Positions 1 to 64,000 of a stretch of DNA of 64,000 nucleotides are shown piece after piece. Source of the DNA: Perna viridis (Eukaryota); the NCBI GenBank assembly GCA_037379345.1, contig CM074521.1, positions 36,418,704-36,482,703 of the forward strand, written 5' to 3'. The translations under genes and the position numbers were made by a program. The notes beneath the pieces were generated by a model that did no database searches, was not told where the DNA came from, and saw only the letters and a list, made by a program, of their open reading frames with translations. Numbering within the stretch: the first letter of the stretch is position 1; the number at the start of each line of letters is the position of its first letter.

Positions 1-503
1 TAACATGACATAGACTAAAACACCTAAACTCCTGCAGAACAACAAAACACAAATTAGAATCTTACCTAATATAGGCTAATGTTGTTATGATGGTATTACA
101 TGCAGTAAATAAGTAAATAACATGAGCTTAAACCCATAAACTCCTGTGGGATTAAAACAAAAGAGCAATCAGAATTGTAATGCCTTAAATATATTAATAT
201 GTTAATTCCTCGCCTAACACACATAGGCCAAAAGTTGTTAACTCCTGCAAGATAAAAATAATAACAGAATAATTATGATCAAAATGCCCCAAATATATGT
301 GATAGGTTAGAATACTCTAAACAGGATAAAAACAAAACAGAAATTACAGGTATAATTCCTGCAATTCATTAGGTCATTCATTCTTACAAAATAAAATAGT
401 TGTGTATCTTCATTGATATTCATTCCTTACTGTACATCTTTATACATTGTATTATTCCTTTTATTTTTATTGCAAAAAAAAAAACATAATAGCAACCACT
501 AAC

Positions 504-552
504 CACATGTCTGTATGGAGACCCAAAGGTTCATAATCTAGGACTTCAGGAG
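504..552 (-). CDS. STK17: STK17/DRAK kinase exon 5 (49 nt); gene continues beyond the left edge
   Basis: cttttacAG acceptor; (A)PEVLDYEPLGLHTDM(W); GTTAGT donor; completes the APE motif in phase. Confidence 0.93.
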
Positions 553-1464
553 CTGTAAAAGAAAGAAGACAAAGTCAGATAAATCCAAACCAATCTCATT
601 GCTTTGAATTGTGTTTTAAAGCATATTTTGTTTGTACTGGGAGAAATTATATTGAGGTATTGTAATGTTGTGTAGTTTTTACAACTTAAGAATTTGCAAT
701 ACTGGATGCTCGTTATATGTAGTTGAAATCTATAGTTGTCTTCATAAATGATATAATTGAAAATAAACTTCAATGGGAAGTCTTCTGTTAATCTGGTACT
801 ACTGATTTTAGACTTAAAACTTCCTGTGAAATTGACTTCTATTTTGGTATTGATTTAAAATAAAATCCTACAGTATTATCATAAATTTATTTGGTCCCAA
901 TGATTATGTCAAAATAGTATGTTTCTTACTGTCTTCAACTTTGTATTAGGTTTGTCATGTTATTGCTTTGGTTTTGTTTAAATCAATGACTTCTAATCTA
1001 ATTCTTAAAAGATTTTTTTCTTTAATTATAAAATATATATACATGCGTATCTGATATGACTGGATCAACTGCAGCATTATAAGCTGTGTTACTACTGTTT
1101 ACATAAAAACAGAAAACTGCATCAAATAGTACCCGCAAAATTGATGTTTAATACTTTATAACCTTTATCTTTATTTCAAATCTTGAAAACTGATACCTAC
1201 GAATGTGTTCACTGGACAGAATCCATGAAAATTAACAACCACAAACATTAATATGTTTATAATATGTCATCCATGAACGTTTTTTATAACATCCAGGAAC
1301 AGTTTTTAAGGCTTCTGGTTTTTCAGTTTTATTGAGGGTTATACTCACACTGATGTTCATAATTCTGGTGAGACTTTGCAGTTTTTTTAAAGTTATATTC
1401 ACCTATGGATTCTGGTAAGGGTTTCATGTTAATCAAGGGTTCAGACAAGTTCTACAGTACATAC

Positions 1465-1591
1465 CGACATAATCAACAGTTCCAATAATATCCCTGATAT
1501 CTTCTCCTGTATTCACCAGACAAGCAAATCCCAGGTCACATAACTTTATATCACCTTTAGGGAACGGTTGAGTCAGTAATATATTCTGAGG
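1465..1591 (-). CDS. STK17: STK17/DRAK kinase exon 4
   Basis: ttttAG acceptor; PQNILLTQPFPKGDIKLCDLGFACLVNTGEDIRDIIGTVDYV; GTATGT donor. Confidence 0.95.
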
Positions 1592-2100
1592 CTAAAATAG
1601 AAAATAAGAATTAAATGCATGTAACTGTTGCTTCAAAAGAATCTTGTACTGTGATCATACTCGCAAAGACCCCAAAAGACCAAAATAAGTATGTATGCCA
1701 AGGGCACTAACTCCTTCATAGTAGATCCAGAAATCAACTAATTTATTTACACTTCAATTTCTGATAAGGAAAAGCATAAAGTGGTTCTTAACTATTGAAA
1801 GAAAACATTCTCACATGAGAAAAATTGCCTGACCCACAGACAGACAGACAGACAGACAGACATTTTTACAAGAGAGACAAACAGAATAACCCAGGCATTG
1901 CACTGAATATTATATCCTTGCTTCCACAAACTCATTGATTTAATTAATGTAACTTTGTGGTATAAATGGTTTTGACATAAAATCATTAGCGCACTAACTA
2001 ACTGTCTAGGCAATAATGGGCAAATGAATAAATTACATTATACACACCTCCGTGGTAATAATGTGGTTTTGTTACAAAGATTACTCCCAACTCAGTAATC

Positions 2101-2932
2101 TAAGGTTAGTTCACTTGTACTATTCCAATATCTTTGACAGGAAATAAAACAATGCTTTAAATGAAATGTGGTAGTGGAAGATATGCACTTTTTATTATTA
2201 TCATGAAATGCTAATTCATCAAATGACATTTTGTTATCATGGCTTAACAAATCAAAGGTGTGTTGATCTAAAAACATGTCAAAACATTATACACAGAAGA
2301 CATTTTAAACTAGAAATCCCCAACCTAAATCCTTCCATTTGCTCAAAATTCACTGAACATAGAAAACCTTTTATGTTAGATTACCCTCCATTGCAGAGAT
2401 CTGTCTTTGATCATTGGTGAACAAATATGATGCCATATTGGAGGAATTGTTTTACGTGGACTGATAAATGAAACAACACAAATTCCTGGGGAGGATACAT
2501 CACACATCAATATTAATTCTATAATGAAGTGGACCTTTTCATGATTTTTTGAAAAACATAAAAACTGATTCAATAAAACTTTCCCTTGTGTTGCAAATTA
2601 ACTCCCCCCCCAAAAAAAAAAAAAATTAAAAAGGGGGGAGTCCACAAAGATATGGAAGAAAAGTAGTCTTGAACTATACATAACCAATTTTTCTACTTTG
2701 ACTTTTGTACATACATGTTCAGAGGAACATTTTTATGTTATAATGTTAAATTTTCTTAACAAAAAGTTTTCATGTTATGTTGTTATGTTTGCTCTATTTC
2801 ATAAGGTCATAGTTCATAATTTTTTACAAAACATTAGTTTGTAAAGAAACAAAAAACCCACACTATTTTAATCCCCTCCATGTTTAGAAGTACAACCCAG
2901 AGAGGAAAATGAAATACAAGACTGGTACCTTA
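2101..2932. mobile_element. Degenerate copy of the same AGGT...ACCT MITE family
   Basis: Shares GAGTCCAC..AGAAAAGTAGTCTTGAACTATA...AAAACATTAGTTTGTA...ACTGGTACCTT with 39500-39810. Left boundary is tentative. Confidence 0.65.
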
Positions 2933-3946
2933 CAGTTTATACTCAACAATGACATCATACTTAGTAAATTCATAGAAATCAGACAGCTCTGCTTTTACAT
3001 GATGCCATCTATTGATATTTGTTAAGGTTGAATTACAAGAGAAAATTTCAGTGGCTCTGCAACATGTCTATAACAAAACAGTTCACAAAACACAGATTTC
3101 TGGTTTTATAAAAAGGAACAGAATTAACATAATTCATCCCATATGCCCTAAGAATCCTTAATTGCTTTTTATCCAACAAAATATCTCAAATTATCTTTTT
3201 TCATATCTATATGAACCATTTTACACTGATGGAGGTAACTGGATCCACTACATCTATCTTTACATATTCATTTCTTCAAGGTTAAAGTGATCAATATAAT
3301 CTAGGTTTACTGGTGTGGAAATACTCAGTGAATGTTCCTCTTGTATAAATGTAATCTTAAGACATCCAATTGATTTTACACCACAAGCTAGTTTTAGTTC
3401 CCAACAGGAAAGAGCTGGAAAGTTACATTAATGATCCTGAGAAAAGACTATAGGACATCTTAAAATGGGTTAAAATATGAAACCCTTAAGTTGAATTAAA
3501 GCTATGATCCCCCCCACCCCCACGAAAAAATTCATGAAAATCCCTTAAGCAGTTCAGTAGGAGCCAGACTTACAAAATATGCAGACCAACAGATGGATCT
3601 ATAGACAGAGTAATTCTCAAGAGGTGGCAAGGTTAAATCAGATCATGATTCTTAAAAGGTGGTAATACAAAATCAGATAAATCGACCATTTATATATCTT
3701 ATAAATTGTATTCTTACATGTAAATATTGTACCTCAACCTTGTCTAACATCATATCCTACAGAACAAGGATGTTTTAAGTATTTGAATGTACTGATGTAT
3801 GAATAGGTTAGAGTGTGTGTGTGTGAAGTAAAGTAGCTGTGTTTGTTTATTGTTATTTATCAAGTTATATCTGTACCTTTATATTTATAGTTTACAAGAA
3901 TATATCTACATACATCTATTGTAATCAACACAAATTCAGTATTTAC

Positions 3947-4085
3947 CTTGATGTCTAAATGAACTATATTTCTCTGATGAAGATAATCTAGTCCCTCCAA
4001 TATCTGTTTCATTATCTTCACTACATCTTGTTCATCAAATGATTCCTCAATAACGCATTCATGGAACAGCTCCCCACCAGAACAG
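3947..4085 (-). CDS. STK17: STK17/DRAK kinase exon 3
   Basis: ttcAG acceptor; CSGGELFHECVIEESFDEQDVVKIMKQILEGLDYLHQRNIVHLDIK; GTAAAT donor; phases consistent. Confidence 0.95.
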
Positions 4086-4500
4086 CTGAAAGAATATATA
4101 CTTTATTTTACCAATATGACAGTAGCCCTCTTTTTCAATTTCCATTACACTTTTTTAGCAAGCTTGGATTGCTACTTTCCATTGGCAAGAGCAGCTAAGA
4201 TTTGAGTTCTATTTCTTAAGGGTTTTCCTTGAGCATATCAATTCCTGGTTGCTCAGAAGGCCCTTTCAACTAGTTCTCATGCCATTTTTTACATCTCATT
4301 ATTAACATTCTTAAAATAAATTCTATTGTCGACATACTTTTTAGATAGTTCATAGCAAAAAAACATGATGAATAACTTCAATGTAAACAGAAAATAGGAG
4401 AACTTTGAAAGATAAGGAGAAGGACCTGGGAACCAAGACATTTTCTTCAGTTGGCTTTTCTCAGCATCCTTTTTCAGAAGTCCTTTAGCCTCTACCCCCC

Positions 4501-4536
<36 letters not shown>

Positions 4537-6359
4537 CAATAGCCCCATAATAACATTGACAAGTAAAGAGAAAAGAGAAAAAAAATGCTAATACTGAATA
4601 CTGCAAAACTAAAAAATGTAAATTAACTTATGCACAATCTGATGAAAACCCTAAAAATCTAGTCAAATTGTACATTTTTCACTGCATAAATTAGGACATC
4701 AAAATGTACCAAAATAGCAGATAGGTTAATGTTCAGTCATGCATAAAATAAATGCAGTTAAGCATGAAATTTTATGTCAAAATAATTGTGCCAAATTAGA
4801 ATAAATGCCTACTGAAATAGAATTCAGTAATCTTGGGTGATAAAAAGATTAGTTCATTCCCAAACAGTAAATAGCAGACATTTAGGGATGTAGTTAAATA
4901 AAAGCAAATGTCAAGATCAATAATCAGGATTCAGGTGCACCTATAATTAAATGAATTCAATTCTTGTTTAAATATATTTGAAGAACTGTAGTATCTTACA
5001 CATATTCAGTTCATCCTGTGTGTGACTGGATTTTTCCTCTAGTATAGTTCCGATCCAGTTTTGATGTTTTACTTTCAGTAACGTCACATTTCACTTCATG
5101 TGGGTGAAGTTTAAATATATAGAAGTTATTTACACATTATAAGATGTAATCCTTTCAAGTATTTAAACTTGAATTGACTTTTTAATATGCTACTATTATT
5201 AACATACCAATGATTTTCAATCATTTTTAATATACAATACATAACATAGAAATACTTAGCTGTAAAAGTTCAAACCATGTCAGGGATTAACATTGACATT
5301 TAAAATAACAGCTTTTAATTAAATTCTGAATGATCAGGCAAAAAATGGAAGTAGACAGATCTTTTTTTAACTTCTAGAAGTTCTTTCAATGACCCTACTG
5401 AATATACTTATACATATCCCTAACTATATACATTGTACACTTATGATTTATACACTGACTAAAGTAGCACTAGAATAAAATGACAGGTCTGTAGAAGGGT
5501 AAGACAGCTGGCAGAGACTTCTAACCACAGAGTCTGGAACACTAACCATAACCATGTATAGGTCTCAAACAAAATGTCATTGACAAATCCTACACAGATA
5601 CATGTATAACAATTAAAGGCCTGTGAAAACCATGAAATTCTTATTCTTAGATATATTTGTGGGTGTTTATTTTTTTTATATGTAATGCCCAAACAATATA
5701 AAAATATGATAGTGTGACTTTTTATATGTAATGCACAAAGTTACAATGTAAAAATATGATGGTATGACTTTTATTAAATGTCACTTACTTTAGTAATGGC
5801 CTAATTTGCATAATTTGTTAAAAATCTCTACTAATTCAAATCAACAAAATACGACAATGTGATTAAATTAAGCATGTTTCCTGATAATGTTGAGTTCTTA
5901 TCTAAAACATGAGGTATAAAGACGACAACTTTCTATTTAGGATATTACAAAAAAACTGCAGTACTGTATCTGGGTTCAGTTTTATGAACCCAATCTCATA
6001 GTAAAAAGTTTGCATTTTTTTCTCAAAATTTGATTTGGGAACAGAATGATGTTCGTTTGTCATTTTCATGCTTACTCACAAAAGTGATTTTACATTAGCT
6101 AAAATTGTGAATAAAAATTTTCTTGGAAAGTAAAGTCAACTTAGATATTTGTTGTAATCCCTCCAAATTTACTTTCCTTGACTTTAAAAAGTTTCAAATC
6201 AATGGTCCAATTGATGTGAAAACAAGAAGTCCCCAAAAAAATACAGTTGAAAAATCTGGACCTCTGTAAATACAATTTCAAAAGAAATTAATTAGGTCAG
6301 AAATTAAGGGTGCGGCATCTCAGACCTACATAAATTTAATCAAAACTGTCACTGGGGCT

Positions 6360-7471
6360 TGAAAACAAAACGTTCATCAGACTGACTAAATAGCAGTGAA
6401 TAAAGGGCATGATAACAAAACATCAGACTGGCTAAATAGCAGTGAATAGAGGGCATGAAAACAAAACATCAGACTGACTAAATAGCAGTGAATAGAGGGC
6501 ATGAATACAAAACATCAGACTGGCTAATTAGCAGTGAATAGAGAGCATAAAAACAAAACATCAGACTGACTAAATAGCAGTGAATAGAGGGCATGAAAAC
6601 AAAACATCAGACTGACTAAATAGCAGTGAATAGAGGGCATGAATACAAAAAATCAGACTGACTAAATAGCAGTGAATAGAGGGCATGAAAACAAAACGTT
6701 CATCAGACTGACTAATTAGCAGTGAATAGAGGGCATGAAAACAAAACATCAGACTGACTAAATAGCAGTGAATAGAGGGTATGAAAACAAAACATCAGAC
6801 TGACTAAATAGCAGTGAATAGAGGGCATGAAAACAAAACATCAGACTGGCTAAATAGCAGTGAATAGAGGGCATGAAAACAAAACATCAGACTGACTAAA
6901 TAGCAGTGAATAGAGGGCATGAAAACAAAACGTTCATCAGACTGACTAATTAGCAGTGAATAGAGGGCATGAAAACAAAACATCAGACTGACTAAATAGC
7001 AGTGAATAGAGGGCATGAAAACAAAACATCAGACTGATTAAATAGCAGTGAATAGAGGACATGAAAACAAAACGTTCATCAGACTGACTAATTAGCAGTG
7101 AATAGAGGGCATGAAAACAAAACATCAGACTGACTAAATAGCAGTGAATAGAGGGCATGAAAACAAAACATCAGACTGGCTAAATAGCAGTGAATAGAGG
7201 GCATGAAAACAAAACATCAGACTGACTAAATAGCAGTGAATAGAGGGCATGAAAACAAAACATCAGACTGACTAAATAGCAGTGAATAGAGGGCATGAAA
7301 ACAAAACATCAGACTGACTAAATAGCAGTGAATAGAGGGCATGAAAACAAAACATCAGACTGACTAAATAGCAGTGAATAGAGGGCATGAATACAAAACA
7401 TCAGACTGACTGAATAGCAGTGAATAGAGGGCATGAAAACAAAACATCAGACTGACTAAATAGCAGTGAAT
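6360..7471. repeat. 46-bp minisatellite (~24 copies) with occasional 50-bp variant
   Basis: CATGAAAACAAAACATCAGACTGACTAAATAGCAGTGAATAGAGGG; the variant carries a CGTT insertion. Confidence 0.97.
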
Positions 7472-8177
7472 ATATTTGTTGACTCATAATTGGGACAGGT
7501 TTCTTTCCATCTATTATCCATATAGAAATGAAGTAATGCATGAAAGTGAGCTGGAACAAAGTGAAGAATGTGAAATATTCATCAACAGCTTGGATTTCTA
7601 CCTTCATCTACTGACAGATGTCTATAATGACATCACCATTCATACATACAATACGATTACATTTATGACTTTTTCTCTTCTTTTCCCTTGTTTTTGTTAT
7701 CTTTGTTCTTTTTTACTCACATTTAATCCTTCTCTTACCCATTCATCAATAGAGATTGGTATTAATTTTACAGTGTTTTAGGAAGTGAAGATCAAAGCCA
7801 GGACTTGTTACCTTTAAACACCCATCCTATTTCCTTCCTATAAGTGCAATTAGATCTGGGAAAGTCTGAGAAAATATTCTTCAACAGTGTTCATTGTAGA
7901 AATATAAAATGCTGTACAGAATAAATATCACCTAGTGTCTGGTGTTCTTGATTAGTTGGTGATTTAAGTAGGTTTTTAATGAAGTAAAATAAAGGAATAG
8001 CAAATATTCGAGTTTCATTCAACATTTCCAACTGTATGGTATCAAATATGAAAGGTTAGTTTAACTGGTTGATGACATTACTGACCTATATACTGCATAA
8101 ACTGCAGATCATTTATCAAGGTTTCCTCTCATGCTGTATCTAAAGATGCATATTAATATTTATTTTTAAGTCTGATT

Positions 8178-8590
8178 TTGCACCAAATCAACTACTGTAT
8201 CTATTTACAGGTCCGATCATGGACCAGATCAACTACCGCATCTATTTACAGGTCCCATCTTGGACCAGATCAACTACCGCATCTATTTACAGGTCCGATC
8301 ATGGACCAGATCAACTACCGCATCTATTTACAGGTCCGATCATGGACCAGATCAACTACCGCATCTATTTACAGTTCTGATCATGGACCAAATCAACTAC
8401 CACATCTATTTACAGGTCCGATCATGGACCAGATCAACTACTGTATCTATATACAGGTCTAATTATGGACCAGATCAGCTACAGTACCAATTTACAGGTC
8501 TCGTTATGGACCAGATTAGCTACTGTACCTATTTACAGGTCTAATTATGGACCAGATCAACTACTGTACCTATTTACAGGTCTCGTTATG
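8178..8590. repeat. 41-bp minisatellite (~10 copies)
   Basis: ATGGACCAGATCAACTACCGCATCTATTTACAGGTCCGATC. Confidence 0.95.
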
Positions 8591-8842
8591 GGCTGACTAT
8601 GACATTTTTAAGAAAAAAGATCATACTGCAGCTAATAAATTTTTTGGAAATAAGTTCAGTGGTCCAGGTTCCCCATCCTTTAAAAAAAAAAAAAAAACGC
8701 ATTGTGACCTTGAACTTTGACCTTCTGACCCCAAAATTAATACAGATAGGTGTCTTCCTTATCCCTGAATGTATATGTTACATGAATATGATCAGAAGCT
8801 TTCAGAAGTTATGACAAAGAAACTATTTTTGGACAGAAAGCC

Positions 8843-9463
8843 AACTAGATATCATGGAGATGGCAGCCATCTCTTAGGGCCCCGCTGGTTGAAAATATAT
8901 TTTTAAATGTCCACTGCTTAACAGGGAATATTGAGAACTTGGTAAAAAATTTGTCGATCGAAACTAAACGTAAACATGACTTGTAACTCATCATAATTGA
9001 CACATGATTGACTTGCTTACCAAATATAAGTCCAATATCTGCATGCGTATGGAAAAAAAGTGCAAATAACTGTGATTTTAGTGAAATTTTGGAATTCCAA
9101 GGGCCGTAACTTGGTCAAAAACCGGTGGAGCAGAACGAAACTCAAACTTGATTTGTAACTAATCATAATTGACTTGCATACAAAATATCAGCCCAATATC
9201 TGCAAGCGTATGGGAAAAAAAGTGTGAAAAAAGGCGATTTTAGTGAAATTTCAAAGTCCAAGGGCCATTACTTGATAAAATATTAGTGGAGCGGAACAAA
9301 ACTTAAACTTGATTTGTAACTATTCATACTTGACCCATATACAAAATATCAGCCTAATATCTGCAAGCATATTGAAAAAAAAGTGTGGAAAACTGATTTT
9401 GTTATGGACGGACGCACAGACTGATTACTAAAGGGCGGCCGCCACTTAGTGGCGGGGCCCTAA
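8843..9463. mobile_element. Non-autonomous Helentron/HINE (pearl-like) element with internal ~160-bp repeats
   Basis: Hairpin GAGATGGC-A-GCCATCTC; 12-bp inverted repeats TTAGGGCCCCGC (8874-8885) and GCGGGGCCCTAA (9452-9463); three ~160-bp core repeats; GGAC microsatellite; terminal hairpin CCGCCACT-T-AGTGGCGG. Confidence 0.8.
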
Positions 9464-10159
9464 TTATACAGCCCCACCCACAGCTTTAACAAAAGGCAGG
9501 GGACAAAAATGTCTCACTGAAACTGGTGAAACTCATAGAGGCAACAATTATGAATGTATATACACCTTTTTTATCTTTGACCAAAAGTAAGGTAGTCCTT
9601 ACTATGGAAAAAACAAGGGTGTAAGAACTCCAATTACTAGAGTAGTAAAGATCCTAATTATTGAACTTATGTCTATAACTAGACAAACAAGGGGCATGTT
9701 AGCCATTTTCCTCGGAGTTTTTTTATGTTATCCACTTGTAATCAAACACTCTAGAAGTATGACAAAGTCAATTATTATTACATGAACAAGTGCCCTTTTC
9801 CCGGTCTATTAATGTACAACATCATGTAACATTTCCTCTTGTTTTCAAAGTTCTGTTTTAATATTCAAGTGATAAACTATGTTAAGATTACACAATAAAA
9901 TTTTTCAGAGAAGCATGTTTGATGACAGTCACACAGTATAGATCCCTCACTGCAACAATGAGATAATGGTCGATACATCTTTCCTGTACTTCAGAACTGC
10001 CTTCACACAATCAAAATGTGGCTTTTCACAGAAATGAGGAAAACAAAATATTACTTACATGTACTGGTATTAGCAAAATTTTCACTGTTCACTAAAAAAG
10101 TACACAAGTAAATGGTGATAATTGATATGTACTCATACAAGCCTTTCAGTAAAACTTAC

Positions 10160-10372
10160 TATTCTGTAATGAGGATTAGTTCTGTTGTTGTTTCAAACAC
10201 TTCCTTTAACTGTACAAGTCTAGGATGAGACAGAGCTTTTTCTAACATCACCACCTCCCGTAATATCTCCTCTCGACATGTTTTCCCTCTCCGTCGCTTT
10301 TTTATATATTTTGCTGCTACCTCCTCTTTGGTTTCTTTATGGATTAACTTTTTTACTACAGCAAACTTGCCC
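10160..10372 (-). CDS. STK17: STK17/DRAK kinase exon 2 (subdomains I-V)
   Basis: tttctAG|G GGC AAG TTT... encodes GKFAVVKKLIHKETKEEVAAKYIKKRRRGKTCREEILREVVMLEKALSHPRLVQLKEVFETTTELILITEY, then GTAAGT. The KKRRRG basic loop is typical of DAPK/DRAK kinases. Confidence 0.95.
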
Positions 10373-10446
10373 CTAGAAACAATAAATGGAAATATAGTTA
10401 TTTTGACTGTAACTTTTTGTCTTAAAAGTGAACTAACATATCAAAC

Positions 10447-10627
10447 TTGTACAGTACAGCTCAAGAGACTTGTACAGGAGAACTACATGTGTACAGTACA
10501 GCTCAGGAGACTTGTACAGGAGAACTACATGTGTACAATACAGCTCAAGAGACTTGTACAGGAGAACTACACGTGTACAATACAGCTCAGGAGACTTGTA
10601 CAGGAGAACAGTACAGTACAGCTCAGG
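10447..10627. repeat. 42-bp minisatellite (~4 copies)
   Basis: TGTACAGTACAGCTCARGAGACTTGTACAGGAGAACTACATG. Confidence 0.92.
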
Positions 10628-10846
10628 TGATTTGTACATTACAGCTCTGGGCATTGTTTTTTTACTTCGCAATTATGAACATATTTTCAGTTTACAGTCT
10701 CCTATATTAAGGTTTTTGTTATTAGATGAAAATGCATAATAGAGAAATATAACAAGAACATCTTCTTGATTTGGTCTGTAACCATGAGCATAATAGAACA
10801 ATAATTATTTTATCATTGAAAAACAAAGTGTCAAGTGGAAATGTTA

Positions 10847-11112
10847 CAAAAAGAAACCTTGGAGTTCAAGGTGTCTACCAAAAAACCCTGAAGTTTAAGG
10901 TGTGTACCAAAAAACCTGAAGTTCAAGGTGTCTACCAAAAACCCTGAAGTTCAAGGTGTGTACAAAAAACCTGTAGTTCAAGGTGTGTACCAAAAACCCT
11001 GTAGTTCAAGGTGTGTACCAAAAACCCTGTATTTCAAGGTGTGTACCAAAAACCCTGTAGTCAAAGACGTGTACCAAAAATTCGGTAATTCAAGGTGAGT
11101 ACCAAAAACCCC
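10847..11112. repeat. 28-bp minisatellite (~9 copies)
   Basis: CAAAAACCCTGTAGTTCAAGGTGTGTAC. Confidence 0.92.
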
Positions 11113-11954
11113 AAATTAAGAAAGTTTTTACAACCAAAAATGTTTAATATCCATTCTGGTAGTAACAATATTCTATGAACCTCTATTTATACATCTACTC
11201 CAACCTCCCAATGTAATACTTATATCCCTTTTTTCATTTTTCTACTATGACCCTGAATTAATGCATCACAATTACACATGCATCTAAAACCTTGCTCATG
11301 AATATTCATATCATTATAAAAGCACAGATGCTTCCGTGCAACTGCATGTCTTGTAAATTATCTGTTTAGTAAAGTATTAAATTAGTCAGAGCTTATAAAT
11401 CAATCAGAGAGTACACATTAATACCTTATTTTGTATGATTTTGACCTGGAAAGGTTATATTAGTCCCTTGCCAAGCCTGACTCATTGTTTTGTCAAGAAA
11501 ATTCTGCCATCACACTTCAAACCAAAATATACTTAAACCCTCTGTAACCTTTAAAAATAATCCATCTTTACCTACAACTATCGCATCTTTCATCATTTTA
11601 CAACTTTCACACATGAATGAATCTTTTAATTTTGATATTCTTCATAAAACATTTTGTAAAATTTTTGATGGGATAGACATAATTTTTTTCAAACATTCAT
11701 TGTCAAGGTATTTTTACCTGCGTCAATTAAAAGGAGTTGCAAACACTGTAACACAGGGAATGACATTTCTGACTCATTATTACACAATTAAAATGCAACC
11801 ACATGAACTATTGCACTTAAAAAGGCATATCAAACCTATAAAGACTTGTTTATTTACATACTTACTTACAGAACCTAAACTTAGAAGTCTGCCAAAAATT
11901 AACAACTCTGAAACAAGGCCAACTTGTCTATCAATAGTTAACATGAAACCATTC

Positions 11955-12500
11955 TTACTAGCCCAAGTTACAGAAAACAGAACTCAAAAGGGACTTATGT
12001 GGGGACTTTCACTAGCCCAATTTACAGAAAACAAAACTTAGAAGGGACTTATGTAGGGACTTCCACTAGCCAATGTTACAGAAAACAAAACTTAGAGGGG
12101 ACTCATGTGGGGACTTCCACTAGCCCATGTTACAGAAAACAAAACTTAGAAGAGACTTATGTGGGGACTTCCACTAGCCCATGTTACAGAAAACAAAACT
12201 TAGAAGGAACTTACATGAGGACTTCCACTAGCCCAAGTTACAGAAAATGAAACTTTGAAGGGACTTATGTGGGGACTTCCACTAGCCCATGTTACAGAAA
12301 ACAAAACTTAGAAGGGACTGACATGAGGACTTCCACTAGCCCAAGTTACTGAAAATGAAACTTTGAAGGGACTTATGTGGGGACTTCCACTAGCCCAAGT
12401 TACAGAAAATGAAACTTTGAAGGGACTTATGTGGGGACTTCCACTAGCCCAAGTTACAGAAAACTAAACTTAGAAGAGACTTATGTGGGAACTTCCATTA
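11955..12500. repeat. 54-bp minisatellite (~10 copies)
   Basis: GGGGACTTCCACTAGCCCAAGTTACAGAAAACAAAACTTAGAAGGGACTTATGT. Confidence 0.95.
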
Positions 12501-14127
12501 GGACCAAGTTTTCAATCCTAAACAGTTTTTCATGTATGTGTTGGTCATGTAGTTTTCTGACAGCAATCTTTTCGTAATAGGACCTTAAGCCTTGGACTAA
12601 AGTTTGTCAGTGTCTCCCATTTTCTGATATATAAAATTATTTAAGATAATAATAGCCAGAAAGTTCACCATATTTATATGTGGATCAGTGATGGATGGGA
12701 ATCTGACCAAATGAAGAGATGCCCCTCCCTCCTATATTATTGACTTGTGGACAGTGTAACAACTAGAACATCAAAAGGCTACTTGATAAAATGAACTATA
12801 CAAGCATTTTTTTTTTATAGATATACGATGAACCTGTGATTCTCTTTAAACATCATCATAACTTTCTATAAAGATTCTTCCAAATGAAAACTTGATCCAA
12901 GCCTGATATGGAAGATTCATTATAAACTTGGTATTGAAAGTTCCTTAAAATATACTGCAAAAAATATTATTTTAATCATACGTGCCTATCCACATGTGTA
13001 ATTGCATGCATAATTACATGTAAATGAATTGTAACAATTTTAAGCAACTTTTTAAAGAGGTACTTGAAAGTTTTAAGAATGATATGAAGAAATTTGTGCT
13101 GTACTCATAACTGCCTGAAGTCACAGCAGCATTTTATTTGCAAAATTGAACACAATAGAAGGATTTGGAATTGACCTTCAAGATATCTTTTTAATTTCTT
13201 CCTTGTAGAGATATTATGAAAAAAAAGACTTCCCAGTAATTTTTTTTCATCAAAGGAAATGCATTGTACTAAATCTAGAAAGGAATGTCTAAGTGCAAAT
13301 ATGTTAACACTGGCCCATGGAAGGATTTCACAAGTAGTCTTGATGCCCTTGCTATGAGAAAAATCTTATTTCACCTAACAATGGAATTTGACTTGTAGAG
13401 TGACCTTGAAATTCAATTTATTTCTCCACCCAATAAAAGAATTAATTTTCAGTTTTGTGCTTTCTTCTAAGAATTCACTGTTACATAATATCAAACACTA
13501 CATGTAATATAATACCAGCCTACATGTAAAGCATATCAACATGCCTGCTTCCTGATTACAGGTTTCACCTGAGACAGGTGTGAATTTTACAGGTGATATA
13601 AAATTCAAATAAAAACCCTACAATTAAACCTCTACAAGAAAGCAATTTGAGATTTGCATTTTTATGTCTTTCTTTATACAAGCTGTTTCAGAATGTAATG
13701 TGAAGACGATCTCTCTGTACCTGGTGTATGGTATCTCGTAACAGTTGGACTCACTGGATAGAAAAAGTTAATGGGTTTTATCAGGATACAAGTATTATTT
13801 GGATTGCATAATTTTCTGTTTAAAAATCACAGACTGTGTATTAATGCATGCTTTACCATTATTTGGTCAACAAATGAAATGAAACTGAAAGGTTCCATTA
13901 CAATAACATATTTTTATTTGGGGAGCAAATAATATTTTTTGTAGCTTTTTAAATTTTTGACATGTACATGTATGATTGTATTCCTTTATTACATGTTAAT
14001 TTAGATCTTATGTAAACTTCTGTGCTTATACAAGAAACTTTAGGAAGACATGTTGAAAATCAAGTCAAAAATAGTGTGATTTGTAATGCTTTAATCAACT
14101 GACTCAAACACAATATTAGAAAGTAAG

Positions 14128-14448
14128 ATGGTTCTGAAGTAAGCAGGACTCCTACTAGGTTCTGAAGTAAGTAGGATTCCTATAAGGTTCTGAAGTTAGC
14201 AGGACTCCTATTATGTTCTGAACTTAGCATGACTCCTTTAAGGTTGTGAAGTAAATTAGCAGAACTCCTTTTAGGTTCTGAACTTAGCAGAATTCCTTTT
14301 AGGTTCTGAACTTAGCAGGATTCTGATTAGGTTTTGAACTTAGCTTGACTCCGATTAGGTTCTGAATTGAGCTGGTCTTCTTTTAGGTTCTGAACTTAGC
14401 ATGACTCTTATTATGTTCTGAACTTAGCATGACTCCTATTAGGTTCTG
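14128..14448. repeat. 28-bp minisatellite (~11 copies)
   Basis: TAGGTTCTGAACTTAGCA(G/T)GACTCCTAT-like units. Confidence 0.92.
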
Positions 14449-15449
14449 CACATACAGGTATAAAAGATTGAATTACACTATAGTATGAAACTTTTACTTT
14501 GAAGCTCTATCATAACTTGGACAGTATAAAAGCTTATTGTTATGTCAAGTAATCAAATATGGAGAAATGAGAGACAAACGTCCATTTCTTTGATGGCAGT
14601 ATATTCAATTATTTATGATCAAAATTCAATTACTGAACATGCAATAAGATGGAGCTCTTTGTCTGAGCTGTTAAAGTCACAATAAAACTAACACACTCTC
14701 CTTTACATACTTAATCATTGGAGTCATTTAATTTACTTCAATAGACCATCTGAGTAGTATTGATTTCTAACAACAGAATGGAGTTCATCTGAAAGTGACA
14801 TTTTACATGTAGGGGTATTGCTAAGTGGTCTGAAGTCTGCATCTTTTACATTAACAAATAATTCTTAAAGGCAAACTCCAATCCCACCATAAAATTGTAT
14901 TTCAGTTACAGCAGAATATGACATAAAACATACTACATAACATGATCTTTTACACAAGTACAATTTTGACATTAGCAAATAATTCAAAATTCAAAAATAA
15001 AACATTTCAAAATAAAATTAAGAAGTTTGACAGGCCACAATCATGGTACCTGATTTGACAAGCATAAGTCTTCCTTAGGAAATCAATAAAAAAAGATAAC
15101 AATGACAACCATATTAGAAAAATAAAAACCATGACATAACACTTGATATCTTGATCACATCTAAGAAGAAAAATTGATTAAATACACCTTAAATGACCTA
15201 TAATAATACCCAAAATACCCAGATGAAAAACAGAATACCAAAATTACCCAGTAAAAACATATACCCTGGTAGCAAGCTACACCTCCAATGATCTGTCTAA
15301 GTACCAAAACATTCTAACATAAAACCACATCAACAATGATCTGACTGAAAACCCAAACAACTAACATCATGTCCATCTGTAACTTAATACAAGAAGTAAA
15401 TAATCCTGATAGAACAGAAGCCATCTTCACAAACTGGTAGACTAAACTT

Positions 15450-16280
15450 CAAACTATCAGACATAAGACCCAACTGTTACTGATCAAATCCATAAAACTT
15501 AATACTACCAGATATAGAACCCAACTGATACTGAAAGAACATATAATCAACTCCATAAAACTTAAATGACTAATTGTTGGGGTTTAACGCCCGAGAAGCA
15601 ATATTTCAGCTATATTCAGGCGAGCATAAAAACAACTAGACATAAGACCCAACTGATACTGAAAGAAGATAAAACTAATACTAAAAGAACATAGGACCAA
15701 CTCAATAAAACTTATAACTACCAGATATAAGATCAAAATGTCCAAATCCATAAACCCTTAAACTAAGACATAAGATCCAACTGACCCAGTAAGACCAATT
15801 CTATAAAACTTAAAAATATCAGACATAAGATCCAACTGCCCCTGAAAGACCATTCTATGAAACTTAAAAATATCAGACATAAGATCCAACTGACCCTGAA
15901 AGACCAATTCTATGAAACTTAAAAATATCTGACATAAAACCCAACTGCCCCTAAAAGACCATTCTATGAAACTTAAAAATATCAGACATAAGATTCAACA
16001 GACCCTGAAAGACCAATTCTATGAAACTTAAAAATATCAGACATACGATTCAACTGTCCCTGAAAGACCATTCTATGAAACTTAAAAATATCTGACATAA
16101 AACCCAACTGCCCCTAAAAGACCATTCTATGAAACTTAAAAATATCAGACATAAGATTCAACAGACCCTGAAAGACCAATTCTATGAAACTTAAAAATAT
16201 CAGACATACGATTCAACTGTCCCTGAAAGACCATTCTATGAAACTTAAAAATATCAGACATAAAACCCAACTGACCCTGT
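15450..16280. repeat. 54/55-bp minisatellite, degenerate at left, with a 3-unit (~163 bp) higher-order duplication
   Basis: CTGAAAGACC(A)ATTCTATGAAACTTAAAAATATCAGACATAAGATCCAACTGACC. Confidence 0.9.
15574..15622 (-). mobile_element. 3' tail fragment of the same SINE family
   Basis: TTGTTGGGGTTTAACGCCCGAGAAGCAATATTTCAGCTATATTCAG matches 20635-20680. Confidence 0.8.
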
Positions 16281-19200
16281 TAGGACCACTAAAAAGTGGT
16301 AGAAAAAGCCTGAATTACAGATTCAAAGACCCCGATTGCCACAATAATAACTTAGGAAGTGGTTTAAAAACAAAACCTTAATTGTGACACTCTAGTTGGT
16401 TATGATGTGTTGACAAGTAAATTTGTGTTATAACCCCAGGGACTTGTGGTTTATCTAGTTTTTACAAATTTTACCATCTGTTAGACATCTATTTTATATC
16501 TTCCTTAGGTCTTTCTTGATATGTTTACAAGTTATAATTGTATACAAACAAATTATAAATGACATGGACAATCTTAACTTCTTACATGTAGTACATGTAT
16601 ATACATAACTAAAAACATGTAATTTCAGACCTGATTTCAATTTTTCAAATAAGATTTGAAATTTTATAGTTCTCAATTCCATGAGATCATATTTTGTAAT
16701 TAAATCATAATTTTGTTATGTTAGCAATTATCATTAAAAAATTGATTAGAAGTTATCTTTGAAATAAAATTTGCAAGCTGTCAGGTTGCTAGATAATATA
16801 AGCAATGCTACTGACTATGCTATACAAATGTATGTAAATTTTGTAGCAACCCAATACTTTTTATCAAGTAGTTCTTATAGTAAAATATGGCTTTGTAAAC
16901 ATTTAAAGCCATTACCTATCAGAAGCATTCACTAAAAATGATCCAGGTAATCAACAGAACATAAACAAGTAGTACAGTCACCTACAACATTGTAAACACT
17001 ATAAATTTAACTGTCCCCTCTAGAAAGAGTTTTTTTTTGTGAGAAAACCTGTTCTCAGTAAAATAACGTAAGCCAACATTATGAATCAACACTGTGCATG
17101 ACAAAAATCTAAAGGGTGGAGATAGTTTAAGGATGACAAATTCTTACAAGATGAGGGCATGATCTCAATGTCACAACATTTTATTTTCGTATGATTAGAT
17201 CCATCAAAAATTCATGTTAATTGTTTTCTCTTATTTGACATAAAAAATCTGTAACTTTCATTTAAATTGAACAGAAGAATTCAGATATTAACAGATATTC
17301 AAAACTTATTCCATACTATGACTAACCAGAAATAAAGAGAGGTAACTCACAAAAATGATCCTCTCTTCTGATAACAGGTAAAACCCTTAATTTGGATTTC
17401 TTCTCTTACAAAAACCCAACAATCTTTATCTTCCTTCTGCTTCATTGTACATACATAAATGATGTCTTACCATCCTATTAAGTTTCAACAAAATACTTTT
17501 AGCGGTTTAGAAATACATGTATAAAGTCCTCACAATAGATTATCCCTCTTGCAGACACCAGACAAATAATCATCTTCATTTTAATCTAACAAGATATTTG
17601 AAAAGAAATGACATTAAAAATATCAACAAAAAAAAAAAAAACATCGAAAAAAAAGCAATATCTCCAACATGGCCCAACAGTTTAACCCGAAAATTTGACC
17701 ACAGGTAGATCTCATCATGCTGAACACTTCTACCCTATGTCAGAATTTGGCTAAACCTATACAATACCTTACTTCTCATATAGTTTCATCAAAATCTAAT
17801 CATCTATTTAGGAGAAGTCATGTTCACATGAGAGGTGGACAGATAGAGACAGGATAACTTGTAAGAGGCCATGCTCTGTCAATTTAATCATACATTTAAA
17901 TGTAATTATAATGCATGCTCTTTATGGGTGGGTGGGATCCCCAGGATTATATTTTATGCTAATTTAAATAAGAATGGTCAAATATAAAACAAAAAATATG
18001 GTGGTTTCAACAAGATTTCAGTAGTCAATAAAATTATTGTTTGAACAAGACAATAAAAAATCTTAAATCAATCACAGCAGTTATAACTCAAATAAAAGCA
18101 ACTCATATAAAAAGTGAAAAAAAAGGTATGATGTTTATGTAAGCAGGAAATTTTCCAAGAAGGAATAAACTTCTAATCTGCCATATTATCTTGACATGAT
18201 CTAGTTTGTATGCATAAGAAAAAACTCTGACACCTTTATTTGCCAAAAATTCACCTTTAAAAACATTGAAGCTTATATATGGTACCTATAAAAATTCCTA
18301 ACTGTTTAGTAACACACAACTGTCTTAGTGTTGAGATAATAAGAATAATAAAATATATGACAAGACTGACCTGAAGAACCTTCATGTAATTAGATCATAT
18401 AGGGAAAAGTCCTAGACTTAAAAATAAATTACTAAATATAGTAGAATAACCTTAGGGATTAGGGGTTAGGGTTATTCATCTCCCATTACAACATGTTTCT
18501 AAGAAACATATTAAATTACATTTCAGAAAAAGACTTGCAGTAAAACTACACCAGGGCATCAGCTTAATGTGATTTTCAAAAAGACCTTTGTCGGTCCATA
18601 TCAAAATTACTTAATCAGAAAGTCCAAACTGTTAAAATATTTTGAAGGCTTTGTGATAGCCAAAACCTTCTGGCTCTTAAGAGTTTTAGGATCTCAACAG
18701 TAATGTTACATGTAATCAATAACCTAGTAAGCTTTTTCAATGGGTCATTGTTGTATAAATGACCTAAAGCCATGACTATGCAAAATACTTTGATCTCTCT
18801 TTCCATTACCTTTACATATTTCTGCAGTAAATCTATGGAGATATCAGATTTTATTTCACCCCCAAGGTCAGTCAGAATGACCCTGGTCCTTTTATTTCCT
18901 ACTCACCCCATAAACAGACCATTTAAAGAATTTCTCTCCTTCAATAGAAGACCTAAATTATCTCCCCTTAATAACATAAAAGCCTTTAATTGTCACATAA
19001 ACCAAGTTATTTTAATTATTAAAGATTATTATCCCCTGCCATTAAATCAAACAAAATTGAGATAATCAACAAAGGAGATGGCCTCAAGTATTCAACAAGG
19101 ATTCTATCTATTACTTATATATCCTTTAAAGATATAGTGCAAGCAGGTGTCCATGTAGGTACATGTACTTTCAGACAGATCTTTTTCTAAGTTTTAAATA

Positions 19201-19667
19201 AATATGTCCCTTAATTTGTTGAAGATAAATATCATTAAAATACCACCAAAGTGTCAGCAGTGGATAATTCAAATATATCAAAATTCATAAACATGGCTTG
19301 AACTAAAAGCAGGAAATGTAAACATACATACACAACATAATGAACCCAATAAAATACATAACTTATAAAAACTGGAGATAAGGAAATCACACAAAAAATG
19401 AAAGCACTAATAATATGAAATCCCACAAAAAAAAATCTAGAGTTAAATCAGGAGCTCTAGGCTGGTAAGCACGTCCTGCTCCATCAACAGCCCTCATCAT
19501 ATTGCAAATGAATATAATATGGTAAAAGCCAAGCAATTATAATGCAACTACCTGACAGAAGTCATAAAGGGGATGGACAGTTGAAAACTTGATGGAAGGA
19601 AATAAATCTATCAGACATTACACAATATTTCAGGGAGAAATAAGATAATGACACCAAATCTTTGTAC

Positions 19668-19830
19668 ATACATACATGTACATGTAGCATGTAAATCTTT
19701 GTACACACATGTAGCATGTAAATGCCATTATAAAGTAATTGTTGTACATACATACATGTAGCATGTAAATCCCATTATAAAGTAATTGTTGTACATACAT
19801 ACATGTAGCATGTAAATCCCATTATAAAGC
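19668..19830. repeat. ~47-bp tandem repeat x3
   Basis: CATACATGTAGCATGTAAATCCCATTATAAAGTAATTGTTGTACATA. Confidence 0.85.
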
Positions 19831-20387
19831 TATTGTTTTCCACTTCTAGAGAAAAACAGAAATAATTTGTTGCTGCCCTTCAAGTGACATATTAAGCTTA
19901 CTTTAATAGTAGGAGTTGTTGATAAATAATAGTTAAGAATTAGTATTTAAAGCATTAAAAAGCTACTGGCCAAACCAACTATAAGACAAAACAGAAGCCA
20001 TAATCTACAAACAAGGTAGAACCTAAAACAAATACACCAAGTATTTAGAAAATAGATAAGTTGTAAGACTGTATTAATATCATATATACAACATGTTATT
20101 GTAACATACTTTTATCATACATGTAAACTATGTGGAACAACACGCAAGCATTCTTTCCACAGACCCTCTTCTGAGCTATTTACATCAAAATCCCATTGTT
20201 CACAGCAGACATTATTATCATGGAAGTAATGGAAGAGTAGTTCATATTTCCTTCAATTATAAAAGATTTTTAAAAGCTTCTAGACAGAAATTAGAAAAGA
20301 AGTCACCTAATAATTAAAGTCATGAAATATGGTTAAAATAACTGGAACTAATTTTAAAGCAGGAGAACAAAGAATAGATTTGATATG

Positions 20388-21300
20388 ATAGATCTGGTAA
20401 TAGGAATAATAAGCTACAAAATATGTCTCTATGGTGTTCATACTCCAGATCAGGTAATAGGTATGATAAGCTACAAAATATGTCTCCATGGTGTTCATAC
20501 TCCAGATCCTAATAGGTATGATAAGCTACAGAATATGTCACTGGTGTTCATACTGCAGGTTCTTCTAGGTATGATAAGTACAGAATATGTCTCAATGGTG
20601 TTCATACTCCAGATCCTTGTTTGTTTTGTTTTATTTGTTGGGGTTTAACGTCCGAGCAGCAATATTTCAGCTGTATTCAGACAATGACCATGAAACTGAT
20701 GATAAAATGAACATGAAATGATGATGAAATGAAAAAGGGATGGGACACAAGGACAATGGAGTCGACAAATTTTGATTGCCACTGGAAATAGGGAGAGGTG
20801 GGTAGGGTCGGGCAATTCAGCCTCCTGTGGCGGAGCCCTATGGTTCCTAATCCGGGAGAATACTACAGTGGGGTTCTTTAACGTGCGAGGACCGTGGCAT
20901 CTTTCCCAACACGATGCACCACTATGGTTTGTGGTCAGGTTTTCCGTATTATAGCCTGACAACCCCAGCATGTAACACACCAGGGGTACCCCATTCCACA
21001 ACCTGGGGCACATATCCCAGTTGCTCTGTGGGCAGAGTGCCCTAGCCCCCGGCTAGGGTTCTGAGCACTATTTAGTCACCTTTAAGGACAAGCTTTGTGC
21101 TGCTGCAGGCCTATTCTTTTAACACCCGGACCTGCACGGGGCTACTCCAGATCCTAATAGGTATGATAAGCTACAGAATACGTCTCCATGGTGTTCATAC
21201 TCCAGATCCTAATAGGTATGACTCCATGGTGTTCATACTCCAGATCCTAATAGGTATGATAAGCTACAGAATATGTCTCCATGGTGTTCATACTCCAAAT
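20388..21300. repeat. ~55-bp minisatellite split by a retroposon insertion
   Basis: TCCATGGTGTTCATACTCCAGATCCTAATAGGTATGATAAGCTACAGAATATGTC units on both sides of 20618-21142. Confidence 0.9.
20618..21142 (-). mobile_element. 525-bp SINE-like retroposon, apparently full length, with 13-bp TSD
   Basis: TSD TACTCCAGATCCT (20605-20617 and 21143-21155). AAAC-type tail follows ...GCTGAAATATTGCTGCTCGGACGTTAAACCCC. GC-rich structured head GCCCCGTGCAGGTCCGGG. Confidence 0.9.
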
Positions 21301-22842
21301 CCATGACTTTTCATTTATAAACTTTGATGACTTAGTGATTGTAAATAAGAGCAGATATACAAATGTATGTATTTCATGCAGTTCAGGAGTAGAACACTAA
21401 CACTCCTTTATATAAGTAAGATTTGTTGAGCCAAATGTAAATGTGCAAGCTCATAGAAGTAACAACCTGCAGGTAGGCACGACATCCTACTTAATATATT
21501 ATTCTGACAATGAACTAACCCGTTGTCACTCAGTCTTCTATATACTGTGTTTGGTAAACTACCTATTTCAAAGTCTTTCATGAGGGGATACATGTCCTAA
21601 CTGAAGACAAATACGATCCCATGAAACAAGGACACAATTCATAACTCTAGAAATACTTAAAAAATCTCCACATTTTAAAAATGTTTACATTTGAAGCTAG
21701 GAAAGTATGCTATGATTTTATTAGCTTTACATACATGTAGATACAAAGATACACCAGGATACAAAATCTCAATGCAGTATAGTCCACAAATTAATTTTAT
21801 TTCAATAAAATAACCTAGTTCAAAAGGCCATCTATTTAGAAGGATTAAGATACAACAGACTAACAGAGCGTCAGGTACATGCAGTCTGTATACTTTGGTA
21901 AGCCTATATTTGTATGGGGATGAGTTTTGTTTGACTGACCAAATCTTTCCCTAATCATGCTGATTATTGTGTATTCAAAAGTAGATTACAAGATCTAGAG
22001 ATTAGATAGTGTACCAGCAGACTGAGTCAGTAAGCCGATGAACAGATACACTTTGTACTCACAAACAAAAAGCTTACATGTAAGTTAAACTGCTCTTGAA
22101 AATCATCACTTGACACAATTTAAATGTTTATGGTCTCAACAGTTCCTAATGTTTTGTCCCATTTAATCTTCAAAATTTATGCAGAATCTTGACACTTATT
22201 GATAAGGGTCTGTATAACTTGTAATTTGATAGACTGTAGAACTTAACAAACCATATTCAGTCTTTATTTCATTTTATTGAAAGAAAATTCAGGCTATCAA
22301 AAGAATGAACAAGAACGGCTTTCAAATAAAATAATTTTCTTATTTTATAACAATTTGGAAACTTTGCCTTGTAAGTTGTAGTACATGTATTTTCAGGATA
22401 CTTTGAAGGTGTTCCTCTATTAAATATTATGCAAAAATAAAATGTGTCATATTTAGGGTAAAGGACTTGGAATTGCATGACCACTTCATGTGCCAAAATT
22501 ATACTTGAGCTGGCCATAATTTTAGAACTATTTAAAAAAAATTACTGAACTTACTGGAAAACTTTGATGTATTTGCAGGAGTTATAGCTTCAAACAGAAA
22601 TGCAACACTAAAAGAATTAAATGTATTATAAATTTTGGGTCCAATACATTTTGTAGATGTTCCATTATTGGACTGAGTTTACTGTACTGGTATTAGCCTG
22701 ACTTTACTTGCTGAAAATGAAGTGCAAGAACAGCACCAACTGGCAGGAAGCCAAACATCACTGTCTGTAGTGAATTTCCTGGTATTATTTGTTTGTGTAG
22801 AGATAAGTAATTATCTTTATGAATGAGTATGTTTATATCATT

Positions 22843-23162
22843 ACTATCAGCTGTTCACTTTTGTCTGGCTGACAGTACCAGAAAACTATACATGTAATAA
22901 AAAGTTACATGTACAATGTACTATTACATGTACTATCAGCTATTTATTTGTCCAGCTGACAGTACCAGAAAACTATACATGTAGTAAAAAGTTACATGTA
23001 CTATTACATGTACAATCTGCTATTCATCTGTCTCACTGACAGTACCAAGAAAACTATACATGTAGTAAAAAGTTACATGTACTATTACATGTACAATTAG
23101 GCATTCATTTGTATGGCTGACAGTACCAAGAAACTATACATATAGTAGAATGTTATATGTAC
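22843..23162. repeat. ~80-87-bp tandem repeat x4
   Basis: TGACAGTACC(A)AGAAAACTATACATGTAGTAAAAAGTTACATGTAC at about 22870, 22957, 23037 and 23118. Confidence 0.88.
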
Positions 23163-25654
23163 AAATGTAAAATATTTCTGTCCTTTTTTGTTGGTCTCTT
23201 AATATACATGTCAGTTTCATTGTCTGTCAGTCTGTATGTTCCAAAATGCTGAAAACAGCCATGCATAAGAGAGACATCTCAAGTGCTATAGTGTCAACTG
23301 CTTGGAATTTTTTCACACCAACAAGAAATCATAAATAAGAGATTACAATAAGAAGAATATTTGTTTAAGAAGCCATGATGTACAAGTATACAATCATTAG
23401 ATCAATTCAAATGTACAATGTACCTGTATTATATAATACAATATTTCACTACATGTTGAAGACCAAAATCTTGTAGAAACTATCAGTACATAATTTAAAT
23501 TTAGGAACCTTGAAAGAATAAGGATTGCTGCATGAATATATAAGCAGAAAACAGCTGAGAAGTTTATGATACAAATTCAGTAGCATTTACAAAGGAGTCC
23601 AGAACATGTTTGAATGTTACAGTACCCAGGTGTGTCCCAAATGACCTTTAACCCCACCTTTGTTTACCAACAAAGTCACAAGATAAAACAACTGATAGAA
23701 TTTAACAGGTGACACCCTGAACTCAAGATAAACCCATGCTACTTAGTTTTTTGTATGCATCCACCCATATTTTGTACAAAAGAATATTAGATATTTTATT
23801 TCTCTGTTCCTCATGTAGTTATTTGTTTTTCATTATCAAAGCTACATGTATGAAGTACAAGTATATAAAAAAGTATGAAGACTATACAAAGTACTGAGCG
23901 AGCATTCAAGAGTAAACAATAGCTGTATTAATGTAAACTCAAAAAGATCAATCAAAACCTTTAAAAGACATAAATTTATAAAATTTGCTGACAACACAAA
24001 AATTTCCTAAATGACATAATCACGCTATTATTATTTACCACATAAATGACAAATATTTTAAAATTATTCTTTTTTCCTTTTTGTTTTGGATTTGACAAAT
24101 TTTATTCTGACACCCACAATCCATAAACTAACATAAAAGGACTCCACTGTTGTCCCTGACCAGACTACAATACAAACATGGCCAATGATTAACTTCAACA
24201 ACTAAATTGTGCCAATATTTCCTTTATTGAATTATTTGAATGAGACTTTTTATTGGCACATGATACATCAAATTATTACAGATAACATGAAGTAGAAGTT
24301 TAAACTTCAAAGTTGCTCATGCTTAAATCTTGTAACAAGATATAAAATATTACTGATTAATTAACAGGAAAAAATGGTGTGAAATAATCATGCAATCTCT
24401 CCAGAATGTCTAAACAGAAATATTGAATTTGACAAGGCATAAAATTACAACATATCAAACATTAGAACGTTATGTGGGCTCAAAAAGGTCTACTAGCACT
24501 TGTTACAGATTACACAGGAAAAACAATCAATAATATTTAAAAATTTAAGAAATATATCTGTGACAAATAAAGTTTGGAATATATTTCATCCAAATACAAC
24601 AAAATCCAACTCCTACTTGTAGTATTGCTAACACTAACCACTACATGTAGTTTCAAAAACTAATCATCTTTTTTATCAAAGGACCAGAAAACATTAAGTT
24701 TTTGGCTAATGTTACTTACAGACTTCATGAAAGAATATGGATATTATAATTAATAGGCAACCACAAATCAGAATGATGAGCCATTTGAAGTTGGTGCCAA
24801 GTTTAGTCTGCAATAATAATTTCTTTTAGACATCAAATGTGTCTGCAATGCTATTTCAGAACTTCAAAAAAGTATCAACTACCAGTAGTCAAAACAATAA
24901 ATATACTAGGAGAAGAAAACATATGATCTCTGAAAAACAAGTAAACTGAAAACCTATACAACAGCCTTTGTATTTTATTCTTTATCCTGTTTATTTTTAC
25001 ATATGCAGCTTATGTTAACAACTGTGCTAGCATGTTTGTCTTCAGTGACAGTTGTTGTATCCAGTATCTAGACCAGTAATATATTACTTGAAAAGAAAGA
25101 AGCAGTTTACATGTAATCATACATTACTTTTATGGTGTGGACTACGAACATAGACTAGAAACAAGTTGTATAAACAGCTATCAACACACTTTCAACTTAG
25201 TTGTATAATCCTTGTAGAACAAGGCAGTAACTGATCATCTTTATGTAAAACCCTGGTCAGCTACAACAGATTTATTCAGTAGAAAACATTGAAAGAAAAC
25301 ATTCATATAAACCTCTAAAACCAAAGTGATTGTAGCTCATGATGAGCTTGCATAATCATGTCTGTGTTAAATCATTCATCAACCTACCCTACATGTAAGA
25401 ATGTGACATGTATCAAGGTCAATTGTCAGCGAGGTCACATGGAGACTCCAGTTGTCGTGATGTAAGACCAAGCAGTCAAAAGGTGTAAAAATGCCACACT
25501 TTAATTAAATGTACATATATTGGAATACTTGTGCATTCTTTTAACCAAATTATAAGTTTATTTATAAAGTGTATGAAAGACAAATTAAGATCTTTTGAAA
25601 TCTAAAATCAGTGAACGTTCAACTAAAAGACATTAGTTTCATATTAACATATAA

Positions 25655-26115
25655 GTCTTTACAATGTGTAAGGGTTCATATTGACATACAAGGCTTTACA
25701 CTGTGTTAGGGTTCATATTGACATACAAGGCTTTACACTGTGTTAGGGTTCATATTGACATACAAGGCTTTACACTGTGTAAGGGTTCATATTAACATAC
25801 AAGGCTTTACACTGTTTAAGGGTTCATATTGACATACAAGGCTTTACACTGTTTAAGGGTTCATATTGATATATAAGGCTTTACACTGTGTAAGGGTTCA
25901 TATTGACATACAAGGCTTTACACTGTGTAAGGGTTCATATTGACATACAAGGCTTTACACTGTTTAAGGGTTCATATTGACATACAAGGCTTTACACTGT
26001 GTAAGGGTTCACATTGACATACAAGGCTTTACACTGTGTAAGGGTTCATATTGACATACATGGTATTACACTGTGTAAGGGCTCATATTAATATGTAAGG
26101 CTTTACACTGTGTAA
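25655..26115. repeat. 37-bp minisatellite (~12 copies)
   Basis: GGCTTTACACTGTGTAAGGGTTCATATTGACATACAA. Confidence 0.95.
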
Positions 26116-26674
26116 AGGGGGTATGCATATATTTATTATATTACTTTTATAAAAACTTGTATGAAACTTAGTGAGAAAATAATTCTTCAAAATAAATCTG
26201 TAAGTTTTTTTTATATAAATTGCTTTTTAAAGTGAATAAATTCCATTTCATGCACTGAATCTTTTGAACGGGACAATTTGAGTCATTTCTAATAATTATA
26301 AGTTAGGCTTGGAGCTCTATACAAAGTACAATATTAATGGTGTTATGCAATGGGATTGATTTTCTTTTAAGCCATTTCACAAATAGTTCACATTTCTATG
26401 AAAACAGAAATTTAACACTTGTATGAATGAAACATGACATCCACCAAGATCCAGAGAGATGAGTAGCTTAGCCGTGAAATCAAATACAATTGTACCAACT
26501 TCCCAACACATCCAAGTCCTATAATTACAGGTACTTGTATTTACATGCATATTTCCAACTATTTTGTTGATGCATTTTAGCTATTTTTGGTTTTGATAGG
26601 GTGTCATGCAGCAACCAATCAGTATTGTGTTACTCCCATGCTTTATACTACGTATAGTCGAGTAGGTGTTTTAG

Positions 26675-29276
26675 ACTTTGTACAGTCCAGTGCAACAGTC
26701 TCTGTATGGCTGAATGTTCTGGTCTTTGTACAGTCCAGTATAACAGTAAACATGTACGTGTGTATGTATGGCTGAATGTTCTAGTCTTTGTACAGTCCAG
26801 TGCAACAGTCTCTGTACAGCTGAATGTCCTAGTATTTGTACAGTCCAGTGCAACAGTCTCTGTAAGGCTGAATGTTCTGGTCTTTTTACACTCCAGTGCA
26901 ACAGTCTCTGTACAGCTGAATGTCCTAGTATTTGTACAGTCCAGTGCAACAGTCTCTGTATGGCTGAATGTTCTGGTCTTTGTACAGTCCAGTACAACAG
27001 TAAACATGTACGTGTGTATGTATGGCTGAATGTTCTAGTCTTTGTACAGTCCAGTGCAACAGTCTCTGTACAGCTGAATGTTCTGGTCTTTGTACAGTCC
27101 TGTGCAACAGTCTCTGTACGGCTGAATGTTCTGGTCTTTTTACAGTCCAGTGCAACAGTCTCTGTACAGCTGAATGTCCTAGTATTTGTACAGTCCAGTG
27201 CAACAGTCTCTGTGCGGCTGAATGTTCTGGTCTTTGTACAGTCCTGTGCAACAGTCTCTGTGCGGCTGAATGTTCTGGTCTTTGTACAGTCCAGTACAAC
27301 AGTCTCTGTGCGGCTGAATGTTCTGGTCTTTGTACAGTCCAGTACAACAGTCTCTGTACGGCTGAATGTTCTGGTCTTTTTACAGTCCAGTGCAACAGTC
27401 TCTGTACAGCTGAATGTCCTAGTATTTGTACAGTCCAGTGCAACAGTCTCTGTATGGCTGAATGTTCTGGTCTTTGTACAGTCCAGTACAACAGTAAACA
27501 TGTACGTGTATGTATGGCTGAATGTTCTAGTCTTTGTACAGTCCAGTGCAACAGTCTCTGTACAGCTGAATGTTCTGGTCTTTGTACAGTCCTGTGCAAC
27601 AGTCTCTGTACGGCTGAATGTTCTGGTCTTTTTACAGTCCAGTGCAACAGTCTCTGTACAGCTGAATGTCCTAGTATTTGTACAGTCCAGTGCAACAGTC
27701 TCTGTGCGGCTGAATGTTCTGGTCTTTGTACAGTCCTGTGCAACAGTCTCTGTGCGGCTGAATGTTCTGGTCTTTGTACAGTCCAGTACAACAGTCTCTG
27801 TGCGGCTGAATGTTCTGGTCTTTGTACAGTCCAGTACAACAGTCTCTGTACGGCTGAATGTTCTGGTCTTTGTATAGTCCTGTGCAACAGTCTCTGTACG
27901 GCTGAGTGTTCTGGTCTTTGTACAGTCCAGTACAACAGTCTTGTATTGTCCTGTGCAACAGTCTCTCTACAGCTGAATGTTCTGGTCTTTGTACAGTACT
28001 GTACAACAGTCTCTGTACGGCTGAGTGTTCTGGTCTTTGTACAGTCCAGTACAACAGTCTCTGTACGGCTGAATGTTCTGGTCTTTTTACAGTCCAGTGC
28101 AACAGTCTCTGTACAGCTGAATGTCCTAGTATTTGTACAGTCCAGTGCAACAGTCTCTGTATGGCTGAATGTTCTGGTCTTTGTACAGTCCAGTACAACA
28201 GTAAACATGTACGTGTGTATGTATGGCTGAATGTTCTAGTCTTTGTACAGTCCAGTGCAACAGTCTCTGTACAGCTGAATGTTCTGGTCTTTGTACAGTC
28301 CTGTGCAACAGTCTCTGTACGGCTGAATGTTCTGGTCTTTTTACAGTCCAGTGCAACAGTCTCTGTACAGCTGAATGTCCTAGTATTTGTACAGTCCAGT
28401 GCAACAGTCTCTGTGCGGCTGAATGTTCTGGTCTTTGTACAGTCCTGTGCAACAGTCTCTGTGCGGCTGAATGTTCTGGTCTTTGTACAGTCCAGTACAA
28501 CAGTCTCTGTGCGGCTGAATGTTCTGGTCTTTGTACAGTCCAGTACAACAGTCTCTGTACGGCTGAATGTTCTGGTCTTTTTACAGTCCAGTGCAACAGT
28601 CTCTGTACAGCTGAATGTCCTAGTATTTGTACAGTCCAGTGCAACAGTCTCTGTATGGCTGAATGTTCTGGTCTTTGTACAGTCCAGTACAACAGTAAAC
28701 ATGTACGTGTATGTATGGCTGAATGTTCTAGTCTTTGTACAGTCCAGTGCAACAGTCTCTGTACAGCTGAATGTTCTGGTCTTTGTACAGTCCTGTGCAA
28801 CAGTCTCTGTACGGCTGAATGTTCTGGTCTTTTTACAGTCCAGTGCAACAGTCTCTGTACAGCTGAATGTCCTAGTATTTGTACAGTCCAGTGCAACAGT
28901 CTCTGTGCGGCTGAATGTTCTGGTCTTTGTACAGTCCTGTGCAACAGTCTCTGTGCGGCTGAATGTTCTGGTCTTTGTACAGTCCAGTACAACAGTCTCT
29001 GTGCGGCTGAATGTTCTGGTCTTTGTACAGTCCAGTACAACAGTCTCTGTACGGCTGAATGTTCTGGTCTTTGTATAGTCCTGTGCAACAGTCTCTGTAC
29101 GGCTGAGTGTTCTGGTCTTTGTACAGTCCAGTACAACAGTCTTGTATTGTCCTGTGCAACAGTCTCTCTACAGCTGAATGTTCTGGTCTTTGTACAGTAC
29201 TGTACAACAGTCTCTGTACGGCTGAGTGTTCTGGTCTTTGTACAGTACTGTACAACAGTCTCTGTATGACTGAATA
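26675..29276. repeat. 48-bp satellite (~2.6 kb) with hierarchical higher-order repeats
   Basis: TTTGTACAGTCCAGTGCAACAGTCTCTGTACGGCTGAATGTTCTGGTC. Blocks recur at a 1201-bp offset (ORF starts 27022/28223 and 27501/28702). Confidence 0.97.
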
Positions 29277-32200
29277 TTATCTCACGTACATATGGACTTG
29301 TGTAATCTTAATACATGCAATTTCAGTTTACATCAAAACTTAAAGGACAGAAAGGAATTCAATCAAATATTAAGTTGACCAAGCGAAAAAACAGAGTCTT
29401 TATTTAAATCTGATTTCAAACATGTTAATTTTAAAACATTATCATCAAAGGACTTAGCTGAGAGGTGACACAAAATCCATCTTATAGAAATTATTAAATT
29501 ACTATTTGTTTGGGAGAATTTGTAGGCTTTCCGAGATAGTGGTGACCTCATAAAATGTTTGACCAGTATGTCCAAGATTTACCCATTACGTTAGTTTAGT
29601 TTGCGTAAACTGTTTACAATTTATAATTCTGTAGATAAGACAATATTCAATATTTGTACTTTAGATATTGCCGCTTGTTTGCTAGATTTGACTCTGTTAT
29701 ATTGTTGTTCTATGTTTAAAGTTGAGAAAAAGTAATTCTTTAAATGTGTATCTTGACAATTTAATTTGGACTGATATTATATGAAGATTTTATCAGCAAA
29801 ACATATTTCATGTATGAGTAGAAAATCAGTTGTTTTTGTGGAATGTATAATAAAAGTTAACGTGACCTGGCAGGAAAACATTGTCACAGTGACATCTGAG
29901 AACAAGAGCTAATACAGTACACTTCTTATGACCTTGATAATGGGATATCCTGTAGTATATTTTCTGGGTCATAAGAATACATGTACAACACAAATATACT
30001 TTTCTGCTGGGTACTTTTTGAACATTAACATTGTAAATCACATATTACTGCCAAAACGCCACTACATAAAAACCTACTGCATTACTAGAATGATATTTTC
30101 ACCATTATTAGGGCAGAAATACATGTACAGGTACATGCATTAGTATGTTAACTCAAAAAAAATGCTGGTTCAACACCCAAATCTCAGGGAAGCTACATGT
30201 AGATGTACAAATATAAAGGTGGTTCTAAATCCTTTAAATGTTTGTACACAGTAGAAGTCAAATACATGTACATGAACAAAAATAGCTCTAAGGTATAAGC
30301 TGTGTAAACATCAGGTTTAAAAAAAATATTTAAAAGGAATTTCTGTACCCCATGGTGGGTATTAAGGTTGAAGAAGATTCCTTTAGTGTTGAGGTTTAAA
30401 ACTTTATAAAAACACTTTAGTATATAAACATTTACACGTCCAGAAGAAGGTGAAAAGTACATGTCCTTCCTTCTCTCCCAATAGTAGTAGCATCAAATAC
30501 ATAAAATATTTCATTGTTAATTCTAATGTGCAACATGTACAGATGGCCAGTGAAAGAAATATAGATTCTCCCTCAGTAAAGGGCTTTGTTGTTCCACTGT
30601 AGATACATGTAGCAAAATTCTGATTTTCAATATGTGAGTTTCAGCAAACATGTTACAAATCTCAATTTTTCCAGTCTAGAAGTAATTTAAATCCAGAATA
30701 GATCGAAGGAGAATCGGTTTCTCCCTTGAAATCTGTAGAAAAGCTAATAATTAAATGAGAGAAAATTAGTTTCGACTAAAAAGGTGTCTCAAATGTTTGA
30801 ATTACAACTGTCCTACACGTACACCATCAATCTTCAAATAAAAATTTCAAATACCACCACATACACAGCATGCTTCCTTGATTAAAACTTGTTATCCCTC
30901 AACTCAAGGGTCAGAACAATATTGATGAGGAAACATTACAATAAAACGTTTTACAAATTTATGTCAAAAAAGTTAACAAAAGTTCTTAGTTGTACTCCCT
31001 GACAACAATATTTCCTAGAACCAGGAAGTTAATTACAAATTACAGACAATTTTGATTCAATAAAATATTGATTTTATTTGTATCAATTCATCAAATTTAT
31101 CTTAGATCATCATGATTCATGCTGAGGTCTGAGAATAAATTTGTTATGTAACCATTTGTCAACTTGTGTGGTGAGGACATGCCCTCGAGCAACTGACTTT
31201 TTTGTGGTGAGGACGTGTATCTTGCCCTTGAGCAACTGACTTTTTATCACATCATTCTTGTGGTTGAGAAAAAGGAATTTTTGAAGTCAATGAGTTTAAT
31301 ACAGCCAAAAAGTATTAATGTTTTTAACTACTTTTAATGTTCAATCTTGGGAGAACGTTGATTGTTTTCAAGGGTAAGGAAAAATAAATTCATGACCAAG
31401 ACAAAATGGGATAACAGCTCAACTTTCCATAACAGCTCAACCAAATATGTTTGTCATCTAACCATGGTGATTTATCAGAATACCATTCCTCCTTAGTATT
31501 CAGAGTAATTGATAACAGCCAGTGGGGTTCTCAGAAACATATGAAATACAAAGCTTAGCTTTCAAAAGTATTAAATTTAATTTTACTTCAACAAAATATC
31601 ATACATGGCCAGTGATTAGGGTATTACCACAGATTACAGGACCATTAAACAAGTACTATCTGTCATTATACTGCATAAATTTTACCCTTTGTCTTAGCTC
31701 TAAAAACTTCCAAAAAGGGCAGACCTTGCTTTGGCAATGGACTTGAATGTCTGGAATCATGTGCTTTAATACACTTCCAAAAACAGTTGTGCTGCAATGC
31801 TTACAACTAAATGCAGTTTAGAACACTAAAACGAGACATACATTTTACCGCTCTTGATCAGACATGGATTGATAGTTCATAAAAAAGATTGCAGTGACAA
31901 TGAGACAATATGATTACTGGTAATAACACGTCCACTCCACATAAGTGGGTCATTGAGATATAAAAGGACTTCAGTTTATTGTCAATCCCATAGCCAAAGC
32001 AAACAAAACACCAATAATAACTGCACATCAAAGCTACATCCTCAATTAATGTTACAAATCAAAGTATATTGAAAGATCACAGTAATTTCATAAAACAGAA
32101 AAATGTCTGAAATTTCAGTAAAATTACGTTTAATATGTATAATATGACTCACTTTCAAATTTTGTATTTACTGTTACATTTTTTTAGTAACACTTCTTTG

Positions 32201-32537
32201 TAGCTTTCATAAATGTTTTTTCTACTCACAAGTCACTTACATAAATTATACATGTATGATAAAGGATAGGGGAAAAAATAATGAAAGCCTGTGCCACTGG
32301 AAAATGTATTTTAGTCTTGATAGAAGCCATTAAAACAAACTGCTTGCTTAATGTATACATGTATAGTTTTTTAAATAAGTGGTCATCATTTTTCTCTTTA
32401 TTCACAATACTTAATGAATATTGGTTTTTAGTTTCCCAGACACTGATCAAATAAAAGCAACAACAATGACTGCTCAATAACTGTCATAAGTCAAAAATTA
32501 CTAAAACATCAGTTACCTTAATTAAATAATGACTCAC

Positions 32538-32668
32538 CTTCCCAAATCATTACTAATTGTATAGTAATCACTTAACGGCTTTGTGTTAATTGATGTATTT
32601 GGTCTACATTGTCTATTAGAGGAATCCAGAAAAGATCCGAGGCTATTGTGATAATGATATAAATCCAT
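32538..32668 (-). CDS. STK17: STK17/DRAK-family kinase, alternative first coding exon 1b (proximal)
   Basis: ATG at 32668 gives MDLYHYHNSLGSFLDSSNRQCRPNTSINTKPLSDYYTISNDLG+AG, then a consensus GTGAGT donor. 131 nt, same phase 2 as exon 1a and homologous to it. Confidence 0.85.
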
Positions 32669-35600
32669 TGTGAATGAAAGATTTTCAACGATGAAAGATT
32701 AAAAGTGAAAATCTAATTCAATGACAATTTCACTATAAGTCACAAAAATTGTTACTTAGTCAATATGTTGTACTGACTGTATTAATCATTAAAATTCTCA
32801 TAATTTTGTGGGATTTTGAATTTTGTTTTCCTTGATAAGAAATCTCATACACTGAACAATGAAGAAATAACATCACACATTTCTCCTTAAAAGGAATACA
32901 CATTCAAAAAATACTGTACATGTACACCACATGTAAATAATGTACAACTAAGTTCCCTATTTCAAGTATCACAATAAGAATTCTATTTGAAAACGGACAA
33001 GAAAGTATTTTCACAGCTCATACAAACACCAGTCAACATTCAAATATATATATATATATGTCGACACTATCATGGCTGTAATCTCCTATTTAAACAAGGA
33101 TAAAATTCCTCAAGTCCTTTAACCTATGAAAAATACTAAATTTCAAATGTTTGACAATGCAGCTGTACCTAGTTTTCTCCTTTTAAAACATTTACTATAA
33201 ATTCAGCCACACAATAAAGATCCTGATTGAATGTTTAAGTTGATAACACAGTTGAGTCCACTACTGTAGCAAAAAATTTCCTTTTTAAAGTAATATGTAG
33301 TTATAAATGTCTGAAAATGTATACATCCCTCGGGCTATTTAACCATTTAATTACAAAATTGGACAAAATAACTTTAAATCTACATTTTTTTCTACCAACT
33401 TAAGGCAATACAAATTTTGTCACCTCTTGTCATAGTAAACAATGTACAAAAGACAATGACAATGTATGTTACAATACATGTGTAGCTGTCAGTAATTATC
33501 TTTTTACATGTACATGTATGTGATATGAAGTGCTCAAGAATTTCTGAATACATATTCAATTATATCAACAAATAAACTACATTCTGTTTTACAATCAGTG
33601 TATAAGTAGATGTACATGAACATTGGTAGAATCATCAACTATATTTCATTCATATCATTATAAGGCATGTTTACAAAAAAGTACATTAAAGAAAAATTGG
33701 AAGATAATTACATTGTTTACTATTAGAAAGAAAACTACATGTACATGTATAACATAATGCATACACACTAGAAATCAAAACCTATTTTTTCAAGACAATT
33801 TCTATCCAAGTTCTCTGGGTAAAAAATCACAGTTCATGCACAAATACCTAGTAGATTTGCCATACATAAATGGAAAATAACTTCAGTGATACATGTAGCT
33901 GTCTTATTTATTTTTAATCCCTACAATTTATGTGTATACATTGTACACTTATGTACACTGAAATGTAAAATTTCACCAAAGTAAATGTACATGTACATGT
34001 ATGCCCAAATGATTCTGGTGAAATAGAGTGAGTGTTCCTCTACAACTTTTGATTATTAGTAGCAATAATAACATCAGAAAACAATCTGGCCCGAAAATTG
34101 AACAGAGATAATTAAAAATTGAAACAAGAAAAAAATTTGAAGTTCATCAAAACTTGTACATTGTAAATTGTTTCATCATACATAAATTTCTCTAATTTAT
34201 GAATAATTGTAAATCTACTATGCCCTTTTCAGTTGCAAGGCAAAGAAGACAATATAATCTTTGGAAATATAACAGATACAAAGGTTCAGTAAGCTATTAC
34301 CAACAATTGTTGAAGTGTTACTCTGAAAACTCTGATAGAAGTGTAAAAAATCCATGAAATCAATAACATCTGATCACTAAATGAGCCTGTACAAAACTTA
34401 AAGCATAAATACTACAAGGACATCAACATTTTTACATGTACATGTACAAAATATGAAATGTATTTAATTGTTAAAGACTGCAACTTAAACTCTATTTTTA
34501 TCAGCACCTATATTGTACATGTACAATACATGTAAATAAATATACAGGTACCCCACTGAAAGTCTGGCTGGCCTACATGTAATTATATCACAGAAGGATT
34601 AATTGGATTAAAGTGGTAATATATTACTACAATACACATATCAGTTAAGTATCCAGCTGATTAAACTTAATCTATTTAATAGGTGATATTAACAGAGATC
34701 TATTATTGTTTTATTACTCATTTCAGGTGATTCAATAAACAATGGTCATTAAGTAGATATATACAATGTAACTCTGAATATATGTGCCAAAAGCTTTTTG
34801 AACTTCTAGTCTGAACTACAAACCTTAACATTCATTTCTCATTTGAGGTGATTCAATACACAATAATTATTGAGTAGATATACACAAAATGTACAATGTA
34901 ACTTGTCGTAGAATATACATTGTACATGTATGCCCCAAAAGCTCATTGAACTTCTGATTTCAAGCCTGAACTACAAATTATAGCTTTATTTCTTTATACA
35001 TAGAGCAAGAATAGAAATGATGAATATGCCAAAGAGACAAAAACCAAACCGGGTGAAAAATGTCAGCTCAGAGGCCACAAATCCCTGACTTGGGACAAGT
35101 GCAAAGAATGTGGCAGGGTTTATGTACATTGTACATATACATTCTGTAGGTCTACACAAACAGGATTTTCCTTTTACTGGCTGCATGGACATACAAAGCT
35201 CAAGACACCCAATTAAAAATTTGCAAGAATGCTTTTGAGAAATACATGTACATGTACAATGTAAGTGTGAAACAATTAGAAATTAAAACTAATGACTGTT
35301 CAACATGTAAGAGGAAATTTTCAATTGCTGAATTTGTCTTTATGGCAAGACCCACAAAAGTCTTAAATACAAATTTAAATGTACATTGTAGGTCACAAAA
35401 TTTTTAATGAGGGTTACTTTGTATTCCCATTGAAAGACAATTCCCTTAAAGAATATTTGCCTTTATGCTACAAGATTTATGATGCTTCTATGTGAGCAAT
35501 CCAGGATCTCCATCTAAACTACTTTTTAGTCAATCATGTACTGATAGTGAATGTTAATTAACAGTTACAAATGTATGCTATAGGGTACTAATACATGTAC

Positions 35601-36254
35601 ATGTATAATCTGTGGTGAACTTGACAATGATTTGGAGATTGTTAATCAGGCAAAACAGCATATCTAGGAGAATGAGATATAAATGTTACAAGATGTTGTA
35701 ACATTATTGGCTACATTTTTTATACTTCAAAAAATAATAATATTCACACAAATTTTCAAAATGTATATTGACCTTTGATATATTTTGCAGATTTGTGTAA
35801 ATATTGTGTATTTCTCTGCATAAAGAGAATTGTGGTTGATATTTCAGATATTTATATTTCTTTTACATTTATTACAACTGGTGTCTGGGTATACATTATT
35901 ATGTTTGTATCTTTTTATAAAATTATTATTCAACATCAGTGAAAGAAATTAGCAGTAGACCTAAAATGTACAGACCAAGTCTATGTAAATTCAAGCAGGT
36001 CTATGGTGAAATTGGCTCAAGTTGCTTTATAATGTACAGCATTATGTAAAATTATGATGGGTCTATGTTGACAAAAAGTCAGTTTCTCACACTGCAATAT
36101 AACTTGAAAAAAAATTTGCTTGTAAATGAAAATTATTATTGAAATTCTAAACACATTCTATAGTCATTACTGAAGACATCTTCATTTTATTGTCATTGAA
36201 TCTAGTACTACCTAAATAGAACAATTAATATGTATGCAATATTTTTACACATAC

Positions 36255-36397
36255 CTTCCAATGTCCTCAACAATATCGTAAACATCAACAAGACATTGTG
36301 TTTTGATGCTGGTATTTGGCTGATATTTGTCTTTTCCAGGAGGACTAAAAGATGATACACTATTGTGGTAATGACTGTATCCATTCATTTTATTCAT
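36255..36397 (-). CDS. STK17: STK17/DRAK-family kinase, first coding exon 1a (distal)
   Basis: ATG at 36397 gives MNKMNGYSHYHNSVSSFSPPGKDKYQPNTSIKTQCLVDVYDIVEDIG+AG, then a GTATGT donor. 143 nt, phase 2, joining exon 2 to form GRGKFAVV. Confidence 0.88.
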
Positions 36398-36499
36398 CTT
36401 AAATGCTAATCAAAAGATGGTCTTAATTACATAGTTTATAGACTGAAATTTCTAGTATTCCCTTTCTTCAAAATACTGTTAATCACCACTCATAAAGCA

Positions 36500-37280
36500 C
36501 AAAGATGAACCTCATGAATTCGAAATTCTTCACATTCCTGACATTTCACGGACACAGGATGTCTGGAAAGCGGCGATTACCAAGCAAAAAGGGGTTATAT
36601 TTTAATTCCGATTATTCCGTTACAAAAATTTGAATAGCTTGAGGCCTTGGAAAATTTGAAATACCTGAAAACTCAATAAAAGCACTGAAAGTTTTGCAAT
36701 CAAATGAGACCTATCTGTTTTGATGAGGAATGAAATCGAGGCTAGAACCAATGCCTGAACGAAGACGGTGACGGAGAAGATAAAATTTCGTACCTTCAAG
36801 CGGGCAAATTATAACAAATTAAGAATCCTTGATAAAAAAAAAGATGAAAAGACTAATCCCGAGGAAACATGTTACGTTACTGTAAATAAAATATTTTTGA
36901 TATAGAGAAAAACTATATAGATCTTATTTACGTTAACTATCTTGAGTTTCACTGGATTTTATCCTCTCTTGCCGTTTTGTAGTCCAACGTTACCCGAACA
37001 AATTGACAAATTGCTTATTTAATTGAATATAATTTCTCTTTTATTGAAATCTGTTCTTTTATCTTGAAGGGCTAGATTCATAAGGGGGGACTTGGGTACC
37101 GTTTAAAATGGAAAGGGGGGGGGGGTGATTTTTCACAAATTACATTGACTCCCTTCGATCGCTCGAGACCTTTTCTAGTTGGTTTTAAAAAAATATTATA
37201 AGATATTTTATTCAACACAAAGTGAAAAGGATTAGGCAGCAGGCAAAGCCTATGTAACTCGCCCTCTCTCGGTGACAAAG
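36500..37280. promoter_or_regulatory. CpG-retaining probable promoter/5' region of STK17, possibly shared with divergent COASY
   Basis: CpG frequency rises abruptly just upstream of exon 1a. Candidate minus-strand UTR donor GAAG|GTACGA near 36793; GGACTACAA (minus) near 36978-36986. Confidence 0.4.
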
Positions 37281-37497
37281 GTGTACAATAAATTAATTAT
37301 TATGCATAAAGTGTATATTGAATTACTTGTGCAACAGATAAAACTGAGGCAGGATAGGATAAATCAACAAAGTTTGAGTACAAAAATTAGGCTAAAACAG
37401 TATTAGCTTTAGAAAATTAAGTACTGAAATTACGAGTGCAAGAAGTTGCTAACAATATTAGCGACTTCAAAATAAATTTCTGAATGCATCGATGTGT

Positions 37498-37760
37498 CAG
37501 TGGCCATAGGTGGATCCAGAGAGGGATGCAGGGGGTTGCCAACCCTTTTTTATTTAAGAAATCGTCATTTCCATGAGTAAATTTGCCAAAAAATGGCTGA
37601 AATAATGTCTTAGCAGCCCACTTCGGCTGGCACCTCTCCCTTTCAAAGTGTCTGGGTCCGGTCCTGAGTGGCGGATCCAGAGGGGCTGTAGGGGATTTGT
37701 CCCCCTTTTTATTAGATTTGTCACTTTCAATGTTTAAAATTGAAAAAAAAAATGGCAAGT
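37498..37760. mobile_element. Nested GGATCCAG-type (hAT-like) MITEs
   Basis: A CAGTGGC|GGATCCAGAGGGG terminus is interrupted by CATAGGTGGATCCAGA...TCTGGGTCCGGTCCTG, with AGTGGC duplicated. A related element lies near 60633-60754. Confidence 0.55.
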
Positions 37761-39339
37761 AATGTTCTAGTTACCACTCTTTTTCTGTATGTGCTATTTA
37801 AGAAATAAGTTGAAATTCAGCACAATCATAACTGTAAAGTAAAAAAAAAATACGCCTAGTCTATTGGTGAAAACAGCTGTTGTACATCCACTTCTTCTAT
37901 TAGTGATTTTTTTTGTGTTAATTTCATGGAATTTTTGGGGAAAAAATAAGAAATAATCGCATGGAACACCTTTTCAAAATTGCTATGTCCGCGTCTTTGA
38001 ACAGTGGTACCATGTACAAAAATTCTTGCATAAATATACATTTCTTTTTAACGTCTCATTTTAAAATAATTTTTGTAGTGGCTTAATTGTTTTCCTCTCT
38101 CATAATATCTTAAGTAAATCAAACTGCAAAATAACTCAATATTATGTGTATTATCCGATGTTATTTGGTTGATAAAGTCTGGGAGTTGTCCTACAGCATC
38201 GTCGCTTGGTGTCATTTGCAGACTGGTTACCCGATAGCTAACTGATCTGCATAGGAGACAAGGATGGCATTCCTGGGCTAAAAAGCATCAACTAGAAATT
38301 ACACAGAGCTGGTAATCCAAAGAACTCCTCTACGATTTTTTTCTTTTTGAGTTGGACAAAGTTCCTATTTGTTATATAAAGCATCGTCCCTAGGCGTCCG
38401 CATCATTTAGACCATCCAAAAAGCTGCTCCTCATGCTCAGGGCACGAGGATATAACAATTTGATCAATGAAATTCTTCGCAACTCAAATGTTGCAATGTT
38501 CATTTCACTCGTCCATTTGGGTTATTGCTAGCTGTGTTTGGAACATATATATTCTTTTTGCCTTGCCTCATCTCTGTTTTACCTGACATCCCACATTTCC
38601 ACACTACATTGATTATACTGTGTGGTAAATCTTCCTCTTCTCCAATAATAAGATTACAAAATATATTGTTTCTCCGTGCAATTGCCGGTATCATCCGGTG
38701 GAATTATCGAAATTACGGAGATTGACCTAGGGTAATGGACAAAACTCTTACAAATCATTGTATTCAGCATTTTACATCAATCTCATGTAAGCACGAATTT
38801 CCAAGTAACTTAGACTGATTTCATAAAATGAAAGTTTGATAGGTTTTTGGTGAAATTGAAAATGATACAAACATTTCATTGATTTCAAGAGTTATTTCCC
38901 ATAGGTCTACCTTCTTTTGTTTGTTTGTTTGTTTGTATTTTTTCTGTTTTGTACATTTTTGTTCAAAGTACTATTTTTTTACGGAAAATAAACTACGTCA
39001 AACCATCTCCGGAAAATATTTTAGAATCGACAGAGTTATCTCCCTCCTCGTACTAAAATTTGACCCTGTCAGTTTTGATTCTCCCAATTCTTATTCTTGT
39101 TCCTGCTTAACATTTACAGCAACAACACAGTTTGCGCATGTTTACCACTATCTAATGGTATAAAAACTTAACTCTAGATAATATTTTAAAGAACATTTAT
39201 TTGACTTTGAAGTTTCAAATCAGTCCTCAGTAAATTTAGTCCAGATAAGCATGACGTCAGCTGGGAATTCTTCACCAAAACGGAGAATTTATCCAAATCG
39301 GGAGATTTTATCTCAATCGGTAGAAAGTCTAATATTTTT

Positions 39340-39809
39340 AGGTCTCAGTATCGTATTAATTTTCCCATAGACTTCTATAGTGAAGTGCATGTTTTTAGGA
39401 TTTTTTAAAAAAATATGTAAATTGATTCAATAAAACTTTCACATATGTAGCATTTCTAAGGACATGTGAAAAAATAATTTCCCGCAAAGAAAATAGGGTG
39501 AGTCCACGAAGATTGGACAGAAAAGTAGTCTTGAACTATAAATAGCCATTTCCCCTACTTTCACTTTCGTTTTGCACTCACCAAACCAACCTTTTCAGTG
39601 GAACATTTTTATGATATTATGTTAGATTTTCTTTTAAAAAGGTTCTTCATCTTACAGTGTGATGTTTGCTCTATTTTTTAAGTCATTGTTCATGTCTTTT
39701 GACAAAACATTAGTTTGTAGAGAGGCAAAAAGAAAATGCACTATATTTTTATAGCATCCATGTTTTGACGTACACCCACTCAGGGATATGCAATACGATA
39801 CTGGTACCT
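39340..39809. mobile_element. MITE with AGGT...ACCT termini (Kolobok-like)
   Basis: TIRs AGGTCTCAGTATCGTATT and AATACGATACTGGTACCT (2 mismatches). The right half is homologous to 2630-2930. Confidence 0.75.
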
Positions 39810-40069
39810 TTATGATTTTTATTAATCTGTTATCCCAATCGGGAGACATTCTCTGGATTAGGAGTTAATTCCCCTATACTATGGGGTATAGGGAGAGTAT
39901 TTTTAATTTGAAATATCAGAATCCGGCAAAACAAATAAAAATCGGAGGGGCTAATTTTAATTAGACTGGGTATTTAGAGTCAAAATAGAATACGAATTAC
40001 AAGAAAAGATCATCTCTGGCAATATAGTCCTTTGGATGATTCACTATGAAATTCATATCAGTGTTTGGT

Positions 40070-40440
40070 TTAAATTCAAGTAAATATATGCATTTCAATT
40101 TAGGTTCTTGGTGGTCATGCTCCATTTCTCCCAGGTAAATCCAAACTGCATACTGCAGGGTTCACTGAATCCGCATGCTAATGCTGATTATATTGCAAAT
40201 ATGTCGTGGCACGTGACCGATGGCTTCTCCGACAATGTCTATGACACACTGTGGGGTATTATTACGTGTTTCTTCATTTAAAATGTCTTGACCAATCTCT
40301 TCAGCAAAGGAAGCCATCACTTTAACTGCATTGCAGTCAAATTGATTTTCTGGCTCAGGTTGGCATTTCATCACAAAGCTGTTTCCAATAAAAAGCTTTC
40401 TTTTATAAACATGATACCTGAAGTGATGGAAGACGTTGAA
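40070..40440 (-). pseudogene. HIRAN-like domain ORF relic, probably transposon cargo
   Basis: FRYHVY...CQPEPENQFDCNAVKV...IGHVPR pattern. In-frame stop at 40162 with coding-like sequence beyond it. Confidence 0.55.
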
Positions 40441-41724
40441 GAACAAGAAGAAACATCGGAGCTTTGAGAAAGAAAGAAAGAAAGAAACGTCTTTTAAGTC
40501 GTAATTATGAGACAAAGGCAGTCACTGTATTGGATACACAAGAGGATGTAGAGGTCTTCATAGCTCTTATAATAAAGAAAAAGTGACTGTAGGGCATTGA
40601 CAATTGCAGAAATGTAATTTACTATGTGTGCATTTTCACTTAACAGGAAGCAACAGTACAAAAATTTTCCGATCACTTGTTTGTTGTCAAAAACAACATG
40701 CACAAAACACTACTAGGAAATCTTATTTCATCAGTAGCTTGATCAAACATTTGATTTCTTAAAATTCATTGAGCCAGTTAAGTAATTTGTATTAAACACG
40801 AGTAATTCTTACAAACCCATTGATTGTTGAAATCATAGCTAGAGGAATAGTATTTCCTTCAGCCCATCCCTTGGAAAGTCTAACAGTTTGAGCCTCTTCT
40901 AGATATTGAAGTCTGTTCATCGTAGGAAATTGCTGTTGTGGTGTTTTTGTAGGAAAAAGTAAAAACTGTGACGGATATTCAGCAGTTTGTTGGAATATAA
41001 ATGTATTTTCTCCTAAATGGGAGAATATCTTAAGTAATATTTCTCCTCATCAGTAGAAAAATGATTATCAATTTTTATCTCCACATTGGGAGAAAATTTA
41101 GGCAGGAAAAGTCCCCAAGTAAAAAATCTTCTGATCGGGAGAATAATTAGAGTATATATACAAAAATGTATGTACACCAAATAACATACTGTTTCAATGT
41201 TTCTGCACAGTCACAGTAGATTTGATATCTGTTTGCCATCTCAAGTGGGAAAGGTTTGCTAAATATAATCACAAGAAACTTATTGACCTATCAGTTACTA
41301 ATATTGTATAAATATGGTGAATTTTAATATGCTATATGTACATTTCAAGAAGTAAACTCTCTTCAGTAGCATGTAAACTGAAACAAAGGAAGTCCGAGAT
41401 CGAAATATATATACATGTATACAGTAAAAGAAAACATTTAAAAATGAGATTCCATTTCTATAATGAGTAACTGAAAGATTGATGTTATGGAGCAAATATT
41501 TATCCCAATAATCATGATTAAATCAAAACAATGTATCTTTTCAGGAGGTCTGGTTCCAATCTTAAAGCTTAAACTTGCAATTTCTTTGGTAGTTTTTCAA
41601 AACATTGTATTTTTAAAATTTCTGCAAATTTTGGCGTCTACTTTTGTATTTTGAAGCTGTTCCGATGACATAAATGTATTAGATACATAAATAAAAAATC
41701 AATTTAAAATTGATATTTTGCAGA

Positions 41725-42530
41725 ATGCCTCTAACAAGAAAAAGTAGGCAAAAACGAGATTTTGATGGAACTTATATAAGAAAATGTGGTGCAATTATTC
41801 ATGACCAGGAATCTGTAGATACCAATGTAATATTATACAATTTAAAGAAAAAAAAAAGGAAAAAAAGTAGTTGAAGATTACATGCGTGATAATCAGATAA
41901 TTTCAAAATATACAAGACTAGTATGCAAAAATTGTTATTCTGCAATAGAACAAAAAGTCTTAATGATGGATGCAAAGAAAATCTCGACAGAAACAGTGTC
42001 TAATTCTAATTTGTCTAATTCTCAAAATCTAATATCAGAATGTATAAATGACTTTTGTGAGTCATTGGAGAGCAGAATAAAAGAAGATATTTCATCTTCA
42101 TACACGAATCAATGTACTTACAGCATTCAACAGTTAATGGCTTAAGAACCAGCTGACTGGCTTGCTGACCGACCACAAGGCCTTGTTCAGATGATACATA
42201 AGTTACAAGGATTTTCACAGACCACTGGCACAAATAAGTTCCAGGCATGTCAGATAGCCAGAGCTTAGAAATTCAAAGCTCATCTTACCTCTATCATTCC
42301 AAGAAAATATATTGATATATTCTATGTCTAGAAGTAAGAAACTTGTTACTCATAATTCAAGAACAAATCCTGCTGGTAGTTATGATACTATATCAAGATG
42401 GATATTTGATCAAGCTACAGATGAAATAAAATTACCTAATGGTGTGGTGCGTGGTGTTTTCGAAAATGAACAAGTGAGGCTGACAGTAAAATGCTGCGTG
42501 AAAATAGGTCAAAAAGTGACATAACTAAAC
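41725..42530 (+). pseudogene. Frameshifted transposase-like relic (possibly Academ-like)
   Basis: RLVCKNCY; SKLILPLSFQENILIYSMSRSKKLV...PAGSYDTISRW...LPNGVVRGVFENEQV. The family assignment is tentative. Confidence 0.4.
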
Positions 42531-44029
42531 TTATAATGGAGCTATTGAACAATATGGAAGACCAGGGGAGGAGTGTTTCCAAACATCAGTCAAGTCAAAA
42601 ACAAAAAATTGTTATATAAGTTTTTACTACACAATTATAGAGTCAATTACAGCAGATGCATGTGTAGATGAACATTAATAATAAAATATCATTCAGATGA
42701 ATAATGACTATTTTCATTTGAGTTAAATTACTTTTATCATTACCATAGTTATATCATTATTAAACCCACCCAAACAAATATAGATTGCATATAGGCAGAT
42801 ACTTCATCATGCTTCAGGTTTTTAATTGTAAGATCTTGTAAGTGCATCTCCTACCTAACCGTTCAAAGGATTTCATTGAAACTTTACATGAAGCTTAGAC
42901 ACATTGTGTAGACACTTAATGAGCTGTGCCCACAGTCTTTCTTGTTTGATTCAAAAAGAGCTCAATTGCGACTTAAGAGGATCATGCTAAATGTGAGCTG
43001 CACTGGTGCATTGATTGTTACTTACCTGTTTCAAAAATGTCTTCCTGCTTTTTGAAAATGTTTTTTGTCTTCTCAGTTTTTCTTTAATGTAATCCTCTGA
43101 GGTAGAGCCTTTGTGATGATTTTTCCTGATCTTTATATATAGATAAAAAACATTTCAAAGCACACATGGATTACATAGTCATGGTCACACATGTAAGTTA
43201 ATTTATATAAAATGAAAACATATGGAGTTGGAGTCAGAGAGACAAAACAGGGAATTTTTGCTTCTTTATTAATTGTTTGGTCTTGTTTATGTGTAATAAA
43301 TTTTAGATAGGAGTTTGTCAAATTGTACACACTTCTAAAAAAAATTGAGTGACTCCAAAGCTTATGACAAGGCGTGGAGACTTCTGCAGCTTAACTTTTG
43401 TTTGTCTTGTATGTAGATTAAGTGAGTGTGGTGTCCTTTGAAACTTGACATATATCTTTCATTAATATTACTCTAGTGCTCATGTGTTGCACAAATGTTT
43501 TAATTGGAATTTCACATTGGCCTGACAGTATTTATGTTCATTTTTAAAACAATACATTTCATGTGTCAATGTACGACATATATCCCATAGGCTTGCTGAA
43601 CAGTTGTTGAGATAAGATTAAGAAGATACATGTAGTTCATATTTTTGTGGGAAAAGTTTTACAATGTCTTCTTAGGAAATTATATGACATAATAAATGGT
43701 AATTACATGTCCTTCTTGACTTGAAATTTCTAGATATTTCAGCCTGATCTTCAGAGTCTGTAAAACTGGGCCCTACCTCTACTTCCACTGTACTTATTAT
43801 CTGTAACCCTCAGAAAAAAAACATTTTATGCTGTTGTAAATGACAATTTTGTATTTTTGTTTAAGTCGGAAAAAATGTGTTTGTAGTACTAAAAGTTTTT
43901 AATATTAAATCTAATTAGGCTTTAGAAAACCTTTAAAGAGTAAATGTTAAAATTCATAATTTTAAATAATGTTAACCAGTAATAAAAAAAGTGCCAATTC
44001 TGAAATTCCAAAATAAAAAAAAACTACAA

Positions 44030-44103
44030 CATTTCATGTTCATTGTCTGAATATAGCTGAAATATTGCTGCTCGGATGTTAAACCCCAACAAACAAACAA
44101 AAC
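44030..44103 (+). mobile_element. 3' tail fragment of the same SINE family
   Basis: CATTGTCTGAATATAGCTGAAATATTGCTGCTCGGATGTTAAACCCCAACAAACAAAC. Confidence 0.85.
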
Positions 44104-44329
44104 ATAAGTGTTATTTCCTGAATGAAATATAGAAAACTTTAAGTAAAGATAACAATTTACTACGTCGGCTATTTTTTTTTTTTAAGATAACACTTGTTTT
44201 AAAATCTGATGTCTATACCTCACTAATCGACCAAACAAAATAACAATTAGCCTCCCAAGACGGCATAATTATTTGGACGACAGTAATTTTTGTTCAATAT
44301 CCCTCAGAGTCAGACTTAATGAGAATTTC

Positions 44330-44800
44330 TCAGCCTTTCTCGTTACACAAAAGAAAAACCTTGGAGGCACAATGTGGAGGAATCTATCTGGAATTTGACA
44401 GATCCAATTCTGAAATTACAATTAAACTAGTTGAATTTTTTCCGTTACTTATTTTGTTAGCTTCTCGCTGCTTGCCAAAATTCTTGAAAGAGTTATTGTT
44501 CTTTATTTTCTAGTTATATCTAACTAAATAGAACCAGTTGATGGATAGAACTACTTTGATTTGCCTATTACTAAAATTCCAGGAAATTTTTCAAGAAGAA
44601 ATTCTCCTTTTTGCATCTGATGTTGTTTTATAGTGTAGTGGAAATGGTAGAGTACATGTATAATTCTGCCATCCTCTACCTTACTTAACCACAGATTGTA
44701 GGAATTCTCATGGGCACAAATTGTAATCCATTTCTGTATTGTTATGAATCTCTAATTTTGTGGCCAAATTTCAAATTGGATTTAATAGACATAATCACTT
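44330..44800 (+). mobile_element. Highly decayed Penelope-like RT fragment upstream of the COASY ATG exon
   Basis: QIVGILMGTNCNPFLYCYES near 44692-44751 resembles the PLE GIPMGTNC..FLYSYE motif. Boundaries are approximate. Confidence 0.55.
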
Positions 44801-44926
44801 GTGAGTTTTCAGGGAGCTGACATTGTTGTTTTTGATCAATTATGACTGTTTTATGTATATATATATAATGCAGATAAATATTGTCTATTGCCTGTAACTA
44901 TGAACTTTTTCTTTCAGACTTGAACC

Positions 44927-45542
44927 ATGCAACAAACTGGACTATTGATATTAACAAGGCCTCTACCACTTTTGAAGTCAGGTGTACAGACCATTTTGGA
45001 AGAAGCCTCATCAGTTGTTTCAAATACACTATATGTACATATACAGCCATCTATGGGGAATTCCAAAGAATTTGCTTTCAGAAATGTTCCATGTTCAAAA
45101 GACTTTAGATTTTTAATGACTCAGTTTTACTCTACTGGTGCTAAACTGTGTAGCAACCTTGATGTACGAATTCTAATGAATCATGTCACCAATTTATCAA
45201 AACCATGCCAACTTTTTTCATTTAAAATACCTTGTGATATTATTTTGATAGATAATCATGACATGGTAGAGAAGTTTTCACAAAATTACAAATTGATATC
45301 ATCTCTATTCAATCAATACCCTGTAAAACGTCCTCTGGTACAAAATCTGAAAATGAAAGTAGATAGTGAAAGTACAAATTCAGATTATAACGATGATGGG
45401 CAATTAAAATCTTATAACAATGTGGTGTTAGGAGGCACTTTTGATAGAATACACACAGGTCATAAAATCATGCTGGCGGAGGGGTGTTTATTGGCAGAAA
45501 AACAACTGACAGTTGGTGTAACAGAACAGAATATGAATCAGA
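44927..45542 (+). CDS. COASY: Bifunctional coenzyme A synthase, coding exon 1
   Basis: Acceptor ctttcAG at 44917, ATG at 44927. Contains the PPAT motif VVLGGTFDRIHTGHK (HxGH). GTAAAT donor at 45543. Confidence 0.93.
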
Positions 45543-46012
45543 GTAAATTTTTTGTATTTATTAATTGAGAGATATGTGGTTTGAAAGTGACACACTCAAT
45601 GAAAATATAACTCTTTTTAACAAAGCAGTATTTGTTCTTGTGTCCACTCTCTGAAAGTACCAGAGATTACCAGAATTAAACTTTTATTGTGGATAATATT
45701 GATAAATCCAGGGAAGAAGTTAATTTAAAAAAAATAAGTGTTATTTTCATGAATCAGTATCTTATTTTACTTCAATTAATGGCACTGACATGTTCTTAAG
45801 TTATTTAACTATAGAAAAAAAGTAATTCCAATGAATTTAGTCGATTTCTAGTACACCATGGGTTTCTGACAGTGACATACATACATTATAGTCCACCAAG
45901 GTTTTTTGACAGTGACTATGTCATAGCGAATACAGTAAACCATTTACCAGCACTTTTACACTTTATTGTATAAACTTAAAATTAACTTTTTTGTTATGTT
46001 TTTGTCTCTTAG

Positions 46013-46227
46013 GAAAGGCTCTTTGTGAACTTATTACACCCACTCCTGTTAGAATCCAAGGTGTAAAGGAATTTTTAGAGGACGTCAAACCAAACATTGA
46101 ACATCGAGTGGTACCAATCTCTGATATGTATGGTCCAACAATTACTGATTCAGAACTAGAATACATTGTTGTCAGCGAGGAAACAAAGAAAGGAGGCGAT
46201 ATGGTGAATGAGGAAAGGAAAAAGAAG
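46013..46227 (+). CDS. COASY: COASY coding exon 2 (PPAT domain)
   Basis: KALCELITP...DMYGPTITDSELEYIVVSEETKKGGDMVNEERKKK; AG/GT boundaries in phase. Confidence 0.95.
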
Positions 46228-46636
46228 GTATATCACATATCAACAGTATCATAAATTATGAACAATAGAAAATTATGTACTGGTAGGATTTCTCAACAAA
46301 ATTAACTAATGTGGATATTTTGAAACCTATTTTATAAAAATACATGTAATTCCTGAAAATTGATGCTCCTTATTTTATTATAACTGAGAAGCCAACCTGC
46401 ATTCACTTTGTCTGTGCTGTGTGGATTGCTGATAAGCTTCAGTTCTAGTAAACACTGTTGTTAGTGTATTAATTTTTGCAGATTCTAATATTGGTGTCAA
46501 TATTTACTAAATAACTACTGTTTGATAAAATAATTACTTTTTGATAAAATAATTACTGTTTCATAAAATAACTACCGTTTCATAAAATAACTACTGTAAA
46601 AAAAAAGAAAAAAAGAAGAAGTTGATTAGTTGATAA

Positions 46637-47192
46637 TATATAGGGTTACCAACGTCGTGATGTGGTATATAGGGTTACCAACGTGGTGATGTGGTATATA
46701 GGGTTACCAACATCGTGACGCGGTATATAGGGTTACCAACGTCGTGACACGGTATATAGGGTTACCAACGTCGTGGCGAGGTATATTGGGTTACCAACGT
46801 CGTGATGTGGTATTTAGGGTTACCAAGGTCGTGATGTGGTACATAGGGTTGCCAACGTCTTGATGTGGTATTTAGGGTTACCAACGTCTTGATGTTGTAT
46901 TTAGGGTTACCAACATCGTGATGCGTTATTTAGGGTTACCAACATCGTGGGTGGTATATAGGGTTACCAGCATCATGATGTGGTATATAGGGTTACCAAC
47001 ATTGTGATGTGGTATATAGGGTTGCCAGCATCGTGATGTGTTATATAGGGTTGCCAACATTGTGATGCTGTATTTAGGGTTATCAACATTGTGATGTGGT
47101 ATATAGGGTTACCAACATCGAGATGTGGTATATAGGGTTACTAATGTTGTGATGTAATATTTAGGGTTATTAATATGATGCCATGATGTGGT
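46637..47192. repeat. 29-bp minisatellite (~19 copies)
   Basis: TAGGGTTACCAACGTCGTGATGTGGTATA units, ending just upstream of the COASY exon 3 acceptor. Confidence 0.95.
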
Positions 47193-47218
47193 AATTATGT
47201 CCTTCATTTACATGACAG

Positions 47219-47350
47219 GGATTTTCCACATTAGAACAACATGTTATTGAATTGGTAGAAGATGCTTGTCATAATCAGTATGAAGAAGAGAAGATAAGTT
47301 CTTCATCCTTACGGAAGAGGTTACTGGGGACTGTTGTTAATTCTATAAAG
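47219..47350 (+). CDS. COASY: COASY coding exon 3 (PPAT C-terminus and linker)
   Basis: acAG|GFSTLEQHVIELVEDACHNQYEEEKISSSSLRKRLLGTVVNSIK|GTAATG; 132 nt, phase 0 at both ends; KISSS motif. Confidence 0.93.
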
Positions 47351-50300
47351 GTAATGATAACATTGTGAAGTTCTTCATCATTATGGAAGAGGTTACTGGG
47401 AACTGTTGTTATCCTATAAAGGTGATGATAACATTGTGAAGATAAGTTCTTCATCATTACAGAAGAGGTTACTGGGGACTGTTGTTAGTCCTATAAAGGT
47501 AATGATAACAATGTGAAGTTCTTCATCATTACGGAAGAGGTTACTGGGAACTGTTGTTAATCCTATAAAGGTAATGATAACATTGTCAAGATAAGTTCTT
47601 CATCATTACAGAAGAGGTTACTGGGAACTGTTGTAAATTCTATAAAGTTAATGATTACATTGTGAAGATAAGTTCTTCATCATTACTGAAAAGATTACTG
47701 TTAACTGTTGTTAATTCTATGAAGTTAATGATAACATTTTGAAGTTCTTCATCATTACAGAAGAGGTAACTGGGAAGTATTGTCAATCCTATGAAGGTAA
47801 TGATAACATTGTGAAGATAAGTTCTTCGTCATTACTATTCTGTTACCAGGTAACAATTTATTTTTCAATTCTAAACATTTTCTATTTTTAGCAATAATTA
47901 TTTGAGGTCTGTTCGATTTCTATTATGGATGTTTCATTCCCGGATAATAAGTTTCCTCATGTTAACAAACCATGTGAACATAAACAATCAACAATTCGTT
48001 TAATTCTATGATAGCTCACGATCTTTTTATCGCTATCATTGTTGAATAAAGACGTTCTATGAGACAATGTTGGTTATGCTATCTGCACTGCTGCAGAATA
48101 ATTACGGAAGAGGTGACTGGGGACTGTTGTTAATCCTATAAAGGTAATGATAACATTGTGAAGATAAGTTCTTCATCATTACAGAAGAGGTTGCTGGGGG
48201 GTGTTGTTAATCCTATAAAGGTAATGATAACATTGTGAAGTTCTTCATCATTACAGAAGAGGTTACTGGGGACTGTTGTTAATCCTATAAAGGTAATGAT
48301 AACATTGTAAAGATGAGTTCTTCATCATTACAGAAGAGGTTACTGGTGACTGTTGTTAATCCTGTAAAGGTAATGCTAACATTGTGAAGTTCTTCATCAT
48401 TACAGAAGAGGTTACTGGGAACTGTTGTTAATCCTGTAAAGGTAATGATAACATTGTGAAGATAAGTTCTTCATCATTACGGAAGAGGTTACTGGGGACT
48501 GTTGTTAATCCTATAAAGGTAATGATAACATTGTGAAGATAAGTTCTTCATCATTACGGAAGAGGTTGCTGGGGGGTGTTGTTAATCCTATAAAGGTAAT
48601 GATAACATTGTGAAGTTCTTCATCATTACAGAAGAGGTTACTGGGGACTGTTGTTAATTCTATAAAGGTAATGATAACATTGTGAAGTTCTTCATCATTA
48701 CGGAAGAGGTTACTGGGGACTGTTGTTAATCCTATAAAGGTAATGATAACATTGTGAAGATAAGTTCTTCATCATTACGGAAGAGGTGACTGGGGACTGT
48801 TGTTAATCCTATAAAGGTAATGATAACATTGTGAAGATAAGTTCTTCATCATTACAGAAGAGGTTGCTGGGGGGTGTTGTTAATCCTATAAAGGTAATGA
48901 TAACATTGTGAAGTTCTTCATCATTACGGAAGAGGTTACTGGGGACTGTTGTTAATCCTATAAAGGTAATGATAACATTGTAAAGATGAGTTCTTCATCA
49001 TTACAGAAGAGGTTACTGGGGACTGTTGTTAATCCTGTAAAGGTAATGATAACATTGTGAAGTTCTTCATCATTACGGAAGAGGTTACTGGGAACTGTTG
49101 TTAATCCTGTAAAGGTAATGATAACATTGTGAAGATAAGTTCTTCATCATAACAGAAGAGGTTACTGGGGACTGTTGTTAATCCTATAAAGGTAATGATA
49201 ACATTGTGAAGATAAGTTCTTCATCATTACTGAAGAGGTTGCTGGGGGGTGTTGTTAATCCTATAAATGTAATGATAACATTGTGAAGTTCTTCATCATT
49301 ACAGAAGAGGTTACTGGGGACTGTTGTTAATCCTGTAAAGGTAATGCTAACATTGTGAAGTTCTTCATCATTACAGAAGAGGTTACTGGGAACTGTTGTT
49401 AATCCTGTAAAGGTAATGATAACATTGTGAAGATAAGTTCTTCATCATTACGGAAGAGGTTACTGGGGACTGTTGTTAATCCTATAAAGGTAATGATAAC
49501 ATTGTGAAGATAAGTTCTTCATCATTACGGAAGAGGTTGCTGGGGGGTGTTGTTAATCCTATAAAGGTAATGATAACATTGTGAAGTTCTTCATCATTAC
49601 AGAAGAGGTTACTGGGGACTGTTGTTAATTCTATAAAGGTAATGATAACATTGTGAAGTTCTTCATCATTACGGAAGAGGTTACTGGGGACTGTTGTTAA
49701 TCCTATAAAGGTAATGATAACATTGTGAAGATAAGTTCTTCATCATTACGGAAGAGGTTACTGGGGACTGTTGTTAATCCTGTAAAGGTAATGATAACAT
49801 TGTGAAGATGAGTTCTTCATCATTACAGAAGAGGTTACTGGAGACTGTTGTTAATTCTATAAAGGTAATGATAACATTGTGAAGTTCTTCATCATTATGG
49901 AAGAGGTTACTGGGGACTGTTGTTAATTCTATAAAGGTAATGATAACATTGTTAAGTTCTTCATCATTACGGAAGAGGTTACTGGGGACTGTTGTTAATC
50001 CTATAAAGGTAATGATAACATTGTGAAGATAAATTCTTTATCATTACTGAAGAGGTTACTGGGGACTGTTGTTAATCCTGTAAAGGTAATGATAACATTG
50101 TAAAGATGAGTTCTTCATCATTACAGAAGAGGTTACTGGAGACTGTTGTTAATTCTATAAAGGTAATGATAACATTGTGAAGTTCTTCATCATTATGGAA
50201 GAGGTTACTGGAGACTGTTGTTAATTCTATAAAGTTAATGATAACATTGTGAAGTTCTTCATCATTATGGAAGAGGTTACTGGGAACTGTTGTAAATCCT

Positions 50301-50395
50301 ATGAAGGTAATGATTACATTGTGAAGTTCTTCATCATTATGGAAGAGGTTACTGGGAACTGTTGTTATCCTACATAGGTAATGATAACATTGTCA
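47293..50395 (+). repeat. 72/77-bp satellite derived from the COASY exon 3 3' end plus splice donor (~37 copies)
   Basis: Unit GTAATGATAACATTGTGAAG(ATAAG)TTCTTCATCATTACGGAAGAGGTTACTGGGGACTGTTGTTAATCCTATAAAG. The first copy is the real exon end. Confidence 0.97.
47836..48100. mobile_element. 265-bp insertion with 7-bp terminal inverted repeats and 5-bp TSD (solo-LTR-like)
   Basis: ATTAC|TATTCTG...CAGAATA|ATTAC, interrupting one satellite unit; AATAAA at 48045-48050. Confidence 0.8.
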
Positions 50396-50660
50396 ATGGG
50401 GAAAATCTATAATCTACTAGAATTTAGGAAATGCTATAAACTTTGAAGAAATATCTCCTCAAACAATATTTAGTATGTTACTGTCATGGAGAAAATATGT
50501 TTTTTTTTTACTTGTTTTCATTACTGGTGCATTTTAATACACTGCTGGATGAGTTTTACTTTTTTCCCTCTTCATGTTTAACAATTACTGATATAAACAG
50601 ATTGGCCTAAGTATCAGCACTTACAAGTAGTTAGTCATACAATAATGTATAATACAAGTC

Positions 50661-50823
50661 AAACAGTAATCAAGGGAACCAAGATTCTAGCGGAAATCAA
50701 ACGAATGTAATCCAGGGACAAAGACCAGACATGGAAAACAGACATACACAAAAAGAACATAAAATAACCAAAATAATACATACTAAGTAACAAAAGTAAA
50801 TGAGCAACTCTGGACTCCACTAA
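50661..50823 (-). mobile_element. Dispersed repeat, inverted copy of ~57971-58136 (probable retroelement UTR)
   Basis: GTAATCAAGGGAACCAAGATTCTAGCGG...AAATGAGCAACTCTGGACTCCACTAA corresponds to the reverse complement of TTAGTGGAGTCCGGGTTGCTCATTT...GAATCTCGGATCCCTTGATTAC. Confidence 0.8.
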
Positions 50824-51523
50824 GACAAGTTTTATTATAGGAATAAAAGCTGAATGAGTTCATCAGTGTTTGAAATAGACCAACTCACTAATAAACTAAG
50901 TAAAGCCAAAACAGATTCATGGAAAGTTTGTGAGAGAGTTGGAATGAACTCCTACAAAACAGTGTCTATTTGTAAAACATTTAAACTTTGAAGCAGTTAC
51001 TTCATTTGAATATGGTGGCTACTACACCATATTATTCAAAAAAATATATTCCTAATTTTTGAACAGGTTAAATAGAATACCCTGGTGTGGGCTAGTTTAT
51101 ACTTTTTATAATTTAATTTCTAATTAATGACAGTCCAAATATTTAAAATAATTAATTCATAATTGAGACATTATTTTATCTGGGATTATTTGAATTGCAA
51201 TGTGCAGACGAATCAAGGTTTATGCATAATGCTAAGCCAGGTTATACAAGATAACCTGGTGTGCTCAAAGAGAACCAACCAATCAGAAAGCTTGTTACAA
51301 ATCAAATTAAATTATAAATTCATACACAGCAACCATTAATAAAAAATAACAAAAACATTGCCAATCAAAATCTTCGTAATTATCAATACTGGAATTTATA
51401 TGGTGTATACACTCTATGGACTGTTTAAGAGATTTGTCACTTTTCAGTTCTGAAATGCAGGAGTTTTTTTGATCATAAGAGTAGCAGTCTTCAGGTCCTA
51501 CAAACGTGGTTATTGTTTTACAG

Positions 51524-51650
51524 GCTAATGATACAATACCAGCTAGACCATATGTGATAGGACTTACAGGAGGTATAGCCAGTGGGAAGTCAGCACTGTG
51601 TGGTAGGCTTGAGAAACTAGGAGCTGCAGTTGTAGACTGTGATAAATTAG
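51524..51650 (+). CDS. COASY: COASY coding exon 4 (DPCK Walker A)
   Basis: ANDTIPARPYVIGLTGGIASGKSALCGRLEKLGAAVVDCDKL(G); ttacAG acceptor and GTATTA donor. Confidence 0.95.
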
Positions 51651-52864
51651 GTATTACAACCAAAAGTAGTGTTATCTAGTAATGTTTCTTGCCTTAATTT
51701 AATACAAAGTATGAATTGTCACAAATTATAATTTTACATTTTTTCTCTGACATTCCAGAGAACACATGTGTATGATCAACATCTTAAAATAATATGAGGC
51801 AGGTGTAACCTGTAAGAGGACAAATTTATATGAACTGCTTTGCTTTCAAATTAAGAAGATGACGTCATAATTTAAGAAGTGGGTATGTTTTACAGATAAA
51901 TTATTTAGAGTAAACTCTTTATAAAAAGAATAATATAGCAAATAGTTCATTCTACTTCGGATTAAATTGCAATATATGGACCAGTTTGTGGCCCCCAAAA
52001 ATTCAATGGACCCCAGCTACATTTCTGTCCATGTAATTAGGGTGACCAAACAGTCCGTATATTGCCATATGACCATCAACATCAGAACAAATTGCTAAAT
52101 TATTACTTTCAATTTTGATACTGACAATATCCTCAGACCTGTGGGATATCATGATGATTGCTGGAGTTCCACATGATAATGTCATATATAAATCAAAAGT
52201 AACTATTATTCTGTTTTTCCAATTATTGCATTTTTTATCATTTTAATATTAATGGATTTCAATGCATAAAGTTTTGAGGGTCCTTTGTCATGCAAAAAGT
52301 GTGACTACTCACTATTGATTATGGACATCATTTTCATTAAAATAATTGAAGATCTGATGACACAATCACTCACAAAGTTCTGACAGATATTTTTGATGAT
52401 CTTGTCATGTACGAAAGATAGAAAAATACCTGTCAACAAGATCAAAGGAAAAAAGTACTGATTATCAATAAAAATCCTGACTGGGTATTACAGAGTAACT
52501 TCTTGTCAGACTGAAATAAGATTTCAGTGCTTTAAGGTCAGAGGTTAAATATTAATTGATTACCATGAGGAGGACTCAGTCTTCTATTAATCACTGATTT
52601 GATCAGGACATCTTGATTTGGATTTGAAAACACAGAGATCTATTTTATTTCCTACTGGTCCATATGATGTCATATGGATTGTCATGAATTTACCTTAACA
52701 AGTAGAAAATTTAAATTTCAATTAAGTATAATGTAATATAATACAATGTATAATGATTAAGTGAAGAAAAGCAGCATAAATGTGTATTCTTTTGTTATCT
52801 TTGAAAAAAAATATATTTATTACAATTTTCCAGATTTTTTCCATCATTATTTTTTATCTTTCAG

Positions 52865-52992
52865 GCCATGAAGTATATTTAAAAGGAACAGCCTGCTATG
52901 AAAGAATAGTCAAGGAATTTGGGCAAGAAATAGTTAGCAAAAATGGAGAAATTCAGAGACGCTCACTTGGATCTATTGTTTTTAGCAATCCT
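52865..52992 (+). CDS. COASY: COASY coding exon 5
   Basis: HEVYLKGTACYERIVKEFGQEIVSKNGEIQRRSLGSIVFSNP; tttcAG acceptor and GTAAGA donor. Confidence 0.95.
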
Positions 52993-53175
52993 GTAAGATT
53001 TCAAAATTAATTGACTTTGTTTGTTTGAAACACTTTTTGTTCATATGTTTCAGCAATGTTTGAATGACCGAGAGAGAAAAAAAGCCCTTTCGGTTGGTAA
53101 TTACACATTTTATTGTTTAAATCTTTAGGTGTCAGAAAAACTATAATCATTATAATTTATTGTTGTATTTTTAAG

Positions 53176-53257
53176 AATAAACTGAAGTTGTTAAACTCTA
53201 TAGTGTGGCCTGAGATAGCAAGACTTGCTGAAGACAGAATAAAAGAATTTGGAAATG
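53176..53257 (+). CDS. COASY: COASY coding exon 6
   Basis: NKLKLLNSIVWPEIARLAEDRIKEFGN; ttaAG acceptor and GTTTGT donor; phase consistent. Confidence 0.9.
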
Positions 53258-53860
53258 GTTTGTAATTTTGGTAGTATGCAATGGACATACTTACTTTAAC
53301 AGAAATAGCTATGTCATAACTCTACTTTACCATAATGTCATGTACTATGTCATACAGTTGAAACATTAGAAATATATTATCTTGATCTGACACAGCAAAG
53401 TTTTGGGAAAAAATGTATGCTCTTCTACACAGGAAAAATGTAACATTTCTTTAAAAATCAAATGGAAATTTATGATAACAGCTAATAGAAATATGCATTC
53501 TTCGTGTTTTAAAAACACATTCAAAACAGTTTTTTTCCAAATGCAGATGAAAAACATGTTGTTCCCATATCAATTCATATGTTTACTATATTAGTATTTT
53601 ACACATGTATTTCTAGGGTTGATTCTTCATAAATATATCATTAATATGTTTTAAGAAAACAAGTATAACAGAAAATCTTGGCCTGGTGGCAATAAAACTG
53701 AAAACAAATGCTCAAGCCTGAGAACAGTGTTAACTGCCACTTCAATCAAAGTCTTGGTATTTTATTATGTCACAAAATACATTTTAGACTTGAGTAATAA
53801 TAATGAGTTGTGTGTTGCCTGTAACCAGTACCAAATGTAGTGATGTTATCTTATTTATAG

Positions 53861-53961
53861 ATGGTAAGGAGGTAGTTATACTGGAAGCTGCTTTACTAAT
53901 AGATGCTGGCTGGAATAGTCTGGTACATGAGGTTTGGACATCAGTTATTCCTCCTGCAGAG
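53861..53961 (+). CDS. COASY: COASY coding exon 7
   Basis: GKEVVILEAALLIDAGWNSLVHEVWTSVIPPAE; tatAG acceptor and GTAATC donor. Confidence 0.95.
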
Positions 53962-54266
53962 GTAATCCATAAAAGCAGAAACTACAAAAAAATCCATTTG
54001 TAGTCTAGAGAGCCATCTAATAGAAATTATTACTTTTTTCAATAAAAAGAATCCCTACAGAGGAAGACTGGAAGACCAGTCTGGTTGATTTGAATTTTAA
54101 ACAATTTTGTGCTCCTTCAAGATCTATAGAATTATAGTGTTTCATTTAGTTACTTTTCTGAAATAAAGCAGATTAAGAACATGTTTTATACCCTGGTGCC
54201 CCAGAAAATTCCATGTTCTTAAATTCTATAGTTTCTTAAAGCAACAGTTGTTATTCATGGTATATA

Positions 54267-54431
54267 CTGTAAACATATTAACTTTCAAGATGTTTTAATT
54301 TTCACTATTTCCCACGGTGGACATAAAAGTGTGAAATCAGTTTTTAACAATTTATAACTGTAATCATTTTGTAAAACCGTGAAAATTGATACCACGTAAA
54401 TATATTCACTTGAAAATTTATACGTTTACAG
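54267..54431. mobile_element. Tc1/mariner-type MITE in COASY intron 7
   Basis: ~23-bp imperfect TIRs CTGTAAACATATTAACTTTCAAG and CTTGAAAATTTATACGTTTACAG, preceded by TA. Confidence 0.7.
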
Positions 54432-54758
54432 TTGTATATTTACTAATGTTATATATCATATACATTTATCAACATAGCGCCAAACACAATCCACTGAATT
54501 TAGTACAGGTATAGCTATCAAAAACAAGATTTAAAGTAAAATTTTAACTAATATGTAAACTGGTTGCCAACATTCCCTTCTAGTGTGTTCAGACTTATCA
54601 TCATTTTTTGAAAAACTTGTCTGTTTCTAACTTTGTGATACACCAGGTTTATATATATAAAAAAACCTTTTTTAACATTCTTCTTGACTATAATTTCTAG
54701 TGTAATATGACTGTGTTATTGAATACATTGTTCTCATTTATTTTTGTTAATATTGTAG

Positions 54759-54959
54759 GCTGTGAAAAGATTGCAAGAGAGAAACAATTTATCTGAAGAA
54801 GAGGCAAATAAAAGATTAAAGACACAGTTATCTAATAAGGACAGGGTTGACCAATCAAATGTTGTTTTATGTACACTCTGGGAATATGAGTATACACAGA
54901 CTCAGGTGGAGAAAGCTTGGTTGTTATTACAAGAAAGACTGAAAGAAAGAAATGCTTGA
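54759..54959 (+). CDS. COASY: COASY last coding exon
   Basis: [23 protein letters not shown]...[20 protein letters not shown]...A then TGA. The eight exons sum to 1602 nt, i.e. 533 aa plus stop. Confidence 0.95.
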
Positions 54960-55078
54960 TAGTGAAAGTATTAAGCTGAAGGTTACTTGATAGTCAAAGT
55001 ATTAAGGTGAAGGTTACTTGATAGTCAAAGTATTAAGGTGAAGGTTACTTGATAGTGAAAGTATTAAGGTGAAGGTTA
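54955..55078. repeat. 31-bp tandem repeat x4 overlapping the COASY stop codon
   Basis: CTTGATAGT(G/C)AAAGTATTAAG(C/G)TGAAGGTTA. Confidence 0.92.
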
Positions 55079-56639
55079 CAAATACTATATATAGATTTAA
55101 TAGGGTTATCTTTTACTGACAACTCCTCATGTATTTTAACTTTTTTGGTTTTGAGTACTTCTTGTATTTGATTTATTTTTGAATCTTGAACTTTCTGAGT
55201 ATTTGGTTCTAATGTTTCTGATAAGAGGTTATTCCTTGATTCACATGTACGGCATACTGAAATTTGCAATATTTATATGATTGTGTTTTTTTTTGTATTG
55301 AAAAGATCTATAATATTGATAAACTTTTATTGATAACTCTTATTCTTGCAATGTTAACATTATTTTCCTTATTTTCTTGATCACAGGAATCATTGTATTT
55401 CCTGCCCTATTCATTTTATTTCCTGCCCTAGTCATTTCATCTCTTGTTCTAATCTGAAAATTTTTAAAATGGTGCATTTTGTTTCCAATTTTCAACTCCC
55501 CGTATGTTTACTCACATTCCATGTGAAAAATAAAGTTAAAACTAATTTTAAGACCAATTTTGAAGATTTACAACAAGATCTTGTGAGTTTATTTATGCAG
55601 TATACAAACTTATTTTTGTGAGTGATTATTTGGACTGATTTAGCAAGCATGAAGAATCATGAAAATAAATCCCTTCATTGTGAAATACATGTGAAACTGA
55701 GTGTTAGTCACAGAAACAAGTAACGAAATCAGATGGAAAGTAAGTACTTTTGCGACAATAAGGTAATGTGGAATAAACTTGGTTTACAATAATTGTGTGA
55801 TGACTAATTAGAAAAACTCGAAACTTTTACAAAGTAAATTTTTTGTATGTATTGCAATTCATACAAATTACATTGTAAACTTTTTAATATCACTCTTATT
55901 GAATAATCAGGATATTAAATGTATTTTTTAAGTACAAAGACTTGTGTTTCGTTGATCAGTATGTGTCTGTTGTTTCCATATAACTGGTTTATAATAAAAG
56001 TTTTACTGAATTGTAAATCATTATTGAAATTATAATGCCAAAATCTTTGCTTCAAGAATCCATTTATTCATTAGAATTGATAGAAAAAGCTTATTGTTGA
56101 TCTGATTTTTATTATTCAGATGTCAATCTGTTCTTTTTTGAATTTTTTTACATGGTAGGGGTACAAAATTCGGCGTAACCAATAACAACAAAATATTTTA
56201 GCTTTTATGGTTTGTATGTTGGAATTTCTAAGGTTTGGTTTAAATATGTTTCCACATTAAGAGGTCTGTCTGGATATGTCTGAGCCTTCAGCGTTTGTTG
56301 AGACCGCCCGGTTTTATCTTTTATACTTCTTTACTTTTATTTCCAATTACTGAAAAGTGTTAAGTATAAAAATAAGGATGGACGAGTTGTTCGTACTTGT
56401 CAAAGCAAGCACTTTCCTTTCGGCAATTTTCATCACTATGATGTAAGTTTTTTTTTTTAAATCCAAAGAAGCAACGCTTCATAGATTGAAGTGCAAAATG
56501 TACTACCAAGCCTCTTTTCGTAACTAATAATTTCCACACTCACAACTGTCAGATTGTGTCTTCAGTCTTACCACGACACACGTCACTCCCATAGTGGTAT
56601 CATTTCACAGCATGTGGATCCTGGAAAATTTAAAAGATA

Positions 56640-57615
56640 GTCACGAAACCCTCAATACTAGATTACTATCAGAATATAATGGCATAAAAATTATGATTTT
56701 TTAACCAATTATACTACTAATACTCAGTTGAATTATGCATCCTTGTTACACCAAAAAAAAGACGGTACACCTAGGTACAAATACGCAAAAGTGATTCTTC
56801 AAACTTAAAAAAAAATTATTCCAAAAATCATCTTCCAAATATACCAAAGAAGATGTGAAAGTGCTGGATACTTTTTAACGACAACACATTTATCCATGCA
56901 GTGTGGTAGAGGATTTTTCAACAGACGGTCATCATTCCAATGGGAACAAATTGTGTTCTGCTACAGGCTGACACATTTCTTCTCTCTTATTAGGCTGACG
57001 TTAAAGCTGATCTGATCCAAAGAAGAAACATCGTTTAGCCAAATTCTTTTATTTCAGTTTCCGCTATTTGGATGACGTACTAGTGTATGGTCTAGATCCC
57101 GATGTAGCAAAAACATTGTCTACTATACATGACAAATATGTTGTCGCACCAGGAGACAAAGCCCGAAAACAACATTTTTTTTGTCTGCAAAACGTTTTAC
57201 ATCCAAGAGATCGAGGTAGAAAATAATAACAGTGATAAGACATACTGTTACCACACTCTCCAAAGAAGAGATTGTGGAAAACCATAAATCTGTGCTATCC
57301 TCTATTGGTCTCTATACCAAGGACGATGATTGTGATTTACCATCTATGTACCGGATTCCTAAACTAAAGAGAGTGAGGTCCTACCTTTGATTTTTCAACA
57401 CTGTATTCTTCTATTCCCAATACTCAGTTAAAATTCCGACATAAAAACATTATACATCGTTGTTTTCCCCCAAAAAGGATGATACCTAGATACAAATATA
57501 TAGTTCATATCACAATTCATACGTTATGCCAGAGCTTGCCGAAACTACGCAGACTTTTTGAATCGCGCTAGAATTCTGACAAATAGGCTTCTGGAACAGG
57601 GTTATACAAAAAATG
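56640..57615 (+). mobile_element. Decayed, rearranged Penelope-like retroelement
   Basis: Frameshifted motifs QQTVIIPMGTNC, FRYLDDVL, IHDKYVVAPGDKA, DLPSMYRIPKL and SQFIRYARACRNYADFLNRARILTNRLLEQGY. Confidence 0.8.
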
Positions 57616-58471
57616 ATATTAAAAAATGATTTTTTAATATCAGAAATTGATTTTATAATATTAGAAATTTATCTTGTAATATTAAAAAATGAGACTGATT
57701 TTGCAATATTTGTAATATTACAAAATGTGTGAAATTTTACAATATCATTAAATCAGGATATTGTTATTTTAGAAAACAAAATTTTAATATTGTAAACACA
57801 TACATAATATTAAAAAATATTTTCTGATATTAAAAAAAATGTTTAATATTAAAAATGATTTTGTAAAATTTAAAAAATATTTTCTAATATTACAAAATAT
57901 TGATTTTTGTCCACTTTGGCTTGCCATGGAGGACGTTTAACCAGCTGGTGCACCATGTCTATGCCCCCAGTTAGTGGAGTCCGGGTTGCTCATTTATTTT
58001 TGTTTTTTTACGTGTTATTTCGATTATCTCATACATATCCTTTGTTAAGTTTGTCTGTTTTCCCTTTCTAGTCTTTATCATTGGAATACATTCTTTTGAT
58101 TGCCGCTCGAATCTCGGATCCCTTGATTACTTGTTCAAGGTTACCTTGATATTTAAGTATAATGTATTGGATACCAGAAATTTATCAGTTTCATGGTTGT
58201 CATTAAGCCTTCAAACAAAATCAATATACAAAATCAATATATATATATATATATGAGGATGTCCCGTATACATTTCGATAAAATTCGTTTCTTGTATAAA
58301 CCCAATGATTAAATTTAATCCGCAGTAAAATATAGATATTTAATCAAATTGCTAGTAGGTAACAGAAAAATGTGCTTTCATCAGTAAACAACAGGTAGAA
58401 AATAAAATATGAGGAATTTTGTTTAAAAAGATACCTTGTTATGATAAATACTACGCGTTCCTTTGACGTTA

Positions 58472-60226
58472 CTATATATCACTGATATCAAGGGCATATA
58501 TTTTAGCTCTGTGTCCTTTAGATTCATTGGTCACAGACCCACAACCAACATACAGTATGTCATTCCTATTTATGCTTAAAGAGTACGGAAATTGGATTCC
58601 TAGTGTTCTAGTGTTAATGTAGGAAACGGGATCGCCTTGGTAGTTTAGTATATGAATTGTATGGTTTGTGTTCTCTGATACCAGAAAATTGTCGTCTTTC
58701 GATGTTGTCAAGTCCATGAACACACATTTAAATGGATATTCAAAACCGATACTAGGATGTCCTGTATACACATTGAGAACATTTCCTAATTGATCAAGAA
58801 CTACAACTCTCCCGCTCATATCTGTTGTGTAGATATCTATGACTGCAATATTGTTAAGACTATTTGAAGTAACACGAGCTGGTACAGAAAAAAGTGGCTT
58901 CATATTTTTGTCAATTTCAAACACCTGTCTGATTCTACCTTGCGTATCCATGACAACGATTTGGCGTGGTCCTTTGACTGGCAACATATCCTCTCCTTCA
59001 GCCGTTCCCACTATTATTCGATTGTCATGTGTTACATGGACTGCTAGTGGTATCATAGGAGCAACACAATATTTTGAATCGGTCAGTCTTTTTGGTTTGT
59101 TTGGAGTTATAAGTTTGAGAACAGATGAACCCTTGACTGACAGAAGTAGTTTTCCTGAACCCTGATAAGCCATATCACCAAGATCAGTTCTTACTTCCGA
59201 TTTTATGTGAAGTGATTCGTCCACTACTGTTGCATTCTGAAGTGTATTTTGAGTGTTGTTAACCCATAGAGAATCGTCATATTTTGAGACTAACAGTTTA
59301 ACAATATCCAACTCTGTTTCAATACATTGTACCACTTTAAATGCTTCATCCCTACACATAGGAACATATTCCAGTTTTCCGTAAAACTCAGAAATTAAAC
59401 TTAAGTTACCTGGTTTAAACGAAGAAATGTCAACTTCCTGGTCTCTTGCATAACTGACAGCAGACTTGAGAGTCTTCTCGCAATTATTTAAAATTGATTC
59501 AAAAGCATAGAACACTTTTTCAGTGTCATTAAATTCAACGATTTCGTTTATCGTTTCATGAAGCTTGCAGAAAGCTTTCAGATCACTCTCTAATTTGTTT
59601 CGTTCTTGCATCAGTGTATTCCATGACGCTTCCAGATCATTCGTGACTTCTTGAGATTTTTGTTTGATTGTCTCAATCAGTTTCTTCTCGTGTTTACTTA
59701 GTACATCTTTAATATCATTATACTTTCTCCTTTGCATTGACAGATGTTTTTTAATGTCTTCATTTCTTTTTATAATAAAAGTTACTTTTGATTCCACCAT
59801 TGAGACTGCAACTTTTAATCTGTTCAAGCGAGTAGTATATTCGCTTTCGATATCAACGAAGTCGTGATTCTTGTGATCTCCTGCTACACATTTAGCACAC
59901 ACAAAGCGATTGCATGACTTACAGAAGTGGTAACTGGCTTGTGATGGATGTTCACTACATTTCAGCTTGGTAAGATTAACGCTAATATCAGATGTCGATT
60001 TCCCTAGTTTGTTTCCTTCTGCAGCAATGTTCCTTACTTCTTTGATATTTATAACTGTATGATTTGGTTTTAACTTTGGATGGACAACCTCTTTACAATT
60101 TTTACAGATAAGACTTCCACACTGATTACACTTCCATTCCATCTTTTCGTCCTTTTCACATAACTGACACTTCAATGGAGCTTGTTCCTTGCTAATCTGT
60201 CTTTTAAATGATGAACCTGAACTCAT
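58472..60226 (-). CDS. RING-less TRIM-like protein: two B-boxes, coiled coil, C-terminal NHL/beta-propeller-like region (584 aa, intronless CDS)
   Basis: B-box1 CQLC..CNQC..ICKNC...VH...H; B-box2 CSEH..FCKSC..VCAKC...DHKNH; K/E/L-rich heptads; beta-strand repeats (PLAVHVT, PARVTSN, PYSLSIN). Confidence 0.88.
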   Translation of the reverse strand: MSSGSSFKRQISKEQAPLKCQLCEKDEKMEWKCNQCGSLICKNCKEVVHPKLKPNHTVINIKEVRNIAAEGNKLGKSTSDISVNLTKLKCSEHPSQASYHFCKSCNRFVCAKCVAGDHKNHDFVDIESEYTTRLNRLKVAVSMVESKVTFIIKRNEDIKKHLSMQRRKYNDIKDVLSKHEKKLIETIKQKSQEVTNDLEASWNTLMQERNKLESDLKAFCKLHETINEIVEFNDTEKVFYAFESILNNCEKTLKSAVSYARDQEVDISSFKPGNLSLISEFYGKLEYVPMCRDEAFKVVQCIETELDIVKLLVSKYDDSLWVNNTQNTLQNATVVDESLHIKSEVRTDLGDMAYQGSGKLLLSVKGSSVLKLITPNKPKRLTDSKYCVAPMIPLAVHVTHDNRIIVGTAEGEDMLPVKGPRQIVVMDTQGRIRQVFEIDKNMKPLFSVPARVTSNSLNNIAVIDIYTTDMSGRVVVLDQLGNVLNVYTGHPSIGFEYPFKCVFMDLTTSKDDNFLVSENTNHTIHILNYQGDPVSYINTRTLGIQFPYSLSINRNDILYVGCGSVTNESKGHRAKIYALDISDI

Positions 60227-62088
60227 TTTCTTGCACTTATGTCAACTTCACACAGATAAAACATATGCATCTAAATCATTGTATATTAACCTGCTTTCTA
60301 AAATGCGCATTTAAACAGAGACGCGTTTTTCGATTTTATTCTTCTGAGTCTGAACTTTTATCTATTTGAACATTTCGATTTGGTAACAGAAAAATTATCT
60401 TACCTACTATTTTCGATATTGGCAAGATAACTGATATGTTGTTAGAAAATCAGTGCAAAATTGATTACATTCAACAAATGATAGGTCACATATGATTTAG
60501 TAAGCATATGTCCTAAATTAAATGTTTCAAAATAAAACACAATGAAAGAACTGAGTTGCAATAATTGAATGGTCAGATTAAAAGGCGTCTTCTTCATGCT
60601 CTTCTGGAAACACCTACAGAAGTTCACGGCGTGCAGGAGCAGATCCAAGCGGGCGCGCACTCAGCGCCCCCCACCCCATGGTTACAAATTCTTTTTTTAC
60701 ATGAAATGTTATTTTGTTCACAAATTCTTTTTTATCATAACACTCTGGATCCGACGTTTTTTTTATATCTTCAATAAATATGTGTCGATGTTGTTGAAGG
60801 GTGTGTAGGCGTAAGAGGTTGGAATTCTGTAATCATCCGCCTGTAAAAGGGGTACATTTCTGGTACTGGTAAAATGAGAAACCTAGCTGAAACTTTAAGC
60901 TAACAGATGTCTAAATTCAGTGGAAAAAAAAAACGATTTACGAGCTGTTACCAATTGTTCTGAATGCAATTTTGTATGAAACTGAGAAGATTGTGGCTAG
61001 GTTTTCCAATCGCTAATAAAGAGTGCAGGTAGGCAAAGAAATTTTAAGAAGATATAGCATTTTATTTTTAGACCTTTTTATATGGGTTGGTGTAATGCTC
61101 CTTAAAAAGACAAGTTTTCTTGAAACAAATTATCTATCGAATGTCGTCTAATTTTGAGACGTTTTTGAATAGTAACTCACAAACTGTAAGTATGACCGAG
61201 CATCCTTGATCTCATTAGAAAGCTGAAACATCAAGCTGCATGATTATGCTCAATTTTGATTAAGTTCTTTCCAGGGAATTGCTGTAATAATAAAAACGAA
61301 AAAAATCCACAAACTAGTTTTGCCTTGTATGTATGTGTATATGTATCAAAATGAGGTACAAGATAAGATGGAATATATAGCACAATATATCACCGGACTT
61401 ATTGCTTTGAGCACAGCCTATCAACTAACTACCTAACACATTTCATATGGTAATGCTTATAGGGTCTGAAGGAGACCAACTCTGTCCCCTGAATTTAACT
61501 ATTTATTATTGTAAATATATATATATAATCTCCTGTAAGTTCATGGAAATCTCATGAGTGTGTTTTGCTCATCAACACATTGTAGTAATTCAAAATTATC
61601 ACTTAGGACTGATATTATTGACATTACACATAATTTACTTAGAGAAAACAAGAGATTGTATAAAAAATCAAAGGAATATTTCTCTGTTACTGCATTAACA
61701 TTTCGGGATCCCATTCTTTGTGCTGTGTGAAGGATAAAATTTGGATCACAAACCCTGCACGTGCGCAAGTAGCAGAGATCACTTGTAACGATGCTAGACA
61801 AACCACCGATGGTACTTTCGGTGAAGAAAGTGTTATATGGAAAATTGACAAAAAATGTCTCCCTGTGGAATATTTTACAATCTATAGTTAGAACTCGTTT
61901 TCATCTCAGATTCACTGAACAATATTGTATTAGCTATTGATGACAGTCAGTGTTATTTCTATATTCTATTAAGTAAAGATCAGGGATTATGTTCTCCAAC
62001 ATGTCTAGCGACCATGGGAAATGAGAATTATGGGTCTCTGACACCGGATTTAAGTTAAAGCTTTATGAAATAGAGTTATTCCGCAATA

Positions 62089-62228
62089 TTCCGTCTGTGA
62101 TACTCTGTTTACCGTTCCGTCTGTGATACTCTGCATATCTTTCCGTCTGTGATACTCTGTGTATCCTTCCGTCTGTGATACTCTATATATCGTTCCGTCT
62201 GTGATACTCTGTATACCATTCCGACTGT
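62089..62228. repeat. 26-bp tandem repeat x5
   Basis: TTCCGTCTGTGATACTCTG at 62089, 62115, 62141, 62167 and 62193. Confidence 0.92.
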
Positions 62229-63289
62229 AGTTCATGTATCGATAAACAAATCGTAGTTAAACAAATTAAAAGTTTATTCATTTTTGCTGTTTTTATAACG
62301 TCGTTTTGAGGTAACTACAAGTTATAAGATGTAACAGTCATTATTTTGCACTCGTCGATATAAGTGCTTCTCCTGCTATTGATTCGTATGTTCAAGAGCA
62401 TTTTAGGGATGGCTCGCGATAGTATGACCGCTATAGTCATCTCTAATACATCTCTGAAAGTATGGCTAAGCTCAACTCATATAGTTTTCGATATATCTAC
62501 ATCAGTATAAGTTTCAGAAACTGGTCGTTCCATATTGAACGGCCGTTTGAAGACCTCCATTGTTCGAAGTTGAAAACTTAGTTGAGCTTATACAGCTGTT
62601 TGGACATTTTTGATGAAAACTCTTCTATCTCCAGTACACGCAAAGTGATCACACGGTTTACTGAGGTGATAACTGGCCTCATAATTTCGATGAATGTTTG
62701 TTACATTTCAGCTTATTTAGATTAACACCAATATCATATACATTTACCTTGTTGGTTTCCATTGCAACATGTCCCTTTCTTGTTTATATGTATAACCATT
62801 TTGTCAGATTATTACCCCCCCTCCTTTCTGCAAACAAAGTTATTGTTTTTGGTTCTACTTAGTGTAGGAATCACCCCGACTACATGTCTGTCCACATATT
62901 TTGTTAGCGGTACACTGCTCAAGGGATTTGTTAGGTAGTTTTATAGGTAGGTTTGGCACCATGTAATAGATGTGACCCCCAAGGGAGACACTTGAATTGA
63001 AGCGTTTTTTTTTACATTTTGTATTTAACTCTATTTGAATCCGGCGGTTTTCCCTTTGTGATCTTTCTCACATTTTCCTAGTTTTAGATCTGGGTGGACA
63101 GCTTCTTTATAGATTTTACAGATAAGGTTTGTCACCAACAACACACCCCTTTCCACCTTTGCCTATTTTTTTCGCAAAGCTGATAATTTAACGCCGCTTG
63201 TGTTTTGTTGATTTATCTTTGTTCAATGAATGTAAACTCATTATATTTATGTTTGCTTAGCCTTTGGTGGATGAGTGTCTCATTAGCCA

Positions 63290-63810
63290 AATTTACTGAG
63301 AAGGAAAACTCGGAAAAATGCTTTTATGTGTGTGGTATATCTACCTCCAAAAAAATCGTCACGATCTGTCAATGTCCACAAGTTTTTAGATAGTATTATG
63401 TCCGATATCTATACAAGGCCAAATGGAAACCCATATTTTTTTCTATGTGGAGATCGTATCTTATCGATAGCTCTGACTTTTTACAAGAACGTAATTTGGT
63501 AGACTATAAAAATAACCCACGCGGCGAATTATTCAGTGAATTCTTGAGCCATATAAACTGTTGTACATGTATATTGAAAGGCTGAAAACATTAAAAAATG
63601 ACTTTACGTTTATATCAACTAGAGGCGAGTCCGTCGTTGGTTATTGCGTTGTCCCTTAATGAGCATTTGACGCTATTCAATGATTTTGAGGTTACACGTG
63701 TGAGAACACTTGTTGACAATATATTTCAAATAGGAGAATATGATCCGAAGCATATACCTGATCATTCATGGTTTTGCTGGTCATTTGAATCTCAGAATTA
63801 TATTGGCTGA
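63290..63810 (+). mobile_element. LINE apurinic-endonuclease domain relic
   Basis: Broken frames LCGD, ERNLVDYKNNPRGELFSEFL, NDFTFISTRGESVVGYCVVP and HIPDHSW (SDH-like motif). Confidence 0.7.
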
Positions 63811-64000
63811 AACCAACCAACCGTATGTAAACAGTCACGAATGTACCACCAGTTAAGATTATAAAAATGAAATATGACACACGAGACATCCATAGTGATT
63901 GAATGTCAGACACTGGAACAGTTTCACTATTAAATCAGTTTATACCGGAATCGAATAATCAGAAATGAACCAATGCGAATTAGACGCAATTTAGTAGAAA

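Follow-up and report, generated by a model that had tools for sequence, protein, structure and literature searches.

Minisatellites whose first monomer lies over an exon-intron boundary are known from the human genes F7 (IVS7, a 37-bp VNTR), IFI6 (6-16), CBS (IVS13), LMNB2 and PDGF, and in F7, LMNB2 and PDGF the most upstream splice site alone is used (PMC1557585). In amphioxus, 'mirage' minisatellites have been described in Adh3 and in the globin genes BflGb6 and BflGb9, with length differences between haplotypes and somatic instability (PMC3087553). According to the Rogers model (cited in PMC3087553), tandem duplication of segments containing AG/GT can lead to intron gain or to alternative 5' splice sites.

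The array in intron 3 of the COASY gene of Perna viridis, detected in the window analysed here (the whole stretch of 64,000 nucleotides), is a real example of this already described kind of repeat, in which the first monomer spans the exon-intron boundary. Its units are intronic and fall within 10-160 bp, the first monomer covers the authentic boundary, the donor is reiterated, the upstream site is the one spliced (at low read depth), and the centre evolves in concert with the boundary units excluded. With a probability of about 85%, it is a locus-specific intronic junction-spanning minisatellite of the F7-IVS7 or 'mirage' type, without a shown function.

As in the F7-type genes, an authentic donor is followed by sequence-identical intronic pseudo-donors, and the most upstream site is used, as in F7, LMNB2 and PDGF; the repeats of PDGF, LMNB2 and IFI6 (units of 81-100 bp, 10-25 copies) are also comparable. 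The COASY array differs in its occurrence in a bivalve, in its exon part (52-57 nt, compared to 4 nt in F7), in its higher number of copies (37), and in its two registers and higher-order repeats. Moreover, F7 was studied with functional minigene tests, whereas the COASY array is known from sequence and RNA reads. The amphioxus mirages are likewise tandem duplications of exon-intron boundaries in an invertebrate, with units of 10-160 bp, many of which keep AG/GT; they leave regular splicing undisturbed, recur across genes of one genome, and possess a concerted centre with boundary units outside the homogenisation. They belong to another phylum, however, and the COASY array is longer (3.1 kb). 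Common to the Rogers model is that the duplication creates potentially usable splice signals, but the COASY copies are located wholly within an intron that already existed and that Mytilus has at the same position, and no new intron or isoform was seen at the array.

The array-bearing gene is COASY, encoding the bifunctional CoA synthase (PPAT and DPCK). This assignment, already made in the first-pass annotation of this DNA, is borne out by the Pfam domains CTP_transf_like and CoaE and by the alignment of orthologues. The exons were searched singly (Pfam, tblastn), without a joined spliced model. Exon by exon, Pfam gave the domain order PF01467 on exon 1 and then PF01121 on exons 4, 5, 7 and 8, and residues 1-530 of Mytilus edulis COASY were collinear with the locus (tblastn). 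The full-length orthologues were obtained from a second protein search; the exon 1 query gave mostly exon-1-sized fragments. Among contigs encoding the exon 1 product, one of 1.7 kb was the sole match, and none was retrieved for its nearest relative. The following features were assigned to the gene:

44927 to 45542, plus strand: COASY coding exon 1, with the ATG at 44927, the N-terminal region and the start of the PPAT domain
46013 to 46227, plus strand: COASY coding exon 2 (PPAT domain), boundaries ttag/GA and AAG/gtatat
47219 to 47350, plus strand: COASY coding exon 3, 44 codons, GFSTLEQHVIELVEDACHNQYEEEKISSSSLRKRLLGTVVNSIK
47348 to 47356, plus strand: authentic 5' splice site AAG/GTAATG, with GT at 47351-47352, the site used in RNA
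50398 to 51523, plus strand: rest of intron 3 on the 3' side, unique sequence with polypyrimidine tract and acceptor ttattgttttacag
51524 to 51650, plus strand: COASY coding exon 4, end of the linker and start of the DPCK domain, P-loop GLTGGIASGKS
52865 to 54959, plus strand: COASY coding exons 5-8, approximate limits, from Pfam CoaE on three pieces and tblastn with Mytilus COASY (exon 5, 52865-52992; exon 6, about 53179-53259; exon 7, about 53860-53961; exon 8, 54759-54959 including the stop codon)

Exon 1, which ends in phase 1 and is followed by GTAAAT, matched CTP_transf_like (E=9e-8) and showed 58% identity to residues 1-204 of Mytilus edulis COASY. For exon 2, the identity to residues 204-274 of Mytilus COASY was 65-69% (tblastn). 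Exon 3 is 82% identical to Mytilus exon 3, is covered by RNA reads from 47242 to 47350, and contains the conserved motif K[IV]SSSSxRxRLLGT (aligned with 21 metazoan COASY proteins). Exon 4 matched CoaE (E=7e-9) and is 85% identical to its Mytilus counterpart.

Tandem Repeats Finder called one array at 47291-50393 (periods 72, 149 and 375; score 3509). When anchored on the 20-nt intron part, the interval 47294-50397 (3.1 kb) consists of 38 head-to-tail units with a spacing of 72 or 77 nt, namely the real exon 3 end and 37 copies inside intron 3 (donors from 47351 to 50378). In each unit, 52 or 57 nt from the end of exon 3 (ISSSSLRKRLLGTVVN[S/P]IK) are followed by GTAATGATAACATTGTGAAG, the first 20 nt of the intron. 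The array is organised as follows:

47294 to 47370, plus strand: unit 1 (founder monomer), composed of the final 57 nt of exon 3 and the initial 20 nt of intron 3
47371 to 47835, plus strand: degenerate block at the proximal end, comprising units 2-7 and a 5' stub of unit 8
47836 to 48100, plus strand: transposon-derived insertion of 265 nt within unit 8
48101 to 50397, plus strand: main homogenised block, units 8-38, with higher-order periods of 149, 298 and 375 nt

The first-pass annotation had described an exon 3/intron junction amplified about 37 times, with a protein-coding first unit and an AAG/GTAATG donor retained in most copies, and all of this agrees with the analysis. Unit 1 belongs to an expressed exon, as judged by homology to COASY orthologues and by spliced RNA reads; it possesses a private C at 47308, TCT (Ser) at 47342-47344 and, in its intron part, an in-frame TGA at intron positions +16 to +18. 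The exact 9-mer AAGGTAATG occurs in 32 of the 38 units and GT is retained in 35; among the 37 copies alone, the values are 31 and 34, respectively. The coding variants listed in that annotation (CGG/CAG, ACT/GGT, CCT/TCT and ATA/GTA) are all present, and TGG and CTG were found in addition to CGG and CAG. Most units encode Pro where the exon encodes Ser, as had also been noted: CCT is present in 29 of the 38 units and TCT in nine, the exon being among the nine.

The units are not equally diverged. Central units show 0-2 mismatches, and units 2-7 and 34-38 show 3-10. In the proximal block, 4-10 mismatches per 72 nt to the exon unit were counted, unit 2 carries a 1-nt deletion, and some donors have decayed (GTGATG, TTAATG); units 34-38 form a degenerate distal edge. 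The nearest relative of unit 2 is unit 38, and both have an old 1-nt deletion in common. Within the main block, units 13, 16, 26, 29 and 33 are identical, and a stretch of 298 nt has a 100% duplicate 971 nt away.

The copies contain stops, frame-breaking 52-nt exon parts and CpG decay (CGG to CAG or TGG), and are therefore free of coding constraint. A coding array was rejected, as the frame is lost in 52-nt exon parts and meets an in-frame stop in the 20-nt spacer, and stops occur in several units. Open frames of up to 106 amino acids on the minus strand across the array were regarded as a by-product of the 72-nt periodicity, and all RNA reads are oriented as for a plus-strand transcript, counter to these frames.

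Tandem repeats are error-prone in assemblies, and the array or its length could in principle result from misassembly, but the chance of this is close to negligible. The genome is assembled in 46 contigs for 723 Mb, and array words are present in sequencing runs from nine studies. In an independent DNA sample, the summed word depth over the unit was 1700-3500 in comparison to 65.6 for a single-copy contig of the distal flank, which roughly corresponds to 30-50 copies, i.e. tens, summed word depth being no true copy number. In contigs of this sample, the last unit is continuous with the unique flank; DNA as well as RNA contigs run from this unit into CAATGGGGAAAATC... The share of C at 47342 in the same sample was 69%, versus 29 of 38 units in the assembly. 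Furthermore, the divergence is structured: the degenerate edges, the identical centre and a transposon that interrupts one unit and has a clean target duplication of 5 bp together argue for natural turnover and not for misassembly.

In a search of the whole 723-Mb genome with 298 nt of the array, the COASY locus alone was matched. It is thus a single array locus and not genome-wide satellite DNA. In Mytilus edulis, the homologous intron occupies the same position, measures 267 nt, and contains no array.

The RNA evidence for the region 47170-47385 comes from two runs, one with nine raw reads and the other with a single contig. Position 47350 is joined to exon 4 at 51524 in six of six spliced reads and in the contig; both exit at 47351 and continue as CTAATGATACAATACCAGC..., the start of exon 4. 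The donor joining 51524, which the first-pass annotation had proposed to determine from RNA, is thus the authentic one. Five of the six spliced reads extend into unique exon sequence (47242-47289), and the remaining three reads of the run, which are of array type (C at 47342), represent unspliced intron. No decoy-spliced read was detected among the six spliced reads, at this low depth. The authentic first donor is the site used, and the downstream decoys are probably silent below the detection limit, although decoy use may reach up to a few tens of percent, be tissue-specific, or be cleared by NMD.

The first-pass annotation had suggested that the copies could act as a field of decoy donors. 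In a functional version of this idea, the 31 identical sites would bind U1 snRNP or allow regulated premature-stop splicing and so tune COASY output. Such a device could draw on the exact donor 9-mer in 31 copies, with an identical exon context of 52-57 nt in every one of them, and on the in-frame TGA which splicing from any downstream donor would add; in human IFI6 and CBS, the two pseudo-sites nearest to the authentic one are in fact used (PMC1557585). A functional decoy field is nevertheless very unlikely here. Only the authentic donor appears in the RNA reads (low depth), with the array-type reads unspliced, and the edge donors have decayed (beside the two forms given above, to AAT/GT and TAG/GT), as expected without selection. 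Mytilus does not possess the array, and a Slo-like gene of the Perna viridis genome contains three further junction-spanning arrays. Like arrays at an unrelated gene point to a mutational process and not to a gene-specific device, and their recurrence hints at a splice-junction-linked cause beyond simple slippage. The COASY array is an instance of a known and apparently neutral repeat class recurring in this genome, and neither a decoy role nor a reservoir role specific to COASY is needed.

The exon is older than the array, since the coding sequence that is repeated corresponds to the K[IV]SSSSxRxRLLGT motif conserved in metazoan COASY. The opposite direction, a recruitment of the exon end from an older satellite, was rejected on the same motif and on the lack of an array in Mytilus. 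It is likely that a neutral junction minisatellite arose when the final 52-57 nt of COASY exon 3 were duplicated in tandem together with the adjoining 20 nt of intron 3. Its breakpoints would have been located in AAG microhomology between the intron (...GTGAAG) and the exon (...GAG-AAG-ATA-AG-TTC), which could yield the two registers of 77 and 72 nt. Growth to 37 additional units may then have occurred via unequal crossing-over, slippage or conversion, with the centre being homogenised into higher-order repeats and both edges decaying. Exon 3 would still be defined by its own acceptor and first donor and be spliced to 51524, and the 31 sequence-identical downstream donors would stay silent as intron, their use leading to an in-frame TGA and an unproductive transcript. 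The copies, free of coding constraint, would have kept the ancestral Pro codon, and the exon would since have changed to Ser.

Bivalve COASY orthologues have N-P-[I/V]-K, and Pro is found at this position in many other metazoan COASY proteins as well, in line with the Pro which the first-pass annotation had mentioned for vertebrate COASY. There, it had been proposed to polarise Ser and Pro by means of orthologues, Ser in outgroups counting against an exchange between exon and array; Pro was found in bivalves. Because of these bivalve sequences, the Pro of the array is ancestral and the Ser of the exon derived. Across animals, this linker position is freely variable (P, T, Q, E or S).

Past exchange between exon and array is possible, the data being compatible with its occurrence as well as with its absence. 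A tentative alternative, less likely than not, is that variants were carried from array to exon end or back by unequal crossover or gene conversion, and that the change from Pro to Ser was imported or exported in this way; a passage of the Ser codon itself between exon and array by these routes is slightly more doubtful still. The derived T at 47342 occurs in the exon and in eight array units on different backgrounds, although CCT (Pro) is ancestral, but a C-to-T transition that happened in parallel would explain this just as simply. All four combinations were observed in 34 of 136 informative site pairs, indicating that variants were shuffled among units; many of these pairs, however, include 47312/47313, a hypermutable CpG. 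Only 2 of 72 sites separate the exon from the commonest unit, but such similarity to the array consensus is expected anyway if selection holds the exon close to the ancestral sequence. Unequal exchange is the accepted mode of minisatellite turnover (PMC3087553). At 47308, all 37 copies possess A and the exon C, and therefore no recent exchange covered this site; no tract has passed over it since the substitution. The spliced reads of the one RNA run contain the Ser form only. A reservoir of PPAT-DPCK linker variants, as suggested in the first-pass annotation, is not supported by the pattern at 47308, and the freedom of the linker position to vary among animals implies no adaptive value. If exchange did take place, the array would be a source of such linker variants, exon-end alleles would segregate together with array-length alleles, and junction-spanning minisatellites, whose frequency in this genome is unusually high, would introduce sequence changes at the coding ends of essential genes.

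Independently of exchange, the locus represents a clean natural test of the choice of the spliceosome among many identical 5' splice sites, and it extends to a mollusc the behaviour of human F7, in which the most upstream site wins. The copies serve as a fossil record of the exon end, with the ancestral Pro kept while the exon moved to Ser. For genome annotation, it is of importance that protein-to-genome aligners match the copies as pseudo-exons, and gene models can go wrong. In all other respects, the array is an ordinary member of the described repeat class.

The transposon interruption of the array is a detail absent from the first-pass annotation. The insertion derives, with an internal deletion, from a dispersed repeat about 790 nt in length and is flanked by the target duplication ATTAC at 47831-47835 and 48101-48105; excision of the insertion together with one ATTAC restores an intact unit. 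The dispersed repeat is present in at least 40 copies genome-wide with 88-96% identity, which often form direct pairs separated by about 7 kb.

The COASY gene was searched one exon at a time. The exon pieces are collinear with residues 1-530 of COASY from Mytilus edulis, the nearest orthologue found (identity 58% for exon 1, 82% for exon 3 and 85% for exon 4). These identities indicate a mussel-like bivalve that is only distantly related to Mytilus. Pfam gave CTP_transf_like for exon 1 and CoaE for four of the later exons. The mapping bore out coding exon 3 and the position 51524 of the first-pass annotation.

COASY coding exons (window positions, + strand)
44927-45542, coding exon 1
46013-46227, coding exon 2
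47219-47350, coding exon 3
51524-51650, coding exon 4
52865-52992, coding exon 5
about 53179-53259, coding exon 6
about 53860-53961, coding exon 7
54759-54959, coding exon 8

Intron 2 holds two further minisatellites, both without exon sequence (46509-46597, 19 nt x 4.7; 46637-47169, 29 nt x 18), the second of which stops 50 nt upstream of the exon 3 acceptor. The coding end of the gene is also tandemly copied (54955-55079, 31 nt x 4, 96% matches), from the last codon and stop (GCT TGA TAG...) into the 3'UTR, that is, at the stop codon and with no splice junction involved.

At the end of exon 3, Tandem Repeats Finder reported one large array (window 47291-50393; periods 72, 149 and 375; score 3509). 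Anchoring on the 20-nt intron part GTAATGATAACATTGTGAAG delimited 38 units, with donors from 47351 to 50378 spaced by 72 or 77 nt. Unit 1 is no copy and consists of the final 57 nt of the coding exon and the initial 20 nt of the next intron; the repeated COASY exon/intron junction described earlier is thus confirmed, with the true junction as its first unit. The two unit lengths result from two joining registers: intron ...GTGAAG is followed by ATAAGTTC in the 77-nt units and by TTC in the 72-nt units, and both joins lie within an AAG microhomology (intron +18..20 versus exon GAG-AAG-ATA-AG). As had been noticed, most copies carry the real donor: the exact 9-mer AAG|GTAATG occurs in 32 of the 38 units (the real donor and 31 copies), and GT is kept in 35.

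Donor use was followed with reads placed beside the array (47170-47385 only). The raw-read RNA run X21 gave nine reads, all in the orientation expected of a + strand transcript, and five of them cover the unique exon part absent from the array (47250-47289). Six reads exit at 47351 into CTAATGATACAATACCAGCTAGACC..., the beginning of exon 4 (51524), and the same join occurs in one contig of a second RNA run, X11. Similarity to the exon reaches at least 99% in six of the nine reads and is lower in the remaining three; at 47342 three reads have C, as in the array, and three continue past the donor. These are taken to be the same three reads, representing intron RNA of the 37 copies piled on one unit. 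No read class joining one unit to another was found among the reads on 47170-47385. Since the X21 reads and the X11 contig show the exon 3-exon 4 join and unit-to-unit joins are absent, the authentic first donor is the one used; this rests on six spliced reads, which set a loose upper limit to the use of decoys.

The copies are free of coding constraint. Exon parts of 52 nt disrupt the reading frame, the 20-nt spacer is GTA ATG ATA ACA TTG TGA in the frame of the exon, and several units contain stops, so that a transcript using a downstream donor would reach a premature stop. The commonest unit variation is CpG decay (CGG to CAG or TGG).

The repeated coding piece is the K[IV]SSSSxRxRLLGT motif, conserved in COASY across metazoans. 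Therefore, the exon is older and served as the source of the array, and the origin from a functional junction proposed in the first-pass annotation is right. Since the intron at the homologous position in Mytilus edulis (267 nt) lacks the array, and a 298-nt array query against the whole genome (723 Mb, 46 contigs) gave the COASY array as the only candidate locus, the array is lineage-specific.

Units 2-7 and 34-38 are degenerate, and the central units are 0-2 mismatches apart; some of these match exactly, and a 298-nt stretch recurs unchanged 971 nt away. Units 2 and 38, at the array ends, are mutual nearest relatives and have an old 1-nt deletion in common. Unit 8 is split by an internally deleted 265-nt copy of a dispersed repeat (47836-48100), flanked by the 5-bp target duplication ATTAC, and its removal restores an intact unit. 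At least 40 copies of this repeat occur in the genome (88-96% identity), often in direct pairs about 7 kb apart. It is about 790 nt long, the pairs are LTR-like, the ends read TGTTCTG...CAGAATA and the target duplications measure 5 bp; about 523 internal bases are missing from the copy in the array. Degenerate edges, a homogeneous centre and an insertion are typical of how a minisatellite evolves. A misassembly was also considered; the degenerate edges, the identical central units and the insertion with its target duplication argue against it.

The array was also found in X4, DNA of another sample and study than the best-matching run. In X4, contigs run from the last unit into the unique flank, and word depth summed over the unit comes to about 1700-3500 versus 65.6 for the single-copy flank contig, although such sums are not copy numbers. 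The share of C at 47342 is 69% in X4 versus 29/38 in the assembly. These data give rough support for tens of copies beyond the assembled individual.

Most units encode Pro where the exon has Ser, as annotated before (CCT in 29 of 38). The exon end reads N-P-[I/V]-K in the bivalve orthologues of Mytilus, Pinctada, Magallana, Ostrea and Mactra, and Pro is common at this position across animals. Because of this, Pro is the ancestral state, preserved in the 29 CCT units, and the Ser (TCT) of the exon is derived. At 47308 Mytilus DNA has A, like the array and unlike the exon, and at 47329 it has the GGA of the edge units, which carries little weight because both sites are synonymous and the species is distant. 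It is possible that conversion or unequal exchange has moved sequence between the exon and the array. The derived T at 47342 is common to the exon and eight array units of differing backgrounds, and all four combinations occur in 34 of 136 informative site pairs, which fits shuffling among units, possibly including unit 1. However, recurrent mutation fits these data too, since CpG is involved in many of the four-combination pairs, and at 47308 the exon differs from 37 of 37 copies, so no recent exchange tract spans that site. Nothing suggests an adaptive role of the Ser/Pro variation, since among animals the residue at this position of the linker is free to vary.

Minisatellites spanning an exon-intron junction are a known class. 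F7, LMNB2 and PDGF use the authentic, most upstream donor only, and IFI6 and CBS also use the two pseudo-sites nearest to it (Borensztajn et al., PMC1557585). The "mirage" minisatellites in Adh3 and globins of amphioxus have the same arrangement; splicing is undisturbed, and the centre is in concerted evolution with the boundary units excluded (PMC3087553). With its authentic upstream donor in use (six spliced reads), the COASY array resembles F7, LMNB2 and PDGF. All tested defining features of the class were found in it, and it adds a new member, both large and well preserved. The functional reading as a field of decoy donors and a reservoir of variants found no support.

In the 20 kb fetched around a Slo-like potassium-channel exon of the same genome (G000:C7:29077001-29097000, 29.08 Mb; L025+L026), three more junction-spanning arrays were detected (local positions 92-201, 10907-11148 and 12609-13085), one of which overlaps an exon matching Pfam BK_channel_a.

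Junction-spanning arrays in the Slo-like gene
40 nt x 6, exon end and GTAA
55 nt x 2, acceptor and exon start
94 nt x 5, ...VANVG|GTAAGT

That such arrays recur speaks for a mutational tendency of the whole genome and not for a COASY-specific device. Intronic minisatellites are very abundant in this genome: the four fetched regions contain roughly 5-10 arrays for every 20 kb.

Elsewhere in the window, a 2.5-kb array (26676-29146) of about 50 copies of 48-nt units has higher-order periods and long open frames on both strands, which most likely arise from the periodicity itself. Upstream of COASY lie two protein-kinase-like exons (3863-4102 and 10162-10440, both - strand), the second adjoined by a 42-nt x 4.7 array (10448-10638). 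Downstream, a single open frame of 589 aa (58475-60241, - strand) is Cys/His-rich and B-box/TRIM-like by eye.

What the first reader, a model, noticed from the sequence alone, without database searches (positions are those of the whole stretch)
47351..48100. Possible PPAT-only COASY isoform from read-through plus an insertion-donated poly(A) signal
Seen: skipping the first donor reads AAG GTA ATG ATA ACA TTG TGA. This stops 5 codons later, right after the PPAT domain and before DPCK (326 aa). A sense AATAAA (48045-48050) followed by GT-rich sequence lies in the inserted element ~700 nt downstream. Established: PPAT and DPCK are separate proteins in many lineages. Inference: using any downstream repeat donor gives an NMD target, while intronic polyadenylation would give a monofunctional PPAT.
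Basis: inference. Interest (0 to 1): 0.7.

Follow-up and report, generated by a model that had tools for sequence, protein, structure and literature searches.

The report
Spliced solo LTR in COASY intron
In this bivalve's CoA-synthase gene the few RNA reads available splice straight past a 38-copy repeat of a splice donor and a retrotransposon end-piece, so the proposed half-enzyme is likely at most a trace product; the odd part is that this end-piece lacks exactly its own intron and so likely came from spliced RNA.

Summary
Read-through of the exon-3 donor (47350) gives 326 aa ending VMITL, between the PPAT and DPCK domains, and AATAAA sits at 48045. Neither is rare: all 7 COASY introns stop within 2-13 codons, and 59% of window positions have an AATAAA within 700 nt. 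The insert (47836-48100) is a sense solo LTR of a BEL/Pao family with a 5-bp target duplication. Its AATAAA is the family's conserved signal, so 'insertion-donated' holds. RNA does not show the isoform: 6 of 7 reads join 47350 to exon 4, the seventh is likely from inside the repeat, and contigs of three samples run unbroken into exon 4. The data are thin (one-sided 95% bound about 39% for other spliced forms), and 3' ends in the insert were not tested. The donor array resembles the human F7 intron-7 minisatellite, where only the first donor is used. Unexpected: this LTR lacks exactly a ~520-bp GTAAGT...TAG intron. One spliced junction was found genome-wide against 23 unspliced donors, so it is likely a reverse-transcribed spliced copy that lost its gene-trap acceptor. 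Verdict: ordinary bifunctional COASY with a modestly interesting spliced LTR.

The parts
44927..45542 (+). COASY coding exon 1 (N-terminal domain and start of PPAT, HxGH motif)
46013..46227 (+). COASY exon 2 (PPAT)
47219..47350 (+). COASY exon 3 (end of PPAT, SSSSLRKR); its donor AAG|GTAATG is the one used
47351..47368 (+). read-through codons VMITL-stop (326-aa product if intron 3 is not spliced)
47291..50393 (+). minisatellite of 38 units (72/77 bp) copying the exon-3 3' end and donor; 35 of 38 keep GT; first unit spans the exon-intron boundary
47836..48100 (+). 265-bp solo LTR of a BEL/Pao family, in sense, flanked by 5-bp duplication ATTAC; lacks the family's ~520-bp LTR intron
48022..48023 (+). 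exact junction left by loss of the GTAAGT...TAG LTR intron; no microhomology; unique in the assembly
48045..48050 (+). AATAAA, 56 nt from LTR end as in family copies; likely the LTR poly(A) signal (use not tested)
47870..47891 (+). acceptor-like site kept in the LTR (12 of 17 pyrimidines, TAG); splicing 47350 to it would give 321 aa + Q-stop; not seen in reads
51524..51650 (+). COASY exon 4 (start of DPCK, P-loop)
52865..52992 (+). COASY exon 5
53176..53257 (+). COASY exon 6
53861..53961 (+). COASY exon 7
54759..54959 (+). COASY exon 8 to stop; full protein 533 aa

Best explanation
This is a bifunctional COASY gene whose sampled transcripts splice from the first donor (47350) to exon 4, so the intron-3 donor array and the solo LTR are likely passengers and any PPAT-only RNA is likely a trace. 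Shown: the 8-exon, 533-aa frame; the 47350-51524 junction in raw reads; the 38-unit array; the LTR identity, sense orientation, target duplication and exact loss of a GT-AG segment. Inferred, donor choice: exon definition pairs the 47219 acceptor with the first donor, as in the F7 intron-7 minisatellite. Inferred, poly(A) silencing: U1 bound at five GT donor copies upstream (nearest 47796, about 250 nt before the AATAAA) would suppress the LTR signal; this mechanism is recalled from vertebrate work and untested in molluscs. Inferred, LTR origin: the LTR came from spliced element RNA, either reverse-transcribed, integrated and reduced to a solo LTR, or written into an existing LTR by cDNA conversion. 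Splicing removed the strong acceptor about 20 nt ahead of the AATAAA, which would otherwise make a sense LTR a gene trap ending COASY after PPAT. That loss may be why the copy is tolerated in an essential gene.
For:: 6 of 7 reads of run X21 end at 47351 with loose letters matching exon 4 (agreement 1.0); depth at 47388-47420 is zero; introns 4-7 are spliced in 4, 12, 7 and 13 reads, and single contigs in X18, X19 and X7 reach exon 4 after 1041-1074 upstream letters (963 coding nt expected). The same data do show intronic contigs for intron 4, so intronic RNA is detectable; the X18 array contig matches units at 48756 or 49727, beyond the LTR signal; no 277-359-aa homologue among 20 short hits; the four read (P0078, P0079, P0081, P0086) all end just past the exon-1 boundary; 15 of 17 parsed copies hold GTAAGT...YAG at exactly the missing segment; chance is about 0.002 for GT..AG and about 1e-5 for sites of this strength; 1 spliced junction against 23 unspliced donors; the F7 precedent (abstract).
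Against: Seven reads, possibly as few as four fragments (4 first and 3 second mates), come from one run. The one-sided 95% bound is 39% for 0 of 6 and 52% for 1 of 7. One read continues to about 47380; I read it as an internal array unit but cannot prove it. Contigs drop rare variants, their upstream letters were not seen, and X18, X19 and X7 are not on record as RNA. No reads were laid on the insert, so 3' ends there and the insert's presence in other animals are untested. The AATAAA has a better GT-rich downstream stretch than the other intronic signals (8 GT/TG). Mouse ERV insertions do cause read-through of donors and intronic termination (PMC3337433, passages). A standalone DPCK gene exists in this genome, so a PPAT-only protein would have a partner.
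Confidence: 0.85

Rival explanations
1. One reading: the first donor and the next four GT copies are skipped, an 850-nt composite last exon ends at the LTR signal, and a 326-aa PPAT-only enzyme is made at a meaningful level, working with the standalone DPCK.
For: Exact domain boundary. Conserved sense LTR signal. Standalone DPCK on the same contig. One sense read runs 30 nt into the intron. ERV-triggered read-through and termination in mouse (passages). Human COASY has a short isoform lacking part of DPCK (PMC9825188, passages).
Against: 6 of 7 reads are spliced and unit 2 has zero depth. The model needs five GT donors ignored. No such protein length among 20 short homologues. An early stop and a nearby AATAAA are both common.
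Confidence: 0.05
2. Alternative last exon: donor 47350 splices to the acceptor-like site at 47891 inside the LTR, giving a ~175-nt last exon, 321 aa + Q-stop, and the LTR poly(A) signal. This route to a PPAT-only protein is simpler than read-through.
For: The site has 12 of 17 pyrimidines, within the 10-14 range of the seven real acceptors, and is kept in 18 of 19 family copies. It lies 154 nt before the AATAAA.
Against: 0 of 6 spliced reads use it; loose ends under 3 reads are not listed, but all 7 reads are accounted for. No function is shown for the site.
Confidence: 0.05
3. The downstream donor copies are used at a notable rate and feed NMD, so the array lowers or tunes COASY output.
For: 35 of 38 copies keep GT, mostly in the same AAG|GTAATG context. 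All would carry the TGA at 47366.
Against: No read or contig shows it, though NMD would hide such RNA. In F7 identical pseudo-donors stay silent (abstract).
Confidence: 0.05
4. The LTR's missing segment is an ordinary DNA deletion that happens to end at GT and AG.
For: Two other copies (L007, L011) carry unrelated deletions in this part of the LTR. No family RNA was examined.
Against: The boundaries are the LTR's only GTRAG site and a long pyrimidine tract with TAG, exact to the base and without microhomology. Chance is about 1e-5 to 2e-3.
Confidence: 0.05

Closest known systems
Metazoan bifunctional CoA synthase (COASY); Mytilus edulis P0002; mouse 2F6R
   Same: N-terminal domain, PPAT and DPCK in one 533-aa chain; 58% identical to P0002 over exon 1; all 77 longer homologues carry both Pfam domains
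   Different: Intron 3 carries a 3.1-kb donor minisatellite and an LTR; whether relatives have them was not testable
Human F7 intron-7 37-bp VNTR (PMC1557585, abstract seen)
   Same: First repeat unit spans the exon-intron boundary; identical pseudo-donors follow; only the first is used
   Different: Here 38 units of 72/77 bp, an in-frame stop in the first intronic unit, and an LTR inside the array
BEL/Pao LTR retrotransposon solo LTR (BEL/Pao in molluscs: PMC6238403, passages)
   Same: Paired ~790-bp LTRs about 7 kb apart, Peptidase_A17 and DUF5641, 5-bp target duplication, AATAAA with GT-rich stretch near the LTR end
   Different: Ends are TG...TA in most copies and TA...TA here; the LTR holds an intron that this copy has lost; clade not determined
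SpIREs, spliced integrated L1 copies (PMC5860796, abstract and passages)
   Same: A genomic retroelement copy that lacks exactly a splice-bounded segment of its control region
   Different: SpIREs are non-LTR L1 copies; this is a solo LTR with both ends and a 5-bp duplication, no poly(A) tail
Introns inside maize LTRs (bioRxiv 10.64898/2026.05.08.723830, passages)
   Same: LTRs containing canonical introns
   Different: Seen there as RNA in a plant; here as an intron-less DNA copy in an animal BEL/Pao family, without RNA evidence
Human COASY-short and gamma isoforms (PMC9825188, passages)
   Same: Domain-partial COASY isoforms exist; COASY-short lacks aa 350-425 of DPCK
   Different: Made by exon skipping, in frame; no intronic-polyadenylation PPAT-only form was found in my one search

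Membership tests
Bifunctional COASY gene | PPAT (CTP_transf_like) and DPCK (CoaE) in one open frame | tested here: met
   533 aa, one stop, GT-AG introns; domains found on exons 1 and 4 and on the orthologue
Bifunctional COASY gene | PPAT exons joined to DPCK exons in RNA | tested here: met
   6 of 7 reads join 47350 to 51524; downstream joints in 4 of 4 runs
Intronic-polyadenylation isoform (PPAT-only) | Sense poly(A) signal with downstream GU-rich element in the intron | tested here: met
Intronic-polyadenylation isoform (PPAT-only) | Reads that run from unique exon-3 sequence into the intron | tested here: inconclusive
   At most 1 of 7 reads, likely from inside the array; zero depth at 47388-47420; too few reads to exclude a minor form
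Intronic-polyadenylation isoform (PPAT-only) | Poly(A) 3' ends 15-35 nt after the AATAAA | not tested
   No reads were laid on the insert
Intronic-polyadenylation isoform (PPAT-only) | Protein ending VMITL, or a same-length form in relatives | tested here: not met
   0 of 20 hits of 112-359 aa were longer than 276 aa; a weak test; proteomics not available
BEL/Pao solo LTR | Matches both terminal repeats of full elements with BEL/Pao domains | tested here: met
   Five elements with direct repeats 95-97% alike; Peptidase_A17 E 4.7e-42 and DUF5641 E 2.4e-21 in 1 of 4 ORFs of L025 scanned
BEL/Pao solo LTR | 4-6-bp target-site duplication | tested here: met
   ATTAC on both sides; 5-bp duplications also at L002, L007, L015, L019
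BEL/Pao solo LTR | TG...CA inverted ends | tested here: inconclusive
   7-bp inverted ends are present, but TG...TA in most copies, TG...CA in L002 and TA...TA here
Spliced integrated retroelement | Deletion bounded exactly by donor and acceptor of the parent family | tested here: met
Spliced integrated retroelement | The same splice shown in element RNA | not tested
   No family RNA was examined
Donor-spanning minisatellite (F7 IVS7 type) | First unit spans the exon-intron boundary; downstream pseudo-donors silent | tested here: met
   (silence rests on 6 reads)

The most novel reading that the evidence does not exclude
A BEL/Pao LTR that was reverse-transcribed after splicing out its own intron sits in sense exactly at the PPAT/DPCK seam of an essential fused enzyme. 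It lost its strong gene-trap acceptor but kept its poly(A) signal and a second acceptor, and in some tissue or stress state it re-splits COASY into a 322- or 326-aa PPAT-only enzyme that works with the genome's standalone DPCK: transposon-driven fission of a fused enzyme at the RNA level.
Probability: 0.08. Interest if true: 0.6.

Novelty: new variant of a known kind. Interest (0 to 1): 0.25.

Why it matters
If the isoform were real it would separate dephospho-CoA synthesis from CoA synthesis and show a transposon undoing a gene fusion; the data do not show this. What stands is smaller. The locus is a natural test of donor choice among 35 near-identical donors, and of poly(A)-signal suppression in a mollusc. 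It is also DNA-level evidence that an animal BEL/Pao LTR contains a real intron and that spliced LTRs get written back into the genome. A 2026 maize preprint calls its LTR introns the first such evidence, and my four searches found no report of an intron-less solo LTR; subscription papers are mostly outside that library.

Tried and rejected
The insert as a short DNA transposon (suggested by its 7-bp inverted ends): rejected, since it matches both LTRs of full elements. The stop codon and the AATAAA as unusual in themselves: rejected by background counts. Intron 3 as newly created by the tandem duplication: unlikely, since the intron has a further 1.1 kb of non-repeat sequence with its own acceptor; intron position in other species was not tested. 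Run search: no RNA holder listed on record; only X21 is recorded as RNA. Earlier-findings look-ups returned nothing. Literature: one search gave 0 papers; searches gave no intron-less solo LTR; one search gave no PPAT-only polyadenylation isoform. In one search exon 8 was out of frame, so its whole-protein identities are underestimates and only the junction alignment is used; the frame was corrected. No structure was predicted, as Pfam boundaries answered the question. No supplements were read; those of the maize preprint are closed and might describe spliced genomic LTR copies.

Full report
GENE. The + strand carries COASY in eight coding exons: 44927-45542, 46013-46227, 47219-47350, 51524-51650, 52865-52992, 53176-53257, 53861-53961 and 54759-54959. 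They give 533 aa with one stop and GT-AG introns throughout (introns 4-7 confirmed by RNA joints). The nearest named homologue is Mytilus edulis COASY, 58% identical over exon 1, and all 77 longer homologues carry both PF01467 and PF01121. In that orthologue PPAT spans 164-308 and DPCK starts at 328 (PDB matches agree). Intron 3 falls between the two.

OBSERVATION. Read-through at 47350 gives 326 aa ending VMITL, and AATAAA lies at 48045. Both are as reported. The stop is unremarkable: the seven donors give 8, 8, 5, 9, 5, 2 and 13 extra residues. The window has one AATAAA per 681 nt, and 751 of 1266 positions have one within 700 nt.

ARRAY. 47291-50393 is a minisatellite of 38 units of 72 or 77 bp, copying the last ~55 nt of exon 3 plus the donor. 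35 of 38 keep GT (34, plus 47421 corrected); five lie upstream of the insert. Middle units are 95% alike, the upstream and terminal ones 88-90%. The window is full of intronic minisatellites (54 TRF rows), so an array is ordinary here. The human F7 intron-7 VNTR has the same anatomy, and there only the most upstream donor is used (PMC1557585, abstract).

INSERT. 47836-48100 has 40 other matches in the genome (40 of 54 candidates scored). Five fetched regions are full elements with direct repeats 95-97% alike and ORFs on the same strand as the insert. One ORF of four scanned carries Peptidase_A17 and DUF5641, so the family is BEL/Pao. The insert has both LTR ends and a 5-bp duplication, and is in sense to COASY. 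Its AATAAA is 55-57 nt from the LTR end in 18 of 18 parsed copies (19 examined), followed by a GT-rich stretch. That is the usual LTR poly(A) layout (PMC3601003, passages; BEL/Pao was not modelled there).

SPLICED LTR. Family LTRs are about 750-795 bp; this one is 265. The missing part begins GTAAGT and ends in a pyrimidine tract plus YAG in 15 of 17 parsed copies (483-530 bp, one 1145 with an insertion). L007 and L011 have other deletions; L006 and L012 were not parsed. The junction is exact and has no microhomology. The donor is the LTR's only GTRAG, and the chance of such ends is 0.002 (any GT..AG) to about 1e-5. Genome-wide, with one mismatch allowed, the spliced junction occurs once and the unspliced donor 23 times; counts are lower bounds. 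The flanks are 92-96% and 91-95% identical to relatives. I infer an intron removed in RNA and written back by reverse transcription, either at insertion followed by LTR-LTR recombination or by cDNA conversion; these cannot be told apart. In an intron-bearing copy the acceptor lies about 20 nt before the AATAAA, and a splice from exon 3 would end COASY with LFTAIIVE-stop. The intact sense LTR would thus be a gene trap, and the spliced copy has lost that acceptor. That this is why it survived is inference; sense ERVs are depleted in mouse introns (PMC3337433, passages). A second acceptor-like site remains at 47891 and would give 321 aa + Q.

RNA. Only run X21 is on record as RNA. On 47172-47420 it laid 7 reads, all in the orientation expected for + strand RNA in a usual stranded library. 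Six leave at 47351 into exon 4 and one runs to about 47380. The depth steps fit a read starting at 47290, where array homology starts, and one array place fits it at 4 mismatches. It is likely intronic array RNA, but a true read-through cannot be excluded. Depth over 47388-47420 is zero. An X18 contig matches array units beyond the LTR; its strand and RNA origin are unknown. X1 and X11 laid nothing. On 50450-54950, introns 4-7 are spliced in 4, 12, 7 and 13 X21 reads. Single contigs of X18, X19 and X7 enter exon 4 after 1041-1074 letters against 963 coding nt; their upstream letters were not shown. Intron 4 shows intronic contigs (depth 6-26 against 34-80 in X7), so intronic RNA is visible in these data. 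Bounds are wide: 39% for 0 of 6, 52% for 1 of 7. No reads were laid on the insert, so 3' ends there remain open.

PROTEINS. Among 20 homologues of 112-359 aa none exceeds 276 aa. The four read end just after the exon-1 boundary, so intron read-through forms are on record, but none for intron 3. A standalone DPCK gene lies on the same contig, which would give a PPAT-only protein a partner. Yeast has separate CAB4 and CAB5 (PMC10054636, passages). Human COASY has a DPCK-only gamma form and a short form lacking aa 350-425 (PMC9825188, passages).

MECHANISM AND RIVALS. Best (0.85): the first donor is used, a full enzyme is made, and the LTR signal is largely silent, likely through U1 on the donor copies (recalled; seen only as a cited title). 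Rivals: read-through plus LTR polyadenylation at a meaningful level (0.05); splicing to 47891 (0.05); downstream donors feeding NMD (0.05). Separately, the LTR deletion being a chance DNA deletion is put at 0.05.

NOVELTY. The proposed isoform is unsupported. The array is a new member of the F7 type. The intron-less solo LTR works like a SpIRE (PMC5860796, abstract and passages) but is an LTR, and it matches LTR introns seen as RNA in maize (preprint, passages). Searches found no report of such a copy; other papers in those listings were seen as titles and abstract starts only (PMC12786077 and PMC6238403 as passages). Interest 0.25.

Noticed in passing
window 51651-52864 (COASY intron 4): Intronic contigs in X7 (51622-52164 depth 6.1; 52371-52892 depth 25.7, against 33-80 spliced), X18 and X19, and low depth in X21, suggest partial retention or slow splicing; read-through gives 372 aa.
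   Followed up: no
window 45543-46012 (COASY intron 1): The 213-aa exon-1 read-through product is on record as a protein (P0078); like forms exist for relatives (P0079, P0081 with 183 members), suggesting intron-1 retention in bivalve assemblies.
   Followed up: partly
window 54955-55079: A 31-bp x4 tandem repeat begins at the COASY stop codon, a second array that starts at a gene landmark.
   Followed up: no
window 46509-46597 and 46637-47169: 19-bp and 29-bp minisatellites fill intron 2; the 29-bp array ends 50 nt before the exon-3 acceptor.
   Followed up: no
window 50665-50810 and about 51205-51355: Dispersed repeats in intron 3; the first draws very high depth from other loci in all four runs.
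   Followed up: no
G000:C11:27353228-27357646 (-), loci L027-L029: Three exons of a standalone dephospho-CoA kinase gene (DCAKD-like; name recalled).
   Followed up: partly
L021-L025: Five full BEL/Pao copies with broken frames; 5' LTRs are followed by GTAAA rather than the usual TGG primer site (usual form recalled), and L025's 3' LTR holds a ~630-bp insertion with inverted ends.
   Followed up: no
window 51524-51537 versus 47351-47364: Exon 4 begins with letters much like the start of intron 3 (GCTAATGATAC versus GTAATGATAAC); likely coincidence.
   Followed up: no
window 44900-44926: An acceptor-like site lies 8 nt before the ATG, and contig lengths imply 80-110 nt of leader, so an upstream non-coding exon is likely.
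   Followed up: no
window 3860-4102 and 10159-10440 (-): Exons of a protein kinase resembling DRAK/STK17 (name recalled, not tested).
   Followed up: no
window 58472-60241 (-) and 41846-42524 (+): A 589-aa single ORF with B-box-like cysteine motifs (TRIM-like; recalled), and two adjacent unexplained ORFs of 99 and 88 aa upstream of COASY.
   Followed up: no
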